A DNA stretch of 63,999 nt, counting the filler, from Circinaria calcarea (taxonomy: Eukaryota), in the NCBI GenBank assembly GCA_051942165.1. It is 5 parts of 5 records of this genome, joined end to end, with 100 filler letters (N's around TTAATTAATTAA, not from the genome) between each part and the next. Parts side by side here need not be neighbours in the genome. Positions count along the whole stretch, not along the records: positions 1 to 12,967 come from JAVECS010000532.1; 4 more parts are not named here. The stretch is one strand, 5' to 3'. A program made the translations under genes and the position numbers. The notes beneath the pieces are model-generated. The model was not told the origin of the DNA. It searched no databases and saw nothing but the letters and a program-made list of their open reading frames with translations. This document shows, one piece after another, positions 1 through 63,999 of this stretch; the first letter of the stretch is position 1; the number at the start of each line of letters is the position of its first letter.

Positions 1-290
1 TTTATTATGAATTTATAAGTGAATAATTATAACGTAAGTGGCAGAGATTTACTTTCGTAATAGTATTATTTTAAGTTACTTATCTAATTACATGCGCTGT
101 CGCTGCTGCCATAGTAATTACTATGGTAGAAATGACAAAAGCTGGTGTGCGCGAGTCGCAAAGAGATTTTGGTTTTCCAAAAAAAAAATTCCGAAAAAAA
201 ATTTCGAAAAAATTTGATGTTGCACTAACGTTAATCCATGCCACCGTAGTAAAGGACTTTTATAAAAAAAAATTTTTTTTTTTTTTTTCC
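1..290. other. AT-rich contig end with A/T tracts and an 18-bp perfect palindrome (CCATAGTAATTACTATGG, 109-126); probable degenerate transposon terminus
   Basis: Very low GC at 1-90, runs of A and T at 178-290, palindrome read directly; no credible ORF. Confidence 0.4.
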
Positions 291-417
291 CGCTTTAAGC
301 TCCGCAATGTTCTGCGGAACCAGCTGAGAGTCCGTGTTTTCCACTCACGATATAAGTAGTTCCGGAGGCTCTTTAAGTAACGAAGTTTTTCCGTCGTACC
401 GGGCCTGTTACCTTAGA

Positions 418-480
418 CTGTATGTATCCATCCCCTGTTTGTATCCATCCCCTGTCTGTATCCATCCCCTGTATATATAC
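418..480. repeat. Short imperfect tandem repeat (TGTATCCATCCCCTGT-like, ~3 copies) upstream of the first gene
   Basis: tgtatccatcccctgt recurs at ~423, ~440 and ~457. Confidence 0.7.
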
Positions 481-559
481 ATCCCCCTTTATATTCCTTT
501 TGTCAATCGGTCCTACACAATCCTTTACCTCTTTCACCATCGCCATCGATATATCCAAA

Positions 560-1642
560 ATGCAATTCAAAGGCTTTGAATACGGCAGCGCATTCGTGCT
601 TCTTGCTTCCTTTATCAACTCCTGCTCTCAATTATGCACTGCCTCGGTAATCGTCGCATCCCAGCGCACTTCAGCTCAGCTACCAGCCTCGCCATTTTTC
701 TCCTTCCCTGCGGGGTATCAAGCAGAAAACATAAGACCTAGAGTAAACGGCCAGATCCTCATCACCGTTAATACGGCACCAGAATTATACCAGATAAATC
801 CTTTGCGTAAGCAGACCGGCGGCCTCGTGCACCGCTTCGAAGGCTATAAAAGCTTATTCGGCATCGTCGAATCGCAGCAAGACGTGTTCTATATCCTTGC
901 TGGTAATTTCTCTGGTTCGCCGGATTTTTACGGCTTTGAAAACTCCTGGAGTGTTTTTAGACTCGACCTCCGCGGTATCCCGGACCCGACTGTCGCTCAA
1001 AGCGCAGTAAAGGTCTCGAAGGTCGTCGATATTCCTCAAGCGCAGCTATTAGATGGTTTCGCTATGATAAATCAGCCGGCCGGTCTCCTGATGACCGGTG
1101 ATTCGCAGACAGGGAGGCTTTATTTAATCGACGTGCAGAGAAATACAGCAGCTGCTGTGCTCCAAGACGAGCTTTTGAACGGCACCAGCCAGGAGCGGGC
1201 CGCCTCACTCGCTCACGTGGGCATCAATGGCATAAAATTCCACGATACCAACCTTTACTTTACAAATACAGCCAAGGGCCTCTACGGAATGGTCCCTATT
1301 AACACTACCTCTGGCAGGCCGGTAGGCAGACCCTCGGTCCTTGCAAACTACGGAACCTACACCGATGACCTAAGCTTCGATCTCCTGGGAAACCAGTTCA
1401 TCTCCGAGCCGCTGAATGGTGTTGTACTGAGGCCGGTCGGCACCACATCTACGAACAATCAGACACGGCTATTGGCAAAGCTGTACGGAGCCAACTCGAA
1501 TGCATTCGGCAGAACATCGATTGATAGGTGTGTCTTGTACTCGACATTCGACGGAGCTCTCTCTGGGCTTGCAAGGATCGATACCAAGGCGGAGGGTTTC
1601 TGCGATGGCGGAAACTCGGTGTCAAGGATAGCAAGCGCATAA
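560..1642 (+). CDS. Secreted six-bladed beta-propeller protein (SMP-30/gluconolactonase-like; resembles the AsR5/EupF hetero-Diels-Alderase-like family)
   Basis: Intronless 360-aa ORF from ATG 560 with a hydrophobic N-terminus (SAFVLLASFINSC). Motifs AENIRPRVNGQILIT, PELYQINP, SLFGIVE, YILAGNFS, GINGIKF..LYFTNT, DDLSFD. Several N-glycosylation sequons (NFS, NGT, NTT, NQT). Confidence 0.75.
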   Translation: MQFKGFEYGSAFVLLASFINSCSQLCTASVIVASQRTSAQLPASPFFSFPAGYQAENIRPRVNGQILITVNTAPELYQINPLRKQTGGLVHRFEGYKSLFGIVESQQDVFYILAGNFSGSPDFYGFENSWSVFRLDLRGIPDPTVAQSAVKVSKVVDIPQAQLLDGFAMINQPAGLLMTGDSQTGRLYLIDVQRNTAAAVLQDELLNGTSQERAASLAHVGINGIKFHDTNLYFTNTAKGLYGMVPINTTSGRPVGRPSVLANYGTYTDDLSFDLLGNQFISEPLNGVVLRPVGTTSTNNQTRLLAKLYGANSNAFGRTSIDRCVLYSTFDGALSGLARIDTKAEGFCDGGNSVSRIASA

Positions 1643-1809
1643 CATACGTCGTTGGAGTCAATATGGAGGCTTTTCATCCATTTCTTCAAGTATACCAAGG
1701 CTCTCTGTAGTATTAGCCACCAGAAATGAATTGTTTGTTAGGCTCGATGAGTTTATCGGTTTCGAGAAAGAGCTAAAATTTCGTCTAATTGATTAATCTA
1801 TGCTTGCTT

Positions 1810-3206
1810 TCAATCCATATGTGGGTATGGCCATCCAATAATTCCGCCAGTCATTTGCTGGCCTGCCTGGATTTCCTGCGCCTGTGCTTTTAGCTCATCA
1901 ACGTCCCAGTTCGCCCACACTACTCTGCCTTTCAGGAAACTGGCCTCCGGGCTGGCCAGCCACACAATAAAGTGTGCAGGTAACTGAACTATAAAAAAGC
2001 AACGTTAGTATAAAATTCTCCAAGGCCTTGGATGAAGTTCACTCTCCAAGTAAGCTTGCAGAAAAGAGCCAGAGAAGTTCCCAACACGCCACCCACCCCA
2101 CCCCATTAGTTAGATAGGGATGCTCCAGGACACTTTGGGTGATTTTCTAGGGGTTTCACATAATGGGCTCCATAGCGTTATCTGGTAGACCCGAAGATTG
2201 GCGAGCTTCATAGTTTCATGGGAGGACGACTTATTCTAGGATCCAGTCTATCACAACCCCACATGGCTATCTGGGGTAACACGGGGTTAAGGTATACCCC
2301 ACCCTACCTCGGAAGCTTAGGGTGGGTACGAGACTTGAAGCAGAGAGAAGTGAAGAACGAAAAGGAGTTATGTTGAAAGTATTAATCACCTTGATCCATT
2401 GGCATGGCATTGGCCTGCCCTCCACTTTTCACAAACATGGCCGTCTCAACCATACCTGGGTGCACACTCGCAACGAAGATATTCGGATTCTCCGCCGCTA
2501 GAAACTCCAGAAATTTGACCTGCGCCAGTTTGGAGCTGATATACGCCGAGAGCCCAGGCAGCATTGCTGGCGGAAGACCAGTCATACCAGTGGTCACTCC
2601 GAGTATCGTGGCGTGGGAGGGATTCGCAGTAGGGAGGAATGTTTTTGTGGTTATCATGGTGCCCTTCACATTCGTCTGGCGAAAAGAATTAGTTAGCAGG
2701 CAATAAGACATACTCGGTCCTGCAGGAAATGCACCTCAAAGCTTTGGCACCAATCATCTACAGGTGCCTGCGCTACTGGGGCAGGATTGGATAGGAATCC
2801 AGCATTCAAAACCAGAATATCCCAAGTCCCTACAGCAGCAGCAATATCTTTCAATGCCTTCTCATCAGTGATGCTAACCGGGTGGATAGAGCAGTTCGCA
2901 TTGTTTGGCGTTAAATGATTCTTCGTTTCTGTGAGATTGGCTTCGTTACGACCTAGGAGAACAAGGTGCTTTACACCGGCGCTCATAAAGGCAAAGGCAG
3001 TTTCCCGCCCAATGCCGCTCCCCTTTTGGTGATGTTAGTGAGTGTTCTCAGTATTATATCAAGGGTTATGGCAAGAGCTAGGACCCTACTGCGCCGGTTA
3101 GAACAACAGTCTTGCCAGCAACGCTCAGTTCAGGCCGTGAAGGCGAAATTGCTGGATATGTATCGTTATGCCACGTTGGCGTCGCTGACGGGAAAGGCGG
3201 CTTCAT
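1810..3206 (-). CDS. Short-chain dehydrogenase/reductase (classical SDR), 4 exons
   Basis: [44 protein letters not shown] (Rossmann TGxxxGxG across an intron), LNAG, catalytic [13 protein letters not shown], final exon [29 protein letters not shown]...GWPYPHMD*. Confidence 0.9.
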
Positions 3207-4762
3207 GATGTTCTTTTGTTCGTTTCTCGAATGCTGAAATATACACTTGAGAATTCTCCAGGGAACGGAGCCCTACTGAGGGGTTCGAGCTTTGAAGATA
3301 TGAGACAGCTGTGATGCATTGAGGTATTAAGGAACGTTTACTTGTTCTTTTGCAGGCCAGTTCTTAGGAAGTGCCTGAAACCTCTACCCAACTTGCAATG
3401 GGTTCGATTTGCTGCGCCTGGTCGATACATCGGATGAGTGATGATCCGGAGATCTAATGCGAACTTTTTATCTTCCAATGGTAAGCTGCATATCGCTTTG
3501 TAAATGCCTCATCGAACAAATATGTGAAGAGCTGCAGGTATGACTGTGCCGTTTGGCCCGAACATTTGGATGCTCTTGATTCCGCTGTTTCTACAAGGTT
3601 TGCATTGCCGTGAAAGTGCAGTCTCGGAAGCAATCACAATCTTGCAGGGGCATGCAAACGGTGCTACCTTGATGGAGATGTTGACTACCTTTAGTATGAA
3701 CCATTGACTTCATGTGTGGCGGGAATTTTCCCGCGCGGGCGGCCTGGATAGGTCTGCTGATGTGTCGCGCCGCTCAGCCGTTAATCACAAGCCGATCCAG
3801 ACTCAGGAGATGTTAGTGTAATCTGCAGCACAGCGGCTCGGGTCGATCCTAGCGTGGATTGGAAAATTTTCCGAGTGGCGGGATTACAGCTCCGCATCAA
3901 TTGGAAGCTGCAAATCTTATGCCACGGGTCAACCTGATGTGTCAAGGTACGGTATGTGCCCTGATACTTGCAGATCGTACTAACTGCTGTTTCCCGTCCA
4001 GCTACGGTACCCACCACGATTGGCCCTCGAGCCGCCCGCTAAGGCTCCCCGAGTACCTTATCTTGAACTGCTGAGGACGGGACGAGGGTACGTGTTGTTC
4101 GTTGCATACATGCTAAACAGGAAGGCCAAGAGCGCAGGGAGCCCTTACTCGGTTTAACCACCAGCACATACTTATGCATATTGTGGTAGACCAAGCAATG
4201 CCGAATGACGGGTCCGTGGCTTCTACGGAGTACCATTTCTATATTGGGCATAGCTCCGTTACAGCCCATAAATATTCCAGTCATGAACTTCTTATGCAGT
4301 CGATCTGCTCCACTCCCTATGTATGTTATTGTGTGCCTCTTAGTTGCAAGATCCCTGTTGGAGTCTCGAGCGCTATTATATTTCTGTGGGCACCGGCACA
4401 GCAACGGCATAGTAGTTGAAATTTGCTCATTATACAGCATGCATGAGCTGAAGAGCCGAGATAAAGCTGAACCGATAAAGTATAAGCATGTTAATCTGTT
4501 CACGCCGTTAAAGATAGCCTCTATTGAATTGGCTATACCGGATTCGACGAGGCTATCCAGACAGTTGTTCCAACCCCTCTCTTTCTATCGCCAGATAGCC
4601 TGCTCAGGTGATGCACTTCTCGGTCTCGATGGATTACACCTACGCTATGCTGTGGTGTGTTTTATTTCATAATTAAAGCATCAAAGCTACAAGAAGAGCT
4701 AAAGTTGTCACGATTCCCATAATAATTAATCCTTTGGCGCAACTCAGAATATCCGTCAAGCA

Positions 4763-5704
4763 ATGTTTCTTCCGCGCCGAGATTTGATGAAGAAACTGGC
4801 ATTCCATCTTCATTCGGTTTGGCTATTTACATTCAGCGACCTCAAAACAATCGTCTTCCCCAGCACGGCTTGCGGCCTTTTCAATGGCATCGCCATCTCT
4901 TTAGCCAACGCCCACACATCCCCCTCACATGATCACCTTTCTTCATACCACCAAATCCTCAGCAGAACTCCCCTGTTACTCTTCTGGGTCTGGGTGAATC
5001 TTCTCCCTTTCGCTATCGACAATCAACGGCAGACTGAAGCCATTCAAGAGGACTCGCTAAACAAGCCTTGGCGGCCTCTTCCTTCTCGAAGAATATCACC
5101 AGAATCTGCCAAGTGGTTAATGCTTATATTTTACTTCGCCGCCGTTGTATTCAGTTATTATCTCGGCAATCTGACTCAATGCTTAACGTTGGTAGTATTT
5201 GGACATTGGTACAACAATCTCCGTGGCGCCGACGGAGGCTTTCTATTACGAAATTTCATCAACGCATGCGGTTTTATCTGTTTCTCCTCAGGGGCCACGC
5301 AACTTGCAATTGGCGAGGGCGCATCTGCGCTCCAGCTCCTTGGATGGTGGTTTTTCGCCATCGCGTGCATAGTCTTGAGCACCGTTCAGACGCAGGATAT
5401 GTATGACCAACGAGGTGACGCTGCTAGGAACCGCAAGACGATACCGCTTACAATAGGCGATACGGCTGCCCGGTGGACGATTGCGATTCCGATGGTCGTG
5501 TGGTCTTGGGTGACGCCTTTCCTGTGGACATCTTCAACAATTGGATATGTTGCGCCCGTAACACTTGGGTTAACCGTTGCGGCGAGGACTTTGACAAAGA
5601 GAAGTGAAAAAGAAGACAAGAACACATTTCGGCTTTGGAATATATGGCTGGTTACGGTGTATCTATTGCCGTTGATCAAGGCGTCGGAGATCTCCTTTGA
5701 TTAA
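4763..5704 (+). CDS. UbiA-superfamily membrane-bound terpene cyclase/prenyltransferase (Fma-TC / beta-trans-bergamotene synthase-like)
   Basis: Intronless 313-aa multi-TM ORF. WLFTFSDLKTI, LPFAIDNQRQ..AIQEDSLNKPWRPLPSRRIS, WYNNLRG and QTQDMYDQRGD..RNRKTIP are the two Asp/Asn-rich Mg-binding motifs of fungal UbiA-type cyclases. Confidence 0.85.
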   Translation: MFLPRRDLMKKLAFHLHSVWLFTFSDLKTIVFPSTACGLFNGIAISLANAHTSPSHDHLSSYHQILSRTPLLLFWVWVNLLPFAIDNQRQTEAIQEDSLNKPWRPLPSRRISPESAKWLMLIFYFAAVVFSYYLGNLTQCLTLVVFGHWYNNLRGADGGFLLRNFINACGFICFSSGATQLAIGEGASALQLLGWWFFAIACIVLSTVQTQDMYDQRGDAARNRKTIPLTIGDTAARWTIAIPMVVWSWVTPFLWTSSTIGYVAPVTLGLTVAARTLTKRSEKEDKNTFRLWNIWLVTVYLLPLIKASEISFD

Positions 5705-5912
5705 AATCAATATATTCTATGCTTTTACGGCGATTCGGATTGTATAGACACTTTTGAATAGAATTATTTATATGCGAAAACTTAGTCATTTCTTCCGAGG
5801 TTTATTGTTTATAAGCTCTATGTTATTTTGAGGGAAACTAATTTGATATTTCTAACTATTATAATTAAATCAACATATCGAGCAGATTATGGCTTCGGGT
5901 TTTTCTATCGTC

Positions 5913-6663
5913 TCAAATTGCATAGAGTCTGGCATGGTACAACTCCGTGTGCCTGATGTCCCTAATCCCCAGCAAGTGATGAATATTCTCCTTGAAATCA
6001 TCACTGTTCGAAAAGCGCGTGTGTGCTTCCACATCGACCCATCCTACGAGATTCAGAAAGACTCTGGCCTTTTCCTCTTCATTCGCCTGAGCTCCAGGGT
6101 TTGGCACCTCTTCCAGCGCCCATCCATCGTAAACAGCCAGCGCCTCCGAACGCTCCATAACAGGCCGCATCTTGTCGACAGATGACATGATAGCATCTTT
6201 GTCAGCGTTGGCAGGAAAGTAAAAGAAGACAATTTCAGTGGCGCCGACTTTGCTATTGGCACCGAGGGCGGGAGATGGGTTCCCAGAGGGAGCAAAAGCA
6301 ACATGGAGAACAGTAACCGATTTTTCGTCCTTGATGATAGCTCGCAGATTGTTGACGTGTGTTTCGTAGCCGCTGTTTATCCGGTCTATTAGCTATCATG
6401 ATATAGTAGCAACACCCTCAATAGACCTCGGCTTACGCTGAGCTCATGAAATTCTTATGGTCTTCGAAAGAGTCCCACCCAACGAAGATGATAGCCATCT
6501 CAGGCTTCTCGATCAACTGGCCAAAGTATGCATAAAGTGCCCCCTTGGCAGTAAGCTCTGATACAAGGCATTGGCGAATCACTTTTCCAGCTGGTGAGCT
6601 AGGATTGATCAGACTGTTTTCGACATCGTCATTGAGCTGGAAGGTTACGATTTCGGTGATCAT
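5913..6663 (-). CDS. ABM/Dabb (dimeric alpha+beta barrel) domain protein, 2 exons, ~225 aa
   Basis: Exon 1 MITEIVTF...YFGQLIEKP...IFVGWDSFEDHKNFMSS, GTAAG intron (~6437-6374), exon 2 GYETHV...ATEIVFFYFP...GWALEE...LVGWVDVEAHTRF. Tandem W-x-S/D-x-E-x-H motifs are typical of duplicated ABM-like fungal proteins. Confidence 0.8.
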
Positions 6664-7011
6664 TTCTGTGGAGTATAAGCAGCGGTTGATGTCGGATAAG
6701 CTAAATTTAAGGTGTCAAGGATCCTCAAACCCAAATTCAACTAGTGGAGACTGTCTGATAAATAATATCAAGCAGAAAATGAAATAGACATATGCGGAGC
6801 ATATTTACAAAAGCCATGACCGATAAAGAAAGAATGATCTTCAGGGTTCAAGCTCTAGGTAGTGTAACCTGACAAGGAGCGTCTAGACTGCTGGTGAGGC
6901 GCGGATCGCTCTGCTTTCAATAATCGCTAAGCCCCCCACTAACACCTGCAGGGAGTCTTGATAGTTTACGCAAATCGGCAGGGGCCGACTTCATAGTTCC
7001 ATATGCCCAAG

Positions 7012-7140
7012 TACAACAGAGTTCGTTTTTAATCTCCGGACGCCGGGATTAAAATAGCAGGGTTTTCCTATAGGGGTACAGCAGTACCCCGCTATAATTT
7101 TGGTGAGGGTGTCCGGAGATTAAAAACGACCCCCCTTGTA
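7012..7140. mobile_element. 125-bp MITE, Tc1/mariner-like (TA target duplication)
   Basis: Perfect 19-bp inverted repeat TCGTTTTTAATCTCCGGAC (7023-7041 / 7111-7129), outer TACAA...TTGTA ends, internal hairpin GGGGTAC-AGCA-GTACCCC. Confidence 0.75.
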
Positions 7141-7304
7141 GCAAAACACGAGATTACTTCGCTAGTTCATGGGTGGAAGCGTAAATTGTGCATAAATTCC
7201 TCGCATAATTAAATTGCACTCAGCTTTTGTTCATCTTGCGTCCTTTGATTTATTTAAAAATTCATTTTATCTACTTGATGATCTCGTCTCTACACACCAA
7301 GCAC

Positions 7305-8564
7305 CTATTGTTTCTGCGCCTCACTGTAAACCTGAACATCATGCTGAACCGTAATAACATGTTGGTCACTTATCCAAGATTCGTTTTCCTCTGAGGTAGG
7401 AGGAAGTCCGTTTGTCGTTCTGGCGATGCTGAAGTTCTTACCCTCCTCAAGCTCGAGAAGAGAACCTGTGCCCAGGGCACTAAACTGCTTTTTCTTGAAG
7501 GGCCGCGATCCTGAACTGCCGATCGTGTGCCGAGCTTCCTTAAGTTGCCTCCGTACGGTAGGCTTTTTTGGAACTCCTCGGATTTTTGAGGCGAATGGTT
7601 TGAGGTATTTTGAGAACAAAGGCACAAGAGTGGGCAAACAAGCGATAATAATGCCGAGCCAGAGCTCAAGGTGGCTCGCAACACCTATATTGCCCAACCC
7701 GTAAACAAAGTCGGCCTTAGTGAGAGATGCGACAGTGATTTGGATTCTCCATCCCATAACCGCAACAACTCTATCGAAAGACATTAGTTGAACATGGAAA
7801 CAATCATTTCATAATAAATGGTAAACTTACAAGAGACCAAGACCGAATAAGCCACTAATAGCGATTTTTTTGCTGGTCCGCATTTGGAGCCTCCATAATG
7901 GCGGCATTGGTAAAATCACAATGATAGTGTCAATTACCATATTCCCGCTAACTGAAAGAATTTGCTCAGTAGTCACCGGCTTACAATATCCGCCTGGAAC
8001 TGGATTCCAGGAGTATGAAATTGGGTGGCAATTGGTAATAAAAACGCAAATAAATGAAATAGCATAGCATGAGATTAGGAACATCACAATCCGTGCAACA
8101 AGCTTGAATATCTTTGTTGTGAAAATGCATGTGTACAGCCAGAGAATCGAAAGCTTAGCAAAGGTTGTTGCAACGAGCCACGAGATACCAACGCCAAGCA
8201 GAATCTAAAAGATATTAAATCAGTTCAGTCATTATACATGGTTGCAGTATATTACCCTGTATTGCACGCCAAGCTCATACTGGGTGAGCTCTGAAGTGTG
8301 GGCACCAAGACCATTGGCAATTCCCCACCAGGTAAGACATTCCGTTGCAAGAGTGCTGATCTTAACTTTTAATAAGCAATGCATTCATAGAGATTTTTGT
8401 TCTGCCACACTTACGTATGCGACAACAATCAAGTAATCATCTGGGCGAAGAGGCCGATCTGTGATCTTGATGGCCCAAAATCGAAGTGCAATGACCAATG
8501 TTATAATAATGGTGAAAATTACCAGCCATATTATGAGTGAGATACCTTGACGGCTTAGCAGCAT
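7305..8564 (-). CDS. Pth11-like / SAT4-family 7-TM integral membrane protein (fungal rhodopsin-like domain), 4 exons
   Basis: ALRFWAIK...LRPDDYLIVVAY, FAKLSILWLY, CHPISYSWN...GYC, DTIIVILPMPPLWRLQM..KKIAISGLFGLG, LELWLGIIIACLPTL. Confidence 0.9.
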
Positions 8565-9771
8565 TGCGACGGATAAACTGTAAGTATTCTTAAGACGACA
8601 AATAAGGCCAGCGAAGATATAATCACGTCTAAGGCGAGGAGCCCTTTTTATAAACCAATAATGCCAATAGCAATTTGAGAACAAGGGTCGCAATGAATTA
8701 AGTAAGACTGCAATATGGTGTGGTCCAACGTGGCAAAGATCCAACATACGATACTCCTTCACAACATCGCCAAGAATGTAGTTAAATACAATACATCGAA
8801 TTTGCACTACATTATACTATTTGTACAGCGTATCGAGGTGCATTGACAACGTAATAATGCGCACTACTGGCGCAGGTTCAACGCATGAATAGGATACCTT
8901 ATTGTAGCCATTACTCCGTAATAAACCCAACCATTGATTTGTCGTGCTACTTCGGCTCCTAACGATACATCCGTGGCAGGCAAGCTAGACTGGAGTAAGC
9001 AGCTGATATCCATTTCCGGAATGCATGGGATTCTCTCACACCACCTCAAAGAATAGACCTGGAATACGCGGGCAGTGCAAGCTGGCTAATCACAAACCCA
9101 GGTCCCGCAAGGCTACGGTTCGGCTCAGACGTTCCAGCTAACGGTGATTGGTTCTAAACGATTGGCCGCCACTCACTATAATAAATCCGGGACGTTCCTT
9201 CAAGACCGGGGGTCTGCAATCATCGCCTATTTTACGCGCCCGGAAATATCCGCTCAGCCCTCGGCCACTAATTGCGGAAATTTGTTTGACAGGGTTTCAT
9301 CCCCACATCCATCTTGATGTGCAACCTGGGAGCTTTCCTAGTCACAAGATCTCTGAACCTCTCCCAGGAAAATGCAAAGCCGCTTCACACCTTTTGGAAT
9401 ATGTATATCACTAGGGAGAGCAAAGGATGCGTGGGCTGATCGGATATTGCGTGGCACGTACTCCGTAATTTAAGGCGAGAACTGCCCAAAAATGTGTGCC
9501 ACGAAATACCCGATCAGCACCTCAACCCTTAACAGCTTCCATCCAGCACTTCTCCAGCTTGTCGTCGCTCTCGTTGTTGAAGGCCGAGACACTGAGTGCC
9601 GCTTGTTCTTACTCTAAACCTTCTGCTAATGGATCGAAACCCACGTCTAACTGCAATGCGAGGATAATCCATATCCTCCCTACAGAGAGTGGTTATACAT
9701 ACCAAGCCGGCCCTATCTCCTTCGCCACGACAAGCCAAACGCAGCGGTCATATTGACTGGTTACCAAAATA

Positions 9772-11837
9772 ATGTCATTGAGTACGAGGTTCCTTGTAGC
9801 GTGTACTGCAGGCCTTACAGCGCATCTTGGTCTCTTTGTTCGGGGAGAGTGGCACATGCAAGCACCTGCGGTGTTTGCCCTCCACATCCTTTTCAGTCTT
9901 CTCACAGTCTTATATGAATTCCGAAAGCTAGACCTCTCGCAGGCGTCTTTTTCGAATGCTCTTACAGTTATCCTTGCCTATTTATTCGGCTTGTACTCCA
10001 GCATCGTTACGTACCGCCTCTCATCCTTTCACCGTTTGCATAGCTTTCCAGGGCCGCGGATGGCAGCTGTCAGCAAGTTTTGGCATGTCTGGCAGTGTCG
10101 GGACTCGCGCAATCATCAGTTGATGGAACGATTACACGGGGAGTATAATAGTGATTTCGTCCGTATCGGTATGACCAAGACATATTCAAACCATAGTAAT
10201 ATAGACTGCAGCTATAGCTGCTTACTGACTACTCTAGGACCGAGTGAACTAGCTTCATTTCATCCGGAATCATTTGTCACTTTGGAAGGGTTTGGAACTC
10301 AGTGTAAAAAGTCTGATTTTTACGACTTGCTGCTACCCGACTTCTCGCTAGTATTTACTCGAGCAAATGATGTGCATAATGCAAGACGTAACGTCTGGAG
10401 CCGAGCTCTTAGTACAAAAGGTAAGATCTGCTATTCGCCTTTCTGCGTAATCATGCTTACCCAGAAATTGCCCAGCCATCTCCTCATATCAGAACAGGAT
10501 TAATCGGCAGATTGAAGTTCTGACAAAAATAATATCAGACTCAGCAGCTGCGCAGAAGCCGGTAGTAATGAACGAAGTTATGTACTGGTACGCCTTCGAC
10601 TCCATGGGCGAGTTTGCCTTTAATCAGGACTTCGGCATGATGCGGCGCCAGGAATGGCATTTTGCTATTACTTTGTTTCGACGTGCACTTTCTATCATCG
10701 GTCCCTTTTCACCGATTATCTGGTTGATCAAAATTGGATTCGCGTTTCTGCCTTGGTTCTGGAAGATCGGAGATTGGTTCGCAATGTTAGCTTTTTGTAA
10801 ACAACAAATGAACAACCGAATAAAGGTTTGTTGCTCATAACTAATAGCAACTATGACTCTGTCTTTTTTTGATCATACCATCTGACTTGATGCACAGACT
10901 ATACCGGAAGAAACAGATATTTCGTCCTTTTTTCTCGACGAGGCCAATAAGGGAAGAGACACCGCAGTTATGCAGAATTGGCTCTCAGGCGACGCAGCAA
11001 CAGTTATAGTTGCCGGGAGGTACGAGATACACATTCGATTTGACATTAAGTTTCCTTTCGTTCTTATCTGTAAAGCCGAACGTGGTCTCTACCCATGACT
11101 AATCCGAGTGAACAGTGACACGACAGCCCCAAGTCTAATATTTCTGTTCTACTGCCTTGCCAAATATCCTGAACATGCAGAAAAGGTATATTCTGAGCTT
11201 GCTGGAGTTGACCCTCTCGACCTTAATGCTGTCTCTACCTTACCTCATCTCAACGGCACTATCAATGAAGCCCAGCGGCTGTATTCTGTAGCGCCCACCA
11301 TAGTCTCCAGAGTGACTCCTCCGCACGGTATAATGATAGGCGATACCTTCATCCCTGGAAATACAAAGGTGCTGGCGCCCCGTTGGGTTGTTTTCAATCG
11401 TAAGTTGATGGATATGACTCTTTGCATTCCCTATTTGGGTCCATGCTAACCCTTTCAAGTGGAGAGTTGCTTCGAACGCTCCAAGGAGTTTATTCCAGAA
11501 CGCTGGTACAGCCGGCCGGAGATGGTGAAGAACAAGCATGCCTTCTCGCCTTTTGGAATGGGTCAGTACTCCATCTGATATAATACCAGTCTCACTTGGT
11601 CTATCTGCAAATGAATGAAAATTGCTAATCAGAGTCCTTGCATCTACAGGACGTGCCAGCTGCGTCGGACAAGGACTTGCAACTGCTCAGTTACGGCTAG
11701 TGATGGCTTCTCTGGTCAAAAAGTTCTACATTCAATTTCTACCAGGCGAGGACGGGAAGGAGGTATTGAGGGATATGAGAGATCAGCTCACAGCGCAGCC
11801 AGGGAAGCTCACTCTTATGTTTGTGCCGCGCAATTAA
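9772..11837 (+). CDS. Cytochrome P450 monooxygenase (multi-exon)
   Basis: N-terminal HLGLFVRGEWH anchor, FPGP, AFDSMGEFAF, I-helix AG|SDTT, EAQR (ExxR), FIPERW, heme motif PFGMG|RASCVG; GT-AG introns visible. Confidence 0.95.
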
Positions 11838-12103
11838 AACTGAAGAGATTCAGAAAGCCAGATAATGCGAACATATTGGATATGAGACTCGATGAAAAAT
11901 GAACTTGATATATTACTGAAATGGATTGGTACTTTCAATTATTACACTTCGAGTCCCCAACTTTTACTCCTACAAACGAGCATATAGAAGGTTCTGTGTT
12001 GACTTCTCATTGCCAGCCTAAGTTATGACAAACTAACAGCTAAGCCTAATGGGTTATGGGGCGATACTCAACAGAGGAGGAGATAATTACAAAGACGGGG
12101 CCC

Positions 12104-12967
12104 TCAATCATCCTCCCCCGGTGCCCATTCAAGAAACCTGAGCGAGGGGTTGAATACCAAATCAAACCCCACTTTCTTCAGTCTGCTCTTCATTACCTGC
12201 CCAATCGCTCCTTCTTCATCCTGCACCCATTTCGCCCTTCCCCATTCCTCATCAGACTCCTCCGGTTCACGGATTCGGCATTGGGCAAAGTCTAGTATCA
12301 CGATCCGGTACTCGTTTTCAGCATGGGACTGGGACCAGGTGGTGACCATGACGTTCGAGGGCCGGACGTCTTCGTTCAGGATTTCCCGGTCGTTGCAGCT
12401 ATGAACAACGCGGATGGCTTGGTCGCAGATGTTTTGCCACGCTTCCTCGGGTGCTTTCTCCGTGATTTCCCCGAGCGTGAAGCCGTCAATGAATTCGAGC
12501 AAAATGCCTTTAACTTCGCCGTACTCCGCTGGCAGAAGAGTCCCTATGGATGGCGGGGACGCCAGTGGCAATCGAACTTTTGTAATAAGCCGAGGAATAT
12601 CATTACCCTGGAGGTCCTGCAACTGGTCGTAGGCGCGGCATTCGCTGTCGTACAGGTCGAGACACTTGCTGTACAGATATACCTCATTCTGACCCAGACC
12701 CCATTTCTCGGAGGACGTCTCTTTCCAAAAGCTGTCTGTGCCCTGGAGGTCCTGCAACTGGTTATGGACTCCGCATTTGCTGTCGTACAGGTCTAGGGGC
12801 TTGTTGTATAGGTGTACCTCATTCTGACCCCAATCCCGTTCCTGGGGGGGCTCCCCTTTCCAGCCCTTGTCTCCCTCCAAGCCCTTGTCTCCCTCCAAGC
12901 CCTTGTCTCCCTCCAAGCCCTTGTCTCCCTCCAAGCCCTTGTCTCCCTCCAAGCCCTTGTCTCCCTC
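12104..12967 (-). CDS. Atypical protein-kinase-like fold protein, 5' end lost at contig end
   Basis: ECRAYDQLQDLQGNDIPRL, GILLEFIDG, catalytic-loop-like ILNEDVRPSNVMV, DFG-like ILDFAQ. Confidence 0.75.
   Translation of the reverse strand, partial: EGDKGLEGDKGLEGDKGLEGDKGLEGDKGLEGDKGWKGEPPQERDWGQNEVHLYNKPLDLYDSKCGVHNQLQDLQGTDSFWKETSSEKWGLGQNEVYLYSKCLDLYDSECRAYDQLQDLQGNDIPRLITKVRLPLASPPSIGTLLPAEYGEVKGILLEFIDGFTLGEITEKAPEEAWQNICDQAIRVVHSCNDREILNEDVRPSNVMVTTWSQSHAENEYRIVILDFAQCRIREPEESDEEWGRAKWVQDEEGAIGQVMKSRLKKVGFDLVFNPSLRFLEWAPGEDD
12863..12967. repeat. 18-bp tandem repeat GCCCTTGTCTCCCTCCAA, at least 5.8 copies (LEGDKG in the kinase frame), running into the gap
   Basis: Read directly from the sequence. 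Confidence 0.95.
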
Positions 12968-13067
12968 NNNNNNNNNNNNNNNNNNNNNNNNNNNNNNNNN
13001 NNNNNNNNNNNTTAATTAATTAANNNNNNNNNNNNNNNNNNNNNNNNNNNNNNNNNNNNNNNNNNNN
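12968..13067. other. Artificial contig spacer (N44-TTAATTAATTAA-N44)
   Basis: Identical 100-nt spacer with stops in all six frames occurs 4 times. Confidence 0.98.
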
Positions 13068-13554
13068 TGTCAGCGAGTATCCTGGGTTGAGCATAACTAC
13101 TTTTATTTCTGCTTGGAAAAGTAACAGACCCTTTTCAAGCTGAATAAAATGTAGTACTCATCCGCAAGCGTTGAAAAGTATATAGTGAGGAGAAAGGGCA
13201 CATGAAGTGGAGAGTAACGAGTATAGGAACGACATGGACGGCCGACTTACCAAGGAACACCACCGGGAGGAGCGTGACAAGAACATCCCAGCATAGCACA
13301 AAATAGGTAAGTGTAGTTCGTTTCCTCAATAACTGGGGTTTAGTTGGCCAGTCTTTGTCGTCATCTTTGTTTTTATATTCATTTAGGCATTCTTCTGTAT
13401 CAATCATTCGATAGGGCCCGTGCGTGGTCGCTGCTGGAACAGGTTTCCGCTTTAAGTTGTGTGACCTTGCGAGAGGGGAAGACTTGGCGTTGGCATGAAA
13501 GACCTGCAAATCATTCGAGCAGGCCTCGTGGCTGAGTGGAGAGGTTGGGCCCAT
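13068..13554 (-). CDS. 5' fragment of a hypothetical membrane protein, truncated by contig end
   Basis: ATG at 13554, TM segment YFVLCWDVLVTLLPVVFL followed by a GTAAGT donor at ~13250. Confidence 0.5.
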
Positions 13555-14260
13555 TTCAACATAGAATGGTTGTTTATCCCGACCGGTTCTATGGGTGGTG
13601 TTGGTCTCGATGCTTGTTTCAAGAGGGATTAACTGTTATTGTGAGAGATCATCAAATCAACCATAAATTTTGGAGGATGGAAATCGGAATAGTAGAGCCA
13701 GAAGAGAATAGATAAGAAAGCGCGCAAAACACAGCCTCAACGTCTACTCCGTAAAGCTGCATGATTTACGCCCCAAAGCAAGTACTTGACAATAAAAAGT
13801 ATATACAGTCTCAAACCCCTACCTGCAGATATGCCTTAGGCAGGTAATAGCCAGTAATCTATGCATCTGTTGACGGCCATTGGCCTTGAGACAGTACGAT
13901 CGTTCTATCTTTAAAGTGGTAGACGTGGGTCAGCCTTATCTGTCTGGCTGCCTGCATAAATACAAAAATAGAATTCTACGTCTGCTCATGTAGCATATGG
14001 TAACCTACAGTGTGCAGTTTTAGGCGATGACGAAACATGAAGCCACATTTATGCGATCCAAGCCTTTTAGAGCAGACATCTGCCGAGCATAGGTACCCTT
14101 CCCGGTTGTTTGTACAACTCCTTGATAACGGAGGTCACCTTCTTTTATCTGTGAGTAATTCCATATCATCGGTATATCCTAGCTGTCCGTAAGAAACTAA
14201 AATTCATTCATCGTATTACGTTTATATGGCAGTTCAACAACTTGGGTATCAACTCATTCC

Positions 14261-15724
14261 CTATATATGAAAAACAAGCACTGCAATAACTCCAATCACA
14301 ATACCAAGCTTCCCCATCCAAAACCACAGTAGCGAACAGAGCCCCAAAAACTTTAGCCAATCCGTGGGGGTCCCTTTATGGTGTATAGTTCCGAATCTGC
14401 TATCGCGTTTCCCTTGCTCCCGTGGATTCATCATGAACGCACAAAGAGTACCGGATAAAGCCTTACCGCCGTTGATGACAAGAGACAGGTAGTGATGGTA
14501 TTGAGGGAGCGGTATCGGTGGACATAACCATTCCTCCCATCGAACGTTGGTAGGATCTTGGATTGCCTCCTCGTATCTCCGCACCCAAAAGGGCGTCAGC
14601 ACTCCATTGCTATCGAACGGTTTGCCCTTCACCATCCATTGCCGCCAGCGTTCGACGACCTCCAGCGCTTTCTCTTCGCTAATCTCGAACCATTCTCCGT
14701 GCTCCCGCGCCACCTGCTTATTCGTCGTCTTGCATTTCCCACAGACAAATTTACGCCGGAGATTGTGCAGCTCGACCTTGATCAGCTTCTCCACCGCGCC
14801 ATAGCCCCTGAATGGCTTGTCGTGTGGGTCTTCCACGATGTTGTAGGGTTGTTTGCAATGGTACTTTTGTTGGGAGACACGGTCCTTGGGTACTTGTATT
14901 GTCATGCCTATTTTAATAAAGCGGGGGCAGGATGGGAGGGTGAAAATATAGATGTAACCGAGATCGGTGTTAGACGGTAGGATATTGCCAGCGTCAACCT
15001 TTTTCTCAAGCTCTCGGCGACGGATTTGACGGAAGAGTTCGTTATTAATCGAATTGGGTTGCATATTTTCTTCATGATAACGTTCGAAACTGGGCACTGC
15101 GTCTAGAACTTGGCTAGTTTCAGGTATGGGTCTAACTTCTCCGGAAAAATTGCTATCTAGATCGAATTCTTGGTCTAGCGGCCTGGAAGAAGTTAAGATC
15201 GTATCATTTTCGATGCTTAGTTGAATGCCGGATATCGCACTCAAATTTTGGAGGATAGACGTAGGTCTTTGCGCTGAAGGTCTCCGTACCCTTGATGGTG
15301 AGCTACCAAGCGTGGAGCTGGCACGTGTTCTTAATTGACCTAAGGGCGATGGAGACGGAGTACCCCGACACCTTTTGCCCAAGTTTGAATGTGCGAAGTC
15401 TGGTGGTGTCAAAGGAGTTGACGCACGCGATATGGATGAGCGATCAGAAATACTCTCAACCTCTGAGGACGGGGATTCGTCAACAAAAGCTTGCTTGGCG
15501 ACCTGAACAGAGGCAATGTATTTGTCTAAGGTCCGAAACTTGGCATGGCTTCTTCTGCGGTCCGTCAACTGTTTAGGCGTCGTTCCTGATCGAGGTCGAT
15601 TTGGTGTCACACTAGTCACGCGGGAGACATCCGAATCAGAAAGCTCGGCTGACGAGTCTCGCCAGCTTCCCGGAATAGGCACAGGGGAGTTGTCGTCGAA
15701 GGCAGAGTTGCTAGTAACGTTCAT
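14261..15724 (-). CDS. T5orf172/MUG113 (GIY-YIG-like) domain protein with disordered N-terminus and C-terminal TM helices
   Basis: GYIYIF...FIKIGMT...RVSQQKYHC...VEKLIKVEL..FVCGKC...HGEWFEI signature; hydrophobic C-terminus. Confidence 0.85.
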   Translation of the reverse strand: MNVTSNSAFDDNSPVPIPGSWRDSSAELSDSDVSRVTSVTPNRPRSGTTPKQLTDRRRSHAKFRTLDKYIASVQVAKQAFVDESPSSEVESISDRSSISRASTPLTPPDFAHSNLGKRCRGTPSPSPLGQLRTRASSTLGSSPSRVRRPSAQRPTSILQNLSAISGIQLSIENDTILTSSRPLDQEFDLDSNFSGEVRPIPETSQVLDAVPSFERYHEENMQPNSINNELFRQIRRRELEKKVDAGNILPSNTDLGYIYIFTLPSCPRFIKIGMTIQVPKDRVSQQKYHCKQPYNIVEDPHDKPFRGYGAVEKLIKVELHNLRRKFVCGKCKTTNKQVAREHGEWFEISEEKALEVVERWRQWMVKGKPFDSNGVLTPFWVRRYEEAIQDPTNVRWEEWLCPPIPLPQYHHYLSLVINGGKALSGTLCAFMMNPREQGKRDSRFGTIHHKGTPTDWLKFLGLCSLLWFWMGKLGIVIGVIAVLVFHI

Positions 15725-16724
15725 GGTGACCGTAGGAAGGACACTGAACTCTCAAGTGGATATAAACTCCGTCCAGGTGGTTAGATAGCCATATAGTTGT
15801 TGAACCCTGTTTTCACTTTATACTTTACTCCGTCCTTGCACACCGCCGTACCATCCGGCCCAGGCCTCATCACTTCCATCGACGGTCTGGCTAAGCCGAG
15901 GGGCTCAGACAGCTCTTGTGATGTCGTAACGCTTTGTGGCTTACAGGAATAGAAAAAATCGGGCCGATGCTGGCTGTTTGAGCCCCTGTATACATACCAC
16001 CCGGGGATTAGCGGCGTCTCGGGCCGTACTTGGCGTAACGATTTCGCGTGGCGCAATCGGGTTGTTAATCTGTGATTGGGCGGGGATGACCGGTCAAGGG
16101 TCCGATGTCAAGGGAATGAAACGGCTTCAGCTTTTGAGAGTTTTGGTTTGCTGTGGGCAGTACATCAAAAAGACATACTAGACAGAGGCTGTGAGTTACC
16201 CGATACGGCCATGACAGATGTGGCCATGGAAAAAGGTTTTCATTAACAACCACACGATCATCTCTGAGAATCGTCGTTTGGTAAATCCATTAGAGATCGC
16301 AAGCTTGTTTCGACAGGCAAGCAAACAATTAGTCGTCGTCGATAGACGGCTCTACTTCCCACTATGGCAAAGAACAAAATGAACCCGAACCCAGCCATCG
16401 CGAACATGAGGGAAGTGACGGAACGAGGTGGCTTCCCCGGTACTTTTGAACATAACAGGGCTCAGCTTCATTCCGTTACCCAAGGAAACTAAACACGCAT
16501 CCACAACCAGCCTAGCGAAAACCTCAAGAGATACCAAATAGCCTCGAATTTCTCGCGAATACGGTAATGAATGATAATGCGTTGCACGAAAAATGCCGCA
16601 CCTTCGATTTCCAGTACACAAACGTCATACTGTACAATACATACCTAAAGTATACTAAGTAGAAGGATACCGTCCGACACTAACGGTCCCTGTCCTCGAT
16701 CTGCGCCATGATTTTACATCTCAA

Positions 16725-19700
16725 TCAAGAACCACCAAAGGTAAGTTTCAATGCAATCGTCGGTTCGCCTCGTTCTCCTCCACCCCGACTAGACTCACTC
16801 CTTGCGCCTCCGCCTTCCCGGATAATCTGCTCCATGAAGCTCCTCTGCTCTGCACTCATCTTAAGCACGACGCCTCTGAACGCCCCTTGGTCTGTGCCAG
16901 CCAGAGCCAAAAGTCTGGCCGCTGTTTCTGGGTACAGATCTTTACCACGGTTGGATGCACTATGCAAAAGCGCGGGAATTATGATCGTGAGTGCCGCCGA
17001 AATGTCACCATTAATTGTGGACGTGTATGACGTCAAAGTATATGATATAAGACTTCGCACCTGTTCTGGATCTGGTTGAGAATCGTCAATGAAAAAGTGT
17101 AGTAGGCGAGGGAATAAGTATCGTGCGATAGCGTCTCCTGTTTCTGACTTTTGCCGGGTAAGTAGAAGAGATCGCACGCAGTTGGCGGCCACTGCTGCGA
17201 GACCAACATCTTGCAGACAATCAAGCAAATCATCCAAGAGCTCCGTTACAAGTGGCTCATGAATTGTAATGGTATTCGATCCGCTAGTGAGGAGGATGGT
17301 GGACGCCAAAAGGGTATTCTTGGCGCATTGCAAGCTAGCTTCGTCCTCCCTACGCTGGGCAATTGTTAATATTGATTTGAGACGTTGTAGGCATCCCATA
17401 ATTTGATCGGTCACTACTGTGGTTGCCTCCATATCTCGGGTGACGCTTTGGAGGAAGCGTTTGAAAATGGGTAACATCTGTCCAACCACTGATGATTGAC
17501 ATGCGCCAGTGCTCAATATCGTGGTGAACAGGTGGAGAATGCAGGCATGTAGGTCAGCCCTTATGACGGATGGGAAGACATCTGCAACATCGACAAGTGC
17601 CTCGAGCGATAGGACAACTAAGCTCGCAGCGTCATCAGAGAGCTGGTGACGGAGTGCAGCCGTCTTCCCCGCAAGATTCGGTATAAGACCGACGATGACT
17701 AAAACGATGATTCTCGTAAGCTCAAACAGCTGCTCAATATTGTCTGAGAGGTGTTCTTCGCCTTCCCCTTCTTCATCAGCCGAAGGATGAGACAAGCAGA
17801 GATTCCTTGTGATTTCCACGATAACTTTTTGCACATCCAGACCCTCGGTAAGTGCAAGACGATCAAAGAGCTCCATAGTCTCGGAAAAGACAATATCCTG
17901 GTAGATTGCATGACCAGCTACGGATGGGCGGAGTATTTTCTTAAGGGCCTGTAGGATCTCTAGCGTCTGGTCCTTGGTATTTTCTGCATTGCTCCCAGGT
18001 CGTGTTACTAGAGCCTCAAAAGATATCCCAAATAAAACGAAGAAGAAGGCCACTGGTTCATCGCGGTAATTTATTGAGTTGCTGACTGGCTTAGTGCCAT
18101 TAATGGCTACCTGTCCAGATTTACCATCCAAGGCATCGAAGATAAAATCGCTAGCCGGGTCTATCAGACTAGAGATAGCGTCCACAAGCTTCAGCCAGGA
18201 ATCTTGGTAGAACTGCAAGATATCAGCTTGACACATCCGGAGGTTTTAATTTCAGGCTACCTTCAACAACGTTTGCCTGTTCAAAGCAGCATAGACCGTA
18301 TCCAGGCTATCGTCTGTGTTAATTCCTATGCTGCTTGAGATATCCGGCTCGAAGCGTAGGTGTGCAAACTCTTGTAGTGACGAAAGCCACAGTGGGATGA
18401 GATTAGCAACATGGGGTTTGACAACGTCCATGAGGTAGGCCTGTTCTGTGCTAGCAACCTGAAGCTCTGCCCATCCCGAAAGGACGGCCATCTTGACCAT
18501 TTTCTGCGCATTAGATGTCAACCCTCGGAGATCACCAATGGCAGGGTCTCCGGATTCAACTATCTATTGTCAACGCTGCTAGGTTCCCTAAAATGTCATT
18601 TATGCATACCAGTAAAGCTAGTGAGAGCCGCGACCAGGAGCTTGAGAATCCTCCCCATTCTGTCGACATCGGTAACAAGTCCTGTAGCAATGAAAGTTGC
18701 GCACACATTCACTGCTGCTGAAGCTAGTTCAGGAGAAGAATCAACGCCAAAGGCTGGTGTCAGGGCTGAGCTAATCTGTGCTTGATACTGCTCTAATAGT
18801 AAAGCCTCGGCGAAGTCAGGATCGGGTGTGCGGCCGAATATCTTCGATATTATCAGTTGGATATGCCCATATTGCCACTCAACTATGCACTTACTGTCAA
18901 AACCTGATCGATCAGTCGGAGACCGCCAATTCGAAGCTCGACGACAGATGAAGTAGACGCCAGGAATGCCATTCGGATGATATCAGCAACCTTCACTTGC
19001 AAGATCATCCCCGCAGGCGACTCCGGAGTCGACTGGAGGTCTCTACCTCCGTCGGAGAGTACATCACTGAGACACTGTAAAGCAAATGCACGGACTTGCC
19101 ATCTCAAGAGCTCCTGTCCTTTGGTCGCCGAACCGCCATTCTCTTCCTTAGTTTCACTTAGCGCTCCTGCAACCTCTTCGTCTTGGACCTCTGGAGCAGC
19201 CGTAGCCTGAGTATCTGTGATTGGCAGTTGTCCATCGGACTTTGCTATGGTTTTAGTCAGGACTTCCTGGCAGCGTACAATCCACTGGCCTGTTTCAGTC
19301 AGACTGGTTTGTCTTAGCCACGCCTCTATTATACTACGAATGCCATTTGAGAGGAAAGGATGATCGAGCGATGCCCAGATCTGGTTCTCGAAGCTATCAG
19401 TAGCACATTGAAGAGTCTGTCGCGCGCTACGTCGCATAAGGCTGTAGAGGCCGTCGATTGCTATCTCATGGCTGGTAGAGTTGGGCGTCTCAAGACCCTT
19501 TTGCAACTGGCGCACATACGTTGGAAGCTGAACGTGTACGGGAGCATAGAGATATATGTGCTCCCAGCACTGCAAAGCCTGGGCTTGCACTAGTGCTAGA
19601 TTGTCGAGATCGAACTGACGCACCAAAGTAAGTATCAGATCACGTACTTTACTCATGTCTTGCAGGTCAGGACCAAGAACATTAATGAGAGACCCAAGAG

Positions 19701-22700
19701 TGTGGGCTATAGCAGCTGGCGTAGGTAACTCCATTTCAGAGTTGGAGGTTACCAAGACATCAGATTCCTCGCTGTGCGTATCGGAGATCCATAGTTGCGC
19801 TAGAAGTCCTAGAGTACTAGGCACGTAACCTGAGAATGTGAGACCAGCCGATTCGGCAACCTTGGACAAAGCCTCAATCGCCCAGAAATGTACAGTAGGA
19901 TGCGGGTCACTACACAGAGACATCAAGACTCCGTGGATCTTCCTCAAGTGAAAACCGGCTGCCATGCCGCCCACGTGGGAGTGAATCAATCCCAATGCCA
20001 TTGCACATCCAGCACGCGCATTTGGTTCCCGGTTGGATACTATGATTTCTACCAGACTGTCAACCTCGTTTGTGGTAAAGGTGTTGCCGGAACTGTTGCA
20101 AAGTCGTCCTAACGCCTCGTACGCTGGGTTTCGAATGCATTTGTCTTGATCGATGATCAACACCTAGAATCTATGAGCTTCTATAGATATTTACACGATG
20201 GAAAGCTAACTCGAAGAATATCATCTAAGCATTTCTCAACGGCTGGATGCTTCAACTCTCCAGAAAGGGCTAGAGTTTCACTCGTTGCAACTTTCATAGT
20301 CCCGAGGAGGGCTAAAGCAACATTGACGGTAATCGCGGCTTTCCTTCCAGGATCTCTCTGTAAGCTCTTTGTGGATAAAGAGCTTGCAAGCTGCTCAAGC
20401 ATGCTCTCTTGCACCTTTGGATCTTGAAGCGGTAAAGCCATAGCGAATAGAGCGATGGCTGAATTGACGACTTCGGTGGCAGGGGGATCGGGTAGCTCCT
20501 CCGACTCGTGATTCCCAGCCAGGTGTATATAGACCGAGTCGTGTTCTCGTGCACCAGAAACAGGAGAGAGAAGCTAATAGCGTCAGCTTCATGCTTATCA
20601 GTACCGTGAATAACTTATATATACCATCTGATCCAACTCTGCATCCATTGCGCCACTTTTATACCAAGGACCTTGGGTAGCTTGCGGCTGTTCACCCGGC
20701 AGCGGTTTTATTTCTAATCCCCGTATAGATCCCGAGACCCCAAAGCCATAGTTATCTGACGTGTTCCAGATACTATCAAAGTTGCTTGCAGAATTTGCGA
20801 TTGAAGTTCCCAACGAACCCTGGGAATAGCCTTCTGGTTCGGCAAAGCACATTACAGTGAAATTAAGGATATCAGACTGAGTGAGTATCTCCCTACTAGT
20901 ATGCGGACTGCGGGTTGCGATGCGAGTATAGCACTGTAATACTCTTCGTCGTACCATCTGTACTAGATCCTGTATCTGCAAAGAAGGCGTTATTCGGGAT
21001 GATATTTCCCCATTGGTCCTATCAGGAGGTAGATGATCGAGAAATACCGTAGTATTCTTTAGTAACGACGCAATGCGTTTGGAGACGTCAGACGTGACCA
21101 ATCGGCTATTAAACTCGAGAAATGATAGTATAGACCCCAGAGCGCATTCGCGTACATGTGTCAAGTAACTGAGTTCGCCTGCTTGCCTTTGACCTGCGTT
21201 TTCTCTTGTAAGGGCCTTCGGTAGGGCATTCCGCCACAGTAGTAAAAGTTGAGAGATATGTATCTTGACGAAATTGGGACCCAGTGACATGAGGCCCCCA
21301 ATCAAAATCCATGCCACCTGAACTTGTGTACCTGATACTCGAAGTTCCTCGTTTATACTCGACTTTAAGAGGTTAGTTGCCACGTTCAGGACCCGCGAGC
21401 TGATCTCCAGCGAACTATATAGTGGCTGTAGTGGCGAAACACTGATGACGGCTGCAAGACCATTGGCGTATCCGACGCATCGACGGGCTGCCTGACGACC
21501 AGTGCCGAGCTGCCCCAGTTCCCGGTTTACACAATTCATACAAATGGAAGCACATTGTGAAAGCTGCTGCGGACATGCTAGTGCAAATAGCCGAAGACAA
21601 TACGAAGCATGAATCTGAACAGTGTAACTTTGGTGCTGTAATACCTGAACTAACGCCTCCCGGCATATCTCAGCGTGGAGGCTAAATGCAGAGCCCAAAG
21701 AACTGATAAGTGAAGTCAAGACGTTGAGCGTTCCCGTCAAAGTATTTTTGGACGGTTCAGATCTCTCCTTGATGACCTGAGGGTAATTCTTGAGGAAGTC
21801 ATTGATCAACGTTTTCGCGGCGCTGAGTTGGCCTCTTTCCCCAAGGATCTCACATCCCACAATATCCCCCAGAAGCTTCTGCATAAACCTTCTCGTCAAT
21901 AATAGACGATATCTGTTTTGAGCAACCACGGGACTGCTCAACAAGTCTATCAACAGATGATCCGCGATTAGACCGTAACTGTTCTCAATTAGCCGCGTAT
22001 CTAAACCCTTGAAGAATTTTGCATAGCAGCATATAATTGCTGCTCGACTTCTGTTGCTTGTTGAAGAACGCACGTATTGGCTCGATAGCTGCCTCAGCAT
22101 GTCCGATAGCGTAAACTCGAGCCGTACAGACTTTTTCCATGTAGGTGAAGCTATGCGTGCGCCATCCGAGTCTTCTCCTTCGGCAGCGACCGACAACGCC
22201 TGCCCTGGAGTAGGTTTCTTAGACTTCTTTGCTTTTAGAACTGTCTTGTCCGAGGCATTCTCTGAGTAGGCTTTGATAAGTACTGAAGCTAGACAGGAGG
22301 CAGAGGCATGGCGGACTGCAGCAATCGGATTGTCACCAACTTTCCAGATAGTATTCTTGAGTGACTCGAAGTCAGTTGTATTGTTGAAGTAAAAAGTCCC
22401 TCTGATCAACTGTTCCAAACACCAGCAGGCATTCACTTGGGCCAACGCTCCTTTGTCACCAGACGCGGTATTTCTTGCTTGTTTCCAGATGTCCCTTGCA
22501 ACAACCTCATCGAGCGAACCCTGCACAGCTCCAACAACTTTGCCGAGTGTTTTGAAAATCGCAGATCGAAGAGCAACATGGCTATATGCGGACTTGATGA
22601 GACGCGTAAGGGCAGAACATGTGATACTAGCCAGATTTGTTGCATTATCTCCAGCAACTCTGTATATCTCTCCAAGGCAATATACAGCCGCATGTCTGTT

Positions 22701-23102
22701 CTTAAACTCTTTGTCACTCTTTCCGAGATTCACAAGCTCGACTAGCTCAGTAATGGACTCATATAATATTCTTCTATCCCCCTTCTCGAAAATACGAGAG
22801 AAGCAGCGTCCCAATCCCTTGCGAATTACCCGTGTAGACGCTGGAGATTGAAGGTTGATGACCTGGAGCAATTCACTTTTAAGGTGCGTTTGCTGGGATA
22901 TGAGGCTCTCAGGCACAAGTGATTCGACATAGGACTCAAGTCTCGTTACGAATGTGAAGAGGTAGAGATCTTGCTGTTCAGAAGGCAGGGAGTGTAGCTT
23001 AGAAACATCAAGCTCGATTTCCGTCTTGGCACCATCCCGGGAAGCACGCTCTTTTCCATCTTTACCATTGACCACTGAAGGAAGCTTCGTGTTAGTGGAC
23101 AT
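16725..23102 (-). CDS. LAA1: Large HEAT-repeat AP-1 accessory protein (Laa1/Sip1/HEATR5 family), multi-exon, ~2000 aa
   Basis: Consecutive HEAT-rich ORFs (834, 65/80, 86, 426, 89, 503 aa) joined by GT-AG introns; motifs QVAWILIGGLMSLGPNFVK, DPHPTVHFWA, LLEQYQAQISSALTPAF, C-terminal PTIALKLTFG. Confidence 0.9.
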
Positions 23103-23276
23103 GGGTCAGCCAGACCTGCTTGTTCTTTATGCGCGCCGATCTTTGCAAGTAGCCAGACTTGCGATGCTCAAATTATATCTTCGTACCTGATTGGGGCTAG
23201 CAGCTTTACGGTTCTTTCACTGCCGGGTAAAACATTGTACTAGTCCGTTTAAATTCGAACATATCTTTGAAATGTC

Positions 23277-24244
23277 ATGACTACGTCGAGCTTACGGCAG
23301 ATTACAACTGTAGTGCGCCTGCATAGAGATGCAATCATTACCAATGCCTTCCGAGCGTTTTCCAGCTACAATGCCCTATGTTCTGGTCACAACCGATGGT
23401 CGAAAATCAAACATGATAAGGGAAAGGTGGATGCGGCCAGGAACAAGCAACGCTCCTCGTTGGCCAAGGAGCTTGCGACGATCTCGAAACGTACGTTCTA
23501 ATGAGACCCTACTACCGACGAGAAAGAGCCAAGAGCTAATCGGTATTAGAATATGGAGGAGATCCGAGTACGAATCCTCGACTTGCTGGTCTCATCGTGA
23601 CTGCCAAGAAAGCGGGATTCCCCAAAGCTTCAATCGAGTCGGCAATAGCGAGAGGTCAAGGCCTATCAACCAGTGGCGTTACCTTGGAGAATCTTACCAT
23701 CGAGGCCATGCTGCCACCATCGATTGCTATCATCATAGAATGCCAGACGGATTCGAAAGCCCGTACAATGCATGATCTCAGGGACATATTGAAATATTTC
23801 GGAGCCAGTATGACCCAAACCGCATACATGTTCGAGAGGAAGGGTAGGATTTCATTTGTGAAGCTTGAAACGATCGGCGATGAGCAAATCCTCGAACAAG
23901 CCATCGAAGCAGGAGCCCTTGACGTTGAAATAGACGAAGACGGGAAAACGGTTGTTGTATTTACGGATCCAAGTCAAATCACTACAGTTGCCCAAGCTAT
24001 TACGACGGCTTTGAAGCTTGACATAGAAAACTCGGACGTTATTTGGGACGCAAAGGAGGATACGAAAGTAAAAATCCAATCCTCTGAAATGGAGGAAAAA
24101 GTCAGCAACCTTGTCTGTATGTGCCCTCCAATTTGAACGGCTATTTGTATTGGCTTCGACATTGTTAGGACTGTAACTCATATCCTTCCAGGTCGCTTAG
24201 AGGATGATCCGAGTGTGCAAGAGGTGTATCTTAATGCCAGTTGA
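23277..24244 (+). CDS. TACO1: YebC/TACO1-family mitochondrial translational activator (DPC29-like), 3 exons
   Basis: Mitochondrial-presequence-like N-terminus, then SGHNRWSKIKHDK; AKKAGFPKASIESAIARG, ECQTDS, YMFERKG, AIEAGALD, EVYLNA*. Confidence 0.9.
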
Positions 24245-24831
24245 TCTCCAAGAATCCGAGCAGCTGGGAATGTCAATAGTACTTAACAACTGATTCGAAG
24301 CACGCCGTCATGCCGCCTTATAGAACTTGTTTAATTGTAATTGTTCATCATCTATCTACCTGGTCTAGTTTATTGGTAGGTCAGAGTAATTAAGTTCATT
24401 TTGAAACTTCAATTACTATTTTGCCTATGGATTTTCAAATGACATATCAAAACGTGTGGACCTCTTTGATTGCTTTAGCATTCATGAGACCGCTTGACAC
24501 CCACCCCTAAAGTCTTTTACAACTCCGTCATTGCCATATCTCGACAATAGTCGAGTGGAAACTAAACTTATTCAGTACATTCTTCATAGAAGCAGGCTCA
24601 TAGACCATAGACCATACATGCTCCTTCCAGCCTTCGTTGCCTCTAAAGCTTAGCCGTATTAAACTCCTGGCTTGACAGGGTCTTCTCCGTCACTGAAGAA
24701 CGAACTGCCATGCTCCGCCTCCATCAGCCTCCAAACCGCATTTCAGATTGTTCAGGTCTCTCCTCCACGCCTTGGAATTTATGCCTTTCACCGGGATGAG
24801 GCCGTGCACACCCACTCGCCAATCCACCACC

Positions 24832-25161
24832 TCACTCTCCTGCTTTACTCCCACTCTCGGCCTCCATCTCTAATCTTTTCGCCCTCCTCTCCAGCCGCCT
24901 TTTTTTCAGTCTCTCCAACTCGCCATGTATTTCTTCCCTTTCAAATGGTATCTTATTGGTACTCTCCGGCTTCGGCCAGAAATCATTTACTGAAAAGCGG
25001 TTTTCAAGGTTGGTGCCGAAGTAATACATCCAAGCGATGGGGAACATGATGTACATCCCAAACTAGTTGCCGAATTAGTTGGAGGAGAAATAGATTCGGT
25101 GGCGTGGTTGAAGGTTATCATTTGGACGTACCTTGAAGATTTCAAGATTAGGCCCACCCAT
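24832..25161 (-). CDS. PET100: Cytochrome c oxidase assembly chaperone Pet100, 2 exons
   Basis: MGGPNLEIFK|FGMYIMFPIAWMYYFGTNLENRFSVNDFWP...ELERLK. Confidence 0.92.
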
Positions 25162-25501
25162 TATGATGGAAATAGATAATGGTATTCGAGGTTGGATTGA
25201 CAACGTCGATGATTATTATACCTTGATATTCATTCTAGACTGTTGACCTTTGGATCTCGAAAGTCCCCTTGTCTAGATTGGGCAAAGCTCCCGTTACCCG
25301 CCCGAGCCGCAGCTACCCTTGCACACCTTATTTACATCGATTAGAGATTGACCTCGGTACCCCTCAAGTCCAAATAATTCATTAAAAGATGAATGAAGAA
25401 GCCTCCCAGTTGACCATGTTCCCAGCATCGATAGGTGGTCTACCTATGTTACTATCTAGCTAACACTGCAGATATTCCTATCTACTTCGTAAATTTCCAA
25501 T

Positions 25502-25929
25502 ATGGCTACCATTGAGGACCAAATCACCTTGACCACTAAGGGCAAGATCGCGATCATCACTCTTAATCTCGAGAAGAAACTCAATGCTCTTACCCAAGAT
25601 CTTTACTACCGCCTCTCATGTCTGATGCGCGAGGTTGCAGCCAGGGATGACATCTACATCACCGTTCTAACAGGCAAAGGCCGCTACTTCTCCGCGTATG
25701 CTTGTCATTTCCACAGCCTTACCCCGGATCAATGCTTACACTACCTTCCTAGCGGCGCCGACGTAACCTCCTCCGGTTTTGCCCCAGAAAATAAATCCCC
25801 TGCCGAACTCCGCCGCCACTGGCTCCGCTCCTTCGTGGCCAACAACCTCGAAATAACCCAAGCCTTCTACTCCCACCCCAAGATCCTCATCACCGCCCTC
25901 AACGGCCCCGCAGTCGGCCTCTCCGCCGC
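25502..25929 (+). CDS. ECI1: Peroxisomal delta3,delta2-enoyl-CoA isomerase (crotonase family), 3' truncated
   Basis: IAIITLN..KKLNAL, TGKGRYFSA|GADV, FYSHPKILITALNGPAVGLSA. Confidence 0.85.
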
Positions 25930-26029
25930 NNNNNNNNNNNNNNNNNNNNNNNNNNNNNNNNNNNNNNNNNNNNTTAATTAATTAANNNNNNNNNNNNNNN
26001 NNNNNNNNNNNNNNNNNNNNNNNNNNNNN
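25930..26029. other. Artificial contig spacer
   Basis: N44-TTAATTAATTAA-N44. Confidence 0.98.
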
Positions 26030-28956
26030 AATAAGGGCAAGGGCAAGGGGAAGGGAGAGGAGCTTTCATAGTACAGGCCAGTAAAGCGGGGAGGGCTGAT
26101 TCCCCTGTCTGAGAGGTTTTTTTTTTTTTTTATAAAAAAAAGTCTAGCGTTGAACTTCGAGCACCTACTAAGTAAGATTGCTGGAGAATATAATAGGAAT
26201 TTCTGACGCCAAGGGTCCTTTTTCAACTTATTTGTGAACGGAAAACCCCCCTATTTGCTTATTTTTCTTCCGGCCCTTTGATCGCAACAGGTCGGAGGGG
26301 AGGGGTAGGGTTTCCTCCACTGGTAACTTCAATGTAGAATACCCATGCCCCATCTTCCTTCTACCTGGTTCATTCTAGTGCCCTCGGTAGGGAGGACTTG
26401 GTAGAAAAAGTACAGGGGGTATACTCTGGTAGCAAAAGGAAGTAGAGGAGAACAGGAAGTGCGGGAATGAAGAGGACTCGTTACGAGTGATGTTACCATC
26501 TTAGCAATGAGTCGAAGGAGTACTTGATAAAATTACAGGGGGTTAGCAAAATAATACGGGATGCGGGAACAAGACGAAAATAAACAAGACTCAACGCCTC
26601 GTAGCATTAAAATCTCAAGGGATGAGTCGAGGGGAGAATAGATCAGAGGCAGTCTTCTGCCGGGCCTGCACTGTCTGCACTGGCTGCACTGGCTGCACTG
26701 TCCCCTTTAGAAATAGCCCCACGGAAAACCCGTATACCAGCCCCAGCCCAGGAGCTGTAAGGACAAAGTACTTCGGAAAGTAAAGTTGACAGCCGGCAGA
26801 GTTGAAAGCTGAAAGAAGAGGTACCTAAAATGCCACACAAACAGAAGGGAAAAGACGAGTTAGGACCCCACAAACGGAAAGGAAAGATGAGGTTACATCC
26901 CGTACCCTGTCACCCAGTCCCTCGTCACCCAGTCCCTCGGAGCTGAGCCCGCCCCTTGCATATCCTACCCCCCCTTCTCTTTCCCTACCTACCCTACCAA
27001 TGTCCCACCCCTACCGGTACCTCGTTTCCGCATGATCCACGTCCTTCCCTCGTGATGACCACGCGAGCCATGCATGGGCAATGCGCAACATAACGGAAGG
27101 CTTCCTTCCGAAATCCTAAAATCCGCCAGGATGATTTTCCCACCTCAGCGGGCTGGTACGACAGGGTACGAGGAAGGGCTGAAAAGGAGAAAGGGAAAAT
27201 GGGGGTTCCACAATGGCATTTTAGGCGCTCCTATGAATTGCAACCCGGGATGCGGGAAGATTTGGGATTGCGGATGTGAGATTTTCAGGTGGTGTGGTGT
27301 TGTTGTGTTTGTGGCCTGGTCAGCCCGTTGTGCCGTCATTCGGGTGCCGGGTACGAGGAGGTACCGTTGCTGGGCCGCTGGGCCGTTAGAAGGGTCGGGA
27401 CCAGTATTATTTTTATGATTTGGTTCGTTTCGTTTCACCGGCTAGATCCAAGGGAAGAGGAATGGGAGGAGAAATGGGGCGGGTAAGCTGACGGGAACAC
27501 CAAGATTATTCTTTAAGACGGAGAGAATTGGCGGGTGAGAAGCCAAGGAAGGTGTAATCTCCGATGGGGGTATCACTGCATGTGCTGCAATGGGCCGCAG
27601 ATGAGGTCTCTTGTGCAGTGCCGTGTACCTGGCTTAGTGAGTTCAGCCCCTGAGTAAGGGCTGGTGAATGCTAGGATTAGAGGATGGTGAGGGTGGTGAG
27701 GATTGAGGGGCTGGGAGGGAGAGGAACTGAAAGGCTTGAAGGATACCGAGGTGGACGGAAAATGGTAAAAGAGGGTTAAGGTTAAGGGACGGAACGTGGG
27801 TGCACGGGTTTTTGTTTCGGGTTCGGGAGGTATGTGATATGTTTCTTGGGGCTGGTGAAGATCTTTCTAGGCGGTCACTGCCTACGGCGTTTTGTTTTGC
27901 TTTGCTTACCAAAGACTAAGTTGGACAAGCCGGAGACGACACACGGGTTGACCTGGCTTGGAGGCTATGAGTTTGAGGGTATGTGATTTGTTCTTGGGGG
28001 CTAGTGAAGATGAATCCGATAGCTGCGTACCGATTTTATTTTACTCAGCAGAGGAAAGGTCGTGAAGAGGGGGCTGGATATGGGGGCAGGCCTGGTGGGG
28101 ATATTGGGGCTTGGTAAAGAGTTAGTCTGGAAAAAAGGAGGAGGAGAAGAGATGGGATGTGCCTAGGCTTGGGCTAATGGATTTGAGAGTTATATGGCCA
28201 TGCCGTCTATCCGGGCTTGTTTCGTTGAATTAGTTCACCATGGCTCATCGGGCACTTTCTCTTCCTTAGTAGGGAGTCTGTTGGGAAGAGGGAAGGCTGG
28301 AAATGGGATATGCCCCTAGTTAAGCTGCCGTAATGCTTATTGTGGCTTGGAGGGAAAATGTTCCTTGCCTAGGGTGGATGCCACTCTCCTGGCTTGGGTT
28401 AAAACCCGTTGGGAAGGGAGGCGGAGTACGTCTTTGTTGTCTGGGAAAAGGCCTCGGAGTTGTACGGCCGGAATTCCTCAGACGTAATACTGACCGTCTC
28501 TGGGCCAAGGCGTAGAAAGAGAGAAAAGAGAGAGGGGCGAAGCGAAGCGGAGTAGAGGGGCTATGTAACCGCCTTTGGTTGTGCATGGAGCGAGATATAG
28601 TGAAGCAACCAGGCAGAAAAAGGCCTTGGCCGAGTGAAGAGGGAGGGCTTGTGGGAAGTGGTGGATATTCTCAGCAGGCGCAACTAGCACGAGGGCTCAT
28701 AGCCACAGCATTCTTGACCGACGATGAAGTGACTAACTAGGCAGGCTTCGAGAAGTGAGGCGGATGCCTTTCTAGCGTCAGGCTACCATCTCAGGCTTCC
28801 ACAGCTGCCTTCTTTTGCCTTTAAAGCGACTCACCAACGCCATGCCTTTTATGAACATCGCCCATTGGCTTCACGCCAGGCATTTTGCTTAGACTCTGAC
28901 CGCAACTTGATTCTTCAAACGCTGCGCAAGAGGCAGTTTCGGAAAGAGTAAACGTA

Positions 28957-29090
28957 TAAAGGCCTTAGGGACGAACGGTGAATGTCAACTTGAAATTGCC
29001 ACTGCTTATCGCCACTTTCTCTATCGTACACCGTAACCAATGCTAGGAAGATGAGGCAATCAACAGAGACAACACCGCAGCATGAGGTAC
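28957..29090. repeat. Copy 1 of a conserved block duplicated at ~30112-30245 (part of a ~1154-bp tandem duplication)
   Basis: aaggccttag..acga.cggtgaatgtcaa...ttgccactgc...atgaggcaatcaa..gacaa aligns without indels over >110 bp. Confidence 0.85.
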
Positions 29091-29483
29091 CAGCCTCCGA
29101 AAAAGGGAAGCGTAACTTGTGACGAGATACAGTAATCAATGAAAACGCCCAAGACGGATCTAAACACCAGAGCCCATTGCTATGCTGCGCCATTTCCAAT
29201 GCCAGGATTGCCAGTCTTGCCAGTCAAGTAAAAAAACCGAGCCCAGATGCGAACATAAATGCATAGCAACACAAAATTGAACACCAGGCAAGTAATTGTC
29301 CCCCCCCCCACTAACACCTGATCCCAAAAACACCGACTCCTAGCAGGGAGTGATGGTAATACAATGTTCGTGCTGTTTCGCCCTTCTTCGATATAGAAGT
29401 TCTGATAGCGACTACAGATTTATATTAGCTAACAGGTTGAGCTCCAGTGTGGGTGATACGCTTACCCTAGATCAGAACAAATT

Positions 29484-29894
29484 TCAGCAGATTTTACAGT
29501 AACTGCACATCCGGTGATCGCAATTGACGCAGCACGGCTGATTCGTTATCAACTTTGGTCCGTCTCTGCATTGGCAGCAGTACCAATAGTCGGTGTTGAA
29601 ATGCAGAGGTGTTGGATACGAATTGTTTGTCACGGTTCCCGCAGTCGAAGTGGTGAAGGTTTGAGTGCCTCCGTCATCCGATACAGCGTAAACGGGGGTG
29701 TTAGGTGGATTCTCATAGGACACGGGCTGTGCTGTATAATCGAGTGTTCGAGTGGAGTTCTGAGAACTCGCCCTGGCGTAGTAAGTGGCATAAGTGTCCT
29801 TCCGCTGGTAACACCAGCAGCAATATTCATCTAAGTCCACCGACATGGGCCCTTTTTTACACCAGCCGCAATACCAAGTAGTCGGACAGGGCAT
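29484..29894 (-). CDS. Small Cys-rich double zinc-ribbon-like protein A (136 aa)
   Basis: N-terminal WYCGWCKKGPM...CCWC and C-terminal WYCCQCRDGPK...CVNCDHRMCSYC; TATAAA ~150 nt upstream; paralogue at 30638. Confidence 0.8.
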   Translation of the reverse strand: MPCPTTWYCGWCKKGPMSVDLDEYCCWCYQRKDTYATYYARASSQNSTRTLDYTAQPVSYENPPNTPVYAVSDDGGTQTFTTSTAGTVTNNSYPTPLHFNTDYWYCCQCRDGPKLITNQPCCVNCDHRMCSYCKIC

Positions 29895-30111
29895 TGTTGT
29901 AAGTTGTGAAATGTGTAAAGCGGACGAATGGAGGTAGATGGTAATGGTCAGATAGAAATTTGTACTGGACAATTCAAGGAAGACGTTGAGCTGTTTGCTT
30001 CAGAAGATGTGGTGAGCGTGTATGTGAGAAGGGGACATGCTTTATAAGGACAACGCGAGCTTTTATTCTCTCAGTGAGGTTGGCTCAGCAGACCAGCATC
30101 GCCACCTACCC

Positions 30112-30245
30112 TTAAGGCCTTAGAAACGAGCGGTGAATGTCAATTTCAATTTGCCACTGCCTATTGCCAGTTCGCCTATCATACATAATGACTTGCCCCG
30201 GAAAAATGAGGCAATCAATAAAGACAATACTGGGAACAGGGGTTT
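30112..30245. repeat. Copy 2 of the duplicated block, lying just upstream of the TATA of gene A
   Basis: See copy 1; offset ~1155 bp, the same as the offset between the gene stops (30638-29484=1154). Confidence 0.85.
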
Positions 30246-30637
30246 TTGGGGACCGAAACAGTAAAAGTTGAACAGTGGCCAAACAAAAGTAATCAACAAA
30301 ACTCCCCTGACCCAATCTAGCCTCCAACTCCAGGGCTGTACGCCGTCCATGCGGGGTATTGATGCTAATCGGACAAACAAGACGGCGGTAGATGCAAGGA
30401 AACATGCTAGTAACAACAGATACTCCAGAACACCTAGGCAGTGCGCATTTCTCTGCAAGACACAATTCCTTTCATCTTCTTCGCACTCGGAATAAGACAA
30501 CATGGAGGGAGAGAAGATTGGCGGTTCGTTATAAGTCGATCGTTCCGTAAGCGATGCTGTGGAAATCTACGTGGATTCGTTAGCTTGGAGTATGACATTT
30601 GATCGCGGTGGAATAACGCTACCCTATTAACCTCTGC

Positions 30638-31033
30638 TTATTCCAGAGGGCACCAAGTGCACCGCATGTGCCCACAAATGGCACAGTTGATTTGGTTGGC
30701 GATCAATTTGGGCCCATCTTTGCAGGAATGGCAATACCAGTATTCGGGTCTCGGGCAATTGACGGGGACCGGTACTCCCATAGTATTGAAGCTCGGCGTT
30801 GACTGATAGAGGACTGGGCTGCATTCATCATGGGAAGTGAGGTCCGTGGTAGCATGAGGACTTGAAGGCGAATCAAAAGCAGTGTAGTTGCGGCCTGACG
30901 CTAGATAATGTGTCTCGTATGTCGAATACTCGTCTCTTGCGTTCCCACAGTTCCAGCAGTTTGCGTCGATATGGAGGTTCATAGGCCCAGCGCGACAGTG
31001 CCCACAGAACCACATCTGTACCTTTTGTGCCAT
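30638..31033 (-). CDS. Small Cys-rich double zinc-ribbon-like protein B (131 aa), tandem paralogue of A
   Basis: WFCGHCRAGPM...CWNC and WYCHSCKDGPKLIANQINCAICGHMRCTWC; TATATAAA at ~31163-31170. Confidence 0.8.
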   Translation of the reverse strand: MAQKVQMWFCGHCRAGPMNLHIDANCWNCGNARDEYSTYETHYLASGRNYTAFDSPSSPHATTDLTSHDECSPVLYQSTPSFNTMGVPVPVNCPRPEYWYCHSCKDGPKLIANQINCAICGHMRCTWCPLE

Positions 31034-33395
31034 CTTGACGAATATGTTGGGGAAGTGACTGGTTTGTATCTGTAGGGTCAACGTTGAGATGTAAAGAGGC
31101 TAGAGTCAAGGCGATGACTGCAGTGTGTTTGAGGACGCGTGGTAGATTGAAAGTTAAGTAGGTTTATATAAGTGAAGTCAGGCAGGGTGATATATCTATT
31201 GAGGTAGGAGAAAGAAATGCCATGCTCGCCAGAGGGTATTTATTTAATGACAGTATGGCGGATCTAATTATTGCCGCCCACAGCCCAGTGCTAGGACCGC
31301 GAGGCAAACCAAATCCCGCAGTCGTATGACTAAATGAAGTAATAGGAATCACCGCTTCAGTTTTCCTGGTTGATTAGGTTGGATGACATCAGCTTCACCG
31401 GAGACGCCGATGGGGTCTCCCAACCAATTACTAAGGTATTCAGTGGGCAGTGTTCTTCAACGAAGCGTCGGTGTAAATATAGGGAGCGGCCTAGGGCCAC
31501 CGGATCACTCATACCCAAGGCGGATAGCTAAGGCAACCAATGGACCAAAGACAAAATGCTGGAAGGTCTGAACAGTAAGCTGTGAATGCATGGAAGCTTC
31601 AAAAGTAAAAGCAACATGCTAGTGGACAATGGTTTCAGGAACACGATGCTCAATCCTGTAAAGCCACATGCAAGGGCAAGAACCGACCCCAAGGCCTTGG
31701 GAAGTGTGACAGGGACTGGGACACACGGAAGGATTCGCCTATTTAGCTCTGTTACAAGCTAAAAATCACAGGGTTTTGCCGCAACTCCTTGAGAGCCAGA
31801 GGCCATGGAAAACAGTAGCTTTCGTGATTAGTCTCCGGACTGCGGTTGGAAATGATGCAATTGCGCAATAGGGCACGCAACGCGGGGCTTATTGATGACG
31901 CGCAGGCAACAGTCAAGTGTGAAGAACGACTGGGTTGGCTCGAAAGACAATCTGGATAGAACGGGGCGAGTAAGAAAAGTCTTGATTGCTCCTAATCCAC
32001 TTACGCTCCTATCCAGTTGAAAAACACGGCGACCTCCGATGAAGCCAGCCCCATCAGCAACATGTACGAAATCCATCAGGCAAGCAGTAAGATTGAGAAT
32101 TGGGAAGTTCCAAGCGCGAGAAAAAGGTCTCCTAACCTGACTCATACCTTCGAGGAGCCACTTTGCATTCTCAATCGTGAGTCAACCCTAGTCCTAGTAA
32201 CTCACCTCCGAGTTCCTACGACTACCCTTGCAGCTCGAAGTCGTTGAATACGGGGGATTTGCCCTCCTAGATTAGACAGTTTCATCAGCACGTATTCTTA
32301 GAGTAGTACGCGAAGGGAGAATATGCATACCGTGCTAAGCTTATCATTATTTGAGTAAAATTGGACGTAAGCTCTTGCGCCTCTATGAGCAACAATCCGA
32401 CCCTTAGACATGACCTTCATTATAGGCAGAGTCAACTACCTGCGGCTGTTCTTTATTCAATCTGGCGGGGTGTCACGAATATGACACGATTGAGCCCAAT
32501 GCAAGAACAGCGTCTCTTGTATCCTCAGGATTGCCCGCAACAAGCATCCAGTGCACCGGGGGTGAGCCGAGCGTCGAAATTCTCACCAATTGTGTGCCAT
32601 CGCGCCGTTGCACAGTAACTCTTTGCATGAGGCTTGAATCAGCCTTGCGGCAAGGTATATTCTCAGAGTGTATATTGTGAGGATTGTAGTCTTCCCTAGA
32701 AAATAGCCTTGTAAGCCCCCTATTGATAGCGGCTGAGTGGGCATGGAAGTCGGGAGGGCATAATGACTCGATTCAGACGCCCAAATCTGCTAGTACAGTC
32801 AACAGCAAAGATTGCGGTAATTCAACGTATTCAGATACGGACATCTGCCTTGGGCCTCAGGACACTGGGTAGATTTTTGGTATGCCTAGTAGGGTTGCCT
32901 GGATTGCCCAATTATTAGCGAACTGTTGCCTGGGTTTGGTGACTGTCTTGCCACAGCCCCGAAAGAGTGATGATGATGACAAGCTGCTATAAGACCGATA
33001 TTAGAGGAAATGCATTGGAGCATCGCGTGCTGCTCCAATAGCAGTCTTATGGCGTTGATTCAGCTCAGAGTAAGAGGATGGACGTTGAAATTGTGGGGAG
33101 TTTAGCGTCCCGAGTGAGCTAAGCCGGTTCAAGCTACAATATACTGAAATATACACGTGAGAGGTGAATTATCTGAAATCAGCCGCACTTGTCCGAAACA
33201 AGGCTGATACCGGCTGAGTACCTTCTTCTGTCATCATTCGGGCAATTCTCATGGGGTCAACGGCGTTGCAGTATGCTCTTCTCGCCTTCAAATTCAAGGC
33301 GTATTCTCACCATGCTCCAAGGCCGTTTCCGTTTGTCCAGCGTTGATTCACAGCGTGCCATGCTGTGAGGTATGCCGTAAGGCTTCTTTCTCATT

Positions 33396-35265
33396 ATGAC
33401 GTTGGACCAAAAGGTTGCGAATAGGTGGGTGGCGAGATTCATACCGGTGGTCCTTGTAGGAATTGCGGGTTATGTGACTTGGGTCATCGTGGTATTGATC
33501 TGCGGTCAGTCAAGCTTGCTGTGAACGCTGTAACTCACCAGGAATGCTGGCTAACGTACCTGTCGGACAGTGGACTACCTAATCAACCCGAAAATCTTTC
33601 TTCATGAACGGCGGCCGGGTGCTGCGATTGCTATATTGATTATATACTTCATCTTACTATTGCTGGTTGCATGCACATATTTTCGATTACTATTTACAGT
33701 CGCCAGCAATCCTGGATATATTAAGCGGGGTCCCGGATACTACACTAAGAAGACCACCGAATCCAACAGTGGACACACATCGGGGAGTGGACGGCAGCTG
33801 ACAGCAGACTCCCCTGGAGAGAAAAACAACAACGCTTGGCGAAATAAGGTAGGGGATGATAGGTATCCAACAGGGGTTGCGTATTCACCTGGTCGCCTAG
33901 CTATAGGAAGGCCAACAACGGAGAGCGAATCTCCAGGACTCGAACATTTCTACAGTAAGGATGTGTTTGTCTGCGAAGGCGATGGGAGACCGATCTGGTG
34001 TTCGAAATGCATGAATTGGAAACCGGATCGGACACACCACTGCAGAGAGGTTGATAGATGCGTTCGTAAGATGGATCATTTTTGCCCGTGGTGAGTGAGC
34101 TCCCGAAAACCCACTTCTCCAGGTAGTTGGCATTGCCCGGCTTTTCTCGAATCGTACCTGGAGACTCTTCCCTTTGCGCAAATGTTCATATTAGGTTCTT
34201 GGCTGATGGCGACGTTTTTGCAGGGTTGGCGGAATTGTCGGAGAAAGTAATTTCAAGTTCTTTATCCAATTCGTCTCATGGAGTGCCATCTTCTGTACCT
34301 TCATTCTTATATTCATGGCTATATTTGTGGCGGAAAGGAGGAAACAGGTAAGCCACGAGGCGAACCACACCCCCTTTACGATTATTCACACCTCGAGCCA
34401 ATTTTGAGCGTTGTTTTTTGTCCCTTGTTCCTTGTCTCAGTCCCAGCGGAAGGATCCCGGCTCCTACATCCCACATGGCAACATGCGAAGCTTATTTCAA
34501 CATCCTTTGCTTGAATTCCCTCTTCTGCCGGCTGACGATAACTGTGTAGACTGGACAGGTTAGTGTCCATTGGATACTGACGCTTGCCTTGTAAGTTTTG
34601 TCTCGGACGACATACTGTGATTTGATGCTGACTCTCCTAGTGCCGCCCTTTTTGACCTCTTCTCCCTCGGCATGACTGGTAGCTCTATGCAGTTTGCCCT
34701 CCTGAATACCACCACCATCGAAAACCTCACCAGGACCGCCAAAGTCTACACGCTCGCCGTGTACATGCCTCGGCCTCCTGATCCCAACAGCATCCCGCCC
34801 TTCCAAACAATTACTTATCCCTTAACCCAACAAACATCGAATACCAACCACCTCACTCCCCCCCGTACGTTCGCAATTTTACACACCAAACCCGGCGAGA
34901 ACCCCTGGGACCTAGGCCCCTTTGGAAACTTCAAGACCGTAATGGGGGATCGCTGGTATGACTGGCTGCTTCCCATCAAATACAGCCCTATCTGCAACCG
35001 TGACAGGGGCGAGAGCGACTTCCCTCTTGGTCCCGTAGTTGACCGGTTGCGAGAGGAAGCTGGGATCGCGCTCCCCCGAGACAAGAGGAGTGGAGAGCCC
35101 GGCAAGCGGCAACATAGGCACTCGAGGCGGGATTCTGCAAATGATGGCAGGCACTCGAGATCTAGTCGGAGTAAGAGAAGAGGAGAGCCGAGGGGTCATC
35201 GTGATGAGGAAAAGGCGAATGGAGTTCCGCCGGATGGCACTGCGGTCAACGGGGTTGTATCATAG
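33396..35265 (+). CDS. PFA5: DHHC palmitoyltransferase, Pfa5-type, multi-exon
   Basis: [78 protein letters not shown]. Confidence 0.92.
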
Positions 35266-36310
35266 ATTTCGCTTCCTTTGTATCATTACTCATAGCCAGC
35301 GGTTTGGAGCTTTGTATTCTTAGTCAGACTACCCGAATCCTATTTTCAGAAAATCACCAACTGTGAGGCCTTATTAAAACCCCCCTTAACGCAAATACCC
35401 TCGGTGAAGTACCCTGCGGTTGCATTTGTCCCAATCCATCGACTTCCGCAATATAAATAACGTACATTGGCTGAAAAACACAAAAAACAAAAAGACAAAA
35501 AACCAGGCCCGCCTCGGCTCGCCTTGCATACAAAGAGCTACGAAAAAGTACCCAAGTCTTTTTATTTCTGTCCCTGAGTAAGCCATGAAGATAAGACAGA
35601 AGATGACATTCTGCGCGCCCGAGATGAATTTTCTCGCCTTATGGTAACCTTTAACCTTTATCCATCTCATCGTGTTCCTACTACGGGGTCGGGGAGGTGC
35701 CTAAGACCCATTGAACATTCCAGCTGAAGGGGGCTTACCAGATGAACAGACTCATTCGTATCGTGGAAGAATGGAGTCTGGCTCTTGTCGATTTGCAATG
35801 TAACTTCTTCTTCTCGGACGGGGATCAAGAACGTGAGGGAAATCTAATTCTCCGTCTAGTCTATCCTTTGGGGGGGGGGGTATCTAACTCTAAAATCCAA
35901 GGTCCCTGTAAACAAATCGACCACCCAGCATCCCAAATGAGAAAGCAACCGCGTGAAAAACACCAGCCATCCCGCCCAGATGAAGCACAGTCTAGATAAT
36001 ACAGGTTAAAGACAGAAGAAAAGCCACCAATAATCAAAGGCAAAAAGGGAAGTATCGGACATGAAGGGAAACATAGGACGCCGGCATATGATAGTGAATC
36101 TAAGCAGGGGGCCTAAGAGAAGTGGGTAAAACAGATACGAGGCAAAATAAAAGTACAAAAAGAATGTATACGACAGTCCATGCCCTTTCCACACCAGACC
36201 TTTCCTCCCCACCTTGCCCCGTCATTCCAGATCAAAGCCTTGATATAACTGCTGTCGTCTTGCGCCCATGCTGTGGTCTGGGATCTAAAGCATCGCAATT
36301 GTACTCCTCC

Positions 36311-36844
36311 TTAGGTGAGGACCTCACAGGCATAGCACCTCTCATGCTCGCAAAACGGACAGCGCAATGGTGCCAGTGCCGGATTGTTTGTCTGGCGGCA
36401 GTTATGACAGACCCACCAGCCAGCCATGTTTGGGTAAGAGCAGTTGTGCTGTCCTTCATTACCGTCGCCGTGATCGTGGGCATGGAGTTCACCGATGATT
36501 GAACTAGCTTCGGGGAAGCCGATGGCGGCGTCATCACTGGTCGGATAAGCGTATCGGCTAATATTGTTGGGATCTCCGACGTAGGCCTCGATGCTGTTAT
36601 TGCTAGTAGCAAATTCGAACGAGTATATGTTGTCTGGCGTAAACGAAGGGGTATGCGCATGGCTGAACACAGCAGATTCTGCCAGCAGTGTAGAAGAGAA
36701 CGCTGGCTGTTGAGCAAGGCCAGGTCGACCGACGTGGCATCCAGCACATTTGAAATGCGGACAAGTTGGACAGCGTTCTGGGCTATTGGCACTCAAGTTG
36801 TAGCCACCACATGAACAGCAGGTCCACACATCGGTAGCTGCCAT
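36311..36844 (-). CDS. Small Cys-rich double zinc-ribbon-like protein C (177 aa)
   Basis: WTCCSCGGYN...CPTCPHFKCAGC and WVCHNCRQTNN...CPFCEHERCYAC separated by a low-complexity linker; TATATA ~37022. Confidence 0.8.
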   Translation of the reverse strand: MAATDVWTCCSCGGYNLSANSPERCPTCPHFKCAGCHVGRPGLAQQPAFSSTLLAESAVFSHAHTPSFTPDNIYSFEFATSNNSIEAYVGDPNNISRYAYPTSDDAAIGFPEASSIIGELHAHDHGDGNEGQHNCSYPNMAGWWVCHNCRQTNNPALAPLRCPFCEHERCYACEVLT

Positions 36845-38889
36845 TACAGCACAGTGGCAGATCGAAGAAGGGTAATAGTAGGTCGAAAGAAAAAGGAGTT
36901 GAGGCTTGTCCAGCAATATACGAAGAGGATGGATTGCTTGATCAGAGTATTTCCAGAACGTGAAGATAGATGATATTGAGTGGAGACTTACTAGAAAAAC
37001 CGACTTCGAGATTGGCAGTCCTATATAATATACCCATTACAGTTCCTCGACTTGGTCTTGAACCACAGAGAAGCAACGGTCGCCCTGGCGAAGCTGTGGT
37101 AGCAGATGCTCCCTCGAATTTTGCCCGAAACGTTGTCCATTGCCTTGAAGGATGGAGTCGAAGGATGAAACCAGGGTACTATGGCAGTGAGGGCTTAAAA
37201 TCGAGATACCACTGACAAAAATCATTCTGGGAAAGCAACAAGCTAAAGATACTTCGCTGCGGAGCACCTCCTTTGCACAACCCTTAGAAATACAGAGGAT
37301 TTCTTGAGGCAGTGGTGGGGGCGAGGAGAGGTGTCACACGGTGGAAGGTAACGCGTTTGCACAGCAACGTAGAAACAGAAGCCATAAAGGAACACGGAAA
37401 GAGGGCCAGCTATGAGTAGTTAGGTAACAATGGACGTATACCGAAGCTTTCCCGCCTTGTAAATCAGAAAATTTAAGGGGATAAAAATGACGACTAGCTT
37501 CGATGTGAGAATGAATTGTCTGGCTACATAATATCTTGGGAATGGCGCATAGGTCAGATGATCGAATGGGAATGCGGCTCGTCAACGGTGTAAGCGGGAA
37601 AATAAAGGGATAGTCTGTACCCAGGGATTCGGAGATGGCCGCATTGGGTCCCTAAGCGTTGTAGGCAGTGGAAGTCGGAGGAAGATCTGGAAAATGCTTG
37701 GAGCGCAACTATTTAAGGCCACTGGCCTCGAATGCTAGCTGAAACTGTTGTCAATGTTACATGGAATGATAACATGCACGGGCGAGGATATAGCACCTGC
37801 CCGAGTCAAGACCCCAGCTCAGGAGCTGCCCCAAAAATCAGCAGTCCCTTAACCATGCAGTGAGCACATGGCCATGATGGCCAATGCGGTACGATGCTTC
37901 CGCAATAATACGAGAGACAGTAAGGCCAATGAGGTCACCCTCGTAAAGTTGTTTGTTGCTCAGGATTCTTGAGTTTCTCACCCAGTCCATTTGCTCTTTT
38001 CGTATATTCTCAGAAACAAGTACTCCAAGTGCGCAAACTCTCGGCGGAAGCTGCACACCAATTTCCACGTAAAGGTAGGTTCGGATGCATATTCCATAGT
38101 CAACATGGAGTCCATCAACTTAATCCGACCGCGAATAGCGGTATTCTGTGCCCCAACGAACGAGGCCATCCAAAATCCCCTCGCACTCACACAGTCGAGA
38201 TTGCTAGCCTCTGCTCAGAGTAAGAACCGCAGCCATCGTGTGAATATGTGACGAAATACTAAGGGTGAACTGTATACGCTTCCATTGGAATAATCCACTG
38301 ACAGGGCGTAACCACGCCCGATTGGTATGAACTCCAGACTAAGAAGCTGAGGGTGAGAAACGAAGACGTTTCGAACGTCTCTAGCATCTATGACATAGTT
38401 CAAACAACATCAGCCACATGGAGAGTCTGGGGGCGAGGAGGAGCTCTGGAAGAGAGGTTGCTCGCTGCTCAATCGCCGCGACTCGATTGACCTGACTTAG
38501 CCTATAACAGCCTCTATTCTCGGCGATCGCTGCGTGCTCGCATTGAGCAAGGGTTGTGATTTTCCAGCAGCAGTAGTGAAGATTTGCAGTTGCAGTCACC
38601 GGTGCTTCTTGCGGAGAATATTTCCCAATTGCGATTGACTGACAATTGTCAGGTCGTCCTTTGAGGCTCCTCAGAGCGACAACGGACCGATAAAACGCCG
38701 GATGGAGCTGTTGGCTAGTGCTACTGCCGTGCGTATATCCCAGACCATGAATATGGCACGGCGGATTTCAAGAGCTCACCTTGATGAAGGATGACGGCGG
38801 AGGTTGCTTGCAACTGCATGCAATGTCCTTGACATGTAGCAATGTTCAACCTCACTTCCCTTGTCCAAAAGGCTCATTCGCTCATTGAT

Positions 38890-38989
38890 NNNNNNNNNNN
38901 NNNNNNNNNNNNNNNNNNNNNNNNNNNNNNNNNTTAATTAATTAANNNNNNNNNNNNNNNNNNNNNNNNNNNNNNNNNNNNNNNNNNNN
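38890..38989. other. Artificial contig spacer
   Basis: N44-TTAATTAATTAA-N44. Confidence 0.98.
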
Positions 38990-39473
38990 GATACGCCTCG
39001 GCACTAACCAGATGATGGCGGCTATCATAATCGCTTTCTTCCGACCCAGAATATCCGAAATGAAGCCGGAGACCAAGGCACCCAGCCACGAGCCGCCCGC
39101 CATGGCCGCTGTGATGCCTCCTTGGACATCCGGCCTCGGTCCTGAGCAGTCGACGTTGGTCGTGAAGGGCGGGCCTTCGGGGCCTTGGTTGAAGTAGCAT
39201 TTGTATTGATTGGTGCCGAGGATGGCACTCATCTAAAGGCGTTGGTGGGTGTAGATTGAATGCGGATGGGAACTTACCGAAGAGATGTCAAAACCGAAGA
39301 GGCCCTTTTGTACGATCATCAGTCACGCCATTCCCGCATCCATCCATGGAGTATATTCATAGCACGTACACCACCTGTGACGATTTCGTTAGTACGGCTC
39401 TGCGGTGCCTGGAAGAGTGACAGGTACCAATAATGGCAATGGCACTGATCAAGTAAATGTTCCCCACCGCCAT
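38990..39473 (-). CDS. 5' part of an MFS sugar porter, HGT1-like high-affinity glucose transporter (truncated by contig end)
   Basis: Spliced MAVGNIYLISAIAIIGGGLFGFDISSMSAILGT...QGGITAAMAGGSWLGALVSG..SD.LGRKKAI. Confidence 0.9.
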
Positions 39474-41662
39474 CCTTGCCGAATCTTCATCCAATTAAAT
39501 GCTGAAGCTATTCGAAGTCGAAGCAATGGGATCGAGGGAGATGGGCTGATAGCAATGAGATGGACGATGGGATTGTTATGTGTAAAAGCTTTGCCATGGC
39601 AGTGGGGACCCCGCTAAGCATGACCTGGTGATCATGTTTATCACTCCGACAGCGACGAGGGCCGTTTTTGTGGTGGGTAATGTGTGATTGGTGAACGGTC
39701 TTTCCAAGTGGGGTTCGAGCTTACCAGGAATGCCGTCACGTCATGCGGGTCTCACTCTTGCCAGTGGTGGAGGTGTGGGGAATCGCGGAATTGGATCGGA
39801 GATTCCCTTGGCTCTGCACGGAACTGGTACACCGTCTTTTTTACTTTGATATGTGCTATTTGCAGTATAGAATCCCCAGCTCAGGAGATGATCGAGTCAG
39901 GTCTGATGCGAGAGTAGAGGAGATAACACAGCAATACTCCGTTACCAAAAGGACTCCAAGCTTCATCAACCAACGAGACACTCAACTCAGATTGCTTGAC
40001 GAAGGTGGCGTTTCCCCGCAATGTCCCATGTCCGACCGGCCGTCAGCGTCTGCTAGCGTAATCCCACGGCGGCTTTGATTCGAAGACGGCTCCCGTTGGT
40101 AAAGAGATAGCAGAGCTTCATACATGCAGTAGCCCGGGAATTCTACTGTAGTGCCAGTGAGGAATGCTATACTCCGGGAAAAGGACATGTAAGCAGAAGC
40201 TGGATGGTCATCCACGTTGTTCCTGCCAAAACTTTAGCTGCCTCTGATCAGATCTTGTACGTTTGGTAATTCACGACAGCCTGATCTATGACAGCATTGG
40301 AGCAAGCCTCCGTAAGCATTCTTGCTACTATACGAGTATCGTATGGCAGTTAGTGCTGCGTCTTTTGCTTGGACAGATTGATGGAATGCCCACAAGTCTT
40401 TGTCTTTCTTGATGCAGTACTCTTCTTCGGACTTACATCGTATACAAAAGCCATGCACCACTCACACGTCCAAGATGGATGCCCTAAGCATGCAGCCAAA
40501 TATGGAAGAACGAACAGCAAAGCAATCGTCAGATATTTTCAGGATCAGATCATGGCCGGCCAGCGTTACAGGAGCTTTCGCCGAAGTTGGTGGCCCTTGA
40601 TGGCCTAATCACAGATTGAGCAACAAGACACACAAATGACACTGCGTGCCGGTCACGCCTAAAACAACAATACATTCGAACTCGACTGCAATCAATGTAA
40701 GATCAAACGCTATATCTCCAAAGTATGCTAGGATTCAAGGCATGAGAAATTAGAAGCCACTTGAAATTATATCCATAGTAAGCGCTTCAATGCTGCTACT
40801 TTACATTATCACCATGATCCCTTGATAGGAATCGAGAGCATCCCACCCACAAGTAACTCTTGATTGAGTGGATTGGTGAGGTGGGAGTCGATGTAAAAAG
40901 ACATATACTGAGCTTGAATTCTCTCCGAACAACGACAGAACTCGAAGGGGGCTAGCCAAGAAGGAAAAGCTGGAACTGAGAGTAGTTGGAGCTTATAAGA
41001 CTTTCGGTGAACCAACCTGTCATGTACTTTTGCTGGATCGATCTGAAATGACGTTGTTTCTTTTCGAAGACGGTACTAAATTACCACTAGTCTCTTTCTG
41101 ATATAGAGCTTCGAAATTGCTCTGACGTGGACTGACCATCCCACGACGCTTAGAACGAGCTTCAGGACAGGGAACCAGACGCTGGCGACGACGCGGAAGA
41201 GCTTGACGAGATTCATAATCAGACTGTTCAGGGTCATTTTCTTCGCTATCACTAAAGGACGCTGAGTTGATATCAAAGTACTGGGGTATTAGGGGAAGTA
41301 ATACCTAGCGAGCGCTGTCTGCGAATAAGGGTATCTACGTTCTCTAAGCAGAGCATCACCAACGACGTTGGATATAACAGTATGTATTGCAGAATTTTAT
41401 TCATCCTACACTCGAGGTACTCGGTCTTGCTTACGCTCAGCAAGCTTGCGTTTGTGCAAGGAGCATATTGAGCAAGTAGCTTGTTTACACTTCAGACTCT
41501 CATTTTATTCAACAAGTTGAAATCGCATGCGCAGACTGTAAAACGTCAGATAGCAAAAGAAACTTTTCGTACGACGATCTCGGTCCCCTTTTCACTTCAA
41601 GATGAGTAGTAATTGAAACCAATCAACCCCTATCATCATCAGTTCCCGTGCATGCTCTCAAG

Positions 41663-42676
41663 TCAACGCCGAGTAGGAGGTGGACGGAATAGACCGTAAG
41701 GCTGTCGTGAATTCTCTCCTATTTCTACCAGACTGGGACTCGTTGTGCTAGCAATGGGAGCAGAAGTTGGAGTTGGGATATAAGGGCCGGGCCGCCTTAC
41801 TGAGCTACTCGTGTTCGCATTGGAGGTTGGATTACGTCGATTGAGTCGAGACTGTGCTGGTGCGGTATGGGGATTGTGGCTGCGAGAAGAGGCTGCGCCC
41901 GTTTCAGCCGGTCTTGCCCACCGATAATTGCGTGAGGAGGATGAATTACGACGAGAGTGTCGAGACCCTGCCAATGACGTGGTATGACGATTTTGGATGT
42001 GGGAGGATGTGGTTCCCATTTCAGCCGGTATTGCGGACTGAGTCTGGTGCAGTAAGGTTTGTTGGTCAGGCTCATGGACTTCGCTGTCTGATACATGACC
42101 GCCAGCTTGAGACTGGGTCGATGGGCCAAGTACCCCTTGATGAGTCGATAAATGCTCTGGCGGATGGTTGCGGCGGCCATGGACGTGTTGTCCTGTCATA
42201 TAGTCAAAAACAGTTGCGGATTGGCTTTTCTTCTAAGGCGAAACAGCTTACGATTGGTACGCGCGTTCCTCTCCAATTCCATCCTCCGGGCCCTCTCTCT
42301 CTCTCCAGCCCCTGTTGCAAACGGTCTCGCTCTTGCCTCAATTCATAAGCCTCGACCGCATATTGCCCAGACAATGAATTATGCCGTCCAGCAGCCTCTG
42401 CATCCAGTCCAAACATGTACATCAACCTGCAAGCGAACCCGCTGTCAATAATGATGTCGATGTCGGCGTTTAGCAAGCCCTCCAGCATTGTAGCATTACT
42501 CTCTCGATAGACTAATTCAAGAGCGTGGCGGATTTGGTGGGGTGGTATGTGCGAGATACTGGGTTGGAAGTGGGGACCGTTACGGTGGCGGCCTGGAGCT
42601 TTGATGAGAGGGGAAGGTTGAGTTAGACGTTTGGGTTACGTACCAGGGTGGCCACAACCAATTCTGCAGGACGCAT
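41663..42676 (-). pseudogene. Orphan gene or pseudogene, putative paralogue 1 of an 'IDSGF' family (short domain + coiled coil + low-complexity tail)
   Basis: ATG 42676 with GTACGT/CTAAC and GTAAG introns; GLLNADIDIIIDSGFACRL, E/R-rich coil with an apparent slip in a (GA)n run at ~42293-42304; 178-aa S/R/H-rich tail ORF. Confidence 0.45.
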
Positions 42677-44365
42677 TTCGAGGGAATATTTAGAATATGG
42701 ATACTAGGTGTGAAGTACTCTGGTAACTGCTGACTCTACTGCTCTTCAAGAGGCTGTGGATGAGCAAAAATCGGTATCGATTCTTGCTTAGAGAACCAGA
42801 AACACGTCACCAAGTCTGCAAAAGAAAAGGCAAAGGCGAAGTTGAGGGTAAAAATCGAAACTGGTATGAAGGAAAGGATGAAAGCTGGTAAGTAATATCT
42901 TTTGGCCATGAAGTATTAAATCATAATATATATTTAAAGTGATTCCTTTAGTGAGATAGGCATTCACCGTGGATTGCTAATCAACACAGCCTGTTAAAAT
43001 AGTATAACATTAACGTCGATTATACGATCAACACTCTCGGCCACGTTGGATCAAACCTCATCATTATATATAACCCGTTACTAAATTCGCTATAGTCATA
43101 TGCACAAGTAATTCCTCGCATAATTATTCGAGAATCTTCTTCCCTCCCTACACGTACAGCTTTCAATCCGTTGAGAACTCCACCCTCCCCCAGAAACACA
43201 CCCTCTCACAGCTGCAAGGAACTAGAACCTGCAATTATCATTGCAAGCAGTAATGACAATAGTCCGACCTCTTGGCAATTCGGGGTTAGCTTTACCTTGG
43301 ACTATTGCAGAGGATGTGCTGGAGATGATGGGTAGAAAGAGTTTTATTAAATTCCATTACCCAAGGGCTAAGGTCTCATTACTTCTCAGCTTCATACCCA
43401 AGTTTTTACTTATACCCCCGCTATCTGGTTCACGGGGAATCCTCGCACCAGCGCCTCATCCCTACTCTGATTTTTAAACCTTGGCACCTCTTCCCATTGT
43501 CCGACCGTCGCGAGCAGCCGGAACTTTTTGCGTACCGATTGAAAATCTTTAAAATGGGAGAGTCCCTACCCCCCTATTTCTAACCGTTGATTTGGATCTT
43601 GGCGGAAAAGGTTTTCTGGGAGAAGTAGCAAAGAGCAAACAGATTTCAATCTCGGACAAATTGATGTTTTGGTAAGTTGGTATGCGGAAGGATTTGTTAG
43701 TTCGAATTGGGAGAAATCTCAAAATGGGTGTGGGCAGGTATGACTTTCATGTATGGTAAAGCGTATCTAAATTTCACAACGCATAATTCCATCAAAGGCA
43801 GGCTTTTCGTAGCATAAAAAGCTTTTATTTGACCGGCCTTGACCACCACTACTTCATTGCCATGGTAAGGGGATATCGTTATGGCTACGTTTCGAGATCG
43901 GCTAATTTACTCAAAGCTGCACTGCAGGGGAGCGTGGATGGTAGAAACGCGGGTATAATTTCAAACGAGCTCAGGACTCCAAAAGGATATTAGCACGGCC
44001 TTGTCTATAAAATAGGGGAATCTGGCGAACCCCACTGTCGCTATTCCGCTCCCCGGAAGTCCCTCGACCTGGGGAACTATCATGATGCAACGTATCGAGT
44101 CGGAGTAAATACCGAACGCCATCAAACGACGATGAGGGTCCTGCATCCTACTTGTCAAGAACAGGGTCGAATCCTGCCGTCACGGCCTTGTAGGGACGCT
44201 AGGGGAACTAGGCCTTTCTACTTGCTAATCATTTTGGATTAGCGAGTCCACGGTATCGCAGAAACACATTATACGGCTTTGGCTGTTATATGGGTTTAGT
44301 AGGTTAGACCAAACCATGAAGCCGGCTACGCATCTTTCCGCAAGCACATCCTTGGCATGATTATC

Positions 44366-44781
44366 TGTCATGAGCTCCTATCAAGACGGAACCAGAAACG
44401 CCATCTCGTATCTTGGGTATACTGGATATCTTACAAGATTTCGTCTCATAGATGCCCTGTCGGCAAACCCCATAGTCCAAGCCAGGCTGATATCCATATC
44501 CCCTGGTTTATGTACGACATTTCCCCAACCACCGCAAATCCACGCAATACATTGAATCCTTCAGTCAGGATCTTTCCTCGGGACTTGAAGCTTCCACTTC
44601 CTGGCCTCGTTCCCTCTCGCTATTACCGTTCTTCTCACCGGTAACAGGCTATCAGTGCATTATGGCCCAGGCCTGTAAGTGTTACGGAGGCTCCTCCGGA
44701 CCTTCCTCGTAGGAGGTCCTCTGTATATAAGTAGTAAGGAGATAGTAGAAATCAAGACTATTTCACCTCTACCGCATGACA
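44366..44781. mobile_element. Possible solo LTR remnant
   Basis: Bounded by TGTCATG...CATGACA (7-bp inverted TG..CA ends) and contains TATATAA; no clean TSD found. Confidence 0.3.
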
Positions 44782-45767
44782 ATTAGTTTAACAAAGCGAT
44801 AGATATTATCCCGAGGCATGTAGCTATATGCGATAGCAAATCTTCTGGGCTACCGTCTTTTAGAGCATAAAACCGACAGGTGTGTGTGTTTATTAATTTC
44901 TTTTCATTTTGCTGGATCTTAGTATGTTGATGTATTAGGTCTAGGTCTGAGCTCGAACGCATAATATGGAGTGTGTAATATAAGTGGTATTCGGCAGCTT
45001 CATACACGGATCTGGGTTTGATGAGAGGCGAGGGTAGAATTTCGTTGTGATGTTTATGGGAAATCGGAAAAGGAAAGGGATGCTTTAGAGATATTATCCT
45101 TGAGAGTCAGATTGAGCGCAATGAATTTCATAAGTTCGTTCAGAAATGGAGGGCGTTTGATAAACTAACTACGTAAGTTAATCTTCCACTTCCGCGGAGG
45201 GTGTACCCTTTTAAACTTTAGGAAAATATAGGCGGTTGAAGATTAAGGAGACTTTTCACAAATTGACGCCATAAGATCAGGTATGACGTATTACTTTTCT
45301 CCTCTTTTAGCCAATGGTCAATTTATTGAGCCCCCCCCTATCAATTTCACCACAGTGAAAAATCCCCACTTACCACCCACTTTCAGGACGCTTGTTGCTC
45401 GCTCCTATTCCATTCCGGCGGATCCTGATCCCACCAAGGGTTCCATGGGTCTGGCGCCGATGCTGCAGACTCAAACGAAGGATGACGTTGCCGACCCTGA
45501 GTAGTAGACTGAGGGGAGAGGTCAGATCTGTGGCCATACTGATATGCAGGTGTTTCTGAGTAACCTGCCGTCTGGTGGGACGGTTGGTTGGAACGATACT
45601 GAGGACCAGGTCACCCTGGGTGACTCGGTAAAACTGACCCTTCGATTGTGGCTGTGAATGGTGTTTGGATGATTGGCTGAAGGCACTAATTAGCATGGTT
45701 TCGTTTATTAGTTTATAGATTGCGAGAACACGTACTGAGGAGGTCCCTTGCTGATTGTGGTTGCCGT

Positions 45768-46376
45768 TTTTGAGCAGCAATATGTATGGTGACATTGCTA
45801 CCTTACATATTGCTGCTCAACAGGTTATGAGCTTAGTCGAACGTTGAAGTATATCAAGATACTTCTCAGTCTAAGGTTCGAATCGGTCCATCTTAACGTC
45901 GTAGCTGGGGTCTTTTCCTTCGATAATCGGCTCTATGGGCTGCTTCATGGCGCCTGTGAAGACGTTCCATACGCCATTTAGGCGTGCAACCGATTCCAGA
46001 GCCTTGATCCATGCTTCCCAGTTCTCTGAGCCCTTAAGCTTTGGAATTGAGGACAAACCTTGAAAGGAATGCGACATGGCGAGAGGTGAGAATGTGGGAG
46101 TATCGAGGATTCGTATGCGTTGTTGCAATGTTTCCAAATCGTTTCTCAAGTCACTTCCTTCCTCTGAGCCTTCAGATTCAAGATCTTCGTCTTTGACTTC
46201 CGGGGTGTTGCTGGGAGATTTCTTCTCTGCTTTTGACACTTTGACCATTCAACAACAGCAATAGTGCAGCAAGTAGTAGATTAATAAAAGTCTCCTACTG
46301 GTCACGTCCGGGCCCCATAACCTGTTGAGCAGCAATACTCAGGTAGCAATACCACCATACATATTGCTGCTTAATA
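45768..46376. mobile_element. Non-autonomous copia-derived element: two ~55-bp hairpin mini-LTRs in inverted orientation, each followed inward by a PBS-like GGTTATG motif; 5-bp TSD GCCGT
   Basis: Termini at 45768-45822 and 46323-46376; GGTTATGAGC at 45823 (+) and GGTTATGGGGCCC at 46322 (-); GCCGT at 45763-45767 and 46377-46381. Confidence 0.85.
45871..46248 (-). CDS. Truncated Ty1/copia Gag N-terminal fragment
   Basis: SSIPKLKGSENWEAWIKALESVARLNGVWNVFTG matches the copia gag N-terminal pattern (L.G.eNw..W...m...l...glw..v.G); starts ~60 nt after the PBS. Confidence 0.75.
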   Translation of the reverse strand: MVKVSKAEKKSPSNTPEVKDEDLESEGSEEGSDLRNDLETLQQRIRILDTPTFSPLAMSHSFQGLSSIPKLKGSENWEAWIKALESVARLNGVWNVFTGAMKQPIEPIIEGKDPSYDVKMDRFEP

Positions 46377-48099
46377 GCCGTTGCAGTTGCGCTCCCAGAG
46401 CTTGTGCGTTCAGTGACGGGTACCTTGTTGCTGTTTGCCACTGTGGCTGAGCTCCGCTAGCCTGCGTATGCGATGGTGCATGAGTAGCTGCTGGCCGTTG
46501 CTATTATGGAGCTCTGCTTGCCTGCTCAACAGGTTGCTGGTGTTTCGTCTGAGATTACCGCTGTTGCTGGCCTCTGACAGCTTGCGCAATTTGGTGGGAT
46601 TGGCCTGGCCTTGGCTGCTGCCGAGCTCTAAGAGCTTGCTCATCTTGTTGCTGGCGAGCAAGGTTGCGTTGTCTTCCTTCCCAAAGTGTTCTCTCATCTG
46701 CAGCGTAGCGACGAGCTCTATGCATCTCCGCTTGATGTTCCAGGTTCCTCTGGTTTTCCTCATATGCTTGTATCGTTCTCTCCTGCTCACGTGCCTCACA
46801 AGCCTGGGCTTCGAGTTCGCGATCCTTTCTTCGGCGTTTAGCACGCTGCACGTTCTCGTAGTGGATTCGACGATGGTCATGCGGACCATACATTTGAAGT
46901 TTGTTTTCGTCTGCGTCAAAATCACGAACGAGTTCTCGTACAAAGTCACCACTATTAAATAGCGTTTAGATTGGAACGTGGAAAATTTCATCTAAACCCA
47001 GGTGCTCACCATAACTGGTTCTGCAGGTCGAAGGCTCAGTGAACCGCCTCAGGATCGGTCCGTCGAAGAATATCCCGAAATCTCCGAGTGTGCTCGTCTG
47101 TGTTGAGGTTAGCTAAATAGTTCTTCTGGTTAGCTGTTAGCACTAACCAACGGAGAGATCACTGCTACGGGATCCAGGTTGTCTCTCAGCCATGATTGAG
47201 AGTTATCCTGTTCTGGCTGCCTGCTTGATGTCAATTGGAGGGTTAGCTTGGGTCAAATACTGGGCTTGGGGCTAATTGATTTAACTCACCAACGGAAGAA
47301 GTAGATCTTCTACAAAATCGTATGCCTCTCCGTTCTGTACGACTATTACCGTTCTAGCAGCAGAGAGCATTTATGCTAATGAAAAGAATATATTGTAGGA
47401 AGCAAAAAGAAAAGCAAGATTCCAAACTTTTATTTAAATACCCCGAGAGCTTGTATTACACCTGTATTCGATTGATCCTCGGAAATCAGCCTGCTGGGGA
47501 TCCATGAATTACACAAAGTGTTGGACAAATTTCTTGGCAATCATATATAAGCCAGACCCAATGTGCAGGGGGGGCTTGAGGACATATGAAAGTGTTGATA
47601 CGAAGGCTTTGAGAGCAGGTGCTCATTGAGGGAAAATGGCATATTAGGAATTTGATAAAAGGGTATTTACCTAAGAACCTCTTTGGTGATTAATCTGTCT
47701 TTCCGCCAGTACATCTTTCTAGGTCGCTGCTGGATATATACATCTATAACGCCAGAGGTCCCCTAGTTGCAGTCTACTGGTTCAAGCAAGCATAGTTCCT
47801 TCGAACCTCCCCGTTCGTACTATGACTACCCCCAGTTCTTCCCTTTTCGAACCCTTGACATTACCAGCCCCCTTCTAGCTCTCTCTACTCAATTCTATCC
47901 CAGTTTGTGCTGTCTATTGAGGGTGGTAAGGACCGTGGTCCTCGTAATCCAATCGTGTACGAGGGAGGCTGATACATATGAGTCGGACCCAATTCTTCCT
48001 CTGCAAAGCTAACCCGTCGGTCATGACGGTGAAATGTAGTTGGGTGTTGGGCTAGAGTAATCGATATTGTCTGTCTGTTACATAGCACTGCAAAAGACG

Positions 48100-48345
48100 A
48101 CGTCTCTCCCACTCAAAATGATCTGGCCTCTCGTTTGCTTCGATTAGCGATGTTGGAGCTTGTTATTGAAGTACGCTCTGCATGCTGCCGTTTTTCTAGC
48201 TAGCAGTTTTCGTAATGAATCCGGCGATGATCTTGGGGATGATAGCGATGTACGTTTTGCTCATCAATGTAGCACAAACGGTTAATTCCCTCCGCAAACC
48301 CACTATCAATCAACACCGTAGCGGGGACTTGGAAGATGCCCTTAT
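48100..48345 (-). pseudogene. Orphan pseudogene fragment, paralogue 3 (not in the ORF track)
   Basis: Manual translation GIFQVPATVLIDSGFAEGINRLCYIDEQNVHRYHPQDHRRIHYENC*LEKRQ aligns with paralogue 2; TAG at 48200-48202. Confidence 0.65.
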
Positions 48346-50367
48346 TTGGCTTGGGTCGCCTTGCTTCGCTGAATCAAGAGCACAGTGTACCCTCTCAGGC
48401 AGAGTCTGCTGCAGAACCTGTCTCAAAGTAGGGATTTGGTTTGCTGTCCTGATCTTAGTATCGGAGTCATATGATATTGGACACGATATGTACCAGCATA
48501 GACATCGGCTTGGCTAGACCTATGCCGTAAACTATATACATATAGCATTGCATTAGAGGCCGCCTATTTAGAGGCAAACAAATCTCCAATAATATAACTT
48601 AGCTACTTCCCGAAATCCAGAGCTGATCAATAGAGAAGCGATAGAATTGATGAATGCGGGAAAGTAAAACGAAATGGAAAACTAAGTCTAGATATCTTTC
48701 TAGGAGTTGTGTTATCTAGATATCAATTTAACATGATGAATTAACAAGCTCTGAACATCAAGTCGTTGTAGGAATATCAACTTTGCCAATTGTATATAGC
48801 TAGGACGGATGCGTCATTAGGGGATGAAACCTTGACTCGAATAATGTTAGTGGGTGAGCGACGACAGGAAACTGCACCAAGAAACGTATGGTTTGTTGAG
48901 ATATACGGCCAACTCTGGAGACGTATACCTTAATAAAGTTAAGCCGAATCTCGTGCAAGTTGAAGACCATGCGCCGAACTCAAGCAAAGCTTCATCTTAA
49001 TTCGATTTGCGATCTCACCATGAATTTGTAGGTCTAGACGCCAGAGCCTTGACTGATCAAACGCGTCTATACAGAACCCTTTGGCATATTGCTTAGGCAT
49101 CAATATGGAATACATAAGCCGGTGCCATATACCTTTTCGACGTATGAAGCGTGGAAACAATGGCCATGACGTTACTTCTCATCTATCTTGACAGAGCTGA
49201 GCACGTATACTGCTATATAAGTGTTGCGTTGCTTGACTGGTATACAAGCTGACGAAGATCCAAATCCTAGGGGCATTGAAGTCTTGATTTGTCCTTTGCT
49301 TGCGAAGATATTTATGGAAACATAACACTGAGCAAATAGGTTCAATAGCCGTGGTCACTGGGACCAGCAGGTAGGAGAGACCGCCAGGCCAGTAGCCGGC
49401 CCCTGTGGATGAGCGGTTTGTGGGGCGTTTGTCCTTCCCAGATAGGAAAAGCACGAGGCGTTTGACTCCCATCTATCGTCCCAACGTCCTTCAAGAGCGC
49501 TATGAAGCACCCTATCAGTCCCCATCTCGAACTTGAACGCTGGAACTCTTTGGCAGAAGCTCAGGCTGCTGTGCCTTCTCATTCTTTTCGAGGTTTGTTC
49601 ACGTTGCCATTGTTGAACTTCAAGGCAGCGAATTTAGCCAGGGCCATGGGAAATGAGTTTAGTACGATCTGGACGGTACTTGGCATAGTGCGAGTGGGGA
49701 GTCTTCCCGAAGCCTACACGTATTGCGACTACGCCTGACATCGGCCAGATAGCGCCCCTGCAAGAGACAGCCAGCCGGAGAGAAAGACATTCTGCCGGCG
49801 GAGAAGGACGTGGAGGACCAACACGGTTGCTATTTTCGCTTCGGAGATATAGAGGATCAGCTGAACAATCCTGGTGACCGTTATAACCCTATGGAGAGAG
49901 GGACTGTACTATGGGGGGTAACCTGGTTGATTGGGGTGTTGCTAAGTCTAAGTGGTGGGGGAAGACTAAATACTGCAGGTGCTGACTAAGCTCCACACCG
50001 TACCAGCCGCGGTTGCATAACCGTCAGGGATGAATTCATGCCCCTTCTGCCGCTTTGATGATATAATCAGCTAGCGGGCCGGAGGTGCATAACCAGACGA
50101 CCCTTTCTTGGCTTTGTAATCAGCCACAAGGGTCTCTAGAGCACAATTGAGTCGATTCCAGCAGTATAAGGTAGGTACTCGACCTTTTTCAAGCGTTTAG
50201 TTTTAGAAAGTGTTGTATCCAAGTCTATCGCCACTTGCCATTTCCCTTATAATTGGGTTTCGCCGAATGTTGTCTCCCTGTTGATTGAGAGCTTTATATT
50301 GCTTTTTCTTCACACGCGCAGCATTATTGAATATACTATACTGCAGTGCAGACTAGAGTAACGGACA

Positions 50368-51498
50368 ATGTCATTTCCGAGCAGACTTATTTATTCGCAG
50401 CTTCTCTTTACCCCTCCCTATCCTACCAAGCAATTCACCGGACAAACAATCATTGTTACTGGGGCCAACTCTGGCCTTGGGCTTGAAGCCGCACGGCACT
50501 TTGTCCGCCTAGATGCAGAAAAAGTCATACTGGGAGTGCGAAACCTCGACAAGGGCGAGGTCGCCAAGAAATCCATCGAAGCGTCTGAGACGAAGACCGG
50601 TGTGGTAGAGGTCTGGCAACTGGATCTCGCGAGCTATGATTCTGTCAAGAAGTTCGCCAAGAGAGCGGAGGGCCTCAGCAGGCTCGATGTCATGATGCAG
50701 AATGCGGGAATAGTGACAACCAAGTATATGACAATGGAGGACAACGAGTCGTCCCTGACCACGAACGTCATCAGTCCGTTCCTCCTCGGCTTGCTCGTCC
50801 TCCCCAAGCTGCGTGAAACAGCCGTCAAGCTCAACGTCCTCCCTCGCCTCGTCTTCGTCGCCTCTTTCGTCCACTTCCTCACCCAGTTCCCGGAGCAAAA
50901 GGCAAAGAACATCTTTGAAACGCTAAACGACCAGAAAACAGCCAACATGGAGGACAGGTAGTCCAACCCCCTATACACCTTCCCATCTCTAATAACCCAC
51001 TAACCCGCAGTCCTCTGCTCCCTAGATACAACGTCTCCAAACTCCTCGACATCTTCGCCACTCGCGAACTTGCCGCCCTCGCCACCGCATCCTCCAAACC
51101 CGGCCGCCTCGTCATCAACTGCCAGAACCCAGGCTGGTGCGTCTCGGAAATCATGCGTGAGTGGAGCGGCCTCAAGCTTTTGACCTTCAAGGTCTCGAGA
51201 GCACTGTTCGCTCGCACGACGGAGGTGGGCAGCCGAACGCTGATTAACGCGGCCGAGGGCGGCGAGGAAACGCACGGGCAGTACATGGATGACTGTCGAA
51301 TCGGACAGTGAGTATTTTTGTCTCTGGGATACCTTTGTAGCAGAGGATCGAGTGGCATATCACTAACTAACGATCTCATTATTCAGAGTATCTACCCTCG
51401 TCTCGAGCGAGGAAGGGGCAAAGCTACAAAAGAAGGTCTGGGCGGAACTGGCGCAAAAGCTGGAGAAGATCCAGCCCGGTATCATGAAGAATATCTGA
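50368..51498 (+). CDS. Short-chain dehydrogenase/reductase (retinol-DH/WWOX-like), 3 exons
   Basis: IVTGANSGLGLEAARHF, QLDLASYDSV, NAGI, R|YNVSK, NPGWC, ARTTEVGSRTL, HGQYM, KVWAELAQKLEKIQPG. Confidence 0.93.
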
Positions 51499-51520
51499 TG
51501 GCGGAGCTCGTTAGAGCCCA

Positions 51521-51619
51521 ATCTTTGAAGTTAGGAAAGTTATCCTCGTCACAACCATCTGATCTTCTCAATCTTTGAAGCTAGGAAAGCTATCCTCGTT
51601 ACAACCGTCTGATCTTCTG
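51521..51619. repeat. 50-bp direct tandem duplication just 3' of the SDR stop codon
   Basis: atctttgaagYtaggaaagYtatcctcgtYacaaccRtctgatcttct x2. Confidence 0.9.
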
Positions 51620-51831
51620 TTTTTCACCCCAACGACGCCTTCCCCACCCCCTTCTCCCTCCGGGCCCTTTTATCCCATACCACACTACACAAACCCAACC
51701 CAACACTCGCAAATAACTACGCCGAATCCCTCCTCCCTTCCCTATTCAAGCTCAAGCAAGCCAGACTACCCCCTTTCATCTCCCTTTCATCCCCACTCCC
51801 ATCCCGAATCCCCACCATCCCACAGAAATAC

Positions 51832-51931
51832 NNNNNNNNNNNNNNNNNNNNNNNNNNNNNNNNNNNNNNNNNNNNTTAATTAATTAANNNNNNNNNNNNN
51901 NNNNNNNNNNNNNNNNNNNNNNNNNNNNNNN
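51832..51931. other. Artificial contig spacer
   Basis: N44-TTAATTAATTAA-N44. Confidence 0.98.
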
Positions 51932-52823
51932 GGGTTTGGTTGAGGTAGTCTGTTGGTGAGAAGGTGGGGGAGAGGAAGGGTTGGAGGAGGGGGTCGCTGA
52001 CGTGGGTGGATTTGGGCATTGCTGGTCGGAGGCTTTCCTTTGGTCGATGTTGATATGTATGGCTGATGATTCACAAAGATATGATACCTGTCAGGGTAAG
52101 GGTTCTTTAGGGCCAACAGTGGGCCCGGCGCTATGACGGTGTCGGGCACAATAAACCTTAGCGCGAGATTTGGACGACTTCTACCGCACATCTAAATCAC
52201 GCTGGAAAGCTTTCAAGAAGAAAGAAAAAAGCCCTGTAGACTCCGGATTGTGTATTAAGATGTCCTCCCTTTTCCCGTAAACTGTACAGTGTTATGGTTG
52301 ATGTTTCTGGTGGTGTCAAGAAAACGGCACTAAGATTTGTTCTACCTAGCACCATATGGTAGTAGAAGCAAGCGAACGGTCAAGCTGTACTCCGTAAGGC
52401 GCAGGGCGTTGGTGTGGCTGTTGCCTTGAATCTGCCTGAAAGGCTGAAATCCACATCAATCGTCAAATGCAGAGGCGGGGAAGTAAGCAGAAAGCCGCAA
52501 CATAGTGAACGTAATCAGATATGAGACAACGTCGGACAATGATTTGATCAGGAGGAACACTTCAGTGTCAGACACACACAAAGACTCATTTTAAACCTGC
52601 CTAACCGTAAGGTCCTGTAAAAGACCGACCAATCATCCGCCGTGTTGTGAGGGTTTCAACTCACAACCGCTTCAGTCTTTCTTTTGCCTTCCTTCTAGAA
52701 CTGTTCCGGGCTCATGAGTACATTGCTACTCTGTTTTCCCTACCATCATTCGATTCTGCAGACGCAGTCAATACATGCCTACAGCTATTAATCCCTCCAA
52801 TTTTCTCACACAATACCGCAATC

Positions 52824-55800
52824 ATGCCTCGAAAAGCATTTGTCGCCGACCTCCAAGAAGCTATCCGGGCCAACTTGACCGGCTCAAATAATGTACTCGA
52901 CCTCAAGCCGGGCGATGATGATGGTTCCTTTCGATTCAAACACAAAGGTCCAGGGCGAGAGTCCCCACTTGTCGAGATTGAAGCACAGGTTACAGGTACA
53001 AATGATTTCAAGCTTCTATTTGGACCAACGCGGTTTCCACTCGTAGTCAGCTAACAGTGACGCAGAGGTTGGCGATTATCCAACGAACCACTCGTACTTT
53101 GGCTATACGAACTCGGACAATTTGCCCGACGCAGTGGTCGAAGCTCTGGAAGACTTCGGCGTATTTGACGGCATGACAGTACCCTCCATGCTTTGCAAGC
53201 TTGTCAAGAAATTGAACAAAGCTGCTGCTGCACTACGCCTCCATCCCGCAAACTTAGATGAAGATGCCATGGACATCGACTCGCCTGAGGCATCGGACGA
53301 AGAAACTGACGGGGGAGAGAACGGGGAATACCCAAGTTCTGACGACACTGGTGGATATTCACCAAACCATCATTCTCAGAATCCTGCCACTCTTCAACCC
53401 ACAAACACCTTGTCGTTGCACGCTACCACAGCAGCCGAGTACAATTCAAAAATCCGTACCGACCTCCGTCTCGCCAAGGCCGCTGGATTTCGTGTGGGTT
53501 ACTTGGGTAATCTTTTAAATCATGGTCAAGACTGTTATGTGACCCTGTCATGTCGTGTCTCGAAGCTTGGAATCCCGGACGAAGCATTGCAAGCATGGCA
53601 TCTGGACCGGAAGCAATACGTAACCCTTTTAATCCACTACACTGCAGGGTACCGCACTATGGAGCGTCTTAACGGCGATGATCCATCACAGAGCCGGCAA
53701 CGGGTAGAGATGCGTGTTGGTACAAGCCAGAGGTACAAGGTCACTCTGGAAGAAGCCATTGACGCCTTTAGTCAAGTCAAAGATAAAGACAAGAAGAGGA
53801 CACCTCTGCTGAAGATAGAGGAGGGTGTAAACGAGAACGAACCACCTGATATAGGTGCCGGTCTTCATGGTCTCTTCATCAGCCGTCCTTTGAATGAACT
53901 CCTCAACGAGCGTTTGTTGTCCCTACTCCGATATCGAATAGGCTTGGGGATATCATGGAGCGGGGCAGAAGCCTACTACAACGACAACCAGGGACGAAAT
54001 CAGAATGATTCGGATGCCATGGACAACAAGTATTATCACCACGAGGACCATACCCAGTTCGCGGACCATCTACCAGACCTTATAACGTATGACCATCTGG
54101 CCGGTTCCTACGCAAGTAATCTCTCTAAACTATCCTTCCCGCTTTTGGCCATGCAATATATGCTGCGTCACCTCGTTCGATGCACAGAATTTTGTCTGGT
54201 CTGTCATTGTAAAATTGACGCCAACTTTGAAGCGCTAAAACCATATGTCTGTGATAAGCCGTTATGCCTCTACCAATACATGGTAAGTTGCTCTTATCAT
54301 CATCGGCTTTATTCGTTCCTTTGTAGCTAATATCAAGTAGACACTAGGTTTTGGACCGAGTATCGAGTACGAGATTCTATCGCAACCAGATGTCGTTGAC
54401 CTACTTATCAGCTTCTGTTACTCGAGTGCTTCGGCGAATAAACTCAAGAGTCTCCCAATAGGAATGGGACTGATGGTACCCCACCCGTCTTTATTACCAC
54501 CCCGTTCTATTTCCGCATCAACTACCAGACAATCTCATTGGGGCTCTGGTGATAATCCCCCTATTCCGCCGCCAACCCCCTCACCCTTCGAGTCGTTGAC
54601 TGCAAGAAAACGCAAATCGAGGTACGATCGACGCACCTCCGAGCTGATTTTCGGACCGGAGGAGAAGCCACTGAGGACCGGTGACTGGGTTGTCTTGATA
54701 ATTCCTGGTGGGAAACAAGAAGAAAGGCAGCATCGCAGAGTTACCGAAGTGTTCTATCCCGTTGTTCGACTTGGACCCCCGATAACATCTAACGCAATAC
54801 CGCCTCCAAACAATCAGCAACATGTGTATCCACTCGGAGCTCCACTCGGAGCATATAACGCGCAAGCTATAACACCTGCCGCCACACCTCCACCTACAGC
54901 GAAAATAGATTACCCAAACGCAGATCTATCCTTCTATCAAGAAGTCGAATACATTATCTACGACCAACTGTTCGATGAACTTACGGATACCGGGAAGCTC
55001 GCATCGATGCTTAGTCTGCTTGATACACTCCCAAGCGTTCACGAAATGAGAGACTTTCTGGGTGCTGCCGGCCGAAAAGAGACGTCCCTCCGGGAATGGG
55101 CTGATAGGATATCTCCAGCAGCGTTGGGTGTTCTTCGATGGATCATTGCTTCCAATAGGTCGTGCATCATCCAAGGCGACACCCTCTACGGAAGCTCGAG
55201 TCGACAGGAGGACCGGGTGGTAGGGATGAGCTCGTACCTTCAGTTCCGGTTTGCTCAAGGCGCCCCAGATAAGGAGCAAAGATTTGTCACATCGGTTCGT
55301 GATACCACCGCGCGTCTGGGTTTGAATTATCCAACAGTGTTTGCATGGCACGGTAGTCCGTTGGCGAATTGGCATGGCATTGTCAGAGAAGGTCTACATT
55401 TTAAAGATACATTACATGGCCGCGCTTTTGGCAACGGAGTGTACCATTCATTAGACGCTTCAACCAGTCTTGGCTACAGCGGCTCATACGGTCAGTACAG
55501 GGAGTATGACTCCACAGGTTATTCAGGATGGCCTCAGAGTCATTTAAGAATCACACACGCGCTTTCTTTGAACGAAATCGTTAACGCACCGCAAGAGTTT
55601 GTGAGTAAAACACCACATCTTGTGGTTGCACAACTTGACTGGATTCAAACACGATACCTTTTTGTCAAAGGTACCACTGCGGAGACTTCTACCGTAGAGA
55701 AGACCCCAACTCAAGTTTTCGAACAGGACCCAAACTACCACCCGCTTGGTCCTGCTCGTCAGAAGATAATCATACCAATCACGGCAGTGAGCAAGTCAAG

Positions 55801-56719
55801 GCGCCCGGCGAGTAAGTCAGTGAAGAACGGTAGCAAGAGGTCGAAGGTCGTTGCCCTTGCAGAAGACGAGCAGGAGCTACTTTCCAGTGATGCCACCGAT
55901 ATTGAAGACGTCGAAGTTCTATCGTCTGAAACAGAGAAGATCGAGGAGAAAGGGAAGGGCAAGTCTATCGATTTATCCACGGGCAAGAACATGTTTGATA
56001 GTTCGAAAACCGACTTCTTGCCGGGTAGCCTGGACCACATAACTTTGCCCTTGCTAGAGCCGCCTTCGTATGCGACTACCCAAGCGACCAGATCGCTACA
56101 TTCTGCTCTTCAGGCCATGATCAAAACCCAAGAGACCCATCCAGCTCACGAGCTCGGTTGGTATATCGATCCAGGACTTGTTGGGAATGTCTACCAATGG
56201 ATCGTCGAGCTTCACTCGTTTGAATCACACCTCCCTTTGGCAAACGATATGAAAGAAAGGGGCTTGAAAAGCATCGTGCTGGAAATTCGATTCGGAAAGG
56301 AGTATCCATACAGTCCACCTTTCGTTCGAGTCATCCGCCCACGGTTCTTGCCCTTCATGGCAGGCGGTGGAGGCCACGTTACCGGGGGCGGGGCCCTGTG
56401 CATGGAGCTTCTCACCAACAATGGCTGGAGTGCCGTCTCCAGCATTGAGTCGGTCCTGCTACAGGTGCGCCTGGCCATATCCTCGACCGATCCCAAGCCT
56501 GCCCGTCTCGAGCGAGGACGGGTGGGGGAGTATAACATTAATGAAGCCATCGAGGCATTCCAGAGGGCTTGCCGTACTCACGGGGTATGTTCTTTTCCGC
56601 CCGGATTGGCTGCGCGTGCTAATGACATGTAGTGGAAGATACCGGACGATCTCAAGTCATTCAACCCGGGGACGGCAGAGCGGTTTGATGGGAGCTGGGG
56701 ATCTTCCCAAAGGCGTTAA
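52824..56719 (+). CDS. Fungal PARP-like ADP-ribosyltransferase / UBE2Q-type ubiquitin-conjugating (E2) fusion protein, 4 exons
   Basis: MPRKAFVADL start; Cys-rich RCTEFCLVCH...PYVCDKPLCLYQYM; ART motifs FAWHGSPLANWHGIVREGL..GRAFGNGVY, LSLNEIVN; E2 YPYSPPFVRVIRPRF...GGGHVTGGGALCMELLT..GWS. Confidence 0.9.
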
Positions 56720-57671
56720 GCGAACACGACGGATGATGAGTCACTTGGAGTCAGGCTGTCACTTGGAGTCATTGGGTGCGGCGGATGGGACTCTGGCGTA
56801 GAGACCGTTTGGCGATTGCTCCAACAAAAGGGTCTGCTGTAGATGTGATGGATGAATTTGATGCGCAGCTCTGGTGTGATGTATGATAGATGTCGGACGA
56901 ATGCAACTATTGAAAGCTCATTCCATCTCATTGGGTCTATGGATTTCCCGGTTTGGATTTCACCGGCGGTAGTAGAAGGATTGCAATGCGCACGTACGAG
57001 TCAGATACCTTGCACGGTGACTCGATTGTGTCAGCCAGTAATCTGGTTACCTTACTGAACCCTGTCTGCTTATCCACACTTCGCAGCGGGACGGCTACGG
57101 TGAGAAGTGGCATGGATTCCCCTTATCGCCGTTATCGCCGAATGACAAAGGGGTAACTCCGCGAGAAACTCTCTCCCCATTGCCCTCAGCAACTTCGGTC
57201 TACGAAGGTAATGACCCGATTCTTCTTGGCGATGCATTCAAGCGCCCCAAGATGGTCCAGTAGGGCCATCAAAGCGTCCGAGTCATGTAGTGAGCCAATT
57301 GGTAATCTGCATGGGGTCTGATGCTAGTGGTTGAAGGCTTTGAAATCAAAATGTTGTGACGACGCGACAACCGGAAAGTTTGGAGTGAAATGCTATATCT
57401 GCGGCTTCACCCTCAGGTACTATTTTCTAGAGTAGCATGCGCATAGGCAGTAATCAAGCTGACCCTTCTTTCTCACAAATTCGTATTACTATACCTCTTG
57501 TAAACTTCGCGCTCTTCCCCATTGCCCTTCCCCGGCATTGCTGCTCAATCAGCAATTTTGATCCGTTTGTACTCTCTTTGATTGTGGAAAGAAAACTGAC
57601 TTGGGATCGCCTTTCTGTGACCTTGTGTCTGACGTATCAGCACATTGACGCTCATTATCAATCTGAGCACA

Positions 57672-60600
57672 ATGTTTGGTCAACTCCCAGAAGAACTATA
57701 TCGTCGCGGGGCAGGGACAGAAGGTTGGTCTATATGTCGAATGGTGGCCACCCCTAGTATCATGTTAATCGGTATCAGCTCCTCAACCGGCTCTTCACAA
57801 CGTCAATGACCATGGTGGGGGGTTCCACGTACCTGAGGGGCCTCATACCACGGAGCCACAGACTACTGCTACCTCCTCCACCGATGCCTCCATCCCAGAC
57901 GATGCTTCGGAAGATGGCAGGTGGGGGGAACAAGACGTGGGGGGTCACATCAAGCAACGCGTCGCAATGGAAGATTACGAACAAATGCGGCGGGAGCTTA
58001 CTCGCCTGAGCCATACTCAAAGTCGTCGGAGCCATAGCTTGTCACGATCACGATCACATCTGACCCATACTCCATCACAACCAGAACCAACTGACATCAG
58101 GGAGAAAATAGGACTATTCAAATCTATTACGAGTAAAAGCAGGCGCTCGCAATCCGTAAACACTGCTGCCCCAGAGGAAGGAGACTTTGAGAACGGAGAG
58201 CCGATTGCTGACGATGACGAGGACTTTCAGCTAGGCGAGTTCATCCGCGAAGGGCATTTTGAGAAGAGGACGGAAAATGGCGAGTCCACGAAAAGAATCG
58301 GGGTTCTTTTCAAAAGCTTGACAGTCAAGGGCGTTGGTGTCCAGGCTACGTTTGTCAAGACATTGCCGGAAGCGATACTTGGTACCTTTGGGCCTGATCT
58401 ATACCGGATTATTTCAAGCCATCTACCCAGCATCAGGTTTGGTAGAAAAGTCCAGACTAGAGATCTCATTCATGATTTTACCGGAGTAGTCAGGGCTGGA
58501 GAAATGATGCTCGTGCTAGGGCGCCCTGGCTCCGGATGCTCTTCGTTCTTGAAAGCAGTTGCCAATCATCGTAGCACATTTGCTGATGTGCAAGGTGAAG
58601 TCTCTTATGGAGGTATCCCAGCAGCGGAGCAATACAGTCGTTATCGTGGGGAGGTTGTCTACAATCCGGAGGATGATGCTCACTTTCCAGCTTTGAACGT
58701 TTGGCAAACGTTGAAGTTTTCGTTGCTTAACAAGACGCGCCGGCGGGCAAAGGGAGAAATCAATCTTATCATCAATGCCCTACTTAAAATGTTTGCAATT
58801 AGTCACACGTCGAAAACCCTAGTTGGTAATGAGTATGTGCGTGGTGTTTCTGGTGGCGAGGTTTGTCCTTCTCTTTTGCTGTTTCTCTTTGCTGTATTCT
58901 ATCCTGGTGCTGATTTTTCGAAGCGGAAACGGGTGTCTATCGCGGAAACTTTGGCTACCAAGAGCACCGTTACCTGCTGGGATAACTCTACGAGGGGTCT
59001 CGACGCAAGTACAGCTCTGGACTACGCCAATTCTCTTAGGATCATGACAGACGTGTCTAATCGCACAACGCTTGTGACACTGTACCAAGCCGGAGAAGAT
59101 ATTTACGAGCTCATGGACAAGGTGCTTGTCATTGATGATGGGAGGATGATATTCCAAGGCCCGGCAATGGAAGCTAAGCAGTACTTTATCGATCTCGGCT
59201 TCCATTGCCCGGATCGTCAGACGACAGCTGATTTCTTGACATCTGTTACCGATCCTACGGAACGACGCTTCAGGGAAGGTTACGATGATCGAGCTCCGAG
59301 GACCCCAGAAGAGTTTGAGAAAGCATTCAAAAGCAGCAAGAACTATGAAAAAGTCCTTGCCGATGTAGACGATTACGAAAAGCATCTTCATCACAGCGAT
59401 TTTACTGATACAAGGAATTTCCAGCAGAGTGTAAAAGAGCAGAAATCTCGGACAGTCTCCAAGAAATCTAGCTACACTGTCAGTTACTGGCGGCAAATCA
59501 TGGTATGTTCAAATCTTTTGTGATGTCTCTCTAGTAGCTTCGTGCATTTGTAGTAACAGCGTGGCAGGCATGCACTAAACGCGAATTTTGGCTCTTCTGG
59601 GGCGATAAAACCGCCTTATACACTAAAGCCTTCATCATCGTTGCTAATGGCCTCATCATTGGATCTTTATGTAAGTTTACCTTCATTCGTCATCTAGTTT
59701 ATCGCTCATGGCATGATCCCTCAGTTTACGATCAGCCAAGCGACACATCTGGTGCTTTCAGCCGCGGAGGGACCGCGTTCATCTCAATCGTATTTCTCGG
59801 ATGGCTTCAGTTGTCTGAACTTATCAAAGCGGTTTCTGGACGTGTTGTAATAGCCCGTCACAAAGAGTACGCTTTCTACCGACCCAGGTACGTCCGTTGT
59901 TTTCCAGACTTTTGTTGCAGTCGAGCCAGAGAGTTAACATGTTCATAGTGCTGTGTCTATCGCTAGGGTCATTACAGACTTTCCACTGATACTAGCGCAA
60001 GTGATAGTATACGGAACAATCATGTACTTTGTACGCATCGCAGTCCTGTCAACTGGAAACCTAGTCGACGAGCTAATACGGTCTTAGATGAACAATCTCG
60101 ATCGTGATCCTTCAAAGTTCTTCATCTACCTTCTTTTCGTCTACGTCATTACCATTTGTGTCACCGCACTTTACAGGATGTTGGCTGCCCTTTCGTCGAA
60201 TATCAATGATGCCGTGAGGTTCGCAGGTCTATCACTGAATCTACTCTTTATCTACACCGGGTATGCAATACCACTTCCGCAATTACTGCACGAGAAAATA
60301 TGGTTCGGTTGGGTGAGTCCTTTTCTCTTCTGCGAGGTTCTGCCGATGCCCCTTTGGAAGAATATATCACATCCTCCTCCTCTTGTTCTACACTGTTCTC
60401 GGAATCTCTTTACCAACCCTTGATGGCCTTGAATTCTTATCTAACTCGACGCTAGATTTACTATGTCAACCCTATCGCATACAGCTTTGAGGCTGTCTTG
60501 AGTAATGAGTTTGCGGGGCGAGTCATGCCTTGCTCTCCTGCGCAGCTAGTTCCCCGAGGACCGGGTATTCAAGTTCCATATCAGGGATGCGCGATTTCTG

Positions 60601-63199
60601 GTGCTCAACGAGGTGCTATTACCGTTACCGGAGAACGATATCTTGCTACAACTTATCAGTACTCCCGTGATCATCTATGGCGAAACTTCGGGGTAGTGGT
60701 TGCTTATACCGTACTCTACATCCTCGTTACAGTGGTCGCCTCAGAGCTAGTATCATTTGTTGGCGGTGGAGGTGGTGCTCTTAGTTTCAAGAAATCGAAG
60801 AAGGCCAAACGGCAACTTGCAACTGCAAGTCTAGCTGCTGATGAGGAAGAAGGCAGCAAAGCCGGAGATCTCACAGTGTCAGGAAATCGAGACCAAACTG
60901 GAGAAAAAGGCGATGAAGCTCTCGAAAATATCTCTGGGAGCAGAAGTATCTTTACCTGGAATGATGTCGAATATTCAGTACCCTATCAAGGCGGACAACG
61001 GCAACTACTGCACAAAGTCAGCGGGTATGCTAAACCAGGTTCGATGATAGCCCTGATGGGAGCATCCGGTGCTGGTAAGACCACACTTCTGAACACGCTA
61101 GCGCAAAGGCAGAAAACCGGTATCGTTCGTGGCGAGATGCTAGTGGATGGGCGACCTTTAGGGCTGGAGTTTCAACGCGGAACGGGATTCTGTGAGCAGA
61201 TGGATCTTCATGATGAGACCGCAACGATCAGAGAAGCTCTTGAGTTTTCTGCTATCCTACGACAGGAGAGGCATATCTCTCGCGAAGAAAAGTTGGCGTA
61301 TGTCAATAAGATCATTGACTTGTTGGAACTGAATGACTTGGAAGATGCTATTATTAGTTCACTAGGGGTGGAACAGAGGAAAAGAGTGACTATAGGGGTA
61401 GAACTGGCGGCTAAGCCATCTTTGCTCTTGTTTCTTGATGAGCCAACCTCGGGTCTTGGTAAGTAATCGAATAGACTTGGCGTCTCTTTGTCCCCAAGTG
61501 TTGCTAACCTTCAGTCTAGATAGTCAATCGGCATATTCCATTATTCGATTCTTGAAGAAACTGTCTGCGGCTGGACAGGCGATTGTTTGTACCATTCATC
61601 AGCCTTCTTCAATTATGATTCAGGAGTTTGATATGATGTAAGTTTCAGAGAAGATGCAACGCTTGCAATAACCGCTGACTGTATCTTTCATAGCCTCGCC
61701 CTCAACCCTGGCGGAAACACTTTTTACTTTGGTCCGGTCGGCGAGAACGGCAGTGCCGTGATCAAATACTTTGCAGATCGTGGCGTTCACTGCCCACCAT
61801 CCAAGAACATTGCCGAATTCATCCTCGAAACGGCCATCAAGGGTAGAAAGAGCAAAGATGGCAAGCGTATCAACTGGAACGAAGAGTGGAAGAATTCTCG
61901 AGAAAACAAGGAAATCCTCGAAGAAATCTCCCATATCAGAAGTAGCCGTAGTCAGCTGCCGGCGCCCTCCACCGCCGACCATCTTGAATTCGCCTCACCA
62001 TTATGGCTTCAAACAACGATGCTAACGAAGCGTCTTTTCACCCAGCATTGGAGAGACCCGAGCTATCTGTATGCGAAGCTCTTCATTAGTGTGGTTATCG
62101 GTATTTTCAACTCCTTTACATTCTACATGCTGGGGAGCACTATTCAAGACATGCAAAACCGCATGTTTACGTGTTTCCTCATCATTCTTTTGCCACCTAC
62201 CATTGTCAACGGGGTAGTCCCCAAGTTCTTCCAGAACCGATCACTGTGGGAAGCACGTGAACTACCGTCTCGGATTTATGGCTGGGTAGCTTTTTGCACG
62301 GCGTCGGTGGTTACCGAAATCCCCATTACAATGGTAGCCGGGTTGATTTACTGGCTCCTATGGTATTATCCGACGGGACTGCCACGAGATTCCTCGACAG
62401 CCGGATATGTGTTTTTGATGACGATACTCTTCTTTTTGTTTACAGCGAGTTGGGTGAGTTTGATAATTTCATATGTAGGTTCAAGGCTATACTGACTCTT
62501 TTCGCAATGTAGGGTCAATGGATAACAGCATTCGCACCCAGTTTCACAGTCATCAGCAACGTTTTACCATTCTTCTTCGTCATGTTTGGACTTTTCAACG
62601 GTGTCGTCCGTCCTTACTCCCAGCTAGCTCCATTTTGGCGATATTGGATGTAAGTACAGTCGAAGTGTACTCCTTATCTTGTATTGACTCGCCGTCTCAG
62701 GTACTACATTAATCCTTCAACCTACTGGATCGGCGGGGTAATATCCGCAACCCTTCCCTCCATCCAGGTGCGATGTGCTCCGCAAGAGGCTGCCTATTTC
62801 GATCCTCCCCCTGGCCAGACCTGCTCTCAATATGCCTCCGCTTTCGTCCAAAGTATCGGATCAGGGTACCTTGTCAATCCCTCTGCAACGGCCGACTGTG
62901 GTTATTGCGCGTTTAGTAATGGTACGGAATACATGGCGACGTTGAACATCGTACCCGAGGACAAGTGGAGGTATTTGGGAATCTTTGCCGCGTTTTGCTG
63001 CAGGTAAGTCGATTGTGAAATCGTCATGTCTTTATCGTGTTTGCTGATGGTAGATAGCAATTGGGCGCTGGTTTACTTTTTCATCTACGCGACAAGAATC
63101 AGAGGATGGTCGTTTGGCTTGGGAACTCTGTTTGCATGGTTGGAGAAAGGGTTGAAGGGAGTTGGAGGATTAGTGATGGGAAGACGTAATAAAAAGTAG
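57672..63199 (+). CDS. Full-size ABCG/PDR transporter (NBD-TMD)2, AtrF-like, many introns
   Basis: NBD1 GRPGSGCSS, VSGGE|RKRVSIAE, CWDNSTRGLD; NBD2 GASGAGKTT, LGVEQRKRVTIGVELAAKP..LLFLDEPTSGL; PDR_CDR loop HLWRNFG; stop TAG at 63197-63199. Confidence 0.95.
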
Positions 63200-63325
63200 A
63201 ATAGAAGGTAGAATAGAAGGGGAATAGAAGTATAATAGAATGGAATAGAATGGAATAGAAAGGGAATAGAAGGGAAATAGAGGTATAATAGAAGGTAGAA
63301 TAGAATGAAATGGAAGGGGAATAGA
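63195..63325. repeat. Purine-rich (TAGAA/TGGAA)n-like simple repeat starting at the ABC stop codon
   Basis: Read directly from the sequence. Confidence 0.8.
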
Positions 63326-63999
63326 CTGCTACACTTGTCATTTTTGACCTTTTATCACCCGTCACCACCTCACCTCAACCTCCCCTCAATTCCTTTTCCG
63401 CCCTTCCCGTTCCTAAATCCTAATTTGTAAGGGCTGTTGGAGTACGGAGAGCTTGATATTTATTCTAAGCCCCTGCCTTTTTCTTCGTTTGAAATCAATC
63501 TATTTTACCCGTTTTTTTGGTTCATTATCTCTATCTCTATCCCTTATCCCCTATCCTTGGTACTGTCTTTTTCTCTTTTTCTCTTTTTCTCTTTGTACCA
63601 TAAGGGCCTCACGCGCTTGACCAAAAATAACAATCGCAACCCTAAATTACCCCCCCAGCTGTAGTTATTGACCCCTTTCGGCCTAGGATTTCGGGTATGG
63701 CACCATTAACATTGGAGGGGTCCCATAAATCCAGAGGTGATATATTAAATCCAATGTTTAATATTTAGCAATTGTTTATACGCTATGCGAATTAATTAAA
63801 TATATTATCACATAATTTACCGACCCTTATTCGTAAGATCGTTGTACTATTCGTAAAGAATCCTTATAGTTTTTTTATCTTTTCTGTCCTCGGTTGCCAT
63901 ACCCTTGATTGAAAAGCTTCCCTTTTTAAACTTTTACCCCCCCCTCTAGTCTCTAGTTTCCCATTTAACTTTTATATCTTTTGGGGGGGGGGGGGGGGG

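Follow-up and report, generated by a model that had tools for sequence, protein, structure and literature searches.

The stretch of DNA analysed here (the window) comprises 63,999 nucleotides of Circinaria calcarea. It consists of separate contigs joined by artificial N/TTAATTAATTAA/N spacers. The genes described below occupy a single contig of 12,967 bases, and nothing past position 12967 is shown adjacent to them. An earlier note had placed six genes on this contig, and all six are there (Table 1). According to the gene models and splice sites, every reading frame across 560..11837 is unbroken. The gene models also bear out the two divergent pairs described before, SDR with UbiA and Pth11 with P450.

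Table 1. Features of the contig that carries the six genes.
Feature	Position	Strand	Remarks
Contig start	1..559	.	Positions 1-500 at 36% GC; left limit of view, not a demonstrated border
AsR5/EupfF/PycR1-family six-bladed beta-propeller protein	560..1642	+	One exon, 360 aa
SDR	join(3206..3090, 3022..2735, 2675..2390, 1988..1810)	-	4 exons, 289 aa; splice sites read
UbiA-type (Fma-TC-like) membrane terpene cyclase	4763..5704	+	313 aa from a single exon; core enzyme
Tandem ABM-fold (ferredoxin-like) protein	join(6663..6437, 6372..5913)	-	2 exons, 228 aa; splice sites read
Pth11-like/fungal-rhodopsin-domain membrane protein	join(8564..8415, 8360..8256, 8204..7831, 7770..7305)	-	4 exons, 364 aa; splice sites read
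Cytochrome P450	9772..10168, 10238..10420, 10476..10825, 10898..11019, 11116..11399, 11460..11561, 11650..11837	+	7 exons, 541 aa; splice sites read
Truncated kinase-like ORF	12104..12967	-	Pkinase E 0.0022, 17.9 bits vs cut-off 31.7; Collagen-like match

The UbiA protein matches PF01040 with an E-value of 1.2e-24 (87.4 bits, cut-off 34.2). Its motif II, Q211DMYDQRGD219, fits the pattern QDxxDxxxD of UbiA-type cyclases. In one of these, Tps1A, mutants of D215, D218 or D222 lost product (PMC9835599, available text). Motif I of the window's protein is N87QRQTEAIQED97, with the pattern NQR(x6)ED. It departs from the 9-residue form Nxxx(G/A)xxxD, which the same text gives for Tps1A. Compared with motif I of Pb_BisA, N95QRHPGSVAED105 (form NQRxxGxxxED in the available part of PMC11745945), it has equal length and the same N...ED ends, with a Glu at the G/A position. 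Seven residues of the two motifs (N87, E96, D97, Q211, D212, D215 and D219) are invariant across 121 aligned UbiA sequences. Prenyltransferases instead carry NDxxDxxxD and DxxxD (PMC9835599), and NDxxDxxxD is absent from the window's protein. The earlier note had taken the protein for a cyclase, and motif II and the absence of NDxxDxxxD agree with it. Our assignment to the cyclase type rests on these motifs and on automatic names of homologues. The names are mixed: 'Fumagillin beta-trans-bergamotene synthase', '4-hydroxybenzoate polyprenyltransferase' and 'digeranylgeranylglyceryl phosphate synthase' all occur.

In the source texts available, the products of characterised fungal sesquiterpene cyclases of the UbiA type are bergamotene, bisabolene or bisabolol. 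For Fma-TC alone these texts state a bisabolyl cation, and for the products of P. brasilianum they propose one. The trichobrasilenol synthase TaTC6 had also been counted among the UbiA-type enzymes. This finds no backing in the available text of its paper, which groups TaTC6 with six other 'type I TCs' and makes no mention of UbiA there. According to the same text, TaTC6 was purified from E. coli.

The propeller protein has no Pfam match. A phmmer search against the PDB returns 2p4o (2.8e-13), PycR1 (3.6e-11) and EupfF (2.4e-9). With a profile of the propeller family, PycR1 is matched at E 1e-38 (profile positions 27-338 of 356) and EupfF at 2.5e-35. A Foldseek search with the AF2 model (pLDDT 90.6) places PycR1 (TM 0.73/0.77) and EupfF (0.72/0.76) on top, followed by lactonase propellers. 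By profile and predicted fold, the protein is homologous along its full length to two hetero-Diels-Alderases, PycR1 and EupfF, at about 23% identity to both. The putative lactonase 2p4o, an SMP-30/gluconolactonase/LRE-like family protein, reaches nearly the same scores. The model has a helix at residues 9-22, and hydropathy shows a single hydrophobic segment at 13-31. This N-terminal hydrophobic helix could be a signal peptide or a membrane anchor. The earlier label 'beta-propeller' was correct for the fold but missed the specific AsR5/EupfF/PycR1 family. Membership in this family opens a meroterpenoid reading, which was absent from the earlier note.

In the SDR gene, two exons match adh_short (E 6.5e-13 and 8.8e-9); the gene encodes the motifs TGAGSGIG, NAG and YISSK, and its third intron is 401 nt long. 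The P450 has p450 Pfam matches on three exons and contains the motifs AGSDTT, EAQR and FGMGRASCVG. It aligns over its whole length (1-541 to 1-541, 57% identity) with a 541-aa P450 of Hymenoscyphus (P0185). The Pth11-like protein matches PF20684 on exon 3 (E 1.3e-27, 97.4 bits, cut-off 27) and on exon 4 (5.6e-4). Eight windows exceed the hydropathy threshold, two pairs of them overlapping, as in a multi-pass protein; a CFEM domain is not reported by Pfam.

The ABM label had to be reached through the wider family. The two exons of the ABM-like gene have no Pfam match, and exon 2 alone retrieves nothing in the PDB (E 1.3). Among 20 homologues, the PF03992 score is at or above the cut-off of 23.1 bits in 14 and below it in five, and one has no match. 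The family profile finds the ABM protein 3gz7 in the PDB at 4.9e-9. The model of a 66% identical homologue (P0186, pLDDT 95.9) consists of two alpha+beta repeats, and its closest structural neighbours are putative monooxygenases, an anthrone-oxidase-like protein and PenE. By this transitive route, the window's protein belongs to a predicted tandem ABM-fold family.

The six genes also stay together beyond the window. A divergent relative, represented by L001-L004, holds all six, five of them in the same order and orientation and the P450 inverted. L001-L004 are at least 99.67% identical among themselves and hence count as one relative. Protein identity between the window and L001 is 75% for the SDR, 65% for UbiA, 62% for the propeller, 56% for ABM, 55% for the P450 and 54% for Pth11. 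Intergenic DNA gives no blastn match between the two. The L001 cluster also contains an extra BBE-type (BBE/FAD_binding_4) FAD oxidase, which the window's cluster does not have. Judged from these sequences, the six-gene grouping exceeds chance, because it is kept in a relative at just 54-75% protein identity.

Beyond L001, linkage comprises UbiA and the propeller, plus the P450 once; full six-gene synteny occurs in one independent relative. In three lichen fungi, locus tags put the propeller and UbiA two genes apart: Alectoria (005467/005469), Trapelia (004254/004256) and Variospora (002008/002006). In Variospora the P450 (002004) is close to both. Indirectly, 13 of the 55 non-self propeller matches report the same longest-contig size as a listed UbiA match. 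In a UbiA tree of 121 rows, made up of the window's protein and uncharacterised homologues only, all 14 propeller-linked proteins fall into one clade of 43 rows with an SH-like support of 98. Propeller linkage is absent from the other 75 rows. The propeller family is small (56 matches, self included) and linked to one UbiA clade only. That clade also contains UbiA proteins of the Leotiomycetes Botryotinia convoluta (57%), Rutstroemia (59%) and Lachnellula (64%). No Leotiomycete protein is among the 56 propeller matches, and hence the propeller seems to have been added in the lichen-fungus version. On the contig of a more distant UbiA paralogue (L005), a P450 homologue again adjoins the UbiA gene. 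Co-conservation had been named earlier as a check of the cluster; synteny with L001, locus tags and the UbiA tree have the genes staying together across lichen-forming fungi.

Several known systems resemble the cluster in part. In the available literature, the fumagillin (fma) cluster of Aspergillus fumigatus likewise has a UbiA-type membrane cyclase (Fma-TC) as its core, together with a P450 (Fma-P450). The fma cluster also has the SDR-type reductase Fma-KR and the ABM-fold protein Fma-ABM; compared by gene class, both are common to fma and the window's cluster. The fma cluster differs by a polyketide synthase, an acyltransferase, a C6 hydroxylase and a methyltransferase beside the cyclase. 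Neither the 12,967-base contig nor L001 shows a polyketide synthase, acyltransferase, non-haem dioxygenase (the C6 hydroxylase class) or methyltransferase. Conversely, fma is not known to contain an AsR5/EupfF-like propeller or a Pth11-like gene.

The same logic of a UbiA-type cyclase with a P450 is seen in the HEx 'UTC' clusters, such as Botrytis cinerea TC3 and Trichoderma virens TC1. Among 13 such clusters expressed in yeast, five gave oxidised sesquiterpenoids, one of them from Botrytis (PMC5895447, available text). The UbiA-type bisabolene synthases of basidiomycetes and Penicillium (Tps1A, Tps2A and Pb_BisA) share motif II QDxxDxxxD and P450 tailoring with the window, and Pb_BisA also shares the spacing of motif I (PMC11745945). 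Their clusters differ: tps1 has a methyltransferase, and the available texts list no propeller, ABM or Pth11 gene.

The tropolone-sesquiterpenoid clusters for xenovulene, eupenifeldin and pycnidione contain the propellers AsR5, EupfF and PycR1, to which the window's propeller is homologous over nearly its full length, with the same predicted six-bladed fold. As described in the available sources, the neighbours of the propeller there likewise include a non-canonical sesquiterpene cyclase as well as a P450 and an SDR. However, that cyclase is of the AsR6 type, whereas here it is of the UbiA type, and the propellers share only the low identity given above. Moreover, an NR-PKS, a TropB-like FMO, a TropC-like dioxygenase and an AsR6-type humulene synthase are all missing from the 12,967-base contig and from L001's 20.9 kb.

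We consider it likely that the six genes form a functional biosynthetic cluster, that lichen-forming fungi have conserved it, and that its product is an oxidised metabolite derived from a sesquiterpene. We infer the chemistry and the product as follows. The membrane UbiA-type cyclase would ionise farnesyl diphosphate via two Mg-binding Asp motifs and then cyclise it. The P450 would oxygenate the resulting hydrocarbon, and the SDR would interconvert alcohol and ketone. The cofactor-free tandem ABM protein may catalyse an oxygenation or an isomerisation. The AsR5/EupfF/PycR1-like propeller might act on the oxidised terpene, either by dehydrating it or by closing a ring in a pericyclic reaction. 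The Pth11-like membrane protein could serve in export, self-protection or sensing. In some relatives the BBE-type FAD oxidase would be added. No description of the cluster was found in the papers searched. Together with the motifs and the co-conservation, this supports the original proposal, in which a UbiA-type cyclase is the core of an uncharacterised cluster for oxidised sesquiterpenoids. The cluster is an uncharacterised version of a known type, the UbiA-cyclase cluster.

Alternatively, the product could be a meroterpenoid. The propeller would then be a hetero-Diels-Alderase that joins a UbiA-derived sesquiterpene, as dienophile, to the quinone methide of a phenolic partner, whose genes would lie outside the contig or elsewhere in the genome. 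This is suggested by the sole characterised relatives of the propeller, which in the available sources are hetero-Diels-Alderases whose substrates are a tropolone quinone methide and a sesquiterpene, either humulene or hydroxyhumulene; the quinone methide itself is also formed by EupfF. Oxidases of the BBE/FAD_binding_4 class can generate quinone methides, and L001 carries one. Furthermore, only 560 bases of contig precede the propeller gene, and therefore a PKS could lie beyond. Against this stand the lack of a PKS and of other tropolone-pathway genes in the contig and in L001, the missing BBE oxidase in the window and an identity to PycR1 and EupfF of only about 23%. With 2p4o scoring almost equally, the fold alone leaves the reaction unfixed. 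We regard the meroterpenoid pathway as unlikely. A narrower form of it is a long shot: the propeller could be a pericyclase outside tropolone chemistry that fuses the UbiA-derived sesquiterpene to a quinone methide from the phenolic metabolism of lichen fungi, and in some species a co-clustered BBE-type oxidase would aid the formation of this quinone methide. If true, the products would be lichen meroterpenoids of a class not yet recognised. A role in symbiosis signalling would then be suggested by the conservation in many Lecanoromycete families and by the co-clustered Pth11-like receptor-type protein.

It is improbable that the UbiA protein is an aromatic prenyltransferase that puts a farnesyl or other prenyl chain on a small aromatic acid, with the neighbouring genes modifying the product. 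PF01040 is the Pfam family of prenyltransferases, the best PDB match of the protein is the prenyltransferase 6m31 (E 0.018), and several sources call close homologues '4-hydroxybenzoate polyprenyltransferase'. Fungal clusters with UbiA-like prenyltransferases and without a PKS are also known (PMC11109268, available text). Such automatic names are family-level transfers, however, and motif II is that of characterised cyclases and not of transferases, while motif I shares length and ends with that of Pb_BisA. In addition, neither the contig nor L001 holds a Pyr4-type cyclase or another enzyme that cyclises a prenylated aromatic. Even more improbable is that the genes share no pathway and merely adjoin one another, their linkage being gene order inherited within one fungal class. 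Six-gene synteny is complete in a single independent relative, and no chemical role is obvious for the Pth11-like gene, as such a reading would have it. But the gene set is kept even though intergenic DNA is unalignable, and the P450 stayed within the block despite its inversion and the insertion of an oxidase. The small propeller family occurs with a single UbiA clade, a P450 homologue is adjacent again on L005, and the five enzymes are all of classes typical for terpene tailoring.

The edges claimed for the cluster are contig ends and not demonstrated borders, and thus sequence outside the contig could hold a second core enzyme. On the right, a kinase-like gene had been taken as the boundary. 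The ORF is present, but its Pkinase score is below the Pfam cut-off and the boundary is the contig end, which cuts the ORF inside an 18-base tandem repeat. It has no tblastx match in L001-L004. Because it is not conserved beside the cluster in L001, the ORF probably lies outside the cluster. On the left, the supposed AT-rich boundary amounts to merely some 500 bases at the contig start. As a separate observation, the place in L001 that matches the window's low-GC left edge is taken up by a 5-kb block with a GC content of 22-28%.

The DNA holds six genes with uninterrupted reading frames, grouped around a UbiA-type enzyme. We rate this cluster as a variant of the known UbiA-cyclase cluster type, set apart by its propeller protein and by its breadth in lichen-forming fungi. 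The earlier note had claimed the six genes and two divergent pairs (SDR with UbiA, Pth11-like with P450). Pfam together with the reading of splice sites finds all six, and the gene models confirm both pairs. Exon borders are splice sites chosen by eye from three-frame displays. A 541-aa P450 from Hymenoscyphus fraxineus matches the P450 model from end to end (57% identity, residues 1-541 on 1-541). Class motifs can be read in the SDR (TGAGSGIG, NAG, YISSK) and in the P450 (AGSDTT, EAQR, FGMGRASCVG).

Coordinates of the cluster genes and of other features in the window, with the counterparts on L001, a metagenome contig carrying a related cluster. Window positions are those of the Pfam match where there is one; identity is that between L001 and window.
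Feature	Window position	Pfam result	Length	Exons	L001 position	Identity
Propeller	560-1642 (+)	no match	360 aa	one	6365-7408	62%
SDR	2382-3034 (-)	adh_short, on two exons	289 aa	four	7576-8715	75%
UbiA protein	4763-5704	PF01040, E 1.2e-24	313 aa	one	10001-10951	65%
ABM-like	5913-6714	no match	228 aa	two	11037-11820	56%
Pth11-like	7827-8204	PF20684 (fungal rhodopsin/Pth11), E 1.3e-27	364 aa	four	12586-13837	54%
P450	10451-11837 (+)	p450, on three exons	541 aa	seven	17649-19761	55%
Berberine-bridge-like oxidase		FAD_binding_4 + BBE			15275-17142 (+)	
SDR intron 3	1989-2389 (-)		401 nt			
Stop-to-stop ORF	4039-4584 (-)		181 aa			
18-base repeat, about six copies	12850-12967					
ORF, second piece	14261-15751 (-)	T5orf172 / MUG113 (GIY-YIG-like), E 2.8e-18	496 aa			
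Second SDR, fourth piece	50362-50958 (+)	adh_short, E 1.3e-18				
Long ORF, fifth piece	54341-56629 (+)	PARP catalytic + UQ_con (ubiquitin-conjugating)				
PDR/CDR-type ABC transporter, fifth piece	57769-62492 (+)			several		

The third intron of the SDR gene has a perfect TACTAAC branch site; in its place L001 has a gap of about 120 nt. With blastn against the window and the metagenome loci the intron matches only itself; hence there is no sign of a repeat insertion. The intergenic regions, searched in the same way, also match only themselves, besides one inverted 40-nt match (80%) in positions 1-560. The 181-aa ORF in the 1.56-kb region between SDR and UbiA has no tblastx match in L001 and is thus probably not a gene.

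Judging by its motifs, the UbiA protein is probably a terpene cyclase. According to the text available for PMC9835599, UbiA-type terpene synthases are recognised by Nxxx(G/A)xxxD as motif I and QDxxDxxxD as motif II; prenyltransferases have NDxxDxxxD and DxxxD instead, and Tps1A loses its product when Asp residues of the motifs are mutated. Excerpts of PMC11745945 give the motifs of Pb_BisA from Penicillium brasilianum as N95QRHPGSVAED105 and QD219MYD222QPGD226. The window protein has N87QRQTEAIQED97 and Q211DMYDQRGD219. Its motif II fits the consensus exactly, its motif I resembles that of Pb_BisA in length and at both ends, with Glu where G/A is expected, and the transferase motif NDxxDxxxD is absent from the protein. 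Twelve residues (N87, E96, D97, N100, K101, W103, R104, Q211, D212, D215, G218 and D219) are invariant when the window protein is aligned with its best 120 relatives.

These 120 come from 648 relatives at E ≤ 0.001 (among 2,767 candidates; top identity 72%). The named ones are for the most part fungi that form lichens (Alectoria, Trapelia, Heterodermia, Variospora, Letharia), along with some Leotiomycetes, Sordariomycetes and Arthroderma. The PDB contains no close relative: the best match is a weak one to DGGGP synthase (E 0.018), followed by chance matches to antibodies. The protein atlas returns only generic 'UbiA prenyltransferase' clusters. One comparison in the earlier note, namely that trichobrasilenol-type synthases are UbiA enzymes, finds no support: in the portion of PMC7687074 available, TaTC6 is a type I cyclase that was obtained pure from E. 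coli, and UbiA goes unmentioned.

The cluster genes are conserved together, as the proposal of a cluster had implied. Searched against metagenome contigs, the UbiA protein yields eight loci. Four of them (L001-L004) share at least 99.67% identity with each other and hence represent one relative, which has all six genes. Five genes, from the propeller to the Pth11-like gene, keep the same order and orientation in L001 and the window. The P450 gene is inverted in L001 relative to the window, and an additional berberine-bridge-like oxidase gene separates it from the Pth11-like gene. The window contains no counterpart of this oxidase (best tblastn E-value 0.2). Intergenic DNA of L001 and the window does not align. 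Among the other loci, which carry UbiA paralogues, L005 (a 2.5-kb contig; UbiA identity 48%) has an adjoining P450 homologue, and L006-L008 (47-53%) contain none of the other five genes.

Linkage of the UbiA and propeller genes extends to named lichen fungi. Judging by locus tags, the two lie two genes apart in Alectoria sarmentosa (005467/005469), Trapelia coarctata (004254/004256) and Variospora velana (002008/002006, with the P450 at 002004). A more indirect indication is that at least 13 of the 55 non-self propeller matches, these three species included, share their longest-contig value with one of the best 120 UbiA relatives. In a FastTree phylogeny of the window protein and these 120 (rooted at the midpoint for display only), all 14 propeller-linked UbiA rows fall into a single clade of 43 rows (SH-like support 98), which also includes Botryotinia, Rutstroemia and Lachnellula; the other 75 rows include no propeller-linked protein. 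None of 500 label shuffles produced as few changes as the observed linkage pattern. For the P450, a query with exon 3 (116 aa) returns nine proteins among 67 candidates, which says little about the breadth of its linkage.

The propeller belongs to a small family (56 proteins at E ≤ 0.001, including the window's own), and its 15 better-scoring named relatives (33-67% identity) come from lichen-forming fungi, except for Zasmidium. As a single sequence it matches 2p4o (2.8e-13), PycR1 (3.6e-11) and EupfF (2.4e-9) in the PDB. A 40-member profile places PycR1 (1e-38) and EupfF (2.5e-35) first, near full length, followed by 2p4o (6.7e-33). The AlphaFold2 model (pLDDT 90.6) has an N-terminal helix (residues 9-22) and is all-beta thereafter. 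Foldseek ranks PycR1 (TM 0.73/0.77, 23% identity) and EupfF (0.72/0.76) highest, then an SMP-30/gluconolactonase-like protein and other six-bladed lactonases. PycR1, EupfF and AsR5 are described in the accessible parts of PMC7814671 and PMC9503010 as hetero-Diels-Alderases of tropolone sesquiterpenoid pathways; EupfF makes the tropolone o-quinone methide and couples hydroxyhumulene to it. An excerpt of PMC11109268 lists AsR5 as a biosynthetic enzyme without a Pfam domain, in agreement with the blank Pfam result for the window propeller.

The ABM label of the earlier note holds, by way of the protein family. Exon 2 by itself has no match in the PDB (E 1.3). A full scan of 1.84 billion representatives with it retrieves 150 proteins at E ≤ 0.001, of which 40 reach ≤ 1e-10 and 14 reach ≤ 1e-30. 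In a Pfam scan of 20 homologues, most of them full-length, PF03992 passes its cut-off in the N-terminal half of 14, stays below it in five and is missing from one. A profile of 33 homologues matches the putative ABM monooxygenase 3gz7 (E 4.9e-9). The closest homologue, P0186 (66% identity over exon 2), folds into two alpha+beta repeats (pLDDT 95.9), and its nearest structures, at a TM of about 0.6, are the putative monooxygenases 3f44 and 3mcs, the anthrone-oxidase-like 5f9p and the monooxygenase PenE (9kdp).

Taken together, the enzyme classes suggest a short pathway. The UbiA cyclase would ionise FPP at its two Asp motifs and release a bisabolyl-derived hydrocarbon or alcohol. We expect such a product because characterised fungal sesquiterpene cyclases of the UbiA type make bergamotene (Fma-TC), alpha-bisabolene (Tps1A/2A), alpha-bisabolol (BibS) and gamma-bisabolene (Pb_BisA), and a bisabolyl cation is stated for Fma-TC and, for the P. 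brasilianum compounds, put forward as a proposal (available text of PMC9835599 and PMC11745945, among other sources). Most likely, the P450 would then oxygenate the cyclase product, the SDR would carry out a redox step, the ABM protein a cofactor-free oxygenation or isomerisation, and the propeller a dehydration or pericyclic step. The general logic has a precedent: the HEx study, in the part accessible to us, counts 326 UbiA-like cyclase clusters in public genomes and obtained oxidised sesquiterpenoids from 5 of 13 expressed clusters (PMC5895447).

Of the rival readings, the most interesting makes the product a meroterpenoid: the propeller would be a true hetero-Diels-Alderase, and the phenolic half would come from elsewhere. 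The only relatives of the propeller that have been characterised catalyse just this reaction, and with a sesquiterpene. However, neither the 12,967-base contig of the cluster nor the 20.9 kb of L001 contains a tropolone or PKS gene, the propeller shares about 23% identity with the characterised relatives, and the score of a lactonase-like protein comes close to theirs. Two further alternatives are disfavoured. The motifs of the UbiA protein speak against a role as prenyltransferase. That the six genes are mere neighbours is hard to reconcile with a gene set that has outlasted sequence divergence, one inversion and one insertion.

A pathway centred on the UbiA cyclase would work like those of fumagillin-type and HEx-type clusters. 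Unlike the fumagillin cluster, this one is without PKS, acyltransferase, dioxygenase and methyltransferase genes, both in its contig and in L001. As a class, clusters that combine a UbiA-type cyclase and a P450 are already known. Yet the gene set is undescribed in the literature we searched on fungal, lichen and Botrytis UbiA-type cyclases, Diels-Alderases and EupfF/PycR1 (MIBiG and some supplements lie outside this scope), and in it this is the first case of an AsR5/EupfF/PycR1-type propeller beside a UbiA-type cyclase without tropolone genes. The conserved Pth11-like membrane protein also distinguishes this version of the cluster, which has been kept across many families of lichen-forming fungi.

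Judging by the named matches and the lack of relevant literature found, terpenoid genetics of lichen fungi has hardly been studied. These fungi grow slowly and are difficult to manipulate. Hence this gene set, compact at about 7.3 kb of coding sequence and with all six genes intact, is a practical target for heterologous expression, which could bring to light a sesquiterpenoid scaffold and a reaction of the hetero-Diels-Alderase fold that are both new.

The cluster occupies one entire contig: the longest contig reported for the window's propeller protein is 12,967 bases, equal to the first of the window's five pieces (12,967, 12,862, 12,860, 12,842 and 12,068 bases). The pieces are separated by N-runs (12968-13067, 25930-26029, 38890-38989, 51832-51931) laid out as 44 N, 12 bases and 44 N, the 12 bases being TTAATTAATTAA in the first spacer, the one that was read. 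The window thus looks like separate contigs of similar size, strung together artificially with a stop-codon spacer, so that adjacency across spacers is not real. A right border made of the housekeeping genes beyond 12 kb (LAA1/HEATR5, TACO1, DHHC and others) was dropped, since the intervening spacers make these genes uninformative. The PARP/UQ_con ORF and the ABC transporter that follows it are likewise not on the cluster's contig, and the position of the second SDR is unrelated to the cluster.

Of the borders claimed earlier, low-GC DNA on the left and a kinase-like ORF on the right are both present, but both coincide with contig ends. On the right, the contig stops inside the 18-base tandem repeat within the kinase-like ORF, whose Pkinase match (E 0.0022) is under the Pfam cut-off. 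On the minus strand this repeat encodes a collagen-like stretch of the GDKGLE type at the N-terminal end of the truncated ORF. On the left, the contig starts 559 bases ahead of the propeller gene, with 36% GC. L001 has 5 kb of 22-28% GC (501-5500) immediately left of the propeller side, as in RIP-mutated repeats. A low-GC left flank is therefore common to both, in the same relative position, and probably explains the assembly break at the start of the window contig.
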